This document shows, piece after piece, positions 1-64,000 of a stretch of 64,000 nucleotides of DNA (the first letter of the stretch is position 1; each line of letters begins with the position of its first letter). The stretch covers positions 3,440,874 through 3,504,873 of the forward strand of contig OY969764.1 in the NCBI GenBank assembly GCA_963702865.1. The letters are read 5' to 3'. The position numbers and the translations under genes are program-made. A model generated the notes under the pieces. The model searched no databases and was not told the DNA's origin. It saw nothing but the letters and a program-made list of their open reading frames with translations. This stretch comes from an uncultured bacterium. GTDB lineage: Bacteria > Verrucomicrobiota > Verrucomicrobiia > Chthoniobacterales > SZAS-18.

Positions 1-1550
1 CTGTCGATCTGGCTGACGATCCCGTCCAAGCGACCCAACTCACGTGTAACCATCTCCTTGAACTCCAGCCGGAAACTTTCGTCCGTGTAGCGCTGCGGCA
101 AAAGTTGCGTGAACGTCTTGATCGCCACGAGCGGATTGCGAATCTCGTGGCTGATGCCGGCCGCCAGTTCCCGCCAGAAACTAGCGCGCTCGATTTGTTC
201 CTCCTGCGCTTCGACCGCCAACTGTTCGGTGATGTCATCCACCAGCGCCACGGCGCCCAAGCACTTGCCTCCGGCGAGCAACTGCCGGGTTCGCACCGTC
301 AGCGTCCGGCCCCCGACCGCCGCGCTTTCCCAGACGACCGGCTGCCGGGTGGGTTCCCCAGCCAGGGCATCGCGCACCAACGCCGCCATCCGGCTGCCGA
401 GATCTTCAATCGGTACCTTGGGCAACGGCCGGCTGGCGCTGACGGCGGAAAGATTGCGCTTCACGGCCGGGAAAAGCTTCTCGGCCGGCGCGCTGCACCA
501 GGTGACATTCCCTTCAGGGTCGACGGTGACAACCGCCGTGGGCATCATTTGCAGGAGATTCTCGCCCAGATTGCGCTGCGAGAGGACTTCCTGGTGTTTG
601 ATCGTGTTCTCCAGCGCCTGCACGACATGCTCGCTCAAGAAACTCAACTCGGGGTGATCCTGATGATCGAAAGGCAGGCCGTCCGAGGGTCCCGTAAAGA
701 TCCAACCCAAGACGCGGCCGCGCAGATTGAGTGGGATGAAAGTTTCCGCGCCCAGCAGATCGAGCGAACGCCGCAGCAAGGCCCGTTCGCTGGGATCGGC
801 GATATGATCCAGGGAGGCCCGCGTGATCAAGCGGGGGGAACGCTGCAGCCAGCGCACCAACGGATCGCGATCGCTGAACTCCAGCCCGACCGTATCTTCC
901 AGGCAGCAACGCGAGGCTTGCAACCGGTAATTTTGCTCTCCGTCGAAGCGATAAAAGAGCCCGACCCGCGAGACCATCGCCGAGCTGGCCACGCCATCGA
1001 CCACCTTTTCGAAAAGCTCTTCCAAGGGGTCCAGTTGCCGCGTCGCCTTGACCAGATATTGCAAGCTGAGGGAGCCCCGCGCGGAGGCGCCGCGACCGTT
1101 GCCGCCGTTTTGGTGCTGCTGGATCGTACGCAACCGCGCCAATTCATCGCGCAGCATCTGCGTCTCCTGCATCCAGCCAACGCGTTCCACGGCGCGATCA
1201 ATGACGTCTTGCAGGCTGGCATGATCCGCCTCCAGCGATTCGACCCGGTAAAGCCCGGCGTCCTGCGCGGCGCGAAACGGATCGCTGCCGGCCGCGCCCA
1301 ATGCAATGCCGACCGCCTGCGGATGAATGCGGCTGAGCCGGGCAATCAACTCGGGGGCGCCAGGCGCGCGCAGATCGATGAACAGCAGCAACGGCTCATT
1401 GCCACCCAATAACTCCTCCAGCCGTTGTTCGTCCGGCGCATGACAGACGTAGGCGCGTTCAGCTAGGAGGCTCGCCAGCCGCCGGCGCAGCTCAACGTCC
1501 TGGGAATGGAGAATGCAGAGCGGGCGGGTGGGCGCGAGCGCTTGGTTCAT
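1..1550 (-). CDS. Sensor histidine kinase (N-terminal receiver-like domain, GAF/PAS-like region, HisKA H-box HEIRNPLVAIKTFTQLL; C-terminal ATPase domain lies beyond window start)
   Basis: Reverse-complement translation from ATG at 1548-1550 gives MNQALAPTRPLCILHSQDVELRRRLASLLAERAYVCHAPDEQRLEELLGGNEPLLLFIDLR... and, near the window start, ...AGISHEIRNPLVAIKTFTQLLPQRYTDESFRLEFKEMVTRELGRLDGIVSQID. No stop in window (partial). The ATG overlaps the stop of the upstream kinase (ATGA). Not in the ORF track because it runs off the edge. Confidence 0.8.
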   Translation of the reverse strand, partial: MNQALAPTRPLCILHSQDVELRRRLASLLAERAYVCHAPDEQRLEELLGGNEPLLLFIDLRAPGAPELIARLSRIHPQAVGIALGAAGSDPFRAAQDAGLYRVESLEADHASLQDVIDRAVERVGWMQETQMLRDELARLRTIQQHQNGGNGRGASARGSLSLQYLVKATRQLDPLEELFEKVVDGVASSAMVSRVGLFYRFDGEQNYRLQASRCCLEDTVGLEFSDRDPLVRWLQRSPRLITRASLDHIADPSERALLRRSLDLLGAETFIPLNLRGRVLGWIFTGPSDGLPFDHQDHPELSFLSEHVVQALENTIKHQEVLSQRNLGENLLQMMPTAVVTVDPEGNVTWCSAPAEKLFPAVKRNLSAVSASRPLPKVPIEDLGSRMAALVRDALAGEPTRQPVVWESAAVGGRTLTVRTRQLLAGGKCLGAVALVDDITEQLAVEAQEEQIERASFWRELAAGISHEIRNPLVAIKTFTQLLPQRYTDESFRLEFKEMVTRELGRLDGIVSQID

Positions 1551-4138
1551 CGTGGCTGCAAGGACAATAATTCCGCTGGCTGAAGCGTGGCGAACTCGCC
1601 GGAGGCCAATGTGCCTCCACGCCGATTGCCGGAGATATACTCTGGATCGCGTGAACTTGGCGAGTTGAGCGGCAGATAAATAGAAAAACACGTTCCCTTC
1701 CCCAATTCGCTGCTCACTTCCAGCCGGCCACGGTGTTCCGAGATGATGTTATAGCTGACGGACAAGCCCAAGCCAGTTCCTTCGCTTTTCGTCGTGAAGA
1801 ATGGATCGAAAATGTGTGGCAAGGTTTCCTTGGGAATGCCGCTGCCGCTGTCCCGCACATCCAGGCGAATGAGGGGCTCGGGATTGGATGCTCCATTTTG
1901 GATTTCGGTGGATAGCTCGATGGAGCCGCCGGCTTCGCTGGCTTGCAAGGCATTGAGCAGCAGATTGAGCAGCACCTGCTGCAGCCGGTCCTTGTCGGCC
2001 GCGATCCGGGCATCGGGCGCGTGCAACTGCCGGCGGACGCTGACGTGGAGCCGCGCCGCCTGCGGACCCACCAGCCGCATGGCGCCGTCCACGATCTCAT
2101 TGACGTCCACCTGTTCTATCATCAACGGCGCGGGCCGCGCGAAAGCCAGCAGTTCATTGACGATCCGCTCGATACGCGCAATTTCGCTCCCGACCAGGGT
2201 GCTGAAGTCATGGCGGAATTCGGCGTCGTTGTAGCGTTTGGGCAGGAGCTGCGTGAACGTCTTGAGTGCCGTCAGCGGGTTCTTGATTTCGTGCGCCATG
2301 CCGGACGCCAGGGTACCAATGCTCGCCAGCCGGTCCGCCTGGCGCACCTGGTTCTGCAGCCGCTCGATGGCGGTGTGATCGTTGATCACGAGCACGGCTC
2401 CCAGCAGATCGTCGCGTTCGCTCGCGAACGGCAGGCAACTGACCAGCAAATCCGCCCGATCCCGGGCGTCGGGACGCAAGATGATCTTCTCGTCCCGCGC
2501 GATGGTATCGCCGACCAGGGTCGGCGGGATGAGCCGCCCGATGTCGGGCGGCAGTTCGATGTCACTGGGCGAAGAGCTTTCATCCAGTTGCAAGAGCAGC
2601 CGGGCCTCCGGATTGACCAGGGTCAACTGACCGCGCGGATCGGTCGCGATGACGCCGCAAGGCAGGTGTTCGACCAGGAACTGGTTGTAGGCCTGGCTTT
2701 GGCGCGCCTCGGTGTAGAGTTGGGAGTTCGCAATGGCAATGCCGAGTTGCTCCGCGACCAGACGCAGAGTGGCCCGGCCGGCCCGGCCGTAAATACGGCC
2801 CGAGACACGAGGCGCCAGGACCAATAATCCGGTTTGTTCCTCGTGATAGCGGATCGGCAGGATCAATTCAGCCTCGAGTGCTTCCAGCCTGACCAGCAAG
2901 GCGTCGCGTTCCGCACTGGGCGCTTGCCGATGCAGTTCCTCTACCGCCAAACCCTGCGGACTCGATTTAAGAGCCTCGAAAACGATATCATCTCGCCGGA
3001 TCCGCATCCGATCCGTGCCTTCATCGCTGAACTGTTCGCTGAAGAAGACGGGGCCGCTCAGCAGCACCCTGGCGCTCGGACTGCCGACCGCGCGGCAAAG
3101 AACCTCGCTGAATCGCGTCAGCAGTTCGGAAAGTGTGACTACCGATTGAACGATATGAGCCACCTGCCCGATGGTTATCTCGAAGTCCACGTCTGCCGCC
3201 GGGAGGATCTTTTTAGTGACCCTTTGCAGCGGGGTACCCGCGGCCGTAACCGAGAGAGCAGCCGTCACCGCTGCCGCCAAGCCCTGCCAATATTCGGAGT
3301 CGATGCCCAAGGAATGGAAGATCCCGCCCAACGAGATCCAAGCGACATAGAAAATCGTGGCCGCATAAGTGCCCAGGAGCAAGTAGGACAGTCCCAGCCT
3401 TAGCACCGAGCGCACGTTCAGAATGCCGCGCGACGTAATGCCATAAGCGATGATGACGGTAAAGACGATCACCCGCAATGGGGCGTAGCGATTGACGTGG
3501 CTGTTGTGCGTGATCTTGATGGCCACCACCGTCAGAAAGAGGCTGGCGACTACCACCAGGAAGCTCAGCAGCAGGAACTGCAGTTCCGCCCGGTTCACCC
3601 CGGCGATCCGTGGGGTGTATTGATCGCGAATCAGGAAAATAAAGAGGCCGATGAACGCCACCAGCAAGTACCCGTTGAAGACCTCCGGGGGATACCCATG
3701 AAAGCCATAGATGGGTTCCGGATAACGGACACCCTCCAGGCTGATCTTGAAGCGCACGTCCGTGACGAACCAGGGCGTCAGACACACCAGACCGATAAAG
3801 ATCCCGGTCAGCAGCAAGTGCCAATCTCGCGCCAGGTGCTGCCGCCACGTTTCCCGATGATAGATGATCGAAATACGCAGCAGGTTGAACGCTGCCGGCG
3901 CCAGCGCGCCAGCCGTCCAGCAGAAACGGATCGGCCAGATGGCTCCCTCCGGCAGTAAGGCCCGGTTTGCCACCACGATGCACCCTGACCAGGCGCTCAT
4001 AACGAGCGTCAGAACAAGAAAGCTGCGGTTGATCGGGCGGCGCGGATTAACCGCTAAAACCATCAAACCCAGCAGGAGGTTGCAGACTACCGCGGCAATG
4101 GCAAGAGCCTGCATACTTAAAGCGGTACGGCTAGCCAC
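1547..4138 (-). CDS. Membrane sensor histidine kinase, 863 aa: N-terminal multi-TM domain (~300 aa), GAF/PAS-like middle, HisKA + HATPase_c
   Basis: ORF translation shows many hydrophobic helices at the N-terminus, H-box ASGMAHEIKNPLTALKTFTQLLPKRY, G-box DSGSGIP and TTKSEGTGLGLSVS. Its stop overlaps the downstream kinase start (ATGA) and its start overlaps the upstream KAS-like gene. Confidence 0.85.
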   Translation of the reverse strand: MASRTALSMQALAIAAVVCNLLLGLMVLAVNPRRPINRSFLVLTLVMSAWSGCIVVANRALLPEGAIWPIRFCWTAGALAPAAFNLLRISIIYHRETWRQHLARDWHLLLTGIFIGLVCLTPWFVTDVRFKISLEGVRYPEPIYGFHGYPPEVFNGYLLVAFIGLFIFLIRDQYTPRIAGVNRAELQFLLLSFLVVVASLFLTVVAIKITHNSHVNRYAPLRVIVFTVIIAYGITSRGILNVRSVLRLGLSYLLLGTYAATIFYVAWISLGGIFHSLGIDSEYWQGLAAAVTAALSVTAAGTPLQRVTKKILPAADVDFEITIGQVAHIVQSVVTLSELLTRFSEVLCRAVGSPSARVLLSGPVFFSEQFSDEGTDRMRIRRDDIVFEALKSSPQGLAVEELHRQAPSAERDALLVRLEALEAELILPIRYHEEQTGLLVLAPRVSGRIYGRAGRATLRLVAEQLGIAIANSQLYTEARQSQAYNQFLVEHLPCGVIATDPRGQLTLVNPEARLLLQLDESSSPSDIELPPDIGRLIPPTLVGDTIARDEKIILRPDARDRADLLVSCLPFASERDDLLGAVLVINDHTAIERLQNQVRQADRLASIGTLASGMAHEIKNPLTALKTFTQLLPKRYNDAEFRHDFSTLVGSEIARIERIVNELLAFARPAPLMIEQVDVNEIVDGAMRLVGPQAARLHVSVRRQLHAPDARIAADKDRLQQVLLNLLLNALQASEAGGSIELSTEIQNGASNPEPLIRLDVRDSGSGIPKETLPHIFDPFFTTKSEGTGLGLSVSYNIISEHRGRLEVSSELGKGTCFSIYLPLNSPSSRDPEYISGNRRGGTLASGEFATLQPAELLSLQPR

Positions 4139-5420
4139 CCGGCGTCAGGCGGCTCAAAACCACGCTGGTGTTGCCACCACCGAGGCCATGCGCGTTCACC
4201 AGGATGTTGCGCAGGCGGGCCCGCCGCGGGCTGCCCTTGATGTAGTCCAGATCACAGTCGACATCGGCATGCTCGTAGTTGGCCGTGGGAGGTAATAAAT
4301 CGTGCCGAAAACTCAGCGAGCTCGCAATCAACTGCAGCGCTCCGGCCGCCGCCAGCGGATTGCCGGTTACGGCCTTGATCGATCCCACGGCGATCTCGTA
4401 GGCCCTGGCGCCAAAGGTCTCCTTGATGGCGGCGGTTTCGTACCGGTCAACCTGGGGATCTCCACATCCCCAAGCCGAGATGTAGTCGATCTCCATGTCA
4501 TTGCGGGCGGCGTTATCAAGAGCAGCTCGCATCGTTACTGCAAGTCCCGTGCCGGGCATGCTGCCCCGGGCGTCCCGGCAGGTGTGACTAGCCAAAATCT
4601 CCGCATACGGTTGCACTCCGCGCGCCCGGGCGCTCTCCAGATCCTCCAGAATCACGATTCCCGCGCCTTCCGCCAACAGCCCATTGTCCCGCTCCCGGTC
4701 AAAGGGCCGGCTGGCGCGCTCCGGCTCCTCGTTGCGCAGCGACATCTGGCCCGCCTGCGAAAAAATGGCGGCCGACATGCGTGCGAACGGAGCATCCGTG
4801 CCCCCGCAAACCACAAAATCGCACTCGCCCGCCCGAATCATCCTGGCGCCGATGGCAGCCGCATCGATTCCGCCCATGCACGACGTGGAGATGCAGAGCG
4901 AAGCCGCATTTTCCAACTCCATGAGCTCGACCAGGGCGGTGGCTTGTCCCTGCATATTCATGCGTGGAGCGGCCGAAGCGCTGGCAAATTGCGCGCCGCT
5001 GCGTTCGACCTTGAGGGAAGCTTCCTCGGCATCCAGCAAGCTCGAGGCGACCGAACCGAGAATCACGGCCCCTTGCCTCGCCCGCAGAAGCTGGTTTGTC
5101 AGCTTGGCGTCCGCTAAAGCCTCAACCGCGGCCACGGTGGCAAACTGAGCCTGGCGGGATAGACGTTTCGGACGCAAACGGGGCTCAATTAACTTGAGCG
5201 GATGGAAGTCTTTCACCTCGCCGCCGATGCGGGACTCCATGCCGGCGGGATCGAAATGGGTAATCAGACCGATGCCACTTCTACCTGCCAGCAAACTATC
5301 CCAAAGTGCGGAAACACCGATCCCGGCGGCGGAAACGGCTCCCAGGCCCGTTATCACGACGCGCCGGGGCTCAAATGCTACCGGGTACCGATGCGTCCAT
5401 TGGGAGTATTTCATAGACAA
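4131..5420 (-). CDS. Beta-ketoacyl-ACP synthase (FabF/KAS I-II fold) homolog with active-site Cys retained but both catalytic His apparently substituted
   Basis: Thiolase-fold KAS signatures VVITGLGAVSAAG and STSCMGG (Cys). The region aligning to FabF AHGTST reads AWGCGD. The region aligning to KSMTGHLLGAAG reads KAVTGNPLAAAG. The C-terminal CDLDYIKG matches FabF CDLDFVP. Confidence 0.8.
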   Translation of the reverse strand: MSMKYSQWTHRYPVAFEPRRVVITGLGAVSAAGIGVSALWDSLLAGRSGIGLITHFDPAGMESRIGGEVKDFHPLKLIEPRLRPKRLSRQAQFATVAAVEALADAKLTNQLLRARQGAVILGSVASSLLDAEEASLKVERSGAQFASASAAPRMNMQGQATALVELMELENAASLCISTSCMGGIDAAAIGARMIRAGECDFVVCGGTDAPFARMSAAIFSQAGQMSLRNEEPERASRPFDRERDNGLLAEGAGIVILEDLESARARGVQPYAEILASHTCRDARGSMPGTGLAVTMRAALDNAARNDMEIDYISAWGCGDPQVDRYETAAIKETFGARAYEIAVGSIKAVTGNPLAAAGALQLIASSLSFRHDLLPPTANYEHADVDCDLDYIKGSPRRARLRNILVNAHGLGGGNTSVVLSRLTPGG

Positions 5421-5590
5421 TCTTGAACCAGGTAAAGACGCACGCGCTAACGACTTGCTGTTGCCAAATCGGCTCCCGCCAGCGGAATGGCGGGGTTCAT
5501 CATTCTAAAATACGGATTGTCCCGGGAGAGACTATCTGGTAGAGCAGTACGGTGACAATGTCCTTCTGCCAGCCTGCGTAAAATATTCCC

Positions 5591-6772
5591 ATGACTGCCG
5601 TACTCGATCCCGTGGCCGCCAGCCCAGCGACAGTAGTGAAGCCGAAGGTGCTGATTATCGATGACGATTTCGGACCACGCGAGAGTTTACGGATCCTCTT
5701 GAAGTACGACTACGAGGTGTCGGTTGCGAGTTCCGTAGCGGAAGGCCTCGAGCATGTGAAACAGCATGCCTTCGACACTATTATCATGGATAACCGCATG
5801 CCCGGGCGCAGCGGGTTGGAGGGCATTGCCGATATCCGCGCGATCGACGAAAGCGTTTCTATTATCATGCTGACAGGTTACGGAACCTTGGAAACGGCCT
5901 GTGAAGCTTTCCGCAACCGGGCGACGGATTTCATGACCAAGCCGCCGGACACCGACGCCATGCTGGCGGCGGTGGCCAAGAATGTCGCTTTGTCAGCGTC
6001 CAAGCGAACTCGGGCCGTTGTTTCGCGTGAGTTGGCGGAACTCAACATGAGCCTAACCGCGGAATTGGCGGAGACCCGGCCGTTGGTCCGCTTAGGCCAG
6101 CGTTCGGACGAGATCATCCATGATCTGGGCAACCCGCTGACGATACTGACGTGTTGCATCGATCTGTTGCAGGCAAAAGTGGAGGTCATGCGCCTGGAAG
6201 ACGGCTCGCAGTGGATCGAGGCGCAAGGCTATATCCAGATGATCAAAAAGAGCGTGCAGCATTGCTGCAGCTTATCCGACGCGTGGCGGCAATTGCGCGA
6301 TGACATCTCGCAAACGCACGAGACCATGGCCGCCAAGGCCTTCTTAATCGACACGGTGGAGGCACTGCAACCGATGGCTGCCATGGCTGGAGTGACATTG
6401 AATATCGATTGCAACGAAGTCTCGGCGGAAGCGCAAATCGAGATCGACGTCACGCAAATGCGGCGGGTCGTGCAGAACCTGGTGGTTAACGCCGTGCAAG
6501 CCACCGAACCGCAGAAAGGCAGCGTCTTCTTGCAAGGCAGGACGGCCGACGGGGAAATGATTATTACCGTGACCGATAATGGCCCCGGGATCCCTCCGGA
6601 ACGTCTGGCCATCATCTTCGAGCCCTATTTCTCGACCAAGGAGAATGGCACCGGACTAGGCCTGGCCATTTCCCGGCGCATAGTGGAGGAGCACTCCGGC
6701 GCGCTTTCGGCCGAGAGCGAATTCGGCCGGGGAGCCGTGTTCTCCATCCGGCTGCCGTGCCGTCGGAGCTAG
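5591..6772 (+). CDS. Hybrid response-regulator receiver + histidine kinase (REC-HisKA-HATPase_c)
   Basis: N-terminal VLIIDDDF...DTIIMDNRMPGRSG...TDFMTKP (REC); H-box region IHDLGNPLTIL; C-terminal VTDNGPGIPPE...YFSTKENGTGLGLAISRRIV (ATPase). Divergent from the KAS-kinase operon. Confidence 0.8.
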   Translation: MTAVLDPVAASPATVVKPKVLIIDDDFGPRESLRILLKYDYEVSVASSVAEGLEHVKQHAFDTIIMDNRMPGRSGLEGIADIRAIDESVSIIMLTGYGTLETACEAFRNRATDFMTKPPDTDAMLAAVAKNVALSASKRTRAVVSRELAELNMSLTAELAETRPLVRLGQRSDEIIHDLGNPLTILTCCIDLLQAKVEVMRLEDGSQWIEAQGYIQMIKKSVQHCCSLSDAWRQLRDDISQTHETMAAKAFLIDTVEALQPMAAMAGVTLNIDCNEVSAEAQIEIDVTQMRRVVQNLVVNAVQATEPQKGSVFLQGRTADGEMIITVTDNGPGIPPERLAIIFEPYFSTKENGTGLGLAISRRIVEEHSGALSAESEFGRGAVFSIRLPCRRS

Positions 6773-8043
6773 ACCGGTTTGGCGGTGCGGCGGTCGACGA
6801 CCGTCAATGTCTTGACCGTGCGAGGGCTGACGATCAACTCTTGCGGCGTGATCCAGACAACGCGTGGCGGCAAGACCTTGCCGGCAGCTACAGCGGCGGC
6901 CAACATCGGGTTGCCTGTGGTCAGGGCGTCCAACACGCTTTGCGTGTGCCTTGAGAGTTCCACCTGATCTCCGTTTCCCGCCAGCCTGAGCGTCAGGAGA
7001 TCGGCTCCTTCGTCGTTCGTGATAAGCAACTGGAAACTGGTTATCCCGCACTTCTCCCGCCACGGCTCAAACAGAGTCCGCACATCGCCAACGCGAATCA
7101 GGACAGCTCCGCCCAGCTTGATGTCTTCCAGGCTGCGCCCCAGTAGCCCAAATTTGCGGCAAGGCGTCTCAGCCGATTCCAGCCAGGCCGCGCGATCACC
7201 GGACGGATAACGGATGATGGGCATCAGCCGGCGGACCAGGCTGGTGAAGACGATGCGGCCGGGCTTACCAGCTTCCACAATGGGCTCGCCGGTCTCCTCA
7301 TCGAGGATTTCCAGGATGGTGGCTCCATCGAAGACACGGTGTTCGGCCGGTGCGCACTCCGCGTCCGCGAATGCCATGGCGCCAGCATCGACACTTGCGT
7401 AGCCGGCAGAATGGATCTCCACCCCGGGGAATAGCTTGCGCAGGTAAGCGCACTGAGCTTCCGAGAAGTTCTCGCCGGCATAGATAATAGACCGGAGGCG
7501 GACTTCGCCGACACCTTCGTGTTCCAGACATTCCAGGAGCTTGAGCAGGTGAGTCGGAATGCCTGCCAGCACGTTAACGCCCAGTTCCCGGATGAGCCGC
7601 ACCGCGTCCGGCATCGGCGTGTGGCTGCCGATGGGCGCTTGTAAGATGGTAGCCGACGAGGCGCGCAGGGAGTCCGAGGCGAAGAGATAGGAGGCATGCA
7701 GGCCGCCGGAAACGAACAGGTTGGCTACGCGATCGCCGTCCTGGAGCCCGGCATCGAACGATTTGACGGAAATCTCGACCGTCGATTGGCATTCATCTTC
7801 GTACAGGTAGGAGAACTTGGGTGCACCGGTACTGCCGCCGCTGTTTAGCACGATGCCGCCGGTGAGAGGCGCGGTAAGGATCTCCTGCCGATCGCGCTGA
7901 TGCGCGCCCCAGAAGGCAACCGGATCAATCACCGGCAGATCACCCAACGCAGGGTTATCCGCCAGGTTCGCGTACAAGTCACGATAAAAGGGCGCCCCAG
8001 CCCGGGCCAGCGCCACGATGTCGCCTAATGAGTAGACTTTCAC
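6769..8043 (-). CDS. Adenylate-forming enzyme, phenylacetate-CoA ligase (PaaK)/coenzyme F390 synthetase family
   Basis: P-loop-like NSGGSTGAPKFSY near the N-terminus; ~424 aa length typical of the PaaK family; convergent 4-nt overlap with the REC-kinase gene. Confidence 0.6.
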   Translation of the reverse strand: MKVYSLGDIVALARAGAPFYRDLYANLADNPALGDLPVIDPVAFWGAHQRDRQEILTAPLTGGIVLNSGGSTGAPKFSYLYEDECQSTVEISVKSFDAGLQDGDRVANLFVSGGLHASYLFASDSLRASSATILQAPIGSHTPMPDAVRLIRELGVNVLAGIPTHLLKLLECLEHEGVGEVRLRSIIYAGENFSEAQCAYLRKLFPGVEIHSAGYASVDAGAMAFADAECAPAEHRVFDGATILEILDEETGEPIVEAGKPGRIVFTSLVRRLMPIIRYPSGDRAAWLESAETPCRKFGLLGRSLEDIKLGGAVLIRVGDVRTLFEPWREKCGITSFQLLITNDEGADLLTLRLAGNGDQVELSRHTQSVLDALTTGNPMLAAAVAAGKVLPPRVVWITPQELIVSPRTVKTLTVVDRRTAKPV

Positions 8044-8119
8044 AATTTGTAACTATCTTTCGACCTTGAAATTGACGTGGCTGGCTTCCCGTTCGCCGCA
8101 GCGAGCGGACCATAGAACC

Positions 8120-10213
8120 TCAGCCGTTTGTCTGCTGCAGCTTCTTTTGCAAATTGACGTGGAAGTTGCCCAAAGGAAATTCGTCATCGTGCACCAGGCC
8201 GATCCATTTCTTTGGATCGGTTTCGTCGGTGATCTCGCGCGTGTCGCGCTTCCAGCGCGAAGCCACGTTCGGCTTGACGTAGGCCGCGATCAGATCGTGC
8301 GCGTCCAGCCAGAAACTGACCTTCGAGCAATCCGCGCCGCGCCGGTAGAGACCCTGGATTTCTTCGCGCAACCCGTTCACGCTCATCGGCAGGAGTTCCC
8401 AGTTCACCGCCAGCCTATTATCGCACCAAATCAGCGCGTCATGCTGATGCAGGTAGGAGAATAGGAGCTGGCCGCCGAGCCCGTCATAGTTCTTGATCCG
8501 GGTACCAACGACCGGAAAGCGAAAGATGCGGTCGAAGAGGATGGCGTAACTGACGTAGTGCGCGAACGGAAACTCGTCCTTGGCCAGGCGGCCGGCCTCA
8601 TAGAACGTGCGCAAATCCACCCGCAGTTCCTCCAGCGAGTACATCCAGAACGGCGCCCGTTGCCGGATCATGAACGGATCGAAGGGCAACTCGCCGAGGC
8701 TATGCGAGCGGTCGTGGATGAGGTCCCACAAAGCCGTCGTATCGCGCAGGATGGGACGGCTGGCCAGGAAGCATTCCAACTGCGGATGCAGCGCCAGTCC
8801 CACGATAGCCGCCGCGCGTTGCGTGTAGGATTGGAGCCGGGCCGCTTCGCGGTCGCAAAAGATCACGCCAAAGTGGTTCGCGCTCTTGCCGCCGGCCACG
8901 GAGACGGTTTCCGGGAACAACACGGCGCATTCGCTCTCGTAGCCATGGGTAAAGTCGACTAGGTGCCCCGGCACGAACTTGTCGTTGCGGTAAAGCGTCG
9001 CTTCCAACCGGTCCAGCCAGGCCGGCCAGGGCACGCGCATGATCATGGCCTCAAACCGGGTGTGCAGCGAGTTGTTGGGCGTATAGAGCGGGAACAGCAC
9101 GAGGCTTTCCAGGCCGTCCAGGCGGCTTCGCTCCGGCGTAAACGCCGCGAGCGAGGCCGAGAAATTCGGCTTCGGGCACCCGGCGTCCAGCCAGGCGCGC
9201 AGGTCGAGTTCCACCTGGTCGAAATAGGCGTGCTGATGGTCGAAAGCCGGACGCAATTCTTCGAGATCCGCTAGAATTCCAGCGACGAGATCCGCCGCTT
9301 GCCCTCGTGCCGGGTCCTCGGCAATCGAGCCGTCCGGGGATTGGAGATCACGCAAGGCATTGACTTGCTCTTTTAGATCGAGCCAGGCGGCGGACTGCGC
9401 CGGTTCCGACGTGATCACGCGGATACCGGAACGGGCGAAAGCCGGAACGGCGAGCCAGTAGCAAACGTTCAACCAGAGGGCGCAGTGATCGAGCTCGCCC
9501 AAAAATTCGTCCCCGAAAAGGAGCGAATCCGTGATGACCATGACGCGCCCTGCACCGCAGCGCGCCACGCCGATCAAGCCGGCGCCCGGCGGGCTGGCTT
9601 GCGGCGAAGCATGCCAGGCAATGTGCGCCTCCGCCCCCACGGCCGGGACGATCCGGCAGGCGCCGCTCTGATAGAAACACGCCCGATCCACGCGGTGTCC
9701 GAGCGCCGGAAAATTGGCCGCCGCGTGGCCCACCACCCAGGCAGGATTTGTATGCAAACAGCGCGCACGATCGAGCACCGTGGTGTTGAGGATCTCGAGC
9801 CCAAAGGGCGCCAAAAGGTCGTTGAGGTTGTCCCCGTATTTGGCGTGCTCGTACTCGGTCACGACCAGGAGCGAGCCGCCGCCCCGGACAAAAGTCTGGA
9901 TGGCGGCAAGCTCTTCTTCGCTAAAGCGCGGGGAACTATCGGGCGCGGTTTTTTCCCAGCGGTCATCGCAAGGATGCAGCACAGCCAGCAGGTCCGCTTG
10001 TGCCAACGCCGCGGCATCCAGCGGACCCGCCGTGTGACGCGCCAGCGTAAAGTCCCGTTGCGCCAGGATGGCCGCGGCGGCGGCGTAGGACGAATTCTCG
10101 GGATAGTCCGGATTGATCCGCGCCGCCTGTGCTTTGTCAATCGTCCAGCTTTCGCTGTGCGTCTCGTCGAAGAGAACGCGGACCACTTTGCGTTGAGTCA
10201 GCGCCGGCGTCAT
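8120..10213 (-). CDS. Conserved hypothetical protein (~697 aa from internal ATG at 10211-10213)
   Basis: Long uninterrupted ORF. The likely start MTPALTQRKVVRVLFDE overlaps the ltaE stop as ATGA. No recognisable catalytic motif; the N-terminal region GGGSLLVVTEYE is vaguely GATase1/ThuA-like. Confidence 0.5.
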   Translation of the reverse strand: MTPALTQRKVVRVLFDETHSESWTIDKAQAARINPDYPENSSYAAAAAILAQRDFTLARHTAGPLDAAALAQADLLAVLHPCDDRWEKTAPDSSPRFSEEELAAIQTFVRGGGSLLVVTEYEHAKYGDNLNDLLAPFGLEILNTTVLDRARCLHTNPAWVVGHAAANFPALGHRVDRACFYQSGACRIVPAVGAEAHIAWHASPQASPPGAGLIGVARCGAGRVMVITDSLLFGDEFLGELDHCALWLNVCYWLAVPAFARSGIRVITSEPAQSAAWLDLKEQVNALRDLQSPDGSIAEDPARGQAADLVAGILADLEELRPAFDHQHAYFDQVELDLRAWLDAGCPKPNFSASLAAFTPERSRLDGLESLVLFPLYTPNNSLHTRFEAMIMRVPWPAWLDRLEATLYRNDKFVPGHLVDFTHGYESECAVLFPETVSVAGGKSANHFGVIFCDREAARLQSYTQRAAAIVGLALHPQLECFLASRPILRDTTALWDLIHDRSHSLGELPFDPFMIRQRAPFWMYSLEELRVDLRTFYEAGRLAKDEFPFAHYVSYAILFDRIFRFPVVGTRIKNYDGLGGQLLFSYLHQHDALIWCDNRLAVNWELLPMSVNGLREEIQGLYRRGADCSKVSFWLDAHDLIAAYVKPNVASRWKRDTREITDETDPKKWIGLVHDDEFPLGNFHVNLQKKLQQTNG

Positions 10214-11277
10214 GACACCACCCCCTGCCCCTGCCCGAGCGCCTGCCGCAAATCGCCGATAAACGCGTCGACATCTTCCCGCGTGGAGTCCCACGAACAC
10301 ATCAAGCGGGCTGCCCCGCCGGGGCCGACATCGTTGTAAAAGCGCCAACCCCGGGCCGCCACTTCCGCCGCGGCCGCAGCCGGCAGGTGCACGAAAACCG
10401 CGTTCGCGTCGCGCGGATACGCGATGCGGACCTCCGGCAGCCGGTCCAGTTCGTGGGCCAAGTAGGCGGCCGTGTCATTGGCGTGGCCCGCATGCCGCAA
10501 CCAGGCGCCATCGGCCAACAAACCGACCCATTGCGCCGAAAGAAAACGCATCTTGGACGCCAACTGACCGCTTTGCTTGCAGCGTCGCCGGAAATTCTCC
10601 GCCAGCGTCCGGTCGAAAAACACCACCGCCTCACCCGCCGCCGCGCCGTTCTTGGTCCCGCCCAGACAGAGCACATCGACGCCGGCGCGCCAGGTCAGAT
10701 CGGCCGGGCTTTCGCCCAGCCCGCTGACGGCATTGGCAAACCGGGCGCCATCCACATGGACACTGAGCTTTAGCTCGCGAGCCAACGCCGTCAGCGCGCG
10801 CACCTCGGCGGCAGTGTAAACGGTGCCGAGCTCGGTCGCTTGGGTCAGGCTCAAGGCCCGGGGCTGCGGCGCGTGGAAATCATGGCGCTGCTTGAACGCT
10901 TCCGCCACGACGGCGGGCGTCAGCTTGCCATCGGGTGTGTCGGCCGGCAGCAGCGTGACCCCATGCATGAAAAAGCCGGGAGCGCCGCATTCGTCCGTCT
11001 CGATATGGGCGTGCCGATGGCAAATGACGCCGTGGAAAGATTCGCAAGCGCTCCACAGGGCCAGACAGTTGGCCGCGGTGCCGTTGAAGACAAAAAAGAC
11101 GTCACACTCGGTCTCGAAAACGTCTTGGAAGACCTGCTCCGCCCGCCGGGTCCACGGGTCGTCGCCGTAGCCTGGCACATGGCGTTGATTGGCTTCCGCG
11201 AGGGCAGCAAAGACTTCGGGACAAATGCCCGCGTTGTTGTCGCTCGCAAAGTGACGGGGGTATGCTTGCGAGTGCAT
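10210..11277 (-). CDS. ltaE: Low-specificity L-threonine aldolase
   Basis: From ATG at 11275-11277: MHSQAYPRHFASDNNAGICPEVFAALAEANQRHVPGYGDDPWTRRAEQVFQDVFETECDVFFVFNGTAANCLALW...HAHIETDECGAPGFF. This matches the threonine aldolase family signature closely. The upstream 120 codons of the listed ORF are GC-rich read-through. Confidence 0.85.
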   Translation of the reverse strand: MHSQAYPRHFASDNNAGICPEVFAALAEANQRHVPGYGDDPWTRRAEQVFQDVFETECDVFFVFNGTAANCLALWSACESFHGVICHRHAHIETDECGAPGFFMHGVTLLPADTPDGKLTPAVVAEAFKQRHDFHAPQPRALSLTQATELGTVYTAAEVRALTALARELKLSVHVDGARFANAVSGLGESPADLTWRAGVDVLCLGGTKNGAAAGEAVVFFDRTLAENFRRRCKQSGQLASKMRFLSAQWVGLLADGAWLRHAGHANDTAAYLAHELDRLPEVRIAYPRDANAVFVHLPAAAAAEVAARGWRFYNDVGPGGAARLMCSWDSTREDVDAFIGDLRQALGQGQGVVS

Positions 11278-11354
11278 GCCGGAGTATGGCCCCGCGCCGT
11301 GAAGGGGGCAACTGTTCTCGCGCGCAGCGCCCGTTGATGAGGTGGGGACGACGA

Positions 11355-12437
11355 TCAAAACGCCATGACCAGTTGAGCCGCCTTTCGATCGTGATCTTCC
11401 TCCGGCTCTGCCATGCTCTCCGCGGGCGCAAACCGCACTCCGACACCCAGTAACCGCACGGAACGTTGCGCCGGCTCGCGGCGTTCCCAGCCTTCGGCCA
11501 GCAGCGCCCGAAATTGCGCGAGGTCCGGCCGCTCCCCTCCCCGCTCGACGGTCGTGCGGCTGAAATCGGCGAAGCGCAACTTGACGAAGATCTTCGTGAT
11601 CACCCGGGCCTCCGCTTTGGCGGCGAGTTCTTCGCACAGCTCGGAAAACAGGTCTTCCAGGCGCGCTTGGCAGTCACTAATCTTGGTCAGGTTGGTGGCA
11701 AAGGTGCGCTCATTGGACAGGCTTTTTCGTTCGCGGTTCACTTCGACTGGCCGGTCGTCGAGTCCACGGCAACGGGCATGGATTTCCAGCCCGAATTTGC
11801 CGAAGCGCTGCGCCAGCTCCGGTGCGGAATACCCCTGGAGTTGGCCGCAAGTCTCCACGCCCATTTCCGCCAGGCGTTGGGCCATGACGCCGCCGACACC
11901 TGGGATCTTCCGCACCGGGAGTGCCTGCATGAAGGCGTCGACCGCCTCCGGGCGCACGGTGTGTTGCCCGTTGGGCTTGCGGAAATCACTGGCGATCTTG
12001 GCCAGCATCTTGTTCGGCGCGATGCCGGCCGAAGCGGTCAGGGCCGTCATTTGGAAAATGCGGGCGCGCATCTCGCGCGCGACCTCGGTGGCCGGGCGTT
12101 CGAGGTGGCTGACGTCGAGGTAGGCCTCGTCCAGCGAGAGTGGTTCGACGAGGGCACTGTACTCGTGAAAGATCCCGCGAATGCGCGCACTTTCCGCCCG
12201 GTAGAGATCGAAGCGAGTCGGCACGACGATCAAGTGCGGGCACTTGGCGAGGGCCTGGAAGGTGGGCATGGCCGAGTGGAGGCCGTATTTGCGTGCTTCA
12301 TAGTTGCAGGTAGTCAGCACGCCACGACCGCTCCGGGCGCCGCCCACACCGAGAGGGTGCCCGCGCAATTCCGGCCGCTCGCGCTCCTCGACCGCGGCGT
12401 AGAAGCAATCCATGTCCACGTGGATAATCTTGCGCAT
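11355..12437 (-). CDS. dinB: DNA polymerase IV (Y-family translesion polymerase)
   Basis: MRKIIHVDMDCFYAAVEERERPELRGHPLGVGG...LSLDEAYLDV...IGPNKMLAKIASD-like motifs; start at internal ATG 12435-12437. Confidence 0.85.
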   Translation of the reverse strand: MRKIIHVDMDCFYAAVEERERPELRGHPLGVGGARSGRGVLTTCNYEARKYGLHSAMPTFQALAKCPHLIVVPTRFDLYRAESARIRGIFHEYSALVEPLSLDEAYLDVSHLERPATEVAREMRARIFQMTALTASAGIAPNKMLAKIASDFRKPNGQHTVRPEAVDAFMQALPVRKIPGVGGVMAQRLAEMGVETCGQLQGYSAPELAQRFGKFGLEIHARCRGLDDRPVEVNRERKSLSNERTFATNLTKISDCQARLEDLFSELCEELAAKAEARVITKIFVKLRFADFSRTTVERGGERPDLAQFRALLAEGWERREPAQRSVRLLGVGVRFAPAESMAEPEEDHDRKAAQLVMAF

Positions 12438-12518
12438 GGCAGAAAGCCGGTCCCGCCATTTAAGACGATCCCGCCGCGAACGCAAAACAACGGCTCCGCG
12501 CGGGCCGCGGGCAAGGCC

Positions 12519-13502
12519 CTAGGAAAAACCCAGAACCGGGTGCGGCTGGTAAGGCTCTTCGAGCCGCGCGACCTCTTCCCGCGCCAACTTCAACTCGAGG
12601 GCTTTCACGGCGTCCTCCAGATGGTGCGGCTTGGTCGCGCCGATGATGGGCGCAGTGATACCGGGCTTGGCCAGCATCCAGGCCAGGGCGACTTGCGCGG
12701 GCGGAACGCCGTGAGTTGAGGCCACTTCGCGCACACGATCTACCACCTCGAAATCGCGGTCTTGATAGTAGAGCGAATGCGCGAACTCGTCCGATTTCGC
12801 CCGGGTGGTTTCGCCACGATCCTGGCGGCTGCGATTGCCCGCCAGAAATCCCCGCGCCAACGGACTCCACGGGATGACTCCGATCCCCTCGCTGCGGCAA
12901 AGCGGCAGCATTTCACGCTCCTCCTCGCGGTAAACGAGATTGTAGTGGTTCTGCATGGACACGAATCGCGGCAGCCCGTGGCGATCCGCCAGGTAAAGAA
13001 AACGCGCGAACTCCCAGGCCGCCATGCTCGAGGCGCCCAGGTACAACACCTTGCCCTCATCAACCAGCGCGCCAAGCGCGGCCAGCGTCTCTTCCATCGG
13101 TGTGGCGCGGTCGTAGCGATGGATTTGATACAGGTCGATGTAATCGACCCCGAGCCGCCGAAGGCTCGCTTCCACGGCGTGTTTGACGTGCTTGCGACCT
13201 GTTCCCCGCTCGTTGAGCGAGTCACCCATGGGATTGAACAGCTTTGTCGCGATGACGACCTGCTCGCGGCGGACGCTCAGTTCCTTGAGGGCGCGGCCCA
13301 GGGTCTCCTCGCTGGCGCCGTTCGAATACATGTCGGCCGTGTCGAAGAAATTGATGCCGGCCTCGATCGCCTGCCGGTAAAACGGCCGCGCGGCGGCATC
13401 GTCCAGCACCCAATCGCGCCAGTTACGGTCGCCATAACTCATGCAGCCCAAGCAAAGTCGCGAGACGTGCAAGCCGGCTTTTCCGAGAGAAGTGAATTCC
13501 AT
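12519..13502 (-). CDS. Aldo/keto reductase family oxidoreductase
   Basis: LGCMSYGD...AGINFFDTADMYSNGASEETLGRAL...VVIATK; ~327 aa. Confidence 0.85.
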   Translation of the reverse strand: MEFTSLGKAGLHVSRLCLGCMSYGDRNWRDWVLDDAAARPFYRQAIEAGINFFDTADMYSNGASEETLGRALKELSVRREQVVIATKLFNPMGDSLNERGTGRKHVKHAVEASLRRLGVDYIDLYQIHRYDRATPMEETLAALGALVDEGKVLYLGASSMAAWEFARFLYLADRHGLPRFVSMQNHYNLVYREEEREMLPLCRSEGIGVIPWSPLARGFLAGNRSRQDRGETTRAKSDEFAHSLYYQDRDFEVVDRVREVASTHGVPPAQVALAWMLAKPGITAPIIGATKPHHLEDAVKALELKLAREEVARLEEPYQPHPVLGFS

Positions 13503-13556
13503 GAAGGGATAGAACCTGATGGTTGTCCTGCGCGCAACTTGCCTGGCTATTTTAAC

Positions 13557-13895
13557 TTAGGCAGCGGTTGCGCGGCGACCGACAGCGGGAGAGAAACGAA
13601 TTTCAACCCGCTTGTGCAGGGCAGCGGCAATTCGCGTCAGCATGGCTAAGGAGTGTCCCTCGTAATCGGCATCTTCCAGGCGAACAACAACGGTTCGGCT
13701 CGTGCCGATCAGTCTGGCGAGTTGAGCCTGGGTCAGTCCGGCTGCTTGCCGTAAATCGTAGATTTTCTGTGCAATATCCAGATCGGCACGAATCTGTGCA
13801 TGTTCGGCGATCAGTTGGGGATCGTCTCCGATTAAGTCACGACGCAGTATTTCCACAGCGTCAATCGTCGGTTCACGTTTGAGCTTCTTTGGCAT
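13557..13895 (-). CDS. XRE-family HTH antitoxin (HigA-like)
   Basis: HTH segment LTQAQLARLIGTSRTVVVRLE. Begins 1 nt after the stop of the upstream toxin gene (toxin-first, HigBA-like order). Confidence 0.7.
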   Translation of the reverse strand: MPKKLKREPTIDAVEILRRDLIGDDPQLIAEHAQIRADLDIAQKIYDLRQAAGLTQAQLARLIGTSRTVVVRLEDADYEGHSLAMLTRIAAALHKRVEIRFSPAVGRRATAA

Positions 13896-13896
13896 G

Positions 13897-14262
13897 TCAC
13901 TCCTCAAAAGTGTGCCTGCGCGGCTCTGCTAGGTAACGGGCACGCCGCTGCATAGCCAGCGCGATCTCACGAGCAGGGACCCTGCGCTCTTTGGTCAGAC
14001 CATGCGAGACCACGGCTGCCACGTCTCTATGGAAAAAATAAAGCATCCGGTAATGAATCCCTTGAAAACCAACTCGAAGCTCATAAATCCCATCCCGCAA
14101 TAGGTCTGCTTGAGGTCGCCTTAATTCATGACCGAACTCTTTTAGCAGTTCCAGTGAACCGAGGCATTTACGCGCAGCTTTCGGTGGAATTCGTTTAAGC
14201 CAGTCCCGGAGGGGCACCGTCCCGTCTTCCTCCAAGTAAAGAACAACTATCGTCTTGGGCAC
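13897..14262 (-). CDS. RelE/ParE-superfamily toxin (Gp49/HigB-like)
   Basis: 121 aa; motif LRDGIYELRVGFQGIHYRMLYFFHRDVAAVVSHGLTKE typical of Gp49-like RelE-fold toxins; directly upstream of the HTH antitoxin. Confidence 0.7.
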   Translation of the reverse strand: MPKTIVVLYLEEDGTVPLRDWLKRIPPKAARKCLGSLELLKEFGHELRRPQADLLRDGIYELRVGFQGIHYRMLYFFHRDVAAVVSHGLTKERRVPAREIALAMQRRARYLAEPRRHTFEE

Positions 14263-14310
14263 AAATCAAAGCAATGTTTTTGTCGCATCTTTGCGACATC
14301 ACCGCAATTC

Positions 14311-15489
14311 TTAAGCCTCCGCCATCGCTCCCGGTGCGAGAGCACGCAAACGAGCCACTGATTCGCTCACCACCCGGATGCCGCGCTCGATTTCAGCCAT
14401 GGTATTGAAGCGGCTGAAAGAAAACCGCAGGCTCGCGCGGGCCCGTTCGGTCGAAAACCCCATCGCCGTCAGCACGTGGGAAGGATGCAAAGAGCCGGCC
14501 GTGCAGGCGCTGCCCGCACTCGCGCAAACGCCAGCCTTATCCAGGAGCACGAGCAGCGCTTCGCTCTCGACGCCCGGCAAATGCAGGTTGGACGTGTTTG
14601 GCAGGCGGTGTTCCGTCTCGCCGTTGACCGCGGCGCCGGGGATTTCCGCCAGCAGCGCATTTTCAAACCGGTCACGCAACGCTTTGACGGTGGTCGACTC
14701 CGCATGCAAGGCTGCTCCCGCCAACTCGGCGGCCTTCCCCAGCGCCACGATGCCAGCCACGTTTTCCGTCCCGCCGCGGCGGCCGTTTTCCTGGCTGCCG
14801 CCGATCAGGAAGGGCGTGAAGCGGCAGCGGCGGTCGATGTACAGGGCGCCCACCCCTTTCGGGGCATGCAGCTTGTGCCCGGCGAGCGAAAGAAAATGGA
14901 TGGGCGAGTTCTTGACGTCCACCGGTACCTTGCCGATGGCCTGCACCGCGTCCGTGTGAAAAAATGCGCCTTTGGCTTTCGCCAGCGCGGCGATTTCCTC
15001 CACCGGATAAAGCACGCCGGTTTCATTATTGGCCCACATGACCGACACGATGGCCGTATCCGGCCGGATCGCCGCCTCCACCTCGCGGAGGTCGAGCCGG
15101 CCGCCCGAGTCCACCGGCAACCAGGTCACCTCGTAGCCGCGGCGTGTGAGCGCCTCGCAGTAGTTCTTGGTGGCGCTGTGTTCCACACTGGTGGTGACGA
15201 CGTGTTTGCGGTCGCGATCCGTCGCGAGCGCGCTGGCGAGGGCGGTATTGTTCCCCTCGCTGCCGCAACTGGTGAAAATAATCTCCCTCGGCTCGCTGCC
15301 GAGCAGAGCCGCGACCTGCTCACGCGCGTGCTCAATGGCGCGATGCACGCGGGAACCGAAGCTGTAAGCACTGGACGGGTTTCCGTAAAACTCGGTCAGG
15401 AACGGCAACATCGTGTCGATCACGGCGGGATCGAGGGCAGTGGTGGCGTTATTGTCGAAATACAAGATAGGCTGGCTGGAACGATGCAT
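14311..15489 (-). CDS. Cysteine desulfurase (NifS/IscS class, PLP-dependent)
   Basis: YFDNNATT...TSCGSEGNN...SLAGHKLHAPKGVGALYI...SAGSAC; 392 aa. Confidence 0.85.
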   Translation of the reverse strand: MHRSSQPILYFDNNATTALDPAVIDTMLPFLTEFYGNPSSAYSFGSRVHRAIEHAREQVAALLGSEPREIIFTSCGSEGNNTALASALATDRDRKHVVTTSVEHSATKNYCEALTRRGYEVTWLPVDSGGRLDLREVEAAIRPDTAIVSVMWANNETGVLYPVEEIAALAKAKGAFFHTDAVQAIGKVPVDVKNSPIHFLSLAGHKLHAPKGVGALYIDRRCRFTPFLIGGSQENGRRGGTENVAGIVALGKAAELAGAALHAESTTVKALRDRFENALLAEIPGAAVNGETEHRLPNTSNLHLPGVESEALLVLLDKAGVCASAGSACTAGSLHPSHVLTAMGFSTERARASLRFSFSRFNTMAEIERGIRVVSESVARLRALAPGAMAEA

Positions 15490-15562
15490 GGCGAGGCCTT
15501 CCCGAGCGGAATGGAGCGAACGAATGGACGGTCAGCGAGACGGCAGGTCTGTTCTCAGAACA

Positions 15563-16162
15563 CTAACGCGACGGCATCTTGAGGAGTCGCAACTCCACTT
15601 TATCGTAAATATCGCTCAACGTGAGCTCGGCATTGAGGGCGGCAAGTTGCACTCGATCCGATAGTCTCGAGTACTCTAGCGGGGTCCAAACGTGCGGCAT
15701 GGCTACTTCCCTATGCCAGTGCTCCACTAGGAGCCGATCCTGCGAAATGAGAACGTAGTCGGTCAGTGATGCCAGCTGACGGTATCTCCGGAGTTTCTCC
15801 CCGCGATCGTACGCAGCCGTGGTAGGAGACAGAACCTCTACCACGAGTTGAGGATTGAGCAGTGTATCGCAGCGTTCGTCCAGATACTCGGCGTCGCCAC
15901 AGAGAGCGATGACATCGGGGTAGGTGTACAAGCCGCTGTCGGCCACACGAACGCGCATGTCACTCGTATAACCAGTACGGGGCCTGCCCTTGAACTGCGC
16001 GTGAAGCGTAGCACCGACGTTCCAGACGATTCGCCCGTGCGTCGCACCCGCTCCGGCCATCGAGTACATCTCCCCGTCCCAATACTCGGTCTTAGATTCG
16101 GCGGAACGCTCGATGGCGAGGTATGCCTCCTCGGAAAGGTGACGTTTGGGCAACGCGGTCAT
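15563..16162 (-). CDS. Uma2-family (DUF820) putative endonuclease
   Basis: EYWDGE...PDV...VVEVLSPTT...DRGEKLRRY, a PD-(D/E)xK-like pattern characteristic of Uma2 proteins. Confidence 0.7.
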   Translation of the reverse strand: MTALPKRHLSEEAYLAIERSAESKTEYWDGEMYSMAGAGATHGRIVWNVGATLHAQFKGRPRTGYTSDMRVRVADSGLYTYPDVIALCGDAEYLDERCDTLLNPQLVVEVLSPTTAAYDRGEKLRRYRQLASLTDYVLISQDRLLVEHWHREVAMPHVWTPLEYSRLSDRVQLAALNAELTLSDIYDKVELRLLKMPSR

Positions 16163-16230
16163 TGGCTACGGTGTTCCGGCATGATAACCGAACAGGACAT
16201 TCCTTGCCACTTCCGGGATCGCAAACGGTC

Positions 16231-16716
16231 TTAGCGCGAACTTCCCGCCATCTCCGCCTGATCGGGATCGCCGGTCGGATCGACGAGAATCGGCGCGCTG
16301 CCGTCATCGAGCAGGCCCGTGCTTGGGGGAGTGTCCCCCGGCGGCGGGGCATCCGGCGGCGGCCCGTTACGATGGATCAACATTAAATTACGGACCGCGA
16401 TTACCGGCGTCAGCAGATATCCGAGGATGACCGGGATATAGCCGATGTGCACGGCATAGATCAGTTGGATGATGCCGCCGACGAGGCTCAGACTCCAAAA
16501 GTTCTTGGGGATAACGCTCTGCTTCAGCCGTTCGCTCACGTACCACTGCACGACGAACCGGCTCATGAAGAGCCCGTTGCCGAGCAAACCGAAGAGCGTC
16601 CAGCCATTGATGGAGCCGTGCAGGTGCTTCCATACGTTATCCAGGAACGCCGCGAGAAGGATCATCGCGCCACTCATAGAGTCCGCTGGCGCCACAGGCA
16701 AGCAAAACGCGGGCAA
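16231..16716 (-). CDS. Small membrane protein with lipid-A-biosynthesis N-terminal (LAB_N) domain
   Basis: WTLFGLLGNGLFMSRFVVQWYVSE matches the LAB_N WxxxGxxGxxxFxxRFxxQW motif; Pro-rich C-terminus. True start is probably the internal Met (MSGAMILL or MILLAAF). Confidence 0.55.
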   Translation of the reverse strand: MPAFCLPVAPADSMSGAMILLAAFLDNVWKHLHGSINGWTLFGLLGNGLFMSRFVVQWYVSERLKQSVIPKNFWSLSLVGGIIQLIYAVHIGYIPVILGYLLTPVIAVRNLMLIHRNGPPPDAPPPGDTPPSTGLLDDGSAPILVDPTGDPDQAEMAGSSR

Positions 16717-16776
16717 GACTGGCGCCCCCCGTCCAGCGGCAGGCGGGGCGCTGATTCGTCATTTTCCCCGCCACGG

Positions 16777-17910
16777 TTCGGCTCTATGCTCGTGGGTATG
16801 TCCAGTCCCAGCCCCCTTTGGCAGCAGGCGAACCCCCAGTTGCGCGATCTGGTCAGCTATGAGCCCGGCAAACCGGTCGAGGACCTGGCCCGTGAACTCG
16901 GCGTGCCGCCCGGCGACATCATCAAGCTGGCCTCCAACGAAAACCCGCTGGGCCCCTCGCCCAAGGCGCTGGAAGCCATGCGCGCCGCCTTGCTGCGGGC
17001 GCATTTCTATCCCGATGGCGGCGGTTACTATTTGCGCGAGGCCATCGCTGAAAAAGTCGGCTTGCAACGCGAGAACATCATTCTGGGTAACGGTTCCAAC
17101 GAAATCATCGAATTTCTCGGCCACGCGTTCTTGAAACCAGGCGATGAAATCGTTACCTCGGACCATGCGTTCGCGGTTTACCAGCTCATGGCGCAACTCT
17201 TCGGCGCACGAACTATCGAGGTGCCGGAGCGTCCCGGGTTCGTCCACGACCTCACCGCGATGGCGGCTGCCATCACGTCCAGGACGCGCCAGGTCTACAT
17301 CGCCAATCCCAACAACCCGACGGGCACCATCGTCACTCAAGCGGAGATCGACGCGTTCATGGCCGCCGTGCCCGCGCACGTGATCGTGGTTTTCGATGAG
17401 GCGTACTACGAGTTCCTGGATCACCCGCCGGACACCCTGAAATTCGTGCGCGAGGGCCGGAATGTCATGGTCTTGCGCACCTTTTCGAAGATTCAAGGGC
17501 TGGCGAATTTGCGCATCGGTTACGGCATGGCGAGCGCCGAACTGATCGATATTCTGCAAAAAACGCGTCAGCCATTCAATGCCAACGGCATCGCCCAAGC
17601 CGGCGCCTTGGCCGGGCTAGCGGATCACGAGCATCAGGCGCGGACCAAAGCCGTCACGGACGAAGGCCGCGCTTACCTGCAGAAGGCGTTCGCGGAACTC
17701 GGGCTCGATTACATCCCCGGCTACGCCAATTTCGTGCTCGTGCACGTCGGCGACGGCCGGGCTTGCTTCGAGACGCTGCTCAAGGAGGGCATCATCGTGC
17801 GGGCCATGAATAGCTATAAGTTGCCCGCCTGGATTCGCGTCTCGGTCGGGACGATGGATGAGAACAAGCGTCTGGTTGCTGCGTTGCGCCATGTCGCGCT
17901 GCCCGCCTGA
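16777..17910 (+). CDS. hisC: Histidinol-phosphate aminotransferase
   Basis: LASNENPLGPSP...YPDGGGYYLREAIA...NPNNPTGT...FDEAYYEF...RTFSKIQGLANLRIGY; the listed ORF has a spurious 110-codon N-terminal extension. Confidence 0.85.
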   Translation, partial: FGSMLVGMSSPSPLWQQANPQLRDLVSYEPGKPVEDLARELGVPPGDIIKLASNENPLGPSPKALEAMRAALLRAHFYPDGGGYYLREAIAEKVGLQRENIILGNGSNEIIEFLGHAFLKPGDEIVTSDHAFAVYQLMAQLFGARTIEVPERPGFVHDLTAMAAAITSRTRQVYIANPNNPTGTIVTQAEIDAFMAAVPAHVIVVFDEAYYEFLDHPPDTLKFVREGRNVMVLRTFSKIQGLANLRIGYGMASAELIDILQKTRQPFNANGIAQAGALAGLADHEHQARTKAVTDEGRAYLQKAFAELGLDYIPGYANFVLVHVGDGRACFETLLKEGIIVRAMNSYKLPAWIRVSVGTMDENKRLVAALRHVALPA

Positions 17911-17944
17911 CGGCCGGCGGCAGCGAACCCAGCTTCCATCTGCC

Positions 17945-19291
17945 ATGACGGACACGATTGCGGCCGTCGCGACGCCGCTGGGCGAAAGCGCCATAGCGCT
18001 GTTGCGTCTGTCCGGGCCGCAGGCGCTGAAAATTGCAGGCCAGTTGCTGCGGGGGCGGGTGGACGTCGCGTCCTTCGCGCCGCGCCGCCAGTATCTCACG
18101 ATGGTTCACTCCGGGGACGGGCTTCCGCTCGATCAGGTGCTCGCGAGCGTGCATCCCGCGCCGCATAGCTACACGGGCGAGGACATCGTCGAGCTGACCT
18201 GCCACGGAGGCGTCCTGCTCACCCGGCGGGTACTCGAGGCGGCGCTTTCAGCTGGGGCGCGTTCGGCGGGTCCGGGGGAGTTTACCCAACGGGCCTTCCT
18301 GAACGGCAAAATGGATCTTACCCAGGCCGAAGCCGTGATGGATCTCATTCAGGCGCAAACGGACCTCGCCCTACGGTCGGCCGCTGAACAACTCGGCGGT
18401 CGGCTTGGCCAACGCATCCTGGGATTGCGCGAGGATCTGCTCGGGCTGATTGCCCATGTCGAGGCGTTCATAGATTTCCCCGAAGAAGACATCCAACCCG
18501 AAACGGGCGCGTTGTTGCTGGACCGGCTGGACGGGATCGGCGGAGCGCTGGGGGAATTGCTCGCGACTGCGGACCAGGGACGCATCTTGCGCGAGGGCGT
18601 TCGCACGGTGATTTACGGCGAGCCAAATGTCGGAAAATCGAGCCTCCTCAACGCGCTCGTCGGGTACGATCGCGCCATTGTCAGCGCACTGCCCGGAACC
18701 ACGCGCGATACCGTCGAGGAATTCATCAACGTGCGGGGTTTGGCGCTGCATCTGGCTGATACCGCCGGCTTACGCGAATCTCTGGACCCGCTGGAAAACG
18801 CCGGTATCCAGCGCACCCGCGAGACCCTGGCGCGCGCCGATCTCACGCTACACGTTGTCGATGCCAGCCGCGCGCCGGAAGACGGTGACAGGTCCGTCAC
18901 TGCACCGCCGGTCAGCGAAATCTTGGTGATCAACAAGATCGACCTGGGCATTCATCCCGGTTGGAGCGCGCGGGCAGGCGCGGTCCTGGTCTCATGCCAG
19001 TCGGGCGAGGGCTTGCCGGCGCTGCAGGACGCGATTTACAAGAGCGTCACCGGAGGGGAGATGCGCTGGCGGCAGCCCACGATCGCCATCAATGCGCGAC
19101 ACCAGGCCTGCCTGCAACGCGCCCAGGAAACGCTGCGAATGGCGCGCCAGGCGCTGGCGGACGGTTTGTCGCCGGAGTTCGTAGCGGTCGATTTGCGGGC
19201 AGCGCTGGAGGCGGTGGGTGAAATCGTCGGCGGCGCCGGCACCGAGGACATCCTGAGCCGCATTTTTTCCACGTTCTGCCTCGGCAAATAA
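17945..19291 (+). CDS. mnmE: tRNA modification GTPase MnmE/TrmE
   Basis: MTDTIAAVATPLGESAIALLRLSGP..., G-domain GEPNVGKSSLLNAL, C-terminal FCLGK motif; start at internal ATG 17945. Confidence 0.9.
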   Translation: MTDTIAAVATPLGESAIALLRLSGPQALKIAGQLLRGRVDVASFAPRRQYLTMVHSGDGLPLDQVLASVHPAPHSYTGEDIVELTCHGGVLLTRRVLEAALSAGARSAGPGEFTQRAFLNGKMDLTQAEAVMDLIQAQTDLALRSAAEQLGGRLGQRILGLREDLLGLIAHVEAFIDFPEEDIQPETGALLLDRLDGIGGALGELLATADQGRILREGVRTVIYGEPNVGKSSLLNALVGYDRAIVSALPGTTRDTVEEFINVRGLALHLADTAGLRESLDPLENAGIQRTRETLARADLTLHVVDASRAPEDGDRSVTAPPVSEILVINKIDLGIHPGWSARAGAVLVSCQSGEGLPALQDAIYKSVTGGEMRWRQPTIAINARHQACLQRAQETLRMARQALADGLSPEFVAVDLRAALEAVGEIVGGAGTEDILSRIFSTFCLGK

Positions 19292-19309
19292 GCTAAGGTC
19301 GCCGCGACC

Positions 19310-20362
19310 ATGCTTGGCGACGCGCTTTACCGGTATCTGCTGCGGTCGCTCCTTTTTCAGCTGGATCCCGAGACGGCGCACCATCTGGCGATGGGCGCTC
19401 TGCAGGCGGCCTGGCGCGGGCGTCTCCCGTTGCTGCTCTTGCGCGCGCTCTCCGGCGCGAGGCCACCTGATCCACGCTTGGCGCGGACATTTTTCGGCGT
19501 CAATTTTCCCAATCCCATCGGTTTGGCGGCCGGCTTCGATAAGGATGGCACCGCGCTGCCCGCCTGGCCGGCGTTGGGCTTTGGATTTGTCGAAGTCGGG
19601 ACAATCACCGCCCTGCCGCAACCGGGCAACCCGCGGCCGCGGCTCTTCCGGGTGCCGGAGCAACGCGCGCTCATCAACCGGCTAGGTTTCAATAACCAGG
19701 GCGCCCAAGCTGCCGCGGCGCGTTTCACGGCTCTGCAGGCTTTGGAGCGGTGGCCGTCGATTCCGGTGGGCATTAACATTGGCAAGTCCAAGGTGACGCC
19801 GCTGGAAGAGGCGGCCGCGGATTACGTCTCGTCCTTCGAGCAGTTGCAGGCGTTCGGAGATTACTTCGTCCTGAACGTTAGCTCGCCGAATACCCCCGGG
19901 CTGCGGGGCTTGCAACAAGGAGCGGAGCTGAATGTCTTGCTACGCGCCGTACAGGAAAAGAATCAGGCGCTGGCGGTGCCTCGCCCGCTTCTACTGAAGA
20001 TCGCGCCGGATCTGAATGAGGGACAAATCGAAGAGATTGTCGCGCTCGCGGGCACCCACGGCCTCGCCGGGATCGTGGCGACGAACACGACCATTGACCG
20101 GACCGGCGTGCCGGGCCGATTTGCCAACGAAAGCGGCGGCCTGAGCGGGGAACCGTTGCGGGCTCGCTCGACGGAAATCGTGCGTTTTCTGGCGGCGCGG
20201 ACGTCCCTGCCGATCATCGCTGTCGGCGGGGTGGGGGACACAGCGTCCGCGCAGGAGAAGTTCGACGCCGGTGCAGCGCTCGTGCAACTTTACACAGGCT
20301 TGATCTACGCGGGGCCGACGCTCGTTCCGCGCCTGTGCCGTGCCCTACGTTTCCCCAAGTAG
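19310..20362 (+). CDS. pyrD: Dihydroorotate dehydrogenase (quinone), class 2
   Basis: FFGVNFPNPIGLAAGFDKDG...FGFVEVGTIT...NRLGFNNQG...NVSSPNTPGLR... Confidence 0.9.
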   Translation: MLGDALYRYLLRSLLFQLDPETAHHLAMGALQAAWRGRLPLLLLRALSGARPPDPRLARTFFGVNFPNPIGLAAGFDKDGTALPAWPALGFGFVEVGTITALPQPGNPRPRLFRVPEQRALINRLGFNNQGAQAAAARFTALQALERWPSIPVGINIGKSKVTPLEEAAADYVSSFEQLQAFGDYFVLNVSSPNTPGLRGLQQGAELNVLLRAVQEKNQALAVPRPLLLKIAPDLNEGQIEEIVALAGTHGLAGIVATNTTIDRTGVPGRFANESGGLSGEPLRARSTEIVRFLAARTSLPIIAVGGVGDTASAQEKFDAGAALVQLYTGLIYAGPTLVPRLCRALRFPK

Positions 20363-20373
20363 GGGCGGGCGGC

Positions 20374-20997
20374 TTACTTGCCGCGATTGTTCTTCATCCG
20401 CGCGCCACCGACCTTCGGGCGAACCTGCGAAGTCGCCTTGAGCTTGCGCGTCTTGGAATCGGCGCGTTTGGCAATTTCCGCCGCCCGGCGGGAACCGATC
20501 GCGCCCTTTTTCTTCGTGGCAGTCGTGCTCTTCTCCGCGGGTGCGGCTTCGGGCTCGCCTTCCGTGGCAGGGACAGCGGCTTTCGCCTTTGCCTTGGCCG
20601 TCGGTTTGACCTCTTTAGGCGCCAACTCGTCCGTTGCGGGCGCGCCATCGACCCATTCGATATATGCCATCGGCGCGCTATCGCTCAGGCGCGGCCCGAG
20701 CTTGATGATACGCGTGTAACCACCGGCCCGATGCGCGCTGCGCGGGGCAATTTCCTCGAACAGCTTCTTCACCAAACCAGGCTGGTGCAGATAAGAGATG
20801 GCGTTACGCCGGTCGTGCAAAGTACCGCGCTTGCCCAAGGTCAGCATCTTTTCGGCAAACGGCCGGACGGCCTTGGCCTTGGCCAGCGTCGTCTTGATGC
20901 GGCTATGCTCGATCAGGCTGCAAACCTGATTGGCGAGCAAGGCCTTGCGGTGCTCCGCGGTGCGTCCCAGCTTAACGGTCTTCTTTTGATGTCTCAT
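20374..20997 (-). CDS. rplQ: 50S ribosomal protein L17 with ~80-aa Lys/Ala-rich C-terminal extension
   Basis: [24 protein letters not shown]...[21 protein letters not shown] is an L17 signature. Tail [35 protein letters not shown]... is histone-H1-like low complexity. Confidence 0.85.
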
Positions 20998-21061
20998 GGC
21001 AAAGTCGGCGGCGCCGAGGGGATGTACGATTATCCCTTCGGCTGCCTGCCCGCAAGTTTCT

Positions 21062-22114
21062 TTAACTAATGAAGTCCAGGGCGGCGCGAGCGTCCTCGTT
21101 GCCGTCTCCGTTCTCGCCGGCGATCGGCAGATCGACCAGGCCGCTATCGAACTTCATGCCCAGGCCGAGACCCAACTGCTGCAGCTTGTCCTTGATCTCG
21201 TTGAGGGATTTCTTGCCGAAATTGCGGTACTTGAGCATCTCGCCTTCGGTTTTCTGCGCCAATTGGCCCACCGTCGTAATGTTCGCGTTATTAAGGCAGT
21301 TCGCCGCGCGCACACTGAGCTCGATCTCGTTGACGCTCATGTTGAGCAGCTTCTTGAGCTTGGCGTTTTCCTGGCTGACGCCCTCCGGCGTGGTATCGAA
21401 CTCGATCACGTTTTCGTCGTAATTGACGAAGACATCGAGATGATGGCGAAGAATGGCGCTCGCTTGCAGCAGCGCGTCATTCGGATCGATGCGGCCATCG
21501 GTAAAGACGTCCAGCACCAGTTTGTCGTAATCCGTCCGCTGGCCCACACGCGTGTTTTCAACCGAGTACTTGACCTTGGTTACGGGCGAAAAGATGGAAT
21601 CGATCGGGATCAGGCCGATCGGTTGATCGGGCCGCTTGTTCTCCTCGCCGGTGGCGAAACCGCGGCCCACGCGCACCTCGAACTCGGCTTCGAACTTCTG
21701 CTTCTTGTCGACCGTGCAGATGATTTGTTCCGGGTTGAGGACCTCGCATTGCGCCGTCGACTGGATATCGCCCGCGGTGATGGCGCCTTCCCGATTCGTG
21801 CTCAGGGTGAGGTTACGGATTTCGTGGTCGTTGGCCTTAAACTTGACCTTCTTGAGATTGAGGATGATGTCGGTGACGTCATCGAGTACGCCGGGGAGCG
21901 CGGTAAATTCGTGCTGCGCGCCGTTGATGCGTACAGCGGTAATGGCGGCGCCTTCGAGCGAAGACAGCAACACACGACGAAGAGAATTGCCGATGGTGTG
22001 TCCATAACCGGCCTCGAAAGGCTCGGCGGTGAAGCGCGCATAGGTGGGAGTGGCGGTGGCCTCGTCTTTGACGAGGCTCTTGGGCATTTCAAAACGCCCG
22101 AGGCGGATAGGCAT
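21062..22114 (-). CDS. rpoA: DNA-directed RNA polymerase alpha subunit
   Basis: [45 protein letters not shown]...; C-terminal domain [20 protein letters not shown]. Confidence 0.9.
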
Positions 22115-22283
22115 AACTAGGATTTACTCGGAGCACCGGGTTACCCCTGGCGAGTCGATCATCCACGCTGCGGCGGACAATCCAGGGACCAACGGCGCGA
22201 TTCTTTGGCAAGGCTCGCTTGTTGAAGGGATGGAAGTAAAGCGCGGTTTTGACCGCTTGCAAGGGGAATTGACGCGGAGTGGC

Positions 22284-23984
22284 CTACACCCGGAATAACG
22301 CGCCCATCCGTTTGCCCAGCAATGCGCTCGCCCCCAGGATGGTGACGCCCAGGAAGGCCATCGCCCAAACGCCCAAGGCACTGGCCACGCCGCGCCCCGT
22401 GCCAAGCAGTTGGTACAATTCGTAAATGGCCTTGGTGATCGGATAGTTGGCCTGCTTTTGCGCGAGTAACAGCGAATCGCTGACCTCCAGCATTGCGAAC
22501 GCAAAGGTCAGCAACCCGCCGGCGAGCAAGTTGGCGCCGATCAGGGGCAGCGTGATCCGGCGCAGCGACCGCCAGGGCGTGGAACCGAGATTTTGCGCGG
22601 CCTCCTCCAGCGTCACGCTCGTTTGTTGAAAACCCGCCGCCACCGAACGCACCATGTACGGCAGCCGCCGCACCGCGTAGGCAATCACCAGCAACGGCGT
22701 CGGGTTATTGCTGGGATTGAGGAACGCCAGGAGATGCCCCTGCTGGGTCATGGCCAGGTAACCAAACGCCAGCACGAGCCCCGGCACGGCCAATGGCAAC
22801 ATCGCCACCGCATCGAGCAGGCTGCGGCCCGGCAGCGTCGTTCGCACCACGACATACGCGATGCCGACCCCGAGCAACGCGTCAAACACGGTGGAAAGCG
22901 CCGCGTATTTGAGGCTGTTGCCGATGGACGGCACCGTCATGCTGTGGCCCAGCCCAGCGCGGAAGTTATCCAGCGTCCAGGTTTGCGGCAGAACGGAGTG
23001 GTACCAATCGCGCGAGAAGGCAACCAGGACGACCCCGAAATGCGGCAGCAGCGCCAGCCCGATCACGGCGCCAAAAACCAGGACGCAGAGCGCACCCCGC
23101 CAACCGCCGAGCGGCCGCGGACCACCGCGCGTCGTGGCCTTGGAGATCATCGCGAGATTGTCGCCCCGGCGCCCAAACGCAAGCCGGCTGGTCACATAAA
23201 GCAACAAAGTCGCGGCCAGCATGACGGCTACCAGCGCGTAGGGAAACGGGTTCGAGCCGATATCGCGGATGCCATAGAAAATCTGCACTGAAGTCAGCCG
23301 CGTGTAATCGAAGATGAGCGGTACGCCCAGCTCGGTGAACGCCCAGATGAAAACGATGGTGCCGCCCGCGAAAACGCCCGGCGCGATCAACGGCAGGGTC
23401 ACACGCCGCCACTTGCGCCAGCCGGTGCAGCCCAGATTTTCCGCTGCTTCCTCCATGGCAGGATCGACGTTCGCGAGCGCCGCCGCCACGTTGAGGTACA
23501 GGACCGGATAAAGATGCAGGGCGTTCAGCGCCGCGATACCCCAAAAACGGTGATAACCCAGCCAATCGACAGCGTGATCAGCCCGCAGCAGCCCGCAGTC
23601 CTGCAACAAGGCATTCAGGGCACCTTCCTGCCCGAGAATCTTGCGAATGCCGATGGCGCCGACAAACGGCGGCAGCATCATCGGCGCGAGCAGACAAGCC
23701 GTCAGGACCTTCTTGCCGGCAAATTCAAAGCGGTCGCCCAGCCAGGCCAGCGGCATGGCGAGGGCAAAGGCGCCCGCCGTACTCCCTATGCCCAGCAAAA
23801 AGGCGTTGCGCAAGCCCTCCACATAAACAGGATTGCGAAAAACCTCGATCGCATACCGTAGCGTGAACGAGTTCCCGGCGTCGAAAAACGCTCCCCGGAG
23901 CGTCTGCGCGATCGGATAAATGAAGAACGCCGCGAAAAACGCCGCCGTGAGCGCGGCGACAAAGAGAGACAGCGGCCGGGACAT
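22284..23984 (-). CDS. ABC transporter permease with two fused transmembrane domains (iron(III)/thiamine-type, FbpB/ThiP-like)
   Basis: 566 aa; two repeated permease halves with EAA-like loops (LRRITLPLIAP... and LRRITLPLIGANLLAGG); polytopic. Confidence 0.75.
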   Translation of the reverse strand: MSRPLSLFVAALTAAFFAAFFIYPIAQTLRGAFFDAGNSFTLRYAIEVFRNPVYVEGLRNAFLLGIGSTAGAFALAMPLAWLGDRFEFAGKKVLTACLLAPMMLPPFVGAIGIRKILGQEGALNALLQDCGLLRADHAVDWLGYHRFWGIAALNALHLYPVLYLNVAAALANVDPAMEEAAENLGCTGWRKWRRVTLPLIAPGVFAGGTIVFIWAFTELGVPLIFDYTRLTSVQIFYGIRDIGSNPFPYALVAVMLAATLLLYVTSRLAFGRRGDNLAMISKATTRGGPRPLGGWRGALCVLVFGAVIGLALLPHFGVVLVAFSRDWYHSVLPQTWTLDNFRAGLGHSMTVPSIGNSLKYAALSTVFDALLGVGIAYVVVRTTLPGRSLLDAVAMLPLAVPGLVLAFGYLAMTQQGHLLAFLNPSNNPTPLLVIAYAVRRLPYMVRSVAAGFQQTSVTLEEAAQNLGSTPWRSLRRITLPLIGANLLAGGLLTFAFAMLEVSDSLLLAQKQANYPITKAIYELYQLLGTGRGVASALGVWAMAFLGVTILGASALLGKRMGALFRV

Positions 23985-24047
23985 GGGTCACTGGTCACGC
24001 CCCGCCGTCTGAAACCACGCCCTCCCTCTCTGGCTGCCGGCAACTCC

Positions 24048-25811
24048 TTATAACACCGCCGGGATCGGAACTTGATTGGCCAAAATCACCGATGCACTCG
24101 ATTTCGGCGCCAGGCCATAGGCGGCGTTTGGGACAATGGTGACGGTGACCTTCTCGCCGTCAGTCGCCAACGTACTCCCCAATGGGATGACTTTAATCAC
24201 CGCGGAGGTCTGCCCGCTGCGAATTTTCACCGTGCCGGATAATTGGGCGTAATCGACCCCGGGCATGGCTGGGCCGCTTACCGTGTATTTGACGGTCAGC
24301 CGGGAATCCAGGTTGCCTCCGGTCCGGGTAACCGTGAACTTGCCCTTCGTCTGATCGGACTCGTACGCCCTCTTCTTGGTCGCTGCGATGCCGACAACGA
24401 CGCCAGGGGGAGCATCGGCCACCGTGTTGAAGCGCGCGACGTACGGGCGCGTGACGCCGTCCACCGAGGTGAAGGTACCGCCAACGAGCAATTTCGCGTC
24501 CGCTTGCAACGCGAGCGCATTGACGTTGAAGACCGGACCGGTACCGACATCGAAGCTGGAATCGAGGGTGCCGTCCGTGTTCAGGCGGGCAATGAGGTTG
24601 GCCGGCACCCCGTCGTAGCCGAGGAACGGACCGCCGATGATGATCTTGCCATCCGCCTGCAGCACCACGGCGTTGACCAGTTCGTTGGAAACCTTGAAGT
24701 TGGGATCCTTGTAGGCGGTGCCGGCGCCGCCGGGATTAAACGAACCGTCCAGCGATCCATCGGGATTCAAGCGGTAGACCGAAGTGACCGGCGTGGGATT
24801 CAAGGCGGTGGCAGTGCTCGGATCGCGAAAGCTGCCGCCCACCACAATCTTGCCGTCGCTTTGCAGCGCCATGGTCAGCACCTGGTCGACGGAATAATCA
24901 TTTCCGAAGTTCGGCGCCGGCGGATTGAAAGCTGGGTCCGGGACAAACCCGGTATCCACGCTGCCGTCCGTGTTCAGGCGGGCGATGGCGCGACGTGAAG
25001 TGCCTCCGATGCTCGTGAAGACGCCGCCGATAATCACCTTGCCATCCGGCTGAACCACGATTGCATGCACGGTCGGGTACGTGGAGACGGGGTTGGAATC
25101 CGGCGGCGTACCGGCGAAATTGCCGGGTGCAAAGGAGGTATCGAGGGTGCCGTCCGCGTTGAGCCGCGCCAGGGCGTTGCTCTTGGTGGTGTTGATATAG
25201 CTGAAGTCGCCTCCGACCAGCACCTGGCCATTCGACAGCGGCACGACTGCGTACACGCTGCCGCTGAATCGAGGCGCCTGAAACGAAGTGTCGATGCTGC
25301 CGTCTGAATTCAAGCGAATCAGGCCGCCGTAACCGGGTTTGCCGTTGACGAAGAAAAAGGCGCCACCCACCAGGACCTTGTCGTCCGATTGCACCGCCGT
25401 GGTAAAAACCACGACCTTAAAATTCGGATTGGTCGCGGTGATGATGGAGTCGGTCAGCGTGTCATAGCTCTGGATCCTCGGCGGAACAAAGCCGGTATCG
25501 AGTGACCCATCCGAGTGCACGCGATAGATCGGACCGAGTTGGACGCCATCGATCTGCGTCAGTTCCCCGCCCAGGACGACATTGCCGTCCTTGGCCGGCG
25601 CGACCGTGAACACCTGATCCTGCAAGGTGCGGGTCAGCAGAAACCCGGCATCCAGGCTACCGGCCAACTGGGCCTTGGCGGGAACGCACCAGGCGCCAAG
25701 CACCAAACCCGCCGCCATATAGGCGGAAACACGCCGACGAGAAAGATTCAGCATGGAACAGAAATCTGCAATTACGCCGCGAACGTCAAGGAAGATGGCA
25801 CTAAAGTTCAT
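24048..25811 (-). CDS. Secreted delta-60-repeat (beta-propeller-like) protein with C-terminal Calx-beta domain
   Basis: Repeated LNxDGSLDTSF-type units (DGSLDTGF, DGSIDTSF, DGTLDTSF, DGSVDTGF, DGSLDGSF, DGTLDSSF), a signal-peptide-like N-terminus, and C-terminal PGVDYAQLSGTVKIRSGQTSAVIKVIPL (Calx-beta). The true start is probably an internal Met. Confidence 0.65.
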   Translation of the reverse strand: MNFSAIFLDVRGVIADFCSMLNLSRRRVSAYMAAGLVLGAWCVPAKAQLAGSLDAGFLLTRTLQDQVFTVAPAKDGNVVLGGELTQIDGVQLGPIYRVHSDGSLDTGFVPPRIQSYDTLTDSIITATNPNFKVVVFTTAVQSDDKVLVGGAFFFVNGKPGYGGLIRLNSDGSIDTSFQAPRFSGSVYAVVPLSNGQVLVGGDFSYINTTKSNALARLNADGTLDTSFAPGNFAGTPPDSNPVSTYPTVHAIVVQPDGKVIIGGVFTSIGGTSRRAIARLNTDGSVDTGFVPDPAFNPPAPNFGNDYSVDQVLTMALQSDGKIVVGGSFRDPSTATALNPTPVTSVYRLNPDGSLDGSFNPGGAGTAYKDPNFKVSNELVNAVVLQADGKIIIGGPFLGYDGVPANLIARLNTDGTLDSSFDVGTGPVFNVNALALQADAKLLVGGTFTSVDGVTRPYVARFNTVADAPPGVVVGIAATKKRAYESDQTKGKFTVTRTGGNLDSRLTVKYTVSGPAMPGVDYAQLSGTVKIRSGQTSAVIKVIPLGSTLATDGEKVTVTIVPNAAYGLAPKSSASVILANQVPIPAVL

Positions 25812-25901
25812 GAGAGCACAAACAAACAGCGCGTGTCCCGGTTCGGAACACGCGCTGTTGAAGCGAACTCTGGTGAAAGCAACTCCTACTCTCCGCGACC
25901 G

Positions 25902-27311
25902 TTACTTGGTCACCGTGCGGCTGCCTTCACCGCTGCCAGGTAAATTCGGGAATTGAGCGCCCGGATTGCCAGGCGGGACCGGATTCGGGCCACCATTAGG
26001 TGTGTTCACCGGCGGAATCTGTGGGACGATTTCATTGTCGGGAATCTGACCGAAGGCGCTCAACGACAGAACGCGCAGCGGCTGCCCCGCCGGCGCCGAG
26101 GCTGCCTGATCTTTGAAGTCCGGCTTATCCTTGTAGTCCGGCTTGTCCTTGTAATCGGGCTTGTCCTTGAAGTCCTTGAAATCACCGGCCGGCGCGCTGC
26201 CGGTCGCCACCGGATGGAATTCAGCCACCAGGAAACGGCCCGTTTGCCCGCTCAGATCGGCTGCCAGGCGGTTGAGGCCCGGTTGATTGGTCGTATCGAC
26301 CGAGTAAATGGCCTGGCGGCCACCGGTCCCGCTACGGCCCGAGTATTCACCGGACTCATTGCTGACGGGCTCCAGCGAGGGCGCGCCCACATAAGCGACA
26401 TTCGCGCGCTGCTCATCCTTACGATACGGATTATCCACCAGGTAAAAATCCAGGCGTCCGGCCGGAGCCTCATAAACGCAACTCAGCCGGTTCAGGATGC
26501 GGCGTGCGCCCAGATCGACGACGACTGCAGGCGCGGGATCGGTGGAGTCAAAGGCGTAACTGCTTTCGGCGTTGCCGTCGATCATCGACTGGGCGGCATC
26601 GAGGTCTCCGCCACGCGAGAGTGCGACCACCCGGGCGCCGGTATCCAGATTGGCGAGATCGAAGAAGACGTTACGCGAGTCTGCCGGCGAGAACCCGGCC
26701 ACACCTGGAGTTCCACTCACGAAGGAGTAACCCAGCGGCTTCGGCTGGAAGGAACTGATTGCCGGGGTGCCGAACAAGCCCAACCCGGAGATCCGGCCCG
26801 GGGCTTGCGTCACGAAATCAATCTTCACGTAGCGGCCATCCACGCTGCCGAGGTCGCAGGCTTCCACTTGCGCGCCATCGAAGTTTTCATCACTGGCGAC
26901 GGCGCGCCAACCCGGGGCGTCGAACGCCAATCTCGTGCTCGAAACGGAGACGGTGTACTTGCCCGCAGCACCGAAGTTAATGAAGTTCAAATGGCTCAAG
27001 ACTTGGATCTTGCTCAAAGTGAGGATCAGACTGGTTTGACCAGGCTTCAGCGGATAGGTCAATGCGGCATCGTCGGAGATCAGAGCCAGCGGCGAGCTGT
27101 TCTCCTCCATCGTCGCCTTCTCGGTGCTCTTGCCTTTCGGCTCACGTGCTTCCAGTAACGTGCCCACATCAGCTCGGGCCAGATTGACGGGCAGACGGCT
27201 GGCAGCCGTTGAAGCAGTGACATCGGCTGCCTTTGCAGTCCGACCGATTGGAGCAATCGCCGACGCGCAAACTGCCACTACCGCACCGTGATATAATAGG
27301 TATTTGTTCAT
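25902..27311 (-). CDS. Secreted protein with two discoidin/F5-8-type-C-like domains, a KPDYKD hexapeptide tandem repeat and a Pro/Gly-rich tail
   Basis: Signal peptide MNKYLLYHGAVVAVCASA; two internally similar ~120-aa beta-sandwich-like segments; DFKDFKDKPDYKDKPDYKDKPDFKDQ encoded by 18-bp tandem repeats at ~26105-26190. Confidence 0.55.
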   Translation of the reverse strand: MNKYLLYHGAVVAVCASAIAPIGRTAKAADVTASTAASRLPVNLARADVGTLLEAREPKGKSTEKATMEENSSPLALISDDAALTYPLKPGQTSLILTLSKIQVLSHLNFINFGAAGKYTVSVSSTRLAFDAPGWRAVASDENFDGAQVEACDLGSVDGRYVKIDFVTQAPGRISGLGLFGTPAISSFQPKPLGYSFVSGTPGVAGFSPADSRNVFFDLANLDTGARVVALSRGGDLDAAQSMIDGNAESSYAFDSTDPAPAVVVDLGARRILNRLSCVYEAPAGRLDFYLVDNPYRKDEQRANVAYVGAPSLEPVSNESGEYSGRSGTGGRQAIYSVDTTNQPGLNRLAADLSGQTGRFLVAEFHPVATGSAPAGDFKDFKDKPDYKDKPDYKDKPDFKDQAASAPAGQPLRVLSLSAFGQIPDNEIVPQIPPVNTPNGGPNPVPPGNPGAQFPNLPGSGEGSRTVTK

Positions 27312-27453
27312 TGAAGATCTCCCTGACCTGCTGTTTCACGCGTTAATGCCGATTTTTCTTAGACTTGGCAAGGAAAATATTCACATGTTTGGGAGTTTTT
27401 TCTTAGTAATGCGAATTTCTCCTGACTGATTTCACCCCACCAAGGTTGCGCTT

Positions 27454-29637
27454 TCAGAACATGTCCCGGATTTTTGCGCCGAATCGCGTGTAAAAAAAGC
27501 CGAGCGCAAGCAGGACCAGCCCGAGCGTTAGGAAGCTAAGCGCTCGTTCCATGGAGTCGAGTTGCCAGACATCGATGAAGACCACCCGCCCGAGCGTGGC
27601 CACCAGGATGAACAGGCCAAGCCAGCGATAAACGCGCTCGTGGAGAGCCAACCCTACCCCGAACACCGCAGCCGCGTAAAGCGACCAGCGGGCGGCCAGG
27701 TTAAAGGCGCTGCCGGGCAGAAGCGTTAGATGGTAGCTGACGTAACACCAGCCGCAAAGCGTGCCGAGCGTCTGGCAGGCTATGAGCAGCAAACGGAGAC
27801 CTTGCTCAGCCTCGTTCGAGTTCCTGCGCACCGAATCGGGACGCTTGGCCGCCTCGCAAAACGCAAGCGTGGCGGCGAGTACAATCACTATATTCCACCA
27901 CGGTGGCTGGAGACTCCCCGCCATGATTGCGGTGCCATAATGCAGGAGCCAGGAACCTTGCGCCGCCAGGAGATAGCCCGTGGCGAAAAACAAAACAGCC
28001 GGGAATCGCAGTAAGACGCCCAGGAGCAGTAGCCCCAACGCCGCCAACGCGAGGACAGGCGCGTAGGCGGGCAGGAAGGTGACCCTTACCGCAAGCAGCG
28101 AAAACCAAATGCTTGCTCCCAAGAGCGCAAAACAGGCGGTCGTGGCCTCCCAGAGTGGCCCCTTGCTCACTGTAGCGGAATGCTTGGCAGGGTCTGCCGC
28201 GGTCTCCACCAGCCGCCGCTCGCACCGCCAGCCTTCCTCCAGGAAGAATGCCCCCACCACCAGTGCGGCCAGGGAGGAGCCCGCCTTTGGCTCCATCTGT
28301 AGGCCGCCTTGCGCAGCCAAAAAGGCCAGAAAGGCGCTGAGGCCGGCCAGCGCCAGAAAACGCGTGCTGCCCCGGCGCTCGGCCGCCACCAGCAGGGCGC
28401 GGCTTTGCACCGCCAGGATGAGGCTGAGCTGCCAGCCGCTGAAGTAACTGATCAGGCCCAAAGTCACCAGGAGCACACCTTGGGTCTGGTAGGCTTTTTC
28501 GACTGCCGCTTCGATGGGTGGCCGGCGTCTCCGGCCGGCTTCACCCAAAACCAGGAGCGCACACCCGAAGCCCAGCGACCACCGCCAGAACGTGCCGGGG
28601 TACTCAGCCAGCAAGAGCCAGGTCGTCAGCAAAAAGAATGCGCCGTTGTTCAGGCCGACGAATGTCTCCTGGCGAGAAGCGGTCGGAACGCGCTCGCCGG
28701 ACACCGTCAAAATCGCCCAGGTGAACAACGCCCAATAGACCGCCAGGAAACCACTCTCGACCCAAAACCCGGCAACCGGCAAGTGGATGGTGTCCGGAGT
28801 GTCGAACCCCCGCCAGGTCGTGTAAAAGTGGAAGTAACGCCAGAAGGCGTAACTGCCGAACGTGGCGAGCAGGCTCGCAAACGGAAAAACCCGCCAGAGA
28901 TGGCGGCGGATCAAATAAACAGCGCCGCCGGAGAGCACCAGATTGGAAAACAGGGTAAAACTGGCGATCCCGTTAATGGCCGACGTGTAGTACGCGAGCA
29001 GAATGGCAAAAGTCGCCAGGATTTCCGACTCCCGCCGGTCCGCCAGCCAGACCATGAAGGCCGCCCAGGCGAGCAGCAGGAAACCCGCGAAAAAGTCGCT
29101 CTCCACGATGCGCAGGCGCGGATAGTAGTGGGCGGCGTAGGTGACGTAGTAGATCGCCGCCAAGCCGCCGGCGAAGACCACCCGCGCATAGTTTTGCAGG
29201 CCGATCAGCTCCCGGGCCTGCGGGCTGCGTTCCAGCCACGCGCCGAAAACGGTGACCGCTCCCGCCGCCAGATAGAGCAAGCCGATCTTCCCGCCCGCTC
29301 CCAGGTGCGGCACGACCGTGACATAGAGGTAGTTCCCGGCAAACGCCAAGCTCGTGAGCAACAGCACAATGCCGGTGCGCACCAACCAGACCGTGCCGAT
29401 CTGCATTTCCAGCGAGGTCGCCGCCGCTACCGGCGCCACGGCCGGAAGCGAGGGCTCAGGCGGCAGCGCCGGGGGTGGCGTGGCCACCGGCCGGGTGAAA
29501 AGCGGGACAGCAGCAGCCGCTGGAATTTCAGCGCCTTCCAATGCACCAAGCCGGATTTCCAGTTGCTCCAATCCGGCTGCCAGCGCGCGCTGCTCCTGCC
29601 GGATCTGTTGCAACTCCGCCTGCTGCTCTGGCGTCAT
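27454..29637 (-). CDS. DUF2339-like polytopic membrane protein (N-terminal coiled coil, >20 predicted TM helices)
   Basis: MTPEQQAELQQIRQEQRALAAGLEQLEIRLGALEG then a Pro/Ala linker and a long series of hydrophobic helices; 727 aa. Confidence 0.6.
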   Translation of the reverse strand: MTPEQQAELQQIRQEQRALAAGLEQLEIRLGALEGAEIPAAAAVPLFTRPVATPPPALPPEPSLPAVAPVAAATSLEMQIGTVWLVRTGIVLLLTSLAFAGNYLYVTVVPHLGAGGKIGLLYLAAGAVTVFGAWLERSPQARELIGLQNYARVVFAGGLAAIYYVTYAAHYYPRLRIVESDFFAGFLLLAWAAFMVWLADRRESEILATFAILLAYYTSAINGIASFTLFSNLVLSGGAVYLIRRHLWRVFPFASLLATFGSYAFWRYFHFYTTWRGFDTPDTIHLPVAGFWVESGFLAVYWALFTWAILTVSGERVPTASRQETFVGLNNGAFFLLTTWLLLAEYPGTFWRWSLGFGCALLVLGEAGRRRRPPIEAAVEKAYQTQGVLLVTLGLISYFSGWQLSLILAVQSRALLVAAERRGSTRFLALAGLSAFLAFLAAQGGLQMEPKAGSSLAALVVGAFFLEEGWRCERRLVETAADPAKHSATVSKGPLWEATTACFALLGASIWFSLLAVRVTFLPAYAPVLALAALGLLLLGVLLRFPAVLFFATGYLLAAQGSWLLHYGTAIMAGSLQPPWWNIVIVLAATLAFCEAAKRPDSVRRNSNEAEQGLRLLLIACQTLGTLCGWCYVSYHLTLLPGSAFNLAARWSLYAAAVFGVGLALHERVYRWLGLFILVATLGRVVFIDVWQLDSMERALSFLTLGLVLLALGFFYTRFGAKIRDMF

Positions 29638-29723
29638 GACAGCGGGAGGGACGCCGCCTCATCTCGGGTGCGCAATGGTTTGGGATTGTCAGCTAACATC
29701 TCGGTTCACTATCATCAGCGGCC

Positions 29724-30692
29724 ATGATCGTACCAACCGCCAAGCTTTACCCGATCGCCTACGGCCGCTACGCCATTGGCGCTTACAACATCAATAATCT
29801 CGAGCAGACCATGGGGTTGTTCCGGGGCTGTCTCGAAAGCCAGGCACCGTTTATCATTCAGCTTTCCAAGGGCGCCCGCAAATACGCGGACAAGCGCATG
29901 CTCGAGGCGATCATCCGGACCGCGGAAGAGATTTTTCCGGAGTCGATTTTCGCGGTGCATCTGGACCATGGCGATGAAGAGGCTTGTTACGATTGCATCG
30001 AGAGCGGCTTCTATTCGTCGGTCATGATCGATGCCAGCCACGAGTCTTTCGAGGAAAATGTAGCGATCACCAAGCGCGTGGTGGAGCGGGCGCATTCCCG
30101 TGGTATCAGTGTGGAAGCGGAGTTGGGCATGCTGGGCGGGGTCGAGGAAGACATCAAGGTGGACGAGGGCAACGCGTGTTTGACGAACCCGGAGGAAGCC
30201 GTGGAATTCGTGCGCGCGACGGGTTGCGACTCGCTGGCGGCGGCCATCGGCACGAGTCACGGCGCGTACAAATTCAAGGGGCAGCAAAGCCTGCACTTCG
30301 AAGTGATCGAAGCCATTCAGCAGAAGCTGCCGGGGACACCGATCGTCATGCACGGCAGCAGCAGCGTGCCGGTGAGCGAAGTCGAACGCATCAACGCCGC
30401 CGGCGGCACGCTCGATCCGAGTGCGCGGGGGGTGAACGAAGACGAATATCTGCCTGCCGCGAAGCTCGGCGTCACCAAGGTGAATATCGATACCGACGGC
30501 CGCCTGGTCTGGACGCGCGTGCACCGCGAGTTTTTCCGCGACAAACCGGGCGAGTTCGATTTCCGCCCGCCCGGCAAGACGTTCATGGACGAGTACGCGA
30601 AGTTCATCGAACAAAAGAACAGCAAGCTCGGCAGCGCCGGACAGTTGGCAGCGGTGCGGGCAGCGCTCAATACGCAAGGCGTGGCAGGCTGA
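29724..30692 (+). CDS. fba: Class II fructose-bisphosphate aldolase
   Basis: YAIGAYNINNLEQ...FIIQLSKGARKY...VHLDHGDEE...GTSHGAYKF...VMHGSSSVP. Confidence 0.9.
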   Translation: MIVPTAKLYPIAYGRYAIGAYNINNLEQTMGLFRGCLESQAPFIIQLSKGARKYADKRMLEAIIRTAEEIFPESIFAVHLDHGDEEACYDCIESGFYSSVMIDASHESFEENVAITKRVVERAHSRGISVEAELGMLGGVEEDIKVDEGNACLTNPEEAVEFVRATGCDSLAAAIGTSHGAYKFKGQQSLHFEVIEAIQQKLPGTPIVMHGSSSVPVSEVERINAAGGTLDPSARGVNEDEYLPAAKLGVTKVNIDTDGRLVWTRVHREFFRDKPGEFDFRPPGKTFMDEYAKFIEQKNSKLGSAGQLAAVRAALNTQGVAG

Positions 30693-30726
30693 TCAGTGTT
30701 ACAGTTGGTCTGGTTCAGGAACTGGT

Positions 30727-31134
30727 ATGGCGGACGGAACAATTTTCCTCAGTTATGCGGATGCCGATCGCAAGTGGGCGGACGCCCTTGCGGCTGGTTT
30801 AACAAAGCAGGGCCTCGACGTCTGGTACGACGCCAAGCGTTTGCTGCCCGGGGATAATTGGGGGCTCGTCAGCGGCCAGGCGCTGGAAAATGCGTCGACC
30901 TTGTTGGTTCTGTTATCGCCCGAGGCGGCGGAATCATCCAAGGTGCGTTCCGAGATCCAGTTCGCGCTCGGCTCGCTGCGATACAAGGATCGTGTCATCT
31001 CCGTTGAACTTAGCCCGGGGGGAGATGTCCCGTGGATCCTGCGTGAATTTAAGTTTATTCGCGCGACGACACCCTCGGAAACCGTGCGTGAGATCTTGTT
31101 GGCTTTGGATCTGGAAAAGACGCATTCATCTTGA
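30727..31134 (+). CDS. Standalone TIR-domain protein (135 aa)
   Basis: IFLSYADADRKWADALAAGLTKQGLDVWYD...LLPGDNW...LVLLSPEAAESSKVRSEIQFAL is a bacterial TIR fold pattern with a Glu at the expected catalytic position; AGGAA ribosome-binding site 8 nt upstream. Confidence 0.8.
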   Translation: MADGTIFLSYADADRKWADALAAGLTKQGLDVWYDAKRLLPGDNWGLVSGQALENASTLLVLLSPEAAESSKVRSEIQFALGSLRYKDRVISVELSPGGDVPWILREFKFIRATTPSETVREILLALDLEKTHSS

Positions 31135-31143
31135 GCAGGACGA

Positions 31144-31578
31144 ATGAGGCGAAGATCACGAGCCTGGCCCCCACAGGAGGTTTTTCTCTCTCACGCAGCG
31201 CGAAACCGCCGCTTCGCGACACGCCTGGCGACAACTCTGCGGGCCGCAGGAGTTCCAGTCTGGTACAGCCGGACGCATCTCGTCGGAGCACAGCAATGGC
31301 ATGATGAGATCGGGCGTGCCCTCGCCAGATGTGACTGGTTTCTCCTCCTGCTCTCGCCCGCAGCGGTTGACTCGGAATGGGTCAAACGCGAATTGCTGTA
31401 TGCTTTGAATGACAAACGGTATAAAAGCCGAATCCTGCCAATCGTTTATCAGAACTGTGACATGAATCGACTTTCCTGGACGCTGGGGAGTTATCAGCAC
31501 ATCGACTTTACCGGCAGGTTCGACGTTGGTTATCGCGAGTTGATGCGGGCGTGGGGAGTCAAATTCGATGCGGTTTAG
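31144..31578 (+). CDS. Standalone TIR-domain protein (144 aa), paralog of the preceding gene
   Basis: VFLSHAARNRRFATRLATTLRAAGVPVWYS...WFLLLLSPAAVDSEWVKRELLYAL. This is column-wise similar to the upstream TIR. It starts 9 nt after the first TIR stop. Confidence 0.8.
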   Translation: MRRRSRAWPPQEVFLSHAARNRRFATRLATTLRAAGVPVWYSRTHLVGAQQWHDEIGRALARCDWFLLLLSPAAVDSEWVKRELLYALNDKRYKSRILPIVYQNCDMNRLSWTLGSYQHIDFTGRFDVGYRELMRAWGVKFDAV

Positions 31579-31583
31579 CTTTT

Positions 31584-32417
31584 ATGCATATGTACTTATG
31601 GCACCTGACGATTCTCGCGGCAGTGCCAGCTCGTTTGCTGTTGATCGTCGTTGTTTTGATCCTGATCTCCGGCTTGCGCGTGGCGCAGGAGTATCAGCGG
31701 GGGGTTATCTTCCGCTTGGGGCGGTACGCTGGAATTCGCGGACCGGGCTTGTACTGGCTCATGCCGCTGGGAGTCGAAACCCAGAGCCTGATCGACCTGC
31801 GCGTCAAAACCGTGCCCGTCGAGCAGCAGGAAACCATCACGCGGGACAGCGTCACCATCCGGGTCAATGCCGTGCTCTGGTACAAGATCGTCGACCCGGC
31901 GGCGTCGGTCATTGCCGTGACCGATGGACCTTCGGCCGTCTACCAGCTCGCTCTGACCAGTCTGCGCAACATTATCGGCCAGCATGACCTCGACGAAGTC
32001 CTCCAGTCGCGGGATCGCATCAATGAGCTGTTGCGGCAGAGCACGGTCTCGGCGGCGGCGCCTTGGGGCATCGCGATCGAGCGGCTCGAAATGAAGGATG
32101 TCGAGCTGCCGGAAGCCATGCAGCAGGTCATGGCCATGCAGGCGGAGGCGATCCGTGAAAAGCGGGCGCGCATCATCAAGGCGGAAGCCGAGTTCGAGGC
32201 TTCGCAAAAGCTCACGCAAGCCTCGGCGATGATGATGGGCAATCCCGCCGCGCTGGAACTGCGGCGAATGCAGATGATCTCCGAGGTTGGCGCGGAAAAC
32301 AACAGCACGACCGTCATCATGATCCCGTCGGACTTCGTCTCGATGGCCAAGAGTCTGTCGGATTATATCAAGGATCGCCCAGCCAAGGAACCCGCGCCCG
32401 AGACTCCCCCGGCTTGA
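31584..32417 (+). CDS. SPFH/band-7 (stomatin/prohibitin/HflKC-like) membrane protein
   Basis: N-terminal TM helix, then QEYQRGVIFRLGRYAG...GLYWLMPLGVETQSLIDLRVKTV...ITRDSVTIRVNAVLWYKIVDP...; start ATG 31584 is 5 nt after the TIR2 stop. Confidence 0.85.
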   Translation: MHMYLWHLTILAAVPARLLLIVVVLILISGLRVAQEYQRGVIFRLGRYAGIRGPGLYWLMPLGVETQSLIDLRVKTVPVEQQETITRDSVTIRVNAVLWYKIVDPAASVIAVTDGPSAVYQLALTSLRNIIGQHDLDEVLQSRDRINELLRQSTVSAAAPWGIAIERLEMKDVELPEAMQQVMAMQAEAIREKRARIIKAEAEFEASQKLTQASAMMMGNPAALELRRMQMISEVGAENNSTTVIMIPSDFVSMAKSLSDYIKDRPAKEPAPETPPA

Positions 32418-32437
32418 ACTGACACCGCCCAACGCCT

Positions 32438-32926
32438 ATGCCCCTTGCCGCTGTCTCGCCCAAGCGTCTGCTTTTTATCTGCACCGGCAACTTCTATCGC
32501 AGCCGCTTCGCCGAGGCGGTCTTCAACCACTTGGCGGAGACGCGCGGGCTGCATTGGTGGGCGTTTTCCAGGGGTTTGGCCATCCATTGGGCGGAGGGCT
32601 ACATTTCGGAGTTCACCCGGCAGGCGCTGGCAGTCCGCAAGATCGAGTTACGGCATACCGGCGCGGGTCGCGTCCAGCTTTCCGAGGCGGACTTGCGGTC
32701 GGCCGACCTGATCATCGCGCTCAAGGACGAGGAGCATCGGCCCATGTTGACCAACATGTTCCCGGAATGGACCTCCAAGATCGTTTTTTGGGATGTCTCC
32801 GATCTGCCGCACAGCCCGGACGTGGCTCTGCCAGCGATCGAGAAAGAGGTTTGGAAATTGGCGGATGAACTGGAGCAAGCGGATCAGGCGGCCGCCGCAG
32901 AGCCGGTAGCCGATCAAACCTCATGA
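32438..32926 (+). CDS. Low-molecular-weight phosphotyrosine protein phosphatase family protein
   Basis: CX5R P-loop LLFICTGNFYRSRFAEAVF; ~162 aa; later Asp-containing loop WDVSDLPH. Confidence 0.7.
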   Translation: MPLAAVSPKRLLFICTGNFYRSRFAEAVFNHLAETRGLHWWAFSRGLAIHWAEGYISEFTRQALAVRKIELRHTGAGRVQLSEADLRSADLIIALKDEEHRPMLTNMFPEWTSKIVFWDVSDLPHSPDVALPAIEKEVWKLADELEQADQAAAAEPVADQTS

Positions 32927-33924
32927 GCGCATCGCCTATCTTTGGCGCCGTCACCCGCCGGCAGGCGCTCAAGCGAACGCTCGCCTTTAGCAGCGGCCTA
33001 CTGACGGCCGGATGGCTCCGGCGCCTGGAAGCGCAAGCGCCGGTGACCGGATTTGCTGATGACGGCATCCATTTGCTGGTGGTTGGCGATGTCGGCATGG
33101 GCAATGCCGACCAACGGGCGGTCGCGGCCCAGATGGCGGCGTTCGCGCAAAAGCTGTCCCAGCCGCTGAATTCCGTGCTGCTGATCGGAGACAATTTCTA
33201 CGGCAAACTGGTGCCGGAACGTTTTCGTCTGCACTTCGAGGAGATGTACGCGGCCGAACACCTGAATTGTCCGTTTTACGTCGTTCTGGGGAACCACGAT
33301 TACGGCCCGCAGTACGATTCCGGGCAGGGACGGGCGAAAGCGGACATGCAGTTGGCCTATGCCGAGGCGAATCCAGCCTCACGCTGGAAACAACCGGCCA
33401 AATGGTACACGCAGGAGCTCTCACGCGGGGATGAGCCGCTGGTCAAAATGATTTGCTTCGACAGCAATTACTTCGATGGAGCGCTTACGCCGCAGGAGAA
33501 GCTCGACCAACAGAGATTTATCGCCGCGGAGCTCCCCAAGCTGACCAGCGCGCCCTGGCTGTGGATGGTGGCGCACCACCCGTTCTTTAGCAACAGTTTG
33601 CATGGCGACAACCAGGGATTGATCGACCGCTTCGGGCGGCAGCTCATCGACAATCCGGTCGCGCTCTACATTGCGGGACACGATCACGGCTTGCAGCATC
33701 TCCAGGTGGAAGGTTACAAGACGAGCTTCATCGTGTCGGGCGCCGGTGGGGCAGGATTATACGACGTCAAACCCAACGAGCGTGGGTTTGTCGACAAGAT
33801 TTTCGGCTTCAGCCACATCTACGTGACCCCGACCTTCTGCGACGTGCAATACATCGACACCGCAGGCCGCTGTTTACATGCGTTCCGCCGGAATCTGGCG
33901 GGCGACATCAAGGTGACGGCGTAG
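32923..33924 (+). CDS. Tat-secreted metallophosphoesterase (calcineurin-like/purple-acid-phosphatase-like)
   Basis: Twin-arginine leader VTRRQALKRTLAFSSGLL; metal-binding blocks GDVGMG, GDNFY, GNHDY, GHDHGLQH; ATGA overlap with the phosphatase gene. Confidence 0.8.
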   Translation: MSASPIFGAVTRRQALKRTLAFSSGLLTAGWLRRLEAQAPVTGFADDGIHLLVVGDVGMGNADQRAVAAQMAAFAQKLSQPLNSVLLIGDNFYGKLVPERFRLHFEEMYAAEHLNCPFYVVLGNHDYGPQYDSGQGRAKADMQLAYAEANPASRWKQPAKWYTQELSRGDEPLVKMICFDSNYFDGALTPQEKLDQQRFIAAELPKLTSAPWLWMVAHHPFFSNSLHGDNQGLIDRFGRQLIDNPVALYIAGHDHGLQHLQVEGYKTSFIVSGAGGAGLYDVKPNERGFVDKIFGFSHIYVTPTFCDVQYIDTAGRCLHAFRRNLAGDIKVTA

Positions 33925-33947
33925 CGGCGGTATCACCACCCGAGTAG

Positions 33948-36770
33948 CTAACCGGTCGTGCGCAGGCCGCTGGCGATCGCGTTGATCGAGAGCAGGAGTT
34001 CAGGCAACATGCGCTTGGCGGCAGGTTCGTCCCCGGCGGCTTGCAGGGCGCGCCAGCGCTTCAACAGCTCGATTTGCTCGCGATGCAAGATGCGCAGGGC
34101 ATCAGCGCGCAAGGCCAGCGTCTTGGCGGCACGGGGGCGCTGGTTCATGTTCGGGCGGTCGAAACACACGGCCAGCATGGCCCGCGTGAGATGGATTTCG
34201 TCCATGATCCGGCCCAGGAAACGCCCGCGCACTTCCGCGTTGGGGACGAGACCCGCGTAATCGGACATGATGCGCTCATCGGTGCTGGCGAGATTGGTCT
34301 CCACGTTCATCAGCACGTAGCGCAGAAACGGCCACCCGCCGCGCAGGCAGGCTTTCAGATCTTCGAAAGCCGCGGCATCCGCCCTTTGCAGGTGGGCCAG
34401 CGCGTGGCCGACGCCAAACCAGCCGGGCAAATAGAATCGCGCCTGATTCCAACTGAAAACCCACGGAATGGCGCGCAAATCCGCCAGGGTCCGGGTGCCC
34501 GTCCGGCGCGATGGCCGGGAACCGATGCTGCTCGACTCCAGCGCGTCGATCGGCGTGGCCTGGCTGTAAAACTCCATGAAGCCGTCCGCTCCCAGCAAGC
34601 CTTCGTAAGCTTCCCGGCTGGCGCGCACGAGCAGATCGACCGCCGCGGCCACGTCCGCGGACACGGGAGCGGCGGCGCCGGTCGCCGGGCGCAGGGAAGT
34701 CGCGGCGGTGCCCGCCAGCAGCAACTCGAGATTGAAATTCGCGGTTGCGCTGTTCGCGTACTTTTGCGCGATGGTCTCGCCCTGCTCCGTCAGCCGCAGA
34801 TCACCGTTGACCGTGCCAGCCGGCAGCGCGTCGAGGAAGCGATGGGTCGGTCCGGCGCCGCGGCTGATCGTCCCGCCGCGGCCATGGAAAAACCGGATGC
34901 GCACGCCCGCCTCGGCCGCCAGCGACGCCAGGGCGGATTGCGCGCGGTGCAGCGCCCATTGGCTCGCCAGGATACCGCTTTCCTTGTTGCTATCGCTGTA
35001 ACCGATCATTACCTGCTGGACGAGCAAGGGTTGACTGTCCGCCAACTGGGAAGCCTTCCCCGGACCGGTCACATTCGCGGCCGCGGCGAGGCTCCGCCGA
35101 GTCACCGGGTGCGCCAGAAAGGCGCGCATGATAGCCGGTGCGCGTTGCAGGTCTTCGGCGGTTTCAAAGAGCGGCGTCACCGGCAGCAAGCACACCAGGC
35201 CCTCCGGCGTGCTCCGCGCTAGACCCGCCTCGCGGGCCAGGAGGTAAACGACCAGCAGATCGCTCAATTGCCGCGTCATGCTGACGATCAGGGCCCCCAG
35301 CCCGCCGGGACCGTGCGCATCGTAAGACTCCACCAGCGTCCGGTAGCAGGAAAGAACGGCGTCGGCTTCCGGACCGGCGGAAGCCGCGACATGCGCGAAA
35401 GGACGCGACGATTGGAGTTCCTCCTCGACGAAGGCGAGCCGCTTCTCCTCGGGCCATTGCGAGAATTCTGCTCCCGGATAGCCCGCCAAGGTCAGGAGTT
35501 GGCCGAGCGCGCGGTCGTGAAAGGCGGAGTTTTGCCGGATGTCGAGCGCCGCCAGATGGAACCCGAAGGTGTCTACCGTGCGCAGGACCGGCAGCACGTC
35601 GCGCGCGGCGATCCGGCCAGCGCCGACCTCGACGAGCGAGGCGTACAGATGTTCTAGATCGCGGGAGAGCTCGGCGGCCCGGGCATAGGTGTGCGGGGCC
35701 TGGGGAGCCTGGCCAGCGACGGGCAGCTTCATCATCAGCAAGCGCACGAACTGCTTCCAGGGTTCCTCCGGCGAATCGTGCAGGATGGCTTCGCCCCGCT
35801 CCCCGGCGTCCGCGATCAGATGGGTCAGGCGGGAGGAAAAGGAGGCCAGCGGACTCTGCACATGGTGGGACAGGCAAAGCCGGCCGGCGAGATGTTCGAG
35901 CTGGCGGCCGATCACCTGCAAGCCGCCCGCCCGCAACTCCGCCAGTGTCTCGCGTGTCGTCTCCGCCGTCACCAGCGGATGGCCGTCCCGATCTCCGCCC
36001 ACCCAGGTGCCGAAGCGCAGCCGCGGCAAGGCCCGGCCGTCGCCCAAGAGCTTCGGATCGAAGCCCGTGGCCTGCCAGGCCTGGCGCAGGCGTAGGTCCA
36101 GTTCCGGCAACGCGCGCGGGAAGACCTCGCGGAAATAATACATCAGGTTGCGCCGTTCGGCGGCGACTTCCGGCTTGCGCAGGAGGATCTCCCCGGTGCG
36201 CCAAAGGCGCTCAAGGGTCACCTTGATCTCGTCTCGTAAGTCGGCGAGTTCCAGCGGCGTCTGGCGAGGATCTTCCCGCGTTTGCAACAGCCGAAAGAGG
36301 CGGCGGTGCTGCTCGAGTGCCGTGGCGCGCTTGGCCTCGGTTGGATGCGCGGTCAGGACGGGTTCGACGACGATTCCGGCCAGGCCGGCGGCGATTTCTT
36401 CCGCGCTCAGACCGGCCCCGGCCAGCCGGAGAAGATTCGCGCCCCAAAGCCCCGGTTCCGCCGCGGGACCGGCGATCTTCTCGCGCATACGGCGGACCTG
36501 GGCGGAAACGTTTTCTTCAATTAAGTTCAGGAGTTGGAACGCCGTGGCGTAGACCTGGCCGAGCCGCGCGGGGAACTCCCGGGCAGATTCTTCGGCGGCG
36601 CCCGCACCGGTCGACGCGGCATTCTTTGAGCCAGTCCAGGGCACGAAGGCGGCGAGTTGCGGCTCGCCCAGATCGATGAGCACCTCGCAGAGGCATTCCA
36701 TGACGAAGGCCAGATCCTCGTCAATCTTGACCAGGCCGGCTTCCAGCAGTTCGGCGGGGGCGGCGCTCAT
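33948..36770 (-). CDS. ppc: Phosphoenolpyruvate carboxylase
   Basis: VLTAHPTE signature, GRGGTISRGAGP, ~940 aa from internal ATG 36768-36770 (MSAAPAELLEAGL...). Confidence 0.9.
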   Translation of the reverse strand: MSAAPAELLEAGLVKIDEDLAFVMECLCEVLIDLGEPQLAAFVPWTGSKNAASTGAGAAEESAREFPARLGQVYATAFQLLNLIEENVSAQVRRMREKIAGPAAEPGLWGANLLRLAGAGLSAEEIAAGLAGIVVEPVLTAHPTEAKRATALEQHRRLFRLLQTREDPRQTPLELADLRDEIKVTLERLWRTGEILLRKPEVAAERRNLMYYFREVFPRALPELDLRLRQAWQATGFDPKLLGDGRALPRLRFGTWVGGDRDGHPLVTAETTRETLAELRAGGLQVIGRQLEHLAGRLCLSHHVQSPLASFSSRLTHLIADAGERGEAILHDSPEEPWKQFVRLLMMKLPVAGQAPQAPHTYARAAELSRDLEHLYASLVEVGAGRIAARDVLPVLRTVDTFGFHLAALDIRQNSAFHDRALGQLLTLAGYPGAEFSQWPEEKRLAFVEEELQSSRPFAHVAASAGPEADAVLSCYRTLVESYDAHGPGGLGALIVSMTRQLSDLLVVYLLAREAGLARSTPEGLVCLLPVTPLFETAEDLQRAPAIMRAFLAHPVTRRSLAAAANVTGPGKASQLADSQPLLVQQVMIGYSDSNKESGILASQWALHRAQSALASLAAEAGVRIRFFHGRGGTISRGAGPTHRFLDALPAGTVNGDLRLTEQGETIAQKYANSATANFNLELLLAGTAATSLRPATGAAAPVSADVAAAVDLLVRASREAYEGLLGADGFMEFYSQATPIDALESSSIGSRPSRRTGTRTLADLRAIPWVFSWNQARFYLPGWFGVGHALAHLQRADAAAFEDLKACLRGGWPFLRYVLMNVETNLASTDERIMSDYAGLVPNAEVRGRFLGRIMDEIHLTRAMLAVCFDRPNMNQRPRAAKTLALRADALRILHREQIELLKRWRALQAAGDEPAAKRMLPELLLSINAIASGLRTTG

Positions 36771-36836
36771 TGGCGATAGCTCTGCGCATGGCCGCCGCAC
36801 GGACCAGTGCGCCGGCAAAGGATACCCATGCCGGAT

Positions 36837-38156
36837 TTATAAGGGAGACTGCAAGGGCGGCGCAAATGGATTCTCCGGGCGAGAATCTCCGGGGATGGCG
36901 CGCAGCACCGCGCTAGCGAACATTCCGCTCGACGCGGGCTCCCGCTCATAGGGCACGGGTGCTTGCGCCAGGGAACGGATCTCGCAAGCCGGCGGCACCT
37001 GGCCCATCAACGACTCGAAATACGCCGCGGCACTGGGCGCAAAAGGAAAGCACCGCCAAAAACAATAGCCATTCAGGCCGTAATTGCAGGCGGCTCGGGA
37101 GACGGTCGAGGACACGGAGTAGACCGCCTCGATATTCTGCGCGTGCCTCAGGAAATAAAGCTCGGCCACCTCCGCATCGTTCTCCACCGTGAAGCCGTCC
37201 AGGCGCAGCCGGCCAGGTTCCTCTTTTTCGGCTGGATGTGGGCGGTAGAGCAACCGGCAACGGCCGCCGTAATGCTCGCGCAAAAAATCCAGGCAACGGT
37301 TCAGGATTTCGACGTACACCTCCGGCGGCAGGTTGCGCACGAGCAAGAACGGCGTGCCGAAAAATACGACCAGCCGCTCTTGCTCCGCGCGCGCTGCCGG
37401 CGCCGGCAACAGTTCGCGCAGATCGTGCAGATGCGGAAAGGGTGCGGCGGTCACTTGCCCGTTGACTCCCGGCGGAAGTTCGCGGCCGCTCTGGCTGAGC
37501 ACCACAATCGCCTGGAACGTCTCCTCCAGCGAAGCTTGCAGCCGCTCCAGCCGGACGCCGTCGCCGCCGCGCGAACGCCACGGCTTGAGATGCAACGTCC
37601 GCCCCACTCCGCTGGCCGGTTCGAGGAAGCGGTTCTGGAGCCAACCCGAGGTGGTATGCCGATAGTGTATGAAATCGGCGGGCCGGCTGGCGTCGACGTA
37701 TTTCTTCAAGGTCACGCAAAGGACCTTGTTCACGGCGGGATAAGCCGACGCCAGCGCGTTGGCGAGATTGGTGATCCCGGCCAGGCAGACGATGGCGTCC
37801 CCGGGTTGAATTGCCAACGCGGCGAGATGCTCCTGCCTCGCTTTCAGAGCGCGGAAATGCCGGGGAAGATCGCGCAAGCCACGGCACGCTGGCACTTTAT
37901 TGATGGCATCAATCCGCCCGAAAACGGGGCGATACGCATCCCAGTGCGCGTGGCGCCACCAGGAAGAATCCTCGTGCAACAGGCGGCAGGAGGAAAAGCC
38001 GGGGCGCGCCCGGAGCGCGAGAGCCAGGGCCTCCAGCAAGCGATCCGGCCGCGCCAGCGCGAGGTGAAGGCAGCGGTTTTGCATCTGGGAACACTGGCGG
38101 TGGCAACCTGCCGTTGAGCGCGCCCACCGTCCAGTCTCACCATGCGGCAAAAACAA
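36837..38156 (-). CDS. Hypothetical protein (start uncertain; probably an internal Met)
   Basis: Long ORF with coding-like composition; no motif I can assign confidently. The C-terminal half (YRPHP...EAVYSVSSTV) is faintly glycosyl/phosphotransferase-like. Confidence 0.35.
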   Translation of the reverse strand: MFLPHGETGRWARSTAGCHRQCSQMQNRCLHLALARPDRLLEALALALRARPGFSSCRLLHEDSSWWRHAHWDAYRPVFGRIDAINKVPACRGLRDLPRHFRALKARQEHLAALAIQPGDAIVCLAGITNLANALASAYPAVNKVLCVTLKKYVDASRPADFIHYRHTTSGWLQNRFLEPASGVGRTLHLKPWRSRGGDGVRLERLQASLEETFQAIVVLSQSGRELPPGVNGQVTAAPFPHLHDLRELLPAPAARAEQERLVVFFGTPFLLVRNLPPEVYVEILNRCLDFLREHYGGRCRLLYRPHPAEKEEPGRLRLDGFTVENDAEVAELYFLRHAQNIEAVYSVSSTVSRAACNYGLNGYCFWRCFPFAPSAAAYFESLMGQVPPACEIRSLAQAPVPYEREPASSGMFASAVLRAIPGDSRPENPFAPPLQSPL

Positions 38157-38205
38157 TATTCGCCCGGGGGCGTGGCTTTACATCGGCAGGGTGGCCCATT
38201 AGAAA

Positions 38206-39600
38206 ATGGGTTGCATCATGCCGGACGATCCCGAAGAGGCTCAGGCGCCATCCAGCGACCTCCTCACTCCCCTCCCCCGGTTGATCCCCCGGGTGCGCCC
38301 GGACGCGCCAAAAGCGGCCACCGCGGAACCGGCGGCAAACCTCCAATCCGCCGTCGAGCACCTCGTCCGCGCGCTGACGAAAAACGGACCGGCCTCGCCC
38401 GGTGCGAGCGGACCTCTGCCGGAGGACACGGCGGCGCTCGAAAAACTAGGAGCGAAGACCGGTCATCGCTTTCAAAGGGCGGCGGGTCCGGACCAGCGCA
38501 CGCCAGACCCGGTAACAGCCGGGGCCGGGACGGGTACCACGAGCTTCGGGCGCCAACCCGGCATCAGCCACGCCGTTGCCATGGCAGCCGCCCGTCCACC
38601 CGCTCGCGGGTTGGCCGCGTTGCGGCAGCATCCGTTTTTTCTTTGGGTCGTGGTGCAGGTCTTTGCCTTCGGGTTGATTTTGTTCGGGATTTTGCTGGGA
38701 TCGCTCGGCTCGGGACCCGCGGCACCGCCCGGGCCCACTCCGGCCGCCGCGTTGCCCAACCCAGCTGCCGCGGCGTCAGACGCGGTGCCCGACCTGACGG
38801 AAGACGAGCGGGGACACGCCCTGCAAACCGCCAACATGGCCTTGGGCGCGGAGAACGCGGGCGATCTCGCCACCGCCGGGCGGCTCTTTGACTCCATCGA
38901 CAAGCCGCCGGTCCAACTCCCGGGGACCGATTACCAGATGGCGCTGCTCGCTCTGCGCCGCCAGGATCCGCAAGATGCCGATCTACACCTGGCGAAATCC
39001 GTGCAAAAAGGCCAGTCGGTGCCGGCGTGTTGTTACGTGCGGGCTTTTTTGGCCGGAGCCAAGGGGGATTACAATGAAGCCGCCCGTCAGTTCAACGAAG
39101 CGACTCAGGCTGAGCCCTACAATGCCCGGTATTTCTTTTATTGGGGTGAGGCCTTGCGCCGCGCGGGTAAGCCGCAGGCGGCCATCACGTGCATCCGGCT
39201 GGCGCTGTCCCGTTCGGTCCCGCCCGCGGAGGGAGAGCTCTACGAATTCAAACTGCGTCTGGCCCAGCTCGAAGCCGGGGGCGAAGATCCCTTGAACGGT
39301 GCGATCGAGGACAACCTCCGGCAGTTACAGCCCACCGGCGATTGGTTGCTCTTGGCGGGCGTCGAGAATCTGCAGCGCGGCGCGTTCACCGCCGCGGCCG
39401 ATTTCCTGCAGCGGGCCGCCGCCGCGTTGCCGGCGGAAGCGTATGAGACCTGGGTGCGGGACTACGCCTTCCAGTTGTACGCGGGTCACAAGGAAGTGGC
39501 TACTTTGCTCAAGCTCCCACCCGGCGCCGGGCAGCCTGCTGGTGTGCCGGATGCCACCGTTTTGCCGTTGGCGGAAGCCGACCCGGCCTTGTGGCGATGA
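38206..39600 (+). CDS. TPR-repeat protein with Pro/Ala-rich low-complexity N-terminal half and a TM segment
   Basis: C-terminal TPR-like helices (YQMALLALRRQDPQDADLHLAKSV..., ARYFFYWGEALRRAGKPQAAITC...); hydrophobic stretch FFLWVVVQVFAFGLILFGILLGSL. Confidence 0.5.
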   Translation: MGCIMPDDPEEAQAPSSDLLTPLPRLIPRVRPDAPKAATAEPAANLQSAVEHLVRALTKNGPASPGASGPLPEDTAALEKLGAKTGHRFQRAAGPDQRTPDPVTAGAGTGTTSFGRQPGISHAVAMAAARPPARGLAALRQHPFFLWVVVQVFAFGLILFGILLGSLGSGPAAPPGPTPAAALPNPAAAASDAVPDLTEDERGHALQTANMALGAENAGDLATAGRLFDSIDKPPVQLPGTDYQMALLALRRQDPQDADLHLAKSVQKGQSVPACCYVRAFLAGAKGDYNEAARQFNEATQAEPYNARYFFYWGEALRRAGKPQAAITCIRLALSRSVPPAEGELYEFKLRLAQLEAGGEDPLNGAIEDNLRQLQPTGDWLLLAGVENLQRGAFTAAADFLQRAAAALPAEAYETWVRDYAFQLYAGHKEVATLLKLPPGAGQPAGVPDATVLPLAEADPALWR

Positions 39601-39626
39601 ACGGGGAGAAACCGCCTGTTCAGAAA

Positions 39627-40577
39627 CTAGCGGCTGGGCGTTACGACCAGCGGGGTCCCGCAGAGGCGTTTGGAGAGATCGACGGGCACATCCAGCGAGG
39701 CGTTGCCGCCCGCGGGATCGATCTGGTAACTCCAGACCTCAAACCGCTCCCAACGCGCCGCGCCGTAAATAGTCGAAAACGCTCCGTCCACCGCATCGAG
39801 CCCATGCGCGATTTTTACCCGGCCGATCCGGCGTTGATTGAAGCGCGCGTCGAACACGTACCACTTGCCGCCGAGATACACTTCGAAGTAGGCATGAAAA
39901 TCCATCGGCGTACCGGGATCCGTCACGCCGATATCGGGCACGTAACCGGACACGTAACGCGCCGGCAGATTGAAGGTCCGGCAGAGCGTAATCGCCGTAT
40001 GCGCAAAGTCCCGGCAGACCCCGAAGCGTTGTGCCACGATGTCCGAGGCGGCGGTGTTCGGCGAGCCGCTAAAGGTGCGGTACTCAATATTCGTATGCAC
40101 CCAATCGCAGATCGCCTGCACCCGTTCGGCGCCGTGGGCCACCTGGCCGAAGTGATCGAAAGCGAAATCCAGCAGCTTATCCGAGTCGCAGTAGCGGCTC
40201 GGCAAAGTGTAGCGCAGCAGGCTGTCGGGCAGTAGTTCCACCGGGACGGGCGGGCCGAAGGAACCCGCGTTTTCCGGCAGGGACGGCACCCAAACCAGCG
40301 AGTCGTAGCGGATGGTGTTCAGGCCGGTCTCCAGCTTGCACCGGTGGATGATGTTGCCGTGCGCATCCTCGTACTCGACGAAGCCCTGGCGCGGCTCGAT
40401 ACGCAGGCGTTCGCAGTCGATCTGCTGCACAGGGCCTTGCCGCGGCTTGAGTGTCAGGAAAATTGGCGCCGGATCCTGCGCCCGGTACGTGATTTCACAG
40501 CCGCACCGCAGCAGAATATCGAGCGGCGGGACGTCGAGGATGGCCGTGGATGGCGGTTCGAGGGTCAAGGCATTCAT
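39627..40577 (-). CDS. Transglutaminase-family protein (bacterial N-terminal domain + Cys-protease-like core)
   Basis: FGVCRDFAHTAITLCRTFNLPARYVSGY...DFHAYFEVYLGGKWYVFDA (Cys/His/Asp core). Confidence 0.75.
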   Translation of the reverse strand: MNALTLEPPSTAILDVPPLDILLRCGCEITYRAQDPAPIFLTLKPRQGPVQQIDCERLRIEPRQGFVEYEDAHGNIIHRCKLETGLNTIRYDSLVWVPSLPENAGSFGPPVPVELLPDSLLRYTLPSRYCDSDKLLDFAFDHFGQVAHGAERVQAICDWVHTNIEYRTFSGSPNTAASDIVAQRFGVCRDFAHTAITLCRTFNLPARYVSGYVPDIGVTDPGTPMDFHAYFEVYLGGKWYVFDARFNQRRIGRVKIAHGLDAVDGAFSTIYGAARWERFEVWSYQIDPAGGNASLDVPVDLSKRLCGTPLVVTPSR

Positions 40578-41296
40578 CAGGAGCGAACAACAGCTTCAGG
40601 GTGAGTCACGCGGTCGAAGAAGGCCGCGAAGAGCGGGGCGTAGATGGCGCCGCGTTCCGGGTGGTATTGCACGCCCAGGGCGTACGGATATCCGCGCAGC
40701 CGGACCTGCTCGATGATGCCGTCGCTCGCGGACCAGGCCTCAATTTCCAGGCCGTCCCCCAGGCGGTCGATGGCTTGGTGATGCGAGCTGTTGACGCTGG
40801 CAAAACGCGGCGCCGGCGGAGCGTCGGCGGCATAGCGCAGTGGTTGGAGATCGCCGTCGCGCAAGGCCGGGTCTTCATGCCCGGGAATATCCAGGATCAG
40901 CGTGCCGCCGAGGCCGACATTGAGGATTTGATGGCCCTTGCAGATCGCGAAGATCGGCAGGCGGCGGCCCAACGCCGCGCTCAAGGCCGCGAACTCCCAG
41001 CGATCGCGGTCCGGTTGCGCGTCTTCGATAAGCGCGGGGTTCGGAATGGGTTGATGCAGAAACTCCGCCGAAATATCCGGGCCGCCGGTCAGGAGCAGAC
41101 CGGTGGCGTCCTCCGCCAGCGGCTCATCACCATCGCTGGGCGGCAGGTGACGGGCATTCACCACGTCCAGGTCCGGGCGCGCGGCAAACCAGGGCGCAAA
41201 GACGTTCTCATCTTTTTCGCGGATCCAGGTGGCAATCTTGGGCATAATTTTCGGCTGGGATAACGGTACGCTCCGCACGGAGGAACGCCACGTCAT
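40577..41296 (-). CDS. Class I glutamine amidotransferase-like gamma-glutamyl hydrolase (peptidase C26/PuuD-like)
   Basis: FAICKGHQILNVGLGGTL...SHHQAIDRLGDGL...VQYHPE. Its stop shares one nucleotide with the transglutaminase start. Confidence 0.7.
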   Translation of the reverse strand: MTWRSSVRSVPLSQPKIMPKIATWIREKDENVFAPWFAARPDLDVVNARHLPPSDGDEPLAEDATGLLLTGGPDISAEFLHQPIPNPALIEDAQPDRDRWEFAALSAALGRRLPIFAICKGHQILNVGLGGTLILDIPGHEDPALRDGDLQPLRYAADAPPAPRFASVNSSHHQAIDRLGDGLEIEAWSASDGIIEQVRLRGYPYALGVQYHPERGAIYAPLFAAFFDRVTHPEAVVRS

Positions 41297-41436
41297 ACCG
41301 CCGCCGCCGCTGCCGTCACGTCCCTGCCCTATGCGAGCCCAGGCGGACCCGAACGGTCACGCCTGCGGCCAAGCGAATCCTTGCCACAGGACCAGCCGAT
41401 GTCCACCGCGAATCCTCTCCCGGCAGCCGCGATCTT

Positions 41437-42117
41437 TCAGGCGGCCGCGCCCAGGGCGTACTGGCGGCAATGCTCGAGGTAGGCTCCTTCGTGGCTGACG
41501 ACCAACTCGACCACGCTGGACCACAGCCAGGAAGGCGCATCCAATGTTTTGGTCCGGTTGCGTTGCAACTCTTTGCGCCAGGCCCGGCGGGCGTTCTGGT
41601 CAAGCTGGCGGGCATGCGCTTTGCCCACCACCGACGCCAGGAACTTCGCTACCTTGACCGACTCGCCTACGGTCAATTGCTCGATCTCGAACTTCAAATC
41701 CTGCGGCAGCAGTTCGCGCAAGAAAACAGCGCGATCCTGCAATTTGGCGGCCAGCATTCTTTCGCCCAAAGCCGGCGAAAGATGCCAGGCGGCGCTGGCC
41801 AGCGAAAGCCCCAGCCGGACCAGATCGTGCGCCGGATTGCCGATGACGGTCTGGTCAAGATCGCGAATTTGGATGGCAATCTCGCCCTGCGCATTGGCAA
41901 TCGGACCGAGGTTGCCCACGTGGCAATCCCCACAGATCCAGACGGGCGGACCTTGCGGGATGGCCGTTGCCTGTTTTGTTTGCAACCAGGCGTAAAACCT
42001 CTCGGTATTGCCGCGCACGTAAGCGTGGGCGGAACGCGCCATCTTCAAATTGCGCCGTTCGATTAGGACCGACTGGCGTTCCTGGGGGGCGGTGAACCGC
42101 GTTTGCGTCCGCTTCAT
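41437..42117 (-). CDS. DUF2252-like protein
   Basis: N-terminal SAHAYVRGNTERFY...ICGDCHVGNLG pattern seen in DUF2252 proteins. Confidence 0.45.
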   Translation of the reverse strand: MKRTQTRFTAPQERQSVLIERRNLKMARSAHAYVRGNTERFYAWLQTKQATAIPQGPPVWICGDCHVGNLGPIANAQGEIAIQIRDLDQTVIGNPAHDLVRLGLSLASAAWHLSPALGERMLAAKLQDRAVFLRELLPQDLKFEIEQLTVGESVKVAKFLASVVGKAHARQLDQNARRAWRKELQRNRTKTLDAPSWLWSSVVELVVSHEGAYLEHCRQYALGAAA

Positions 42118-42363
42118 GCCTCGTATTCGGATAGAACACGCGGCGCGGCTTCGGCGCGGCGAAAGATGCGAGCAGCGTGACTGCTGCTGTCGAATCCGCC
42201 ATTGTCTGCGCCGGGCACAACCTGGACAGCGGTTCCTATCCTTACGACTATGTTTGCGTTTTTCTCCGGCCGCCTGGGTTGCATTGGTTCGATCATCGTT
42301 TCGCTGCTCGGCACCGCTGTATTGCTGCTCGTGCTGCGCGGTTGCAACGGGTAACGTGCTTCG

Positions 42364-43350
42364 ATGAAGCTAGATGCCGAGCCGCGGCCGGGCATGCCAG
42401 AGTGGGACGTGATCATCGTGGGCGGGGGGCCTGCGGGTTTGAGCGCGGCGCTGGTCCTTGGCCGTTGTTTGCGCCGGGTTCTGGTTTGCGATGCCGGCCA
42501 TCCGCGCAACGAGCCTGCCAAAATTTTCAACGGCTACCTGTCGCGGGACGGCTCGACGCCCGGCGAGTTCCTGGCCATCTCGCGGGAGCAATTGAAACGG
42601 TATCGCGAGACGGTGGAATTGCGCCAAGCCAAGGTGACCGCCGTGGACCGCAAGGACTGCCGCTTCACGGTCACGCTGGAGAGCGGTGAGAGCCTTGATT
42701 CGCGCCTGCTGCTGATCGCCAGCGGCCTGGTGGATGAACTGCCGCCGATTGAAAATCTCGCCCAATTCTACGGCCACAGCGTGCACAGTTGCCCGTACTG
42801 CGACGGGTGGGAAGTGCGCGGCCAGCCGCTGGCCGTGGCCGGCGGCGATCAATGCGCGGCGGATCTCGCAATCGAACTGCTGCTCTGGAGCAAGGACGTC
42901 GTGCTATGTGCCAACGGTCCGCTTACGTGCGACGAAAAGACGCGCGCTACCCTGCGGCGGCTCGGCCTTCGGGTCGTGGAGACGAAGATCAGAGCCTTGG
43001 AAGGGACCGGCTCTGCACTGGCGGGTGTCCGCTTTGCGGATGGGAGTTTTTTGCCGCGGCAGGCGTTGTTTTTTTCGCCCGGCCAACATCAGCGCTCGCC
43101 CCTGGCGGAGCAACTAGGCTGCGATTTCTGCCCGGAGGACAACTGCATCCTGGTCGGCGAAGACACGACGTCCACCGGCGTACCGGGCGTGTATGCCGCC
43201 GGCAATTGCAGCCGGGGGATTCAACTGGTTATCAACGCCGTGGCGGAGGGAATGCGGGCAGCCTTTGCCATGAATAACGCGTTGCTGGAGGCCGACGCGG
43301 AGTCCGGGGCGTTGCAGCACACGGCGGAGGCCGTTCTGCCCGCGGCCTAG
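42364..43350 (+). CDS. FAD/NAD(P)-dependent pyridine-nucleotide-disulfide oxidoreductase (thioredoxin-reductase-like)
   Basis: WDVIIVGGGPAGLSAALVLGR (Rossmann fold), CPYCDG redox-like motif, second GxGxxA (VAGGDQCAADLA). Confidence 0.7.
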   Translation: MKLDAEPRPGMPEWDVIIVGGGPAGLSAALVLGRCLRRVLVCDAGHPRNEPAKIFNGYLSRDGSTPGEFLAISREQLKRYRETVELRQAKVTAVDRKDCRFTVTLESGESLDSRLLLIASGLVDELPPIENLAQFYGHSVHSCPYCDGWEVRGQPLAVAGGDQCAADLAIELLLWSKDVVLCANGPLTCDEKTRATLRRLGLRVVETKIRALEGTGSALAGVRFADGSFLPRQALFFSPGQHQRSPLAEQLGCDFCPEDNCILVGEDTTSTGVPGVYAAGNCSRGIQLVINAVAEGMRAAFAMNNALLEADAESGALQHTAEAVLPAA

Positions 43351-43351
43351 C

Positions 43352-43439
43352 TGGCGGAGGAGGTGGGATTCGAACCCACGGGACCTTTCAGCCCTCCGGT
43401 TTTCAAGACCGGCGCAATCGACCGCTCTGCCACCCCTCC
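43352..43439 (-). tRNA. tRNA-Ser (anticodon UGA), type II with long variable arm, CCA encoded
   Basis: Reverse complement: GGAGGGGTGGCAGAGCGGTCGATTGCGCCGGTCTTGAAAACCGGAGGGCTGAAAGGTCCCGTGGGTTCGAATCCCACCTCCTCCGCCA. Acceptor stem 7 bp with one G-U pair; anticodon stem CCGGT/ACCGG; loop CTTGAAA gives anticodon TGA; T-arm GGTTCGAATCC. Confidence 0.85.
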
Positions 43440-43900
43440 CGGTTGCTAGTTGCGCAGGGGCATACGCCACCGCGCCGGAAAGTTCGCATCGGCAGGGCGC
43501 TTCGCAAGCGGGAGAGCAGGCCCAGGCACCAGTTTCGACCCACTTTAGGCTTGAATACGAGACGAGGTAGCCGTTCATTGCTAGCGTAACGTCTGCTCCC
43601 CGCGACCGTGAGCTGTGTCCGACAATGAAATATCTTCAACATCGTCGCTATCTAAAGGCGCTCCTGCAGGAGGCGCGCTTGTGTCAGCCATCGCGTACCT
43701 CCGCCGAGGCTTACGCCGGGATGGCACGTACCAAGGAGTTGGAGAGTGGGACGTCGTCGATCACCAACGGCGACTTTTGTACCAATGGGCCGTCAAGGAG
43801 CGTCTAAGCATTCCCGTTGAAATCATACCGGCCCAAGAAGGCGGTCGTGAGCATGATGTTCGCTTTGACGAATTCAGCAATCGCTGGCTGAAGTTCACAC

Positions 43901-45994
43901 CTACGGCCCGGGCATGATTTTTACCTCGGCCGGCGTCGTGGTGCCGACGGCGTAGTTGGTCCCCGGCTCCAGCGTCAACTTGACCTTCACCGTGCCAGCG
44001 TCAGCCACGTTTCCCAGCGGGGTGATCTTGATCACCTTGCTGGTGTCGCCGGCCTTGAACTTGGCCACTCCGCTCAGCGCAAGATAGTCGACTCCCGGCA
44101 CAGCGTCACCCTTCACATCATAGTTGATCAGCAATTCGGTGGTGCGCGCGTCGGGGATGCTCAGCGTGAACTCGCCGAGCTCGCCCCCCGTGGCGGTGAT
44201 CTCCGGCACGGTCGCCACGATGGTGACCACCGGAACGGCAACCTGCAGCGTCAGCGTGGCCGAACCCGTCCCGGCGCCATTGGCCGCTGCCAGCGCAATC
44301 GGAAACGTCCCACCAGCGGTCGGCGTGCCCACGATTTTACCGCCGGCCGCATCCAGGGTCATCCCTGCCGGCAGCCCGCTGGCGGAAAAGGTGGCGGGCG
44401 CGTTGCTGCCGCTAATCTGGTACTCCGCCGCCTCCCCGATCTGGATCGTACCGCTGAGCGCGCTGGTGATGGTAGGCGGCCCGGGTGCCACCAATAACGG
44501 CGTCAAATGGCTCAACAACACGCCGTAGCCAACGTCGTTCGGGTGCAGGCCATCGAACGTATGCGCGGCGGGATCCGTATACTTGGCGTCCGGACCGTTG
44601 TCTTGGAGTAACCCCCAGTTCGAAGTATCGGCATACTGCACGTTCGGCGCGCCAGTCGCGGAGACGGCTGCCTCAATGGCGCTGTTCCAAACCGCAATGG
44701 CGCTTGGAGTGAAATTCGTTCTCGGCAGAATGCCCAGGCAGATAATGGGACACGTCGACGGCACTCCCGCCGCAATCTTCGTCAGCATGGCCTGATAAGA
44801 AGTCTGAAACGCCGCCGTGGTTTCGGGGCCGCCTTCCTGCGCCATGTCGTTCGTGCCGTAAAGGATGACCACGGCATCGGCGCCGGCGGCGTTCGAGGTG
44901 ACATCGGTGGTCCTGGCTTCCCCCGCGTCGTCGGTGTAGGTCACGTCGCCGCTGGGGAATTCGTGCACCGTCGTGCCAGAAACGCCGCGGTTGAAGACGG
45001 CCCAACCGAGCGACGCACCCAACTGCTGGCTGAACGCCTGCGACGAATCGTTGCCGGTGCCCCTGAGACCTTGCACGATGCTATCACCGTAGGTGATCAG
45101 GTGCGGGCGGGGAATGGTAACCACCGGGGACAACGAGCCGCCGACGGTCATCAAGGACCACATATAGAAGCCGTAGTGCGGATTGGCGCTCGCCACGCCG
45201 TATCGATGGGGAGCGCCGTCACCCTGGAACAGGGTGACCCAGCCATAGTTTGCTACTTGAGGTTGAGCAACCGTACCGACTTCCACCCCATCGACAAAGA
45301 GGCTTAATAGTCCTCCGCCGCCATACATCCACGCTTGGATCGTGCCGGTGGCCGACGCCGTGAAATAGAGCCCCTCATCCGGGAACTCCCCCGCCCCAAA
45401 GTACAGGGAGGGGTAGCCGCCGGCGCTCTGTTGCACCAGGCCGCCCTCCGGCTGGATAAAAGGGGTGACTCCCACAGGGTCGCTCAGTTGATACTGCGGT
45501 CCGAAATTAGCGGTCGGCGCGCCGATGGAGGGAGCCGCGCCTTTGACGATAAAAGTTGGCTGGCTTTGCGGCCCCGTGCCCGTGTCCAGATAGAAATCCG
45601 AACCTTCAAAGGATTGCTTGATCGTGAGCGCGTGGGTGCCTTCCGCCCCGAGGTCGATCGCCAGTGAAGTCCATTCATTGACCTTGAAGAAAGTGGGGGT
45701 GTAAGTGACTCCGTCGACGGTAACCGTGATGTTGGTAGCGCCCTTCGAGTAACAAGTGACGTCCATCGAAGTGCCGACGACCGACGCGTCCAGTTGGCTG
45801 CCGTAAGCGCCGCCCGAGTAAGGACGGCTGTTGCTCGGACTTACCGGCCAATAACCGGATAAGGCCACGCCGGAAGATGCGAGGAGGAAATCAGCCTTCT
45901 CCGCCTGCGCCAGCCCTGCCGTCAGTAGCAACAGAAGCCCCACGATCGCTGGCGTGCTCTGCAACCGCTTCAATCTGCTCAAGATAGATTTCAT
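43901..45994 (-). CDS. Secreted SGNH/GDSL hydrolase with Ig-like and C-terminal Calx-beta domains
   Basis: Signal peptide MKSILSRLKRLQSTPAIVGLLLLLTAGLAQA; GDSL block ITYGDSIVQG, GTND block VVILYGTNDMAQ, DGLHPN block; putative Ig domain SGLPAGMTLDAAGGKIVGTPTAGGTF; Calx-beta PGVDYLALSGVAKFKAGDTSKVIKITPL. Confidence 0.7.
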   Translation of the reverse strand: MKSILSRLKRLQSTPAIVGLLLLLTAGLAQAEKADFLLASSGVALSGYWPVSPSNSRPYSGGAYGSQLDASVVGTSMDVTCYSKGATNITVTVDGVTYTPTFFKVNEWTSLAIDLGAEGTHALTIKQSFEGSDFYLDTGTGPQSQPTFIVKGAAPSIGAPTANFGPQYQLSDPVGVTPFIQPEGGLVQQSAGGYPSLYFGAGEFPDEGLYFTASATGTIQAWMYGGGGLLSLFVDGVEVGTVAQPQVANYGWVTLFQGDGAPHRYGVASANPHYGFYMWSLMTVGGSLSPVVTIPRPHLITYGDSIVQGLRGTGNDSSQAFSQQLGASLGWAVFNRGVSGTTVHEFPSGDVTYTDDAGEARTTDVTSNAAGADAVVILYGTNDMAQEGGPETTAAFQTSYQAMLTKIAAGVPSTCPIICLGILPRTNFTPSAIAVWNSAIEAAVSATGAPNVQYADTSNWGLLQDNGPDAKYTDPAAHTFDGLHPNDVGYGVLLSHLTPLLVAPGPPTITSALSGTIQIGEAAEYQISGSNAPATFSASGLPAGMTLDAAGGKIVGTPTAGGTFPIALAAANGAGTGSATLTLQVAVPVVTIVATVPEITATGGELGEFTLSIPDARTTELLINYDVKGDAVPGVDYLALSGVAKFKAGDTSKVIKITPLGNVADAGTVKVKLTLEPGTNYAVGTTTPAEVKIMPGP

Positions 45995-46598
45995 TTCGTC
46001 TAAGTAGTCCCGCCATCTGGCCCTTCCCTCACCACTTTCGCTCCTGCGCGACGATCACCCGTTACTACCGGCGAACACCGCGGAGGGGTACGAGAACGCG
46101 TTTCGGAAATCAACAAAAAAACGTCAAAGAGCCCTGCCCCGTGATAGTCAAACCAGCCGGACTCGCCGAAGTTGCGCCAGACGCCATCGACGATTTGCCA
46201 GCGCCCCTGGACGAGCCGTTTTTGCCTGGAACAACGGGGCACACGAACTGCTTTTGCGAGGCGAATGCTGAAAAAGCCGCGGGGTGGTACGTCCGGGCAG
46301 CCTCCCGGACGCAGATTGGTTCCCTTTGGTTCACGCTGATCAAAAACGATTGCGGGCTCAACACTTTGTGACAACATGCGCCGATGAATGGGCTTTTCGA
46401 CGTCAGACCGCTGAGGGAACGCGTCTCCGGATGCGTCTGGGCACCTCTACCGCATGCTTGATTTGCGCAGCCCGGATTCGCCCAGGTCTTCCCCGGTCCC
46501 GGTCCTGAAAATGCCCGCGCAGCCGGCTACGGTGCCCGCCTTGCACCCGCGCCACGGCGAGACGGCCGGGCACCCGGTGGCAACCCAAGCCTTATAAG

Positions 46599-48161
46599 AT
46601 GGCAGCCAGAATTGAGCATCGGGTCGTGTCCGGCGGCACGGCGAATTTCGCCAGCATCGTCTCGATCTTTTTGCAGAACGTCGCGCTCGTACCGGTGCTG
46701 CTGCACCGTTGGTCGCCGCAGATCTTTGGCGTTTGGGTGACCATCATCGCCACCCAAAATCTGTTGGCCGCGATGAGCTTCGGCAATGACAATTACCTGG
46801 GCAACGAAGCCTCCCGCCTCTTGCACGAGGACCGGGCCAAGCTCGGACGGCTGCTGGGCACCGGGGCGTGTCTCTCGCTCGGCCTGGGCGTGATGCAGGT
46901 GTCGTTGGTACTTGGGATCGCCTGGTGGACGCGGTCCATGGGCACTTTCGGGCTGCCGGATAAGATTGACGGCGTCAATGCACTGTACCCCGTGCTCCTG
47001 GTGGTCGGTTCCTGGTTTGGCTTTGGCTCGGTGTCCAATCTGCTCGTGCGCATGTGTTATGCCTTGGGCTATTACTCTCTGTTTACCTGGCTAATGGTGA
47101 TTTACCGGGCGGTGCTCTCCGTGGCGTTAGGGGTGGGCGCTGTCCTCGGGTTGAATCTCTTCGGTGCCTCGGTCTGTTATGCGGTTGTCACGGCGGGCAG
47201 CCTATTGATTATCTTCATCTGGTCCCTGCATACCATGCGCCGGCACGCGGTGACGATCGACCGGCCGGATTTCCGCTGGGGGGTCAAGCTGTTTTGCAAG
47301 AGCTCCGCCATTGGCGCGACCGCCGTGCTCGACTCGCTGAGCAATAGCGGGCTGATCACCATTATTTCACGGTCGATGTCAGCGGCTTCCGTCTCCTTGT
47401 TTTCATCCACCCGCACCATCGCCAACACCGCCATGCAAGGCGTCGGCATGATCCTCTATCCGCTCAATCCGGACATCATCCGCTTCCAAGCCCGCCGGGA
47501 GTTCGGCAAACTGGATGAAGTCTTCCGAGTCTGCTGGCTGGTCGCCGGCTCCGCGGTCAATTTCGGCATGTGCTTCGTGCCGCTCGTGCTCAACCCGCTG
47601 TACCGCACCTGGACCCGGGGCAAGCTCCACCTCGATTTTCCGCTGTTTGCCGCGCTCGCGGCCGCCGTCGCGTTCCGGGCCTTCGCCGCGCCCTGGATGG
47701 GTTACCTCGCCTGCCTGAACTCGGTCCGCATCCAGACGTCGGTCAGCGTGCTGCGCGGCGTCGTGGTGGTGGGCTTGAGCATTGTGCTGCTCAAAACTTG
47801 GGGGCTGTTCGGTGTGGGTTTCGCTTGGGCGGTGGCGGAGTTCGTCGGCCCGGTTTTGCTGGCGGGCTATTGTGCCTCCGGTTTGCTCAAACGCGCGCGG
47901 GGCGGGAGTTCGGCACCGATGGTAATTTTGCCCGCCATCTCGCTTGGCAGCGTCGTGATTGTGTATCTGGTGATCGCACTGATCCCGAAAATGACGCCTT
48001 TGCTTTGCCCGCTCGGCATGTTGCTGGTGGCGTGGCTCGGTTGGCTGCAATGGCTGCAATTGACGGACGAAACCAAGCGGCGCCTGACCGGATTGATTGC
48101 GAGCGTCACGTCACGCTTGCGGACGGGGCGAACCGCCAAAAGCGTGCTCCCAAGCACCTGA
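46599..48161 (+). CDS. Polysaccharide biosynthesis protein, MOP-superfamily flippase (Wzx-like)
   Basis: 520 aa, ~12-14 hydrophobic helices; first gene of a same-strand polysaccharide operon. Confidence 0.65.
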   Translation: MAARIEHRVVSGGTANFASIVSIFLQNVALVPVLLHRWSPQIFGVWVTIIATQNLLAAMSFGNDNYLGNEASRLLHEDRAKLGRLLGTGACLSLGLGVMQVSLVLGIAWWTRSMGTFGLPDKIDGVNALYPVLLVVGSWFGFGSVSNLLVRMCYALGYYSLFTWLMVIYRAVLSVALGVGAVLGLNLFGASVCYAVVTAGSLLIIFIWSLHTMRRHAVTIDRPDFRWGVKLFCKSSAIGATAVLDSLSNSGLITIISRSMSAASVSLFSSTRTIANTAMQGVGMILYPLNPDIIRFQARREFGKLDEVFRVCWLVAGSAVNFGMCFVPLVLNPLYRTWTRGKLHLDFPLFAALAAAVAFRAFAAPWMGYLACLNSVRIQTSVSVLRGVVVVGLSIVLLKTWGLFGVGFAWAVAEFVGPVLLAGYCASGLLKRARGGSSAPMVILPAISLGSVVIVYLVIALIPKMTPLLCPLGMLLVAWLGWLQWLQLTDETKRRLTGLIASVTSRLRTGRTAKSVLPST

Positions 48162-48207
48162 GCAAGGACGTGGCGGAGGGTTGACAGGGTTTTCTCACAT
48201 TGGCTCA

Positions 48208-49335
48208 ATGATCCATCTTTGGTCCCACGACATCGGCGACCGTCCGGGCGGCATTCAGTCGTATACCGCCGCCGTCCTGGAGGCACTGCGCGGCCTCGTA
48301 TCGCCCGTCGGGATTCGCGTGAGCTTGCAACGGGAACGGCAACCGGTCCATCCGTGCCTCGCCGGCCTGAAGGTCAGATGTTATGGGAATGTTCCGGCCC
48401 GGATCCGTACGCCACTGTTCGCCTTGAGCTCCGCCGCTTGGGCGATCCGGGATCGGCCGAGACTCATCTTTAGCTGTCACCCGAACTTCGCGCGCGTAGG
48501 CGTGGCCGCCAGGGCTTGGGCCGGCGCGCCCTTCTGGACCGCCGCGCACGGCATCGATGTCTGGGAAGATTGTCCGCCCGCCGTGGTCCGGGCGCTGCAA
48601 CGTTGCGACCGCATTCTGGCGGTCAGCGAGTTCACCAAGCGCAAGATGATCGAGGGCCACGGCGTGCCGGCGACCAAAATTTCCGTCCTGCCCAATACCT
48701 ATGATGCTCAGCGCTTTAGTCTGGGTGAAATCGACCCATCCGTGCGGGCGGAGTTTGGCCTGCCGCCGGCTGCCAGGCTGCTGTTATCGGTCGGACGCCT
48801 GGCTGAACCCAAGCGCCTGAAGGGTTTTGACAAGGTCATCGAGGCGATGCCGGCGATTCTGCGCGAGGTGCCCGAAGCCGTGTATCTGCTAGCGGGCACC
48901 GGCCCGGATCGGTCGCGTTTGGAAGAAATTGCCGTGGCCTGCGGCGTGCGCCAGCAGATCGTTTTCGCCGGGTTTGTACCCGATTCGCGTTTGGCGGCGC
49001 TTTACCGGAGTTGCGACGCCATGGTCATGCCGAGCAAGAAAGAAGGCTTTGGCATCGTGTTCCTGGAGGCGTTGGCGTGCGGACTGCCCGTGATCGCCGG
49101 CAATGTCGACGCCTCGGGAGAACCTTTGCTCAACGGCGAATTGGGCGTTCTGATCGATCCCGATAACGTCGCGGAAATAGCCCACGCCTGCAGCCAACTC
49201 CTGCTCCGCGCGCACCCGAACGAGCATCTAACCGATCCCGCATATCTGTCCGCCAAGGTGGCGGAGCGTTACGGCCCGGCGGCGTTTCAAAAGCAGCTTG
49301 GCCAACTGCTGGAAACCTATGCCCCGGCGGGCTGA
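48208..49335 (+). CDS. Glycosyltransferase family 4 (GT-B)
   Basis: C-terminal GT1 domain with EGFGIVFLEALACGLPVIAGN...; start at internal ATG 48208 (MIHLWSHDIGDRPGGIQSY). Confidence 0.8.
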   Translation: MIHLWSHDIGDRPGGIQSYTAAVLEALRGLVSPVGIRVSLQRERQPVHPCLAGLKVRCYGNVPARIRTPLFALSSAAWAIRDRPRLIFSCHPNFARVGVAARAWAGAPFWTAAHGIDVWEDCPPAVVRALQRCDRILAVSEFTKRKMIEGHGVPATKISVLPNTYDAQRFSLGEIDPSVRAEFGLPPAARLLLSVGRLAEPKRLKGFDKVIEAMPAILREVPEAVYLLAGTGPDRSRLEEIAVACGVRQQIVFAGFVPDSRLAALYRSCDAMVMPSKKEGFGIVFLEALACGLPVIAGNVDASGEPLLNGELGVLIDPDNVAEIAHACSQLLLRAHPNEHLTDPAYLSAKVAERYGPAAFQKQLGQLLETYAPAG

Positions 49336-49340
49336 CCGGC

Positions 49341-50519
49341 ATGCGCATCCTAAGTATTCTCATCGACGCCCGTAAGCAATGGGGCGGTCCCGTGCAGTCC
49401 GTCTCAGAGGTCGTGCGCATGCAGCACGCGGCGAAGCTCGCGCCGTGTGTCGTCAGCCTGAAGCGACCGGGCGAACTCGGGGCGTTCGAGCCGCCCGGCA
49501 CGCTGCTCCTCTTCGAACCGAGCGCGCCGGCGCGCTTCGGCAATTCCGCCGCGCTGATCCGTTGGCTGGAAGAGAACGCGCGCCAATTCGATCTGGTCGT
49601 CGTTAACGAAATCTGGAGCGTCATGATCCAACGCGCGATGCGCACACTGCGCCGGTTGCAGGTGCCTTTCATCGTCCAACCCCGGGGTTCCCTGGACCCG
49701 AGCGACTTGCAAAAAAAGTGGCTGCTCAAGGAGATCCTGGGCCGGCTGATCGTGGGGCCGAATCTCGCCGGAGCCGCTTGCGTGCTGGCCGCCTCGAAGC
49801 CCGAAGGCGAGCGGCTCAATACCTTCGGCGCCCGCGTCCCGATTGAAGTGCTCCCTCACCCCATTGCGCCCAAAGTCCACGGCGACCGCCAGGCTTTCCG
49901 CGACCGGCTGGGCTTCGCCCCGGACGATTTCGTGCTCCTGTTCCTTTCCCGGCTGGATCCCAAAAAGCGGGTGGAGCTGCTGCTCGCTGCCTTTGAGCAG
50001 GTCGCGGCGCAACTGCCGCAGGCGCGGCTGGTCGTCGCGGGCGGCGGGCAACCGGGCTACGTCGAGGGGATCAAGCGACGGATGGCGCAGTCCCCGTTCG
50101 CCGCCCGGATGCACTTTGCCGGCTTCATCGGCGGGGCCGAAAAACAGGACGCGCTGGCCGGTGCGGACCTCTTCGTTTTACCTTCGAATTTCGAAAACTT
50201 CGGCGTGGCGGTTGTCGAAGCCTTGCAGGCGGAGCTGCCAGTCGTCGTGAGCAAGGGCGTCCAGATTTGGCAGGAAGTGGCGGCGGCCGGCGCGGGCGCG
50301 GTTTTCGAGGGCGGCGCCGCGCCATTGGCGGAATTGCTGGTTGAGATCGGCCAGTCTCCGCCAAGGCGGCGCGAAATGCAGACCAACGCGGCTGCCCTCG
50401 GCCAAAGATATACACCCGCGAAATTGACGGACAGGTACCTCTCGCTCTGGCATAAGTATGCCCGCCAGCCAAGGCAATCCGGAGACGCCACGCACCCTCG
50501 CCCGACCGACGCACCATGA
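49341..50519 (+). CDS. Glycosyltransferase family 4 (GT-B)
   Basis: ENFGVAVVEALQAELPVVVSKG...; 392 aa. Confidence 0.8.
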   Translation: MRILSILIDARKQWGGPVQSVSEVVRMQHAAKLAPCVVSLKRPGELGAFEPPGTLLLFEPSAPARFGNSAALIRWLEENARQFDLVVVNEIWSVMIQRAMRTLRRLQVPFIVQPRGSLDPSDLQKKWLLKEILGRLIVGPNLAGAACVLAASKPEGERLNTFGARVPIEVLPHPIAPKVHGDRQAFRDRLGFAPDDFVLLFLSRLDPKKRVELLLAAFEQVAAQLPQARLVVAGGGQPGYVEGIKRRMAQSPFAARMHFAGFIGGAEKQDALAGADLFVLPSNFENFGVAVVEALQAELPVVVSKGVQIWQEVAAAGAGAVFEGGAAPLAELLVEIGQSPPRRREMQTNAAALGQRYTPAKLTDRYLSLWHKYARQPRQSGDATHPRPTDAP

Positions 50520-51577
50520 CCGCCGTACCTGCTCCCGCGCCACAGCGGGAAAACGTTTTCGATCTCCTGCGCGGCATCGCCATCATCGGCGTGGTTTACA
50601 TTCACAGCGCCAAGCTTTTGTCGCCCGCTTATCCTCTGGTCCTGGACACGAACTATTTCCGCTGGGCGGTACCGGTCTTCCTGCTCCTGAGTGCCCTCTT
50701 CTCGATCCGGTCGTACCGGAAACGGCCGGTTGAAACGGCTGATTTTCTGGCTCGCCGCTACCGGAAGCTGATCTGGCCGTTCCTGGTGGTCAGCTTGCTC
50801 CAGCTGGTCTTGACCGCCGACTGGAAAACCCTCACCCCGGTCAAGATCATCACCAGGCATTTCACCGGAGCTGGCTGGCCGGGTCAGTACTTTTTCATCG
50901 TCCTATTTCAACTGCTGCTCTTCTACCCGTGGTTTGCCAAGATCCGTTGGACCCGGCGTGGAATGGTGGCTTGCGGCGCGCTGACACTGCTTAGCTTCCC
51001 TGTTGCCGGTGTTCTGATGAACCGGATATCGCTCCTGGAAAAACTGGGCGACAAGATTTTCATCTATTGGTTGCCGTATACCATTCTGGGCGCTTACCTG
51101 GCGCAGGAAGACGATCTGCTCCGGCAACTGCCGCAGCGTTTCAACCGCTGGCTAGCGGGAGCCATCGCGCTTTTTGCCCCCTGCCTGATCGTCCTGGAAT
51201 TTCACTTCAACCCCTTGCACCTCACGCTGCCGGTCGATGGGGGAAGTGGACTCTACGTTTCTCCGTACGTCCTCGATTCCGTCTTCCTTTCTTCGGTTGG
51301 TGTCTTTTTGTTTTCCCCCAGCGTTCTCTCTGCCTGGCGGGGAATGGGCTCCGCCACTGTCAGTGCACTGGGACGCTATTCGCTCGGGATCTTTTGCTTG
51401 CATCCTCTTTTGCTCTGGGGCGTGAAGCTCTACACCACTACTCACCCCTGGTTGGCCACCCTGCCTTATACGCTTCAGGCGCTCTCGCCGCTGCTGAGCG
51501 TCGCCGTGTTGTGTTTTGCGTCGCTGGGCCTCACGAAGATAATCGAGCACGGCCTGGGGCGCGATGTGCTGTCTTGA
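50516..51577 (+). CDS. Membrane acyltransferase family 3 (polysaccharide O-acyltransferase)
   Basis: FDLLRGIAIIGVVYIHS..., ~10 TM helices; ATGA overlap with the upstream glycosyltransferase. Confidence 0.75.
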   Translation: MTAVPAPAPQRENVFDLLRGIAIIGVVYIHSAKLLSPAYPLVLDTNYFRWAVPVFLLLSALFSIRSYRKRPVETADFLARRYRKLIWPFLVVSLLQLVLTADWKTLTPVKIITRHFTGAGWPGQYFFIVLFQLLLFYPWFAKIRWTRRGMVACGALTLLSFPVAGVLMNRISLLEKLGDKIFIYWLPYTILGAYLAQEDDLLRQLPQRFNRWLAGAIALFAPCLIVLEFHFNPLHLTLPVDGGSGLYVSPYVLDSVFLSSVGVFLFSPSVLSAWRGMGSATVSALGRYSLGIFCLHPLLLWGVKLYTTTHPWLATLPYTLQALSPLLSVAVLCFASLGLTKIIEHGLGRDVLS

Positions 51578-51761
51578 AGACGTTTCCAAGGGCAAAAAGG
51601 GTGTTTTACAAAATCGGATTGCCCACGCCTGGCCCTTTCTGGCAAAGTGGCCCATGCCAAGGTTCTTTGGGCGCGGCGACGGGGGCGGGCACGCCAAGTC
51701 CCGCCGGCTGGAGGATCACCTCGCCGGGGAGCCCCGCGCGCAAGTTTAGGCATCAAATCTC

Positions 51762-53084
51762 ATGAACACTATCGACTACCGCGCGCCAATGCTCGAGCGG
51801 CCGCTACGGCCGGTGCGGAAAGCACCGAATCGCAAGGTTCGGAATTCCCGGATCATCATTTTCCTGCTCGAGGCGTTCATCCTGGTGACGCTTTTGTATT
51901 ACATGTGGATTTCCTCCTATCTGGAATGGCCTCCCATCACCGGCATGCTTTGGATTCCGTTGCTCCTCGGCGGCTTGATCATGGAAAGACGGCGCCTGCA
52001 TTATCCGCGCGCCCCGCTCTACCTCGCTTCACTGGCGATGTGCCTGGTGCCGATCATCAAGAACACGCTGGTCCGGGATTGGCCCGGGGTGGCCGAATCC
52101 GGCATGATCATGGCGGGGTTTGCGGCCGCGCCCTTTTGCGGGCTCTACTTTCGCTCGAACAAAATGGCACTCATGGTCATGATGATATTTGTACTGCCGC
52201 TTTGCGTGGCGGGCTATTTGATGGGTGTCACCGAGTCGACTTCAATCCTGGGCGGTTTTGCCTTGGCTCGCGGCGCGCTGCATCCGCCTGACGGCACCCA
52301 TCATTTTCTGGGTGGATTTGCCGGCATCATGGTTTGCCTGACCTGGCGCAGAATGAACTGGAAATATGTCGCGTTCTTTACCTTCCTCATGATCCTTTCG
52401 GGTGCCCGGACCTACTGGTTCGCCGTGGCGCTGTCCGTGGCGATCGGTGAGTTCATGCAACTTCCCGGGTTACGACCCAGATACCTGCTTTTCGGGACCG
52501 TTTTCGGGTTGATCGTGTCGACGGCGGTGTTGATCGAACCTTGGGTGGGCGAAACGGTCGGCAAGGCGGAGTGGACCCGCTACTTCTCGCTGGGTGGCGG
52601 CGAGGAGGTCGCCAAAGCGGGCGTGTTTACTGGCCGAAGCGATCTTTGGACGTATTACCTGACGCTGTACCATGAACGGCGCCGCACGGGCTGGCCGACG
52701 GAATACATTCGTCCGCAGAAAGTCTGGAACGGCAATGCTCTCGTCAGCGAAGGCGCCGACGGCGAAATTCTGCATGCGGGTACGGAGAGCCAGTTCGACT
52801 ACTACCTGGCCCGGGACGGCATTTGGGGTTTCGCCGCGATTGCGATGTACGCGTGCCTGGCCGCCTACTTCCAGAAAGGGGGGATGGTAAATTCGGTAAT
52901 TTTGGTCATCTTTGTGACCGCCGCAGGCTTCGGCAATCCGATCAGCCGCGTGACTTACGCCCCGGTCTTCATCATGTTCGCGGCGGCTCTCTGGGCCGCG
53001 TCTTCGACGCCGAGGTATAGACCTAACGAACTGGATCTGGATGATCCGTCGCCGTCGCCATCGACGAACGCGCTGCCCGCCTGA
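51762..53084 (+). CDS. O-antigen ligase/Wzy-like polymerase family membrane protein
   Basis: Polytopic; SGARTYWFAVAL...GRSDLWTYYLTLYHE resembles the Wzy_C/O-antigen-ligase loop motif. Confidence 0.55.
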   Translation: MNTIDYRAPMLERPLRPVRKAPNRKVRNSRIIIFLLEAFILVTLLYYMWISSYLEWPPITGMLWIPLLLGGLIMERRRLHYPRAPLYLASLAMCLVPIIKNTLVRDWPGVAESGMIMAGFAAAPFCGLYFRSNKMALMVMMIFVLPLCVAGYLMGVTESTSILGGFALARGALHPPDGTHHFLGGFAGIMVCLTWRRMNWKYVAFFTFLMILSGARTYWFAVALSVAIGEFMQLPGLRPRYLLFGTVFGLIVSTAVLIEPWVGETVGKAEWTRYFSLGGGEEVAKAGVFTGRSDLWTYYLTLYHERRRTGWPTEYIRPQKVWNGNALVSEGADGEILHAGTESQFDYYLARDGIWGFAAIAMYACLAAYFQKGGMVNSVILVIFVTAAGFGNPISRVTYAPVFIMFAAALWAASSTPRYRPNELDLDDPSPSPSTNALPA

Positions 53085-53394
53085 AATTCTCAGATCGCGT
53101 CCCGTCCGCCTGCCAGTTGGAGCCTCTGGTTTCAGGCATATCGCCGATGCGAGCCGGGGATTTATTTCGATAGGACTGTGAGGGATCGGGCTGCCATGGT
53201 GAGCATTTTTCACCAACGCGGGGGCATCTCGCGGGCAAACCTCCGGGTCCAGGCTTCTTTTCTGCCTGATCGATACCTCTAGCTGGCTTGAGGTAGACGG
53301 CTGGATCAATAACTGCTAGAGGAATTGGCCATCATGACCTTGCTCGCGAGCCCGGCGGAAGCGAGGACGGCCCAATGATGATTTTCAGTATTCA

Positions 53395-54708
53395 ATGATC
53401 GCCGCCGCTGCCGAAAGTAGGGTGTCTCCTGTCGCCGAGACGCCCATCACCCGCCTGGTTCTGGTCTGCCAACTCTTCTACCCGGAGTTGGTTAGCACCG
53501 GGCAGACGCTGACGGAGTTGGGGGAAGAATTGGTGCGCCGCGGCATCGAGCTCAAGGTGGTCGCGGCCCAGCCCACCGTGGTCCGGCGCGACCAGCACAT
53601 CGCGGCCAACATCGTGCATGAGGGGATTTCCATCTTTCGGGCCTGGTCGACGCGCCTGCCGAAGACCAATTTTCTGGGCAAGCTCATCAATCAGGTCACG
53701 TTTTTTGTCACGTCGACGCTGCACGTTCTGCGGCATGAGCCCGATGTCCAACTGCTCATCCTGACCAACCCGCCCTACCTTCCCCTGCTGGGTTGGCTTT
53801 GCCACTTGGTGCGGCGCCAACCCTTCGGGCTCATTCTCTTCGACATCATGCCGGAGCAGGCGGAACTGCTGAATTTTGTCCGGACCGGCGGCTGGATCGC
53901 GCGTTCCTGGCGCCGGCTCAATCGCCTCTTTTACCTGCGTTGTTCCTACGCGGTTGTCCTCAGCCAGGACATGCTCGTGGGCGCGCTGCAGAATGCCGAC
54001 GTCGCCGGCACTCCGGAAGAAGCGGAATGCCGCGCCCGCACCCACATCATCCACGTCTGGTCGGATGACCGGATGATCGAGCCGAAGCCAAAAGCAAGTT
54101 CCAGCGAAGCGATCCGGCTGGGGGTGGTGGACCGTTTTGTCGTCCAATACTCCGGCAATCACGGCCGCTTTCACGACATTGAGTCGCTGCTGGAAATAGC
54201 ACGCCTGCTGCGCGCTGAAAGCGGCATCGTCTTCCAATTCATCGGCGAAGGTCAAAAGAAGAGCCTGGTGTCGCGTTACCGGCAGCAGCACCATTTGGAG
54301 AACATTTTCGAGGCCTCCTACTGCGACAAGGAACTGCTGGGCGAGTCTCTGGCCATGTGCGATCTGGGCGTCGTCGCGCAGATGCCGGGACAGGAGCGGG
54401 TCTGCTATCCGTCAAAGCTCTTGGGCATCCTGGCGGCCGGCCGGCCAGCGCTTGCGATCTGCACGCCGACGTGCGAAATGGCGCGCATGCTCGTCGAGCA
54501 GGGATTGGGATTCGTGGTCGCCAACGGCCAGCCGGAACGCGGCGCCGAAGTGATCCTGCAAGCGGCGCGGGACGCGAGCGAGCTTGCCGCCATGGGCCGC
54601 AACGCGCGCCGCTACCTGGACGAGCATTTTACCCTGCGTAGCGCGGCCCAGCGTTATTTTGATCTGATCACCAAAACTACTCAAACAACAGCAAAACCGA
54701 CAACCTAA
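53395..54708 (+). CDS. Glycosyltransferase family 4-like (WcaI-like GT-B)
   Basis: VVQYSGNHGRFHDIESLLEIARLL...MCDLGVVAQMPGQERVCYPSKLLGILAAGRPAL... Confidence 0.7.
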   Translation: MIAAAAESRVSPVAETPITRLVLVCQLFYPELVSTGQTLTELGEELVRRGIELKVVAAQPTVVRRDQHIAANIVHEGISIFRAWSTRLPKTNFLGKLINQVTFFVTSTLHVLRHEPDVQLLILTNPPYLPLLGWLCHLVRRQPFGLILFDIMPEQAELLNFVRTGGWIARSWRRLNRLFYLRCSYAVVLSQDMLVGALQNADVAGTPEEAECRARTHIIHVWSDDRMIEPKPKASSSEAIRLGVVDRFVVQYSGNHGRFHDIESLLEIARLLRAESGIVFQFIGEGQKKSLVSRYRQQHHLENIFEASYCDKELLGESLAMCDLGVVAQMPGQERVCYPSKLLGILAAGRPALAICTPTCEMARMLVEQGLGFVVANGQPERGAEVILQAARDASELAAMGRNARRYLDEHFTLRSAAQRYFDLITKTTQTTAKPTT

Positions 54709-55679
54709 TGAACAACCAGAAAATCGTAGTGTGCGGTGGCGGCGGCTTTATCGGCGGCCATCTCATCGCGGACTTGCACCGCCGGGGCTACACCAATTTA
54801 CGGAGCGTTGACGTCAAGCCGATGAGTCAATGGTACCAGGTCAACGACGCGGTCGATAATCTGGTCTTGAACCTGAAGGACCTGCCGAGCTGCCGGACCG
54901 CGCTGCAAGGCGCGCGCGTGGTCTATAATCTCGCCGCGGATATGGGCGGGATGGGCTTTATCGAGAACAATAAAGCCTTGTGCATGCTGAGCGTGCTCAT
55001 CAACACCCATTTACTCATGGCGGCGCAGGAAGCGGGCGTCGAGCGCTTTTTCTTCGCGTCTTCGGCCTGCGTTTACAATGCCGACAAGCAACGCGATCCG
55101 AATGTCACCGCGCTCAAGGAAGAGGACGCTTATCCGGCCATGCCTGAAGATGGCTACGGTTGGGAAAAGCTCTTCAGCGAGCGCATGTGCCGGCATTTCC
55201 GCGAGGATTTCGGCCTGCTAACCCGCAGCGCTCGTTACCACAATGTTTACGGGCCGCTCGGCACCTACAAGGGCGGGCGGGAGAAAGCCCCGGCCGCGGT
55301 TTGCCGCAAGATCATCGAAGCCAAGCTCAGCGGCCGGCACGAGATCGAGATCTGGGGCGACGGCCATCAGACGCGCAGCTTCATGTATATCGACGACTGC
55401 CTGAAGGGCACGGTGGATATCCTGGCCAGCGATATCGTGGAGGTGCTCAACCTGGGCAGCAGCGAATTGGTTTCCATCAACCAGTTGGTGGATATCGTCG
55501 AAGATATTGCCGGGATCAAAGTGAAACGCTCATATAACTTGAAGGCGCCCAAAGGGGTGAATGGCCGCAATAGCGATAACACGCGCATCCAGGAGTTGTT
55601 AGGTTGGGAACCGGGCGTGAAGCTCCATGACGGCATGACCAAGACGTACGCCTGGATTTACGACCAAATGGCCAAATAG
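54708..55679 (+). CDS. NAD-dependent sugar-nucleotide epimerase closely resembling GDP-mannose 3,5-epimerase
   Basis: VVCGGGGFIGGHL, NLAADMGGMGFI, FFFASSACVYN, DGYGWEKL, YGPLGTYKGGREKAPAAVCRKI, IWGDGHQTRSF, NGRNSDN are shared block-for-block with plant/bacterial GDP-mannose 3,5-epimerases as I recall them. Its start shares a nucleotide with the upstream stop. Confidence 0.8.
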   Translation: MNNQKIVVCGGGGFIGGHLIADLHRRGYTNLRSVDVKPMSQWYQVNDAVDNLVLNLKDLPSCRTALQGARVVYNLAADMGGMGFIENNKALCMLSVLINTHLLMAAQEAGVERFFFASSACVYNADKQRDPNVTALKEEDAYPAMPEDGYGWEKLFSERMCRHFREDFGLLTRSARYHNVYGPLGTYKGGREKAPAAVCRKIIEAKLSGRHEIEIWGDGHQTRSFMYIDDCLKGTVDILASDIVEVLNLGSSELVSINQLVDIVEDIAGIKVKRSYNLKAPKGVNGRNSDNTRIQELLGWEPGVKLHDGMTKTYAWIYDQMAK

Positions 55680-55747
55680 GCGGGCTACGACTCCAATCGG
55701 TAAACGCCTCGCCAGCGGCGGCCAAAGCAAGGTAGGGACGGCTCTCA

Positions 55748-55779
55748 GGACGGCTCTCCGAGCCGTCCCATTTTGTTTG
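55748..55779 (+). terminator. Rho-independent terminator candidate closing the plus-strand polysaccharide operon
   Basis: GGACGGCTC-tcc-GAGCCGTCC hairpin followed by ATTTTGTTT; an extra upstream direct copy of GGGACGGCTCTC allows an alternative longer stem. Confidence 0.5.
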
Positions 55780-55911
55780 GAAAAGTTGCTAGTTAACAGA
55801 CGCCTACGGAAACACTTGGACAGTTCGGATAGCCGTTTGTCGCTCTCGGCCCCTCGACCGGTCGCCGGGCCTCTAGTCCGCCTTGGGTTACTACCGGCAC
55901 CTCCGCTGCCT

Positions 55912-56802
55912 TCAGAACGGCCGGGCAGACTTCTTGCCGCGCAGAAAAGCCTGGCTGCGCGAGAACAAATACCAGAGCTGCAATAACAACCGGTATTCCC
56001 AACGCACCAGGGTTGAGCGGCGGGGATTAAAGTGCTTGTCGTAGAACTGTTCGGTCGCGGTAAAGACCTGCTTGGATAAAACCAGGTGGTTCTGGGACGA
56101 GCTGCGGCCTTTGTAATGCGTGATGGTATACCGCCCATCGTAGACAACCGCGTAACCCGCCTGCTGGCAGCGATAACAAAAATCCAGATCTTCCCCGTAC
56201 ATAAAAAAGCGCTCGTCCAGCGCGCCGATCCGGTCGAGCACCTCGCGCCGGATCATCATAAAGGCACCGTTGACCGCTCCCACCTCGTAAGTCCCATTCT
56301 CCGGCAGGTAGGTGAGATTATACCCGGCGAACCAGCGGGAATTCTGAAACAATCGGGCGAGTCCCGAGGCGCGCGTGAAACCATCCCAGACGCCCGGGAT
56401 GGAGCGACGGCAGGCGAGATCCAGCGCCCCATCGCCCGTCGCCAGGCGCGGTGAGATAATGCCGATGCGCGGCTCCGCTTTGAGACGATCCAGACAGTTC
56501 TCGAGCGCCGCCAAGTTCACCACGGTATCCGGGTTCAAATAAAGGATGGTTTCCCCCGTCGCCTCGGCCAAAGCGCGGTTGTTGGCCTTGCTATAGCCAC
56601 AGTTCTCCTGCAAGGGCATGAGTTTGACGGCCGGATACGCCCGCGCAATGAACTCGACAGTTTGATCCTTCGAATGATTATCCGCGACGATAACCTCGAC
56701 CGGTCGCCCGTGAATGACTGGCGGGATGGAATCCAGGCAAGCCCCAATCTCGTGCCAGGATTCGTACGTGACGATCAGGATAGACAGGATAGGGACTTCC
56801 AT
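55912..56802 (-). CDS. Glycosyltransferase family 2
   Basis: MEVPILSILIVTYESWHEIGACLDSI...VIVADNHSKDQT...NCGYSKANNRAL...LNPDTVV (GT-A DxD-type). Confidence 0.8.
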   Translation of the reverse strand: MEVPILSILIVTYESWHEIGACLDSIPPVIHGRPVEVIVADNHSKDQTVEFIARAYPAVKLMPLQENCGYSKANNRALAEATGETILYLNPDTVVNLAALENCLDRLKAEPRIGIISPRLATGDGALDLACRRSIPGVWDGFTRASGLARLFQNSRWFAGYNLTYLPENGTYEVGAVNGAFMMIRREVLDRIGALDERFFMYGEDLDFCYRCQQAGYAVVYDGRYTITHYKGRSSSQNHLVLSKQVFTATEQFYDKHFNPRRSTLVRWEYRLLLQLWYLFSRSQAFLRGKKSARPF

Positions 56803-56821
56803 GATGGACGGATCAACTCCC

Positions 56822-57898
56822 TCAAGCCTGCCCAATCGCATACTGATAAGCCTCGAATGTTTTCGCGGCCGCCTTCTGCCAGGAAAATCGCGCCAGCAAA
56901 GCCGAAAAATCCGGCGGGAGTTGGCTTAACGCCGCCTTAATAGCCGCCCCGATCGATTTCACCTGGAACGGATCACAGTAACTCACGTAATCGTCAAAAA
57001 AACCCCGCGTATAGCCGCTGTCGCTGACACAGACGGCGGCGCCGCACGCGATCCCTTCCAGCGCAACGAGCCCGAACGTCTCGAAAAAACTGGCGAGCAC
57101 AACGACCTTGGCAGCGGCAAAGGCGGCGTACAATTGATCCTGCGGAAGCTGGCCTCCGTATTCCACCCAACCGGGCACCAACTCGGCCCGCACCCGTCTC
57201 GCGTAACCGGGATGCGAATCGTTCCAGGCGCCGTACAGGATCAGCTTGTCCTCACCGCGCGGGAGAGACTTGAAGGCGGCGATGATGCTCAACTGGTTCT
57301 TGCGCGGCTCGATGCGGCCCGCGCAAAGTACATCGCGGCGCTGGTTCCAGGGCAGCGGATGCGCCGCTGGCCGATCAAACCCGAAAGGCACGATAAAGAT
57401 CTTGGCGGGTACGGCGCCGCTCTCCCGCTGCAGCATCTCCGCCTCCACCGTGGAGTTCGGCAGGATGGCGCGGGCGGACGACAGCACTAGACGTTGCAAA
57501 CCGGCAAAATTGAAGATGGCCGGAAGGTAGAGGGGCAGTCCGGAACGGCGGGCGTACCAAGCCTCTTTGGCTGCCAGATACGCCTTCACCGGGAAATATG
57601 GCAGCCGGTACAAGCGCCGATAACAGCGCTTCATCTCGGCCAGCGAGTGCCAGATCGGACTGACAACCACCGGCAGCCCCCGCCTCGCGGCCTGGGCGAG
57701 CTGAATGGCGGTTTCGTGGATCCGGGTCGTATTGAAAAGATGCACCACGTCGAACCGCTCTTCGACTTCTTCCACACCCGGCACGATCCGGCTGCGCACA
57801 TTGAACTCCGCCAACGCCTGCTGCGTTTTCAGCAACTGGACATAATCGCCACCCGGGAACTGATTAACATCCGAGCGAATGCGAAATAACACTTTCAT
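56822..57898 (-). CDS. Glycosyltransferase family 4 (GT-B)
   Basis: ETFGLVALEGIACGAAVCVSDSG...; 358 aa. Confidence 0.8.
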   Translation of the reverse strand: MKVLFRIRSDVNQFPGGDYVQLLKTQQALAEFNVRSRIVPGVEEVEERFDVVHLFNTTRIHETAIQLAQAARRGLPVVVSPIWHSLAEMKRCYRRLYRLPYFPVKAYLAAKEAWYARRSGLPLYLPAIFNFAGLQRLVLSSARAILPNSTVEAEMLQRESGAVPAKIFIVPFGFDRPAAHPLPWNQRRDVLCAGRIEPRKNQLSIIAAFKSLPRGEDKLILYGAWNDSHPGYARRVRAELVPGWVEYGGQLPQDQLYAAFAAAKVVVLASFFETFGLVALEGIACGAAVCVSDSGYTRGFFDDYVSYCDPFQVKSIGAAIKAALSQLPPDFSALLARFSWQKAAAKTFEAYQYAIGQA

Positions 57899-59409
57899 CG
57901 CGCGCCTCCCGAGGATTGCCGGACTCTTCGCAAAGGGCTGGCGGCCATGATCGCCAACCGCCGCCGGTTCATTTCCGCCGCGCTGTCGTAGCCGCAGAAC
58001 AGGAACAGTGGCAGGCAGCCGATAAAGGTCATCGACTCGCGCGCAATCCCCTCCCCCAGCACAAAGACCAGGAAAAGAATCAAGGCCCGGCGTGCCCGCT
58101 GGTCGCTTTCACCCGGTTCCGGCTCGAGCACTTTGTAAAAGAAAAACAGGATCGCGAGCGAACCCGCCACCCCCAGGTGATACGTGTTCCAGAGCAACTG
58201 GTTATCGGCCCAATGGAACATCGTGGCGATCCGGTTGTCGATCAATGAGCCGAACGGGCCGCCCGAGACCAGGATGAGCGGCTGCTTGGCGAAGTCCCCG
58301 AGCATTTGGACCCAAAAAGCGTCCCGCTCATAGGCGCTCTCGGCGTCGCCGATATGCGTTCCGCCCATGAACTGGCCACCGACAAAATCCGTGAACTTGC
58401 CGACCCCGATGAAGCTCATGGCCACGGCGATAAACACCCATGCGAGCACGTAGCTTCGGGCGTATTTCTTGGAGATATTCGGAAAGATCAGACAGAAAAC
58501 CGCGTAGGCCGCGGCCGCAAACGCCCCGAAGAGGGCCGAGCGCCCCCCGGAAACGACCATCATCCAGCCAAAGCCAGCCGTCCAGGCAACGGCCAGCAGC
58601 CGCTGCCATAGCTTCGTCGAGACGACGAAAACCGCCATGCCCGCCACCGCGTTCATGCCCATGATGTTCGCGAAGGAAAAGACGTCCCGTTGCAATCCGT
58701 GAATGCGGATCTTCCCGTCCAGGATTTGGTCGCTGGCCCGCCTGACGCCAAAGGCCGTGGTTTCATTCCAGGCCGTGGGGATGAGGTAGCTGCCGCGATG
58801 CCACTCGAGGGCGCCGGCGGCGCATTCCGCAGTCATCAGAGCGGCTGAGATGACGAGCAGGATGCGGAACCACTCGCCCCACGTCTTGTTCAGATAAAGC
58901 ATGTGCCCCAGGAGGATCCAGTCGAGCCAGCAAAGGCTCCATTTGCAGGTGCGGAGCGCTTCCATGGTGTAGGTGCCATCCAGCACGGCCGGAATGAGCA
59001 AGATGGGCGTGACCAATATGATCCAGCTATGCATCGCCACCCACTTGATCTGGCTGCGCTCGCTCAACCAGACGGTGGAGGCCATCAGATGGAACCCGAG
59101 CATGATGTCCCGCAGGTAGACCACCGGCCCGAGCGCGCCGTGCAAGAGGCCGCTCGGGAAGTACAGCAAGGCCGTGATCCAGCCGAAGATGATCAGAAAC
59201 CGCAACGATTTTTCTTCCGCCGTTGCGGCCGGCAAACGGCTACCGCTGGAACCTCCGGCGGAGGAACCCACCGCGCTCTGGCGTTTGGAAAAAACTTTGG
59301 CCAAGCTCCGGGAGCTTGTTCTCGACCGACGTTCGGAATTGCCGCGCGAGCGCGAAGGAGTCTCCTTCATGGGTGCAGGGTAATTTGGGTGGGCCGGCGA
59401 CCCGGCCAC
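57895..59409 (-). CDS. O-antigen ligase/Wzy-like membrane protein with Ser/Arg-rich N-terminal tail
   Basis: Polytopic hydrophobic core; N-terminal RSRGNSERRSRTSSRS low complexity; ATGA overlap with the downstream glycosyltransferase. Confidence 0.55.
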   Translation of the reverse strand: MAGSPAHPNYPAPMKETPSRSRGNSERRSRTSSRSLAKVFSKRQSAVGSSAGGSSGSRLPAATAEEKSLRFLIIFGWITALLYFPSGLLHGALGPVVYLRDIMLGFHLMASTVWLSERSQIKWVAMHSWIILVTPILLIPAVLDGTYTMEALRTCKWSLCWLDWILLGHMLYLNKTWGEWFRILLVISAALMTAECAAGALEWHRGSYLIPTAWNETTAFGVRRASDQILDGKIRIHGLQRDVFSFANIMGMNAVAGMAVFVVSTKLWQRLLAVAWTAGFGWMMVVSGGRSALFGAFAAAAYAVFCLIFPNISKKYARSYVLAWVFIAVAMSFIGVGKFTDFVGGQFMGGTHIGDAESAYERDAFWVQMLGDFAKQPLILVSGGPFGSLIDNRIATMFHWADNQLLWNTYHLGVAGSLAILFFFYKVLEPEPGESDQRARRALILFLVFVLGEGIARESMTFIGCLPLFLFCGYDSAAEMNRRRLAIMAASPLRRVRQSSGGAR

Positions 59410-59485
59410 GCCGAGGCGGCCAGCGCATTTTCACCCTTTCTGATGCACGTGCCGAAGACCAGCGAATTATGGCTGAGGACCGTTT

Positions 59486-60757
59486 TCATCCCGGCGTGGC
59501 TGTGACCGCCAGCGCAGCCGGTTTGACGGAAGCTTTGAGGTGAGCTGCCGTGCGTTTGAAAACGTCAACGACGCGGTCGGTCAGTTCCTGGGGCGTGGCC
59601 AGCCGGGCCTGCCGCCCTGCCTGCTCACGCCAATGCTGCACCATGGCGGGATCCTGCGTGATCCGCGCCAGCATCGCCCCCCAAGCGGCGTGGTCTCCAA
59701 CTGGCAACAACTCTCCGTTGATCCCGGCTTGCACCATCTCCGGCAAACCGCCGGTACGGCTGGCCAGCACCGGCAAGCCGAGGCGTTGCGCCTGCGAAAT
59801 GACCAGCGGCGCATTTTCAAACCAGATCGAAGGCACCAGCAACAGGTCGCTCGCGGTCATGTAGACGCCGACTTCCGCGGCCGAGACTTTGCCGGCCAGC
59901 GTGAGCCATTCCGCGGCGCCGTAACGCGCGCGTAATCCCTCCAGCAGACTGCCGCCCCCCACGATCCGCAGATGAAACCGGTGCTGCGCGGCCAGCCCAG
60001 CCAGAACTTCGAGGACAAAATCCACGCCCTTCCATTTCTCCACCTGGCCCACGTAAAGCAGTTGCAAGACGTGATCCGCCGTGGGCGCCGGACGGGCGGC
60101 GGCGTTGGCGGCCTGTTTGTCAAATAGCAAAGGCAACGGTATCACGACGGCCTCCAGATGCTTGGGCAGATAAGGTCGATAGCGATCGAGCAGCGCCGCC
60201 GAGGGCGAGATAAAGGACAAAGCCTCGATGTGGTCGAAGTAGAAACGCTTCAACGCGGCCGAAGCCTGGCAAGTCCAGTGGTAGCGCGTACACTCCCGGC
60301 CGCCGCGGAACCGGTTCATGGAAATACACATGAAGCCGAAATCGTGCAGAGTCTGCACGCACGGCAGCCGATGTTCTCCAATGGCTTTAAGCAAGTTATA
60401 GCCAATTCCTTGCAGGTCGTGCGTACTCACGACATCCGGCTGGAACTGGTCCATGACTTCGCCGCAAATCCGTTCCGTCGTGGCGTGAAAATGATCGTTG
60501 GCGTGCCAGATCACCTTGGAAAAGGTGCGGTCCCGGTCCGCCTGGTAGATTTGGAAAACGTTCTTGAAAAACCGGCGTTCCACGGTCAGGCGCTCGCCCA
60601 GGATTTCGGTGCCCTGCACCTCGGGCGTGGGTGCGCAGGTGAGGACGTGGACTTCGTGACCCGCTGCCGCCAGCAGGGTGGCCTGCGAGTGCGCGGCCAT
60701 TTCCGCTCCGCCCATGATGTATGGCGGAAACATGTTGGAGATGGTCAGTATCTTCAT
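59486..60757 (-). CDS. Glycosyltransferase family 4 (GT-B)
   Basis: MKILTISNMFPPYIMGGAEMAAHSQATLLAAAGHEVHVLT...; 423 aa. Confidence 0.8.
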   Translation of the reverse strand: MKILTISNMFPPYIMGGAEMAAHSQATLLAAAGHEVHVLTCAPTPEVQGTEILGERLTVERRFFKNVFQIYQADRDRTFSKVIWHANDHFHATTERICGEVMDQFQPDVVSTHDLQGIGYNLLKAIGEHRLPCVQTLHDFGFMCISMNRFRGGRECTRYHWTCQASAALKRFYFDHIEALSFISPSAALLDRYRPYLPKHLEAVVIPLPLLFDKQAANAAARPAPTADHVLQLLYVGQVEKWKGVDFVLEVLAGLAAQHRFHLRIVGGGSLLEGLRARYGAAEWLTLAGKVSAAEVGVYMTASDLLLVPSIWFENAPLVISQAQRLGLPVLASRTGGLPEMVQAGINGELLPVGDHAAWGAMLARITQDPAMVQHWREQAGRQARLATPQELTDRVVDVFKRTAAHLKASVKPAALAVTATPG

Positions 60758-60812
60758 GCGAAACGAGCGCGACCCTTGCAGAGCAGACGCCGAACCAACT
60801 GGCAGCGTAAAG

Positions 60813-62324
60813 TCAGGTGGCGGGGCGCGTGTAAATCAGGGTCCGATAACTCCAAAGCTCCAGGCTGACCCGCCGGTTGAGCCATTGCAGCACGCCGCCG
60901 TAGCAACACGCGCCCAACACGATCAAGGCGCCGAGGCGCGCGCTCGCCGGGCCGGTCTGCCAATACCCGCGCAGACTGTAGATCACGGCGGCCATCGCCA
61001 GCGTCGCCAGCACTTGCGGCAGGAATAACAGGAGGGTCTTGGAGATGGAGATGCCCGTCACGCGTTTGAGCACCAGGAGTTCGAACGGATACAGCAAGGC
61101 GGCCCGCCCGGAAAACGCCGCCGCCACCGCCAGCGCGCCCCAGTGAATGGCCACCGTGAAGGCGAGCACGTTTGCCAGCGCGTGCACCGTGGCGATCCCG
61201 GAACACCAATCCGGGCGGCCCCGCGCCACCAGCACGGACTGATGCACGGCTGACAACGCCTCAAAAGGGCAGGCCAAAAGCAAGAGCTGCATGATCCGGA
61301 CCGATGGCTCCCACTTGGCGCCGAAGAAAAGGTGCACGACATCGGGCGCCAGGATCGCCAGTCCCGCGGTGGCCGGCAGCACAAAGACGCTTTGCATCTC
61401 GACGATCCGATAAAAGGCGCCGCCGAACCGCTCGACCTGGCCTTGCAAGCGGGAAAGCGCACTCACACTCACCCGGGCCAGCGAGCGGATGAGGACCTCG
61501 CTCAAGAGCGTCGCCACCCGCGCGCCGACCGCGTAAAACCCCACCACCGCGGCACCCAGGAACTTGCCGACGAAAAGCTGGTCCGCGCGCCGGTTCAGCA
61601 GGCCCGTCAGGTCCACCCAGAGCAGCTTGACGCCGAAGCGCAGCAACCGCCGCGCGCGCTCGGGACAAAAGGCCAGCCGCGGCCGCCAACTGCTCGCCGT
61701 CCAGAGCGCAACCAGATTGACCAGCCAAATGGTGAGTTGTTGCCCGACAAGGCTCCAGGCGCCCGCGCCTCGCCACGCCAGTGCGATCCCGACGACGCCG
61801 CCGGCCAGATAGGAACTCAGCGTGCGCAGCGCGAGCGCGCGGAACTGCAACTGGCGCGCCAGCAAGTTGTTCTGCACGTCGGCCAGTGCCGCCAGGAGAA
61901 AGATCGGCGATAATCCCCTTAAAATGGCCGCCAGGGCCGGCATATCGAACCAGGCGGCCACGGCGCCGGCAACGGCGCTGGTCAACAGCAGGATAAAACA
62001 TCCCACGGATAAGTTGATCCAGAAAACCGTGTCCAGGTGACGGTCATCCAAATCCTCGAACTGGATAATCGCCTGGCCCAAGCCCTGAAAAACGAAAAAC
62101 TGCGCCACTAGGACATACAGGTTGGCGATTGCCACGATCCCGAAATCGAGCGACGACAGAAAATGCGCCAGGACGATGAAGACCAGGAAGGAGATGAGCT
62201 GCCCGGCCAGGCCCTCGATGCCGGACCACGCCACCCCATGCACCGTCTGCCGCCCCAATCCCGGAGAGTTCGCGTCGCCGCCACTCTGGGTCGGCGCGGA
62301 AGCATTCACCGGTGACATTCCCAC
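60813..62324 (-). CDS. Polysaccharide biosynthesis protein, MOP-superfamily flippase (second Wzx-like)
   Basis: 503 aa polytopic protein with Wzx-like topology. Confidence 0.65.
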   Translation of the reverse strand: MGMSPVNASAPTQSGGDANSPGLGRQTVHGVAWSGIEGLAGQLISFLVFIVLAHFLSSLDFGIVAIANLYVLVAQFFVFQGLGQAIIQFEDLDDRHLDTVFWINLSVGCFILLLTSAVAGAVAAWFDMPALAAILRGLSPIFLLAALADVQNNLLARQLQFRALALRTLSSYLAGGVVGIALAWRGAGAWSLVGQQLTIWLVNLVALWTASSWRPRLAFCPERARRLLRFGVKLLWVDLTGLLNRRADQLFVGKFLGAAVVGFYAVGARVATLLSEVLIRSLARVSVSALSRLQGQVERFGGAFYRIVEMQSVFVLPATAGLAILAPDVVHLFFGAKWEPSVRIMQLLLLACPFEALSAVHQSVLVARGRPDWCSGIATVHALANVLAFTVAIHWGALAVAAAFSGRAALLYPFELLVLKRVTGISISKTLLLFLPQVLATLAMAAVIYSLRGYWQTGPASARLGALIVLGACCYGGVLQWLNRRVSLELWSYRTLIYTRPAT

Positions 62325-62358
62325 GAGCGGATGCGCCGTTTACCGGCGCAGTGCCGTC

Positions 62359-64000
62359 TCAAGCCTTGGAAGCCTCTTTGGCCCCGTAAACCCCTTTGCC
62401 GTATGACCCGCCGCCGTAATAGTAGTAGTAGTTCGCGCTGCCGGCCGGGAGCCGGTTCAGGATGAAGCCAACGGGCTTGGCCTCTGCATTGGTCAACTTT
62501 TGCACGGCCCGTTCCGCTACGCGGGAAGCAGTCTTCGCGGCGTGGACCACTAGGCAGACGGCATCCACGTGCCGCGCGATCAGGAGGGTGTCGCTCACCG
62601 CATGGACGGGCGAGGTATCAAGGACCACGTCGTCGAATTCCGGAGCGAAACTCGCAATCAAGCGGGGGAAATCGGTATTGGCGATGAGCTCCGAAGGATT
62701 CTGGTTCCGCTTGCCCGCCGGCATCACGAAAAGATTCGGGATGGGCGTGGGATAGTAGCATTCATCCAAGGTCGCTTTCCCCTCCAGCAGTTGGGACAAA
62801 CCCTTGATTTTCTTCTCCTTGAAGAACACCGGCTCGACCGAGGGAAGCCGCAAATCCGCGTCGACGAGCAGCGTCCGGCGGCCCAATTGCGCCAGCGATA
62901 TCGCGTAGTTGATGGAACAAAAGCTTTTGCCTTCACCCGGGACGCCGCTGGTGAAAAGGAAGGTGCGATGATCCGCTCCCTTATCCAACAGTCCCAAGGC
63001 GGCGCGCAAGGTTCTGAAAGCTTCCGCGACCGCGCCGTCCGGGTCTTTAATGATCGCCAACCCATCGTCGACGTGCCCGAGTTTTTCGCCGACCGGGATG
63101 GCGCCCACGGCCTGTAGGCCCAGCCGTTCTTCCGCCTCATCGATGGTCCGGAGAGACTGATCGGTCATCGACAGGGCAAAACAACTACAGACGCTGAGCA
63201 AGCCCCCGCCAAACACGCATACCGCCATGACCAGGAGCTTTTTCGGCTTGGCCGGCTCATAGGGTATCGGAGCGGCACTGATGGTTTCGATCTTGTTATC
63301 GTCCATGTTCGTCGTCAGGTCCGTCTCCTTCAGACGCTCCTCGACGTTGTCATACAAGTCCCGGTTACGATCCACTTCACGGGTAAGCGCCGAGTAAGGA
63401 ATGCTCAAGCGATCGTCCTCCAACTTCGCCTTTCTTTGCTGCTCAAGGACCCGGGAGATCTGTTCTTCCGCCTGGCGGGCCGACGCCACGGCGGTCGTCA
63501 GTCCCTTGGCGGAATTCAAGACCGCGTCCTGCAAGGAGGCACGCAACCCCGCCACCTTGCTTTGTTCTTGAATGTAAGCGGGATGCTTCGGCAAATACCG
63601 CTGCTTCATCGCGGAAAAAGTGGCCTCTTCATCGGACACGCTTTTCTGCAATTGCTGCACCTGCTGGTCAGCGGCGACGCTTTGTACCGTCAGCAACTGG
63701 TCCGTCTGCTCGCTGCCTTGCGATTGGGCGAGGATCTTATTGACCTGCGCATTGTCCGATTCCAGCCGGATGCGCAAGCTCCGGCTATCATTAACCTTGC
63801 CCGTTAAATCGCGCAGCTTTTCTTCGCTAAATCCCTTGGTATCGTCGAGCGGCGTTTCCGGATGAGCGTCCTTGAAAGCCTGAGCAGCCTGCTCGGCGAT
63901 CGCCACGCGCTGTTTGAGAACGTCGGCCTGCTCGAGCAGGAAGCGGTTGGCTTCTCCCGAAACCCCCGTCCGCTGGGCCATGTCCGCCCGGATATATTCT
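62359..64000 (-). CDS. Polysaccharide co-polymerase / tyrosine autokinase (Wzc-like), N-terminus beyond window end
   Basis: Walker A SGVPGEGKSFCSINYAISLAQLG, coiled-coil Wzz-like region, TM helix, C-terminal Tyr cluster SANYYYYYGGGSYGKGVYG. The frame stays open to position 64000. Confidence 0.8.
   Translation of the reverse strand, partial: EYIRADMAQRTGVSGEANRFLLEQADVLKQRVAIAEQAAQAFKDAHPETPLDDTKGFSEEKLRDLTGKVNDSRSLRIRLESDNAQVNKILAQSQGSEQTDQLLTVQSVAADQQVQQLQKSVSDEEATFSAMKQRYLPKHPAYIQEQSKVAGLRASLQDAVLNSAKGLTTAVASARQAEEQISRVLEQQRKAKLEDDRLSIPYSALTREVDRNRDLYDNVEERLKETDLTTNMDDNKIETISAAPIPYEPAKPKKLLVMAVCVFGGGLLSVCSCFALSMTDQSLRTIDEAEERLGLQAVGAIPVGEKLGHVDDGLAIIKDPDGAVAEAFRTLRAALGLLDKGADHRTFLFTSGVPGEGKSFCSINYAISLAQLGRRTLLVDADLRLPSVEPVFFKEKKIKGLSQLLEGKATLDECYYPTPIPNLFVMPAGKRNQNPSELIANTDFPRLIASFAPEFDDVVLDTSPVHAVSDTLLIARHVDAVCLVVHAAKTASRVAERAVQKLTNAEAKPVGFILNRLPAGSANYYYYYGGGSYGKGVYGAKEASKA

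Follow-up and report, generated by a model that had tools for sequence, protein, structure and literature searches.

A FabF-type ketosynthase paralogue with both catalytic histidines replaced, encoded beside a multi-TM sensor kinase in Verrucomicrobiota

What is a protein with the fold of a fatty-acid synthesis enzyme doing directly upstream of a multi-TM sensor kinase? The question is posed by a locus in the window, the whole stretch of 64,000 nucleotides that was analysed, where a ketosynthase (KS) gene is followed by that of a histidine kinase, HK1 (Table 1). It can be answered in part from the active site of the KS, from its conservation, and from the company that its gene keeps.

Table 1. 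Features of the locus in window coordinates; residue counts are those of the best 120 homologues
Feature	Position	Strand	Evidence	Remarks
HK2, second kinase	1..1550	-	translation, Pfam	cut by the window edge
HK1, sensor histidine kinase	1547..4138	-	Pfam, hydropathy, orthologues	
FabF-fold KS paralogue	4131..5420	-	Pfam, FabF alignment, AF2, Foldseek	429 aa
Asn354 codon	4359..4361	-		FabF His340 position; Asn 85, Ile 23, Ser 12
Asp321 codon	4458..4460	-		FabF Thr307 position, family hallmark; His 78, Asp 39 of 120
Trp317 codon	4470..4472	-		FabF His303 position; Trp 75, Tyr 41, His 4
Cys181 codon	4878..4880	-		FabF Cys163, acyl acceptor; invariant in the family
Divergent intergenic region, KS operon / REC-kinase	5421..5590	.		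170 nt
Divergent hybrid REC-kinase	5591..6772	+	Pfam	
PaaK-like AMP-dependent ligase	6769..8043	-	Pfam, NCBIfam	

Fold and active site of the ketosynthase

The KS has the two-domain thiolase-type fold of FabF over its full length. The reading frame begins with a TTG codon, and the database version of the protein (P0001) starts 21 residues later. Pfam recognizes both the N- and C-terminal ketoacyl-synthase domains (PF00109, 1.5e-33; PF02801, 2.6e-21), and residues 16–421 align end to end with the FabF of PDB entry 1e5m (phmmer, 5.7e-75). The predicted structure (AF2, pLDDT 92.8) matches FabF structures in Foldseek with TM scores of 0.91–0.95 and rmsd values of 1.7–1.9 Å, and the sequence identity to FabF is 33–36%. 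All the top family models in Pfam and NCBIfam are of the KAS I/II type; a marginal StlD/DarB match (E 0.001) is the sole representative of the FabH and chalcone-synthase families among the 25 NCBIfam matches listed. No NCBIfam KS model scores the window protein at or above its own cutoff, the fabF model (TIGR03150) giving 326.2 bits where 493.75 are required.

The original prediction, made by eye, was that the acyl-accepting cysteine is kept and both catalytic histidines are replaced, and in this it was correct. We mapped the Cys-His-His triad of FabF using the phmmer alignment and a MAFFT alignment with E. coli FabF, and verified the codons. The segment stscmgg of the KS pairs with t(a)caags of FabF, so that Cys181 corresponds to Cys163; isawgcgdp pairs with inahgtstp, placing Trp317 at His303, and kavtgnpl with ksmtghll, placing Asn354 at His340. 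The phmmer, MAFFT, hmmalign and structural matches are concordant, which rules out misalignment of the catalytic positions.

The surroundings of the triad differ from FabF as well. Within the HGTST element the family has Cys or Pro for Thr305, Gly for Ser306 and Asp or His for Thr307, and the gate residue Phe400 is Leu or Met, the loop in the window KS reading GLGG rather than GFGG. These changes suggest that the second-substrate site has been remodelled. Loop 2 is shortened. The basic residues that dock AcpP and the roles of the gating loops have been described for FabF, in which the oxyanion hole for transacylation is formed by backbone amides (PMC7138838). Of the docking residues, Arg68 (here Lys85) and Lys69 (here Arg86) are kept, Lys65 and Arg206 are lost (to Leu and Gly, respectively), and Arg127 and Lys128 are variable and mostly lost.

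How general is this arrangement? The family was sampled as at least 120 homologues with 46–77% identity to the window KS. A profile search of a representative library was dominated by giant multi-KS polyketide synthases, and from it single-domain matches alone were used. The best 120 homologues have Cys, then Trp or Tyr (four keep His), then Asn, Ser or Ile, a recurrence of the same substitutions that is far beyond chance. Among orthologues the His303 position may be H, Y or W and the His340 position N, S, I, L, C or Q, but Cys, Lys349, Asp325 and Glu328 are invariant. In FabF numbering the invariant positions, shared with FabF itself, are Cys163, Lys335, Asp265, Asp311 and Glu314 together with the loop pivots Gly399 and Gly402, and 43 alignment columns are invariant across 35 diverse family sequences. 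The intact reading frame, the confident model and the conserved family exclude a pseudogene or chance decay.

Given the chemistry of ketosynthases, a protein without the His dyad should be incapable of decarboxylative condensation. The non-condensing character supposed in the original prediction is soundly reasoned, but the term pseudo-ketosynthase applies to the derived Trp/Tyr clade only. This clade appears, from the sequences, to be nested inside a wider kinase-linked clade of paralogues that keep the first His and carry Asn or Gln in place of the second, four of them labelled as Deltaproteobacteria, Thermodesulfobacteriota or Zixibacteria. With Asn at the second site the triad is FabH-like and could be catalytic, and the basal Cys-His-Asn/Gln members may be true enzymes. 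Their Cys-His-Asn triad is that of KAS III, but on a FabF scaffold; the window KS, lacking the His, does not share the triad of KAS III and chalcone synthase.

What might the remaining active site do? KS0 domains of trans-AT polyketide synthases that keep their cysteine are non-elongating transacylases, accepting acyl chains and passing them on (PMC8456789). By analogy, they are the best chemical precedent for what the site may still do: they retain the Cys and lack the His of HGTGT, just as the window KS has AWGCGD for AHGTST. Unlike these megasynthase domains with their own ACPs, the window KS is a free-standing protein of FabF type that has lost both histidines, and its gene is flanked by kinase genes, with no ACP or PKS neighbours.

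Genetic linkage to a 7TM kinase

HK1 comprises approximately 7–8 N-terminal TM helices, a GAF-like region, PAS, HisKA and HATPase (Pfam and hydropathy), the order found in HisKA_7TM kinases. Its own N-terminal region is below detection by PF16927 (HisKA_7TM), with no match even at E ≤ 10, whereas orthologues exceed the cutoff of 28.6 bits (40.7 bits in L001 and 50.1 bits in L167) and further ones carry precomputed matches.

The linkage of the KS to this kinase is near-obligate, and the original prediction has withstood both of the refutations it named, histidines at the catalytic positions and a lack of linkage among orthologues. A HisKA_7TM kinase lies directly downstream of the KS in 80 of the 81 family loci with downstream DNA, against none of 72 control loci with an ordinary FabF; the controls come from a scan of a genome collection by one generic pattern, in which 72 of 80 loci contained ordinary FabF and were taken as the negative control. 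The linkage persists down to about 35% kinase identity, and the same kinase was present at all nine context look-ups in the wider clade, often with sigma-54 regulators. No fused KS–kinase protein was found among 30 kinase homologues retrieved with the N-terminal 470 amino acids of the kinase.

Translational coupling of the two genes had also been proposed. Stop and start codons overlap in 71 of 89 loci, mostly as ATGA, but in the window an overlap is plausible rather than certain, being dependent on one of two start codons. With GTG 4138 as start, which gives the longest HK1 frame, the overlap with the KS stop codon (TAG, 4131–4133) is 8 nt; an in-frame ATG at 4114, 16 nt past that stop, is equally possible.

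The conserved core of the module consists of signalling genes only. HK2 has a degenerate receiver-like N-terminus followed by GAF, PAS and HisKA, and its ATG (1548–1550) overlaps the HK1 stop as ATGA; a GAF-PAS kinase orthologous to it is present in 41 of 44 family loci. The divergent REC-kinase, found upstream of the KS in all 50 family loci with enough DNA, has a REC domain and then a kinase core with a HATPase match and, by eye, the H-box HDLGNPL; its HisKA is matched by Pfam in orthologues only. In relatives, good matches to sigma-54-type promoters face both divergent operons. The intergenic region of the window has no GG-N10-GC sigma-54 element directed toward the REC-kinase; in the direction of the KS the match is weak, with agreement at 7 of 11 positions. 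The PaaK-like ligase is a loose member of the module, conserved in the Trp clade only and adjacent in L001, L083 and L087.

Thus the KS gene belongs to a signalling operon and not to a fab cluster, in keeping with the earlier view that its product is not an enzyme of fatty-acid synthesis. ACP, AT, KR, DH and other fab genes were not seen in the annotated loci, with the exception of the basal relative L174, where a canonical Cys-His-His KS lies directly upstream of the variant one. There is no adjacent second KS or ACP within the window, and no second KS in any locus of the Trp/Tyr clade. Some loci of the wider clade add a FadL/TodX outer-membrane channel or an HD-GYP-type regulator (RpfG-like REC-HD_5), and in some basal relatives an O-methyltransferase, a FAD oxidase or a B12-radical SAM enzyme lies beside the KS–kinase pair. 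FadL, methyltransferase and radical-SAM neighbours are absent from Trp/Tyr-clade loci. The basal neighbours, including FadL, O-methyltransferase, radical-SAM enzyme and the second canonical KS, point to small-molecule synthesis.

Possible roles of the ketosynthase

The reading that we favour, with slightly less than even confidence, is that the KS no longer condenses but can still bind or accept acyl groups, and that it serves the 7TM kinase in the cytoplasm as partner or co-sensor, following a logic like that of Rpf. This is close to the acyl- or lipid-binding accessory subunit that the original prediction put forward. The KS would be co-produced with the kinase, probably in matched amounts. 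Its ligand would be an acyl thioester, either acyl-ACP or acyl-CoA, bound probably by a covalent link to Cys181, and the PaaK-like ligase encoded nearby may activate the hydrophobic acid that provides the acyl group. The loaded and unloaded states of the KS would then alter the activity of the 7TM kinase differently, and this kinase would feed a relay of several kinases, to which the divergent REC-kinase and the GAF-PAS kinase belong and which, in relatives, would end in sigma-54 activators. A bolder form of the proposal, which we hold more tentatively, is a covalent acyl receptor: a KS stripped of condensation in which the Cys, acylated or not according to the cell's acyl-ACP/CoA pool or to the import of a hydrophobic acid, would gate the kinase directly.

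Variation at the histidine positions, beside a Cys, Lys, Asp and Glu that do not vary, would suit such a co-sensor, as would the transacylation known from KS0 domains, the apparently remodelled second-substrate site, the near-obligate kinase linkage with its frequent codon overlap, which extends across the wider clade, and the signalling-only core. There is also a precedent by analogy. RpfF, which has the fold of a fatty-acid enzyme and works on acyl-ACP, directly binds the sensor RpfC, and in Xylella signalling persists when RpfF is catalytically dead; the DSF system of Xanthomonas and Xylella is associated with an acyl-CoA ligase and FadL, and its output regulator is REC-HD-GYP (PMC4504480). 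Here too a protein with a fold of fatty-acid metabolism is encoded with a multi-TM kinase, and relatives carry FadL, ligase and REC-HD_5. However, RpfF is a crotonase and not a KS, and RpfC is a hybrid kinase with another membrane domain, so the resemblance is one of functional logic and implies no homology. Other observations tell against a co-sensor. Contact between KS and kinase is something we infer, and fusions are absent from the 30 kinase homologues. The invariant Cys and Lys and the conserved Asp or His at position 321 are equally expected of a working non-condensing enzyme, and the basal Cys-His-Asn/Gln members, with their biosynthesis-type neighbours, may be enzymes. The ACP-docking residues are only partly kept, and the HK1 start in the window is ambiguous.

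The pairing of a signal synthase with its receptor would account for the same linkage of KS and kinase. Cqs, LuxMN, Agr and ComQXPA are operons of this design, each combining a signal enzyme with a multi-TM kinase. The KS would in that case still be enzymatic, Cys181 with Asp321 or His411 hydrolysing, transferring or non-decarboxylatively condensing an acyl thioester to give a hydrophobic signal sensed in the membrane by the 7TM kinase, after the quorum-sensing logic of RpfF/RpfC or CqsA/CqsS. We consider this somewhat unlikely. The Rpf operon is a known example of the design (PMC4504480), Cys and Lys are invariant, the biosynthetic neighbours and the RpfG-like regulator of some relatives would be at home in such a system, and the sigma-54-type promoters facing both operons in relatives would permit autoinduction. 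Yet the decarboxylation residues vary freely between syntenic orthologues (W/Y/H; N/S/I/L), which is unusual for a synthase selected for one product, the FadL, methyltransferase and radical-SAM neighbours are missing from the Trp/Tyr clades, and neither an ACP nor an export function has a gene dedicated to it.

Two-component operons that begin with an enzyme exist, such as pmrCAB with pmrC. The KS might likewise take no part in sensing and be a specialised enzyme of lipid modification, encoded by the first, co-transcribed output gene of an autoregulated operon. Its position upstream of the kinases, after a sigma-54-like promoter in relatives, agrees with this idea, but we regard it as improbable: among the genes kept across several phyla the KS alone is not a signalling gene, and it always stands directly before the 7TM kinase, mostly with codon overlap; other lipid-pathway genes around it are not conserved, and a stepwise loss of catalytic residues under strict linkage is hard to explain for an effector.

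Least probable is a silent subunit of a heterodimeric KS, like the chain length factor (CLF, KS-beta), or a decaying FabF duplicate. The KS fold, the lost His dyad, the presumed loss of condensation, a proposed partner-subunit role and the tandem arrangement in L174 are points of resemblance. However, CLF has Gln in place of the Cys that is invariant here and pairs with an adjacent KS-alpha and ACP, a KS partner is encoded only in that one distant relative, and the well-conserved, confidently modelled protein is not in decay; at the window locus a CLF-like subunit is rejected.

Implications for lipid-linked signalling

As the original prediction supposed, we found nothing relevant in the literature on the pairing of a KS with a 7TM kinase. 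Many-TM histidine kinases are common, and the signal is known for a minority of them; the literature found on the HisKA_7TM family was limited to domain censuses (PMC5847659, PMC6944256), with no report of a ligand or accessory protein. Both in soil Verrucomicrobiota and in relatives that carry the labels of other phyla, this kinase family is tied to a dedicated KS paralogue, which suggests a lipid- or acyl-linked signalling module not described before and offers a testable handle on HisKA_7TM input, as an acyl thioester or lipid-like product. Moreover, of the database entries that bear the name beta-ketoacyl-ACP synthase II, hundreds or more very probably have a role other than that of a fatty-acid synthase.

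If the KS is a co-sensor, it would join lipid metabolism to two-component signalling in an undescribed way; if it is a synthase, lipid signal systems would gain a new class. A covalent acyl receptor would be the first signalling subunit with a KS fold, and would explain what input the orphan HisKA_7TM kinases of more than one phylum respond to. One conserved operon holds a natural series from probably active enzyme to pseudoenzyme, and if the acyl-receptor reading is true the steps Cys-His-Gln, Cys-His-Asn, Cys-Tyr-Asn and Cys-Trp-x would trace the transition from enzyme to sensor.

Fold and active site of the ketosynthase-like protein

Alignments of the ketosynthase-fold protein (KS) with experimentally solved structures of FabF span the whole protein (best match 1e5m, E 5.7e-75), and an AlphaFold2 model of KS is confident (pLDDT 92.8, pTM 0.92), superimposing on FabF structures with TM scores of 0.91–0.95 and rmsd of 1.7–1.9 Å at 33–36% identity. 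Alignments with the FabF structures and, by MAFFT, with E. coli FabF agree that Cys181 corresponds to Cys163 and Lys349 to Lys335, with Trp317 at the position of His303 and Asn354 at that of His340. The by-eye alignment of the original prediction, in which the cysteine is kept and both histidines are replaced, was therefore right. KS is a relative of FabF by fold, but it lacks the defining triad and falls short of the curated score; none of the NCBIfam KS models reaches its cutoff, that for fabF giving 326 bits against 493.75. As both tests fail, KAS II is not an appropriate label for KS; the database name of its homologues is ‘3-oxoacyl-ACP synthase II’.

How far do these features extend through the family? 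Among the best 120 database matches to KS (46–77% identity; FabF numbering) the cysteine at 163 is kept in 120/120; Asp265, Asp311, Glu314, Lys335 and Gly402 are likewise invariant, and Gly399 is found in 119. Position 303 is tryptophan in 75, tyrosine in 41 and histidine in four, and position 340 is asparagine in 85, isoleucine in 23 and serine in 12. The first motif reads SAWGCG[DH]P or SAYGPGHP in these homologues, followed by IKGVTG[N/S/I]PLAAAG. Compared with FabF, Thr305 is replaced by Cys or Pro, Thr307 by His or Asp, Phe398 by His or Arg, Phe400 by Leu or Met and Arg206 by Gly, while loop 2 lacks Thr270. Further positions, including G247 (Phe in FabF), G320 (Ser306), I348, P355 and Q363 (Glu in FabF), are near-fixed in the family and different in 72 FabF controls. 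The pattern of conservation indicates that the active site is remodelled and under purifying selection.

Linkage of the ketosynthase and kinase genes

A scan of the genome collection provided eight family loci, all from Verrucomicrobiota (Chthoniobacterales or Spartobacteria), together with 72 ordinary Cys-His-His FabF loci as controls. An orthologue of the 7TM sensor kinase (HK1) directly follows KS, and is itself followed by a GAF-PAS kinase, in all seven family loci with downstream DNA; the divergent hybrid gene, REC-kinase, is present in 8/8. Searching metagenomes with patterns specific to the family recovered at least 497 relatives; the analysis covered 80 loci. When the scans are pooled, a 7TM domain lies within 600 nt of the KS stop in 80 of the 81 family loci where the sequence continues for 300 nt or more past that stop, and the arrangement occurs at 0/72 of the FabF controls, so that the co-occurrence of this KS variant with a kinase gene, proposed from the window, is borne out in other genomes. 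The sole exception, L128, has a Cys-His-type KS motif, followed by convergent ORFs instead of a kinase. REC-kinase is found at 50/50 pooled loci, and a second kinase of the type downstream of HK1 in the window (HK2) at 41/44.

The kinase start lies at −4 relative to the KS stop in 39 loci, at −1 in 22 and at −7 to −14 in 10; where there is no overlap it is within 40 nt in 10 loci and further away in eight. In the window the longest HK1 ORF begins at GTG 4138, and with this start the predicted overlap with the KS stop stands (8 nt); it is lost with ATG 4114, 16 nt past the stop, which is equally possible. A search for KS–kinase fusions using the kinase N-terminus as query found none among 30 homologues, all of which are unfused; for many of them the length of the longest contig agrees with one recorded for a KS homologue. 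The HK1 orthologues match Pfam HisKA_7TM above threshold and the membrane domain of the window HK1 gives no match to it; we infer that this domain is too diverged to score with Pfam. The degenerate N-terminus of HK2 resembles a receiver domain but has no Pfam match.

The divergent spacer of many relatives contains well-matched sigma-54 −24/−12 elements directed toward both units, of the type TGGCACGCAAGGTGCA toward KS (upstream of KS in L112, L121, L122, L124, L126, L140 and others) and CGGCACGnnCCTAGCT toward REC-kinase. In the window spacer the best sigma-54 match toward KS is weak (7/11), and no GG-N10-GC element toward REC-kinase was found. REC-kinase has the domain order of the Leptospira LvrB-type hybrids, with a weak NCBIfam match to the kinase half only.

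Features of the window and of related loci
Feature	Location (nt)	Strand	Description
KS	4131–5420	−	429 aa; both Pfam ketoacyl-synthase domains
Codon Cys181	4878–4880	−	
Codon Trp317	4470–4472	−	
Codon Asn354	4359–4361	−	
HK1	1547–4138	−	863-aa histidine kinase; ~7–8 N-terminal hydrophobic helices, weak GAF signal, PAS, HisKA, HATPase
HK2	1–1550	−	GAF, PAS, HisKA; ATGA overlap with HK1 at 1547–1550; cut by window edge
Spacer, KS operon/REC-kinase	5421–5590		170 nt
REC-kinase	5591–6772	+	REC then kinase core
PaaK-like AMP-dependent ligase	6769–8043	−	Weak DVU_1553-family match; end 4 nt inside REC-kinase gene
DUF6421 protein	8120–10348	−	742 aa; weak sub-threshold DUF4350 match
Beta-eliminating lyase	10210–11637	−	Longest ORF overlaps DUF6421 gene start
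Toxin-antitoxin-like pair	13557–14262	−	Gp49-family (PF05973), 121 aa, overlaps 116-aa HTH (XRE-type) protein
Exceptional locus L128	L128 1–1507		
Region with canonical KS	L174 5651–8239		Cys-His-His
Region with B12-radical SAM gene	L170 5586–8242		
AAA+ protein, ~515 aa	L168 4080–5627; L170 10435–11985; L173 10432–11979		

The PaaK-like ligase lies beside REC-kinase in the Trp clade (the window, L001, L083 and L087), and a DcuC-type carrier is found downstream at L001 and L083 of that clade. The trio of lyase, aldo-keto reductase and ligase also flanks the module in L083. The longest ORF of the lyase has an Arg/Gly-rich N-terminal extension of ~130 aa, and translation of the lyase probably begins further downstream. 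The DUF6421 protein was sought in the related loci and not found. The Gp49-family/XRE pair looks like a toxin-antitoxin module. AT skew swings from −0.17 to +0.23 over several kb at 20000–24000 and 46000–54000 of the window.

The wider clade

In the closest representatives of clusters at 50% identity the first histidine is retained, the second site is occupied by Asn, Gln or Cys, and position 321 is Asp or His. In a neighbour-joining tree, constructed without bootstrap support, FabF is basal, followed by paralogues with Cys-His-Gln or Cys-His-Asn that form a grade, within which the Tyr and Trp clades are nested; KS of the window belongs to a terminal clade with Cys-Trp-Asp-Asn. The window KS shows the most degenerate state of the series, and judged from this unsupported tree, His303 seems to have been lost after the association with the kinase arose. 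A multi-TM sensor kinase follows KS in 11/11 context look-ups that gave a record, most with a HisKA_7TM match. Four Cys-His-Gln proteins carry the source labels Deltaproteobacteria, Thermodesulfobacteriota (two) and Zixibacteria, and a fifth protein of atypical motif is labelled Elusimicrobia; of these five, kinase context was checked only for the deltaproteobacterial P0312 (L174/L175).

Sigma-54 NtrC-type regulators occur at L084–L086, L156, L168 and L170–L175, and a REC-HD_5 (HD-GYP-like) regulator at L170, L171 and L173–L175. In Cys-His-Gln loci the 7TM kinase is directly followed by a protein of ~515 aa that combines an AAA+ domain of the sigma-54-activator type with a weak match to HisKA; this has no receiver domain, an unusual architecture, and the REC-HD_5 regulators lie further downstream. 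A FadL/TodX outer-membrane channel is encoded beside REC-kinase at L006, L084, L086, L095, L101, L120 and L166, and in some Cys-His-Asn relatives REC-kinase has the same orientation as the channel gene. An O-methyltransferase is found at L086 and L166, and an FAD oxidase at L086 and L120. In L174, from a Deltaproteobacteria MAG, a canonical KS stands in tandem just upstream of the Cys-His-Gln KS, and in the metagenomic L170–L172 a B12-radical SAM gene occupies the same slot, so a biosynthetic role is possible for the basal members.

A possible role in signalling

In ketosynthases the two catalytic histidines are required for malonyl decarboxylation. Transacylation onto the cysteine employs a backbone-amide oxyanion hole formed by Cys163 and Phe400, and the two histidines coordinate the substrate carbonyl (PMC7138838). 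KS0 domains with the cysteine retained are non-elongating transacylases (PMC8456789); KS is like them in the state of its active site and unlike them in architecture. From this chemistry and the KS0 precedent, the window KS should be unable to condense, and may still accept an acyl chain.

The best-supported reading, which we put forward tentatively, is that KS is a predicted cytoplasmic co-sensor, which would bind or accept an acyl chain as a partner of the 7TM kinase. Such a role fits the retention of KS as the one non-signalling gene within a signalling module, its usual codon coupling to the kinase, and the drift of the decarboxylation residues while the cysteine is fixed. The main rival, that KS is still an enzyme and makes a hydrophobic ligand for the kinase, draws on the biosynthetic-looking neighbours of the basal members, yet the two ‘catalytic’ positions vary freely and the Trp and Tyr clades lack such neighbours, and we consider it somewhat unlikely. 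A plain regulated effector is less probable again. That KS is CLF-like or decaying is hardly credible; it has only the non-condensing state in common with CLF, and the conserved family argues against a decayed gene.

For a co-sensor of this kind the Rpf system would be the closest functional analogue, sharing logic without homology. RpfF, whose fold is that of a fatty-acid enzyme, works on acyl-ACP and also binds RpfC, the sensor; catalytically dead RpfF still supports signalling in Xylella, and the system also includes an acyl-CoA ligase, FadL and a REC-HD-GYP regulator (PMC4504480). Full-text searches turned up no description of the KS–kinase pairing, or of a ligand for a HisKA_7TM kinase. 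Whether as a kinase accessory protein or as part of a synthase–sensor pair, the arrangement would be one known in kind, built here on an unprecedented fold.
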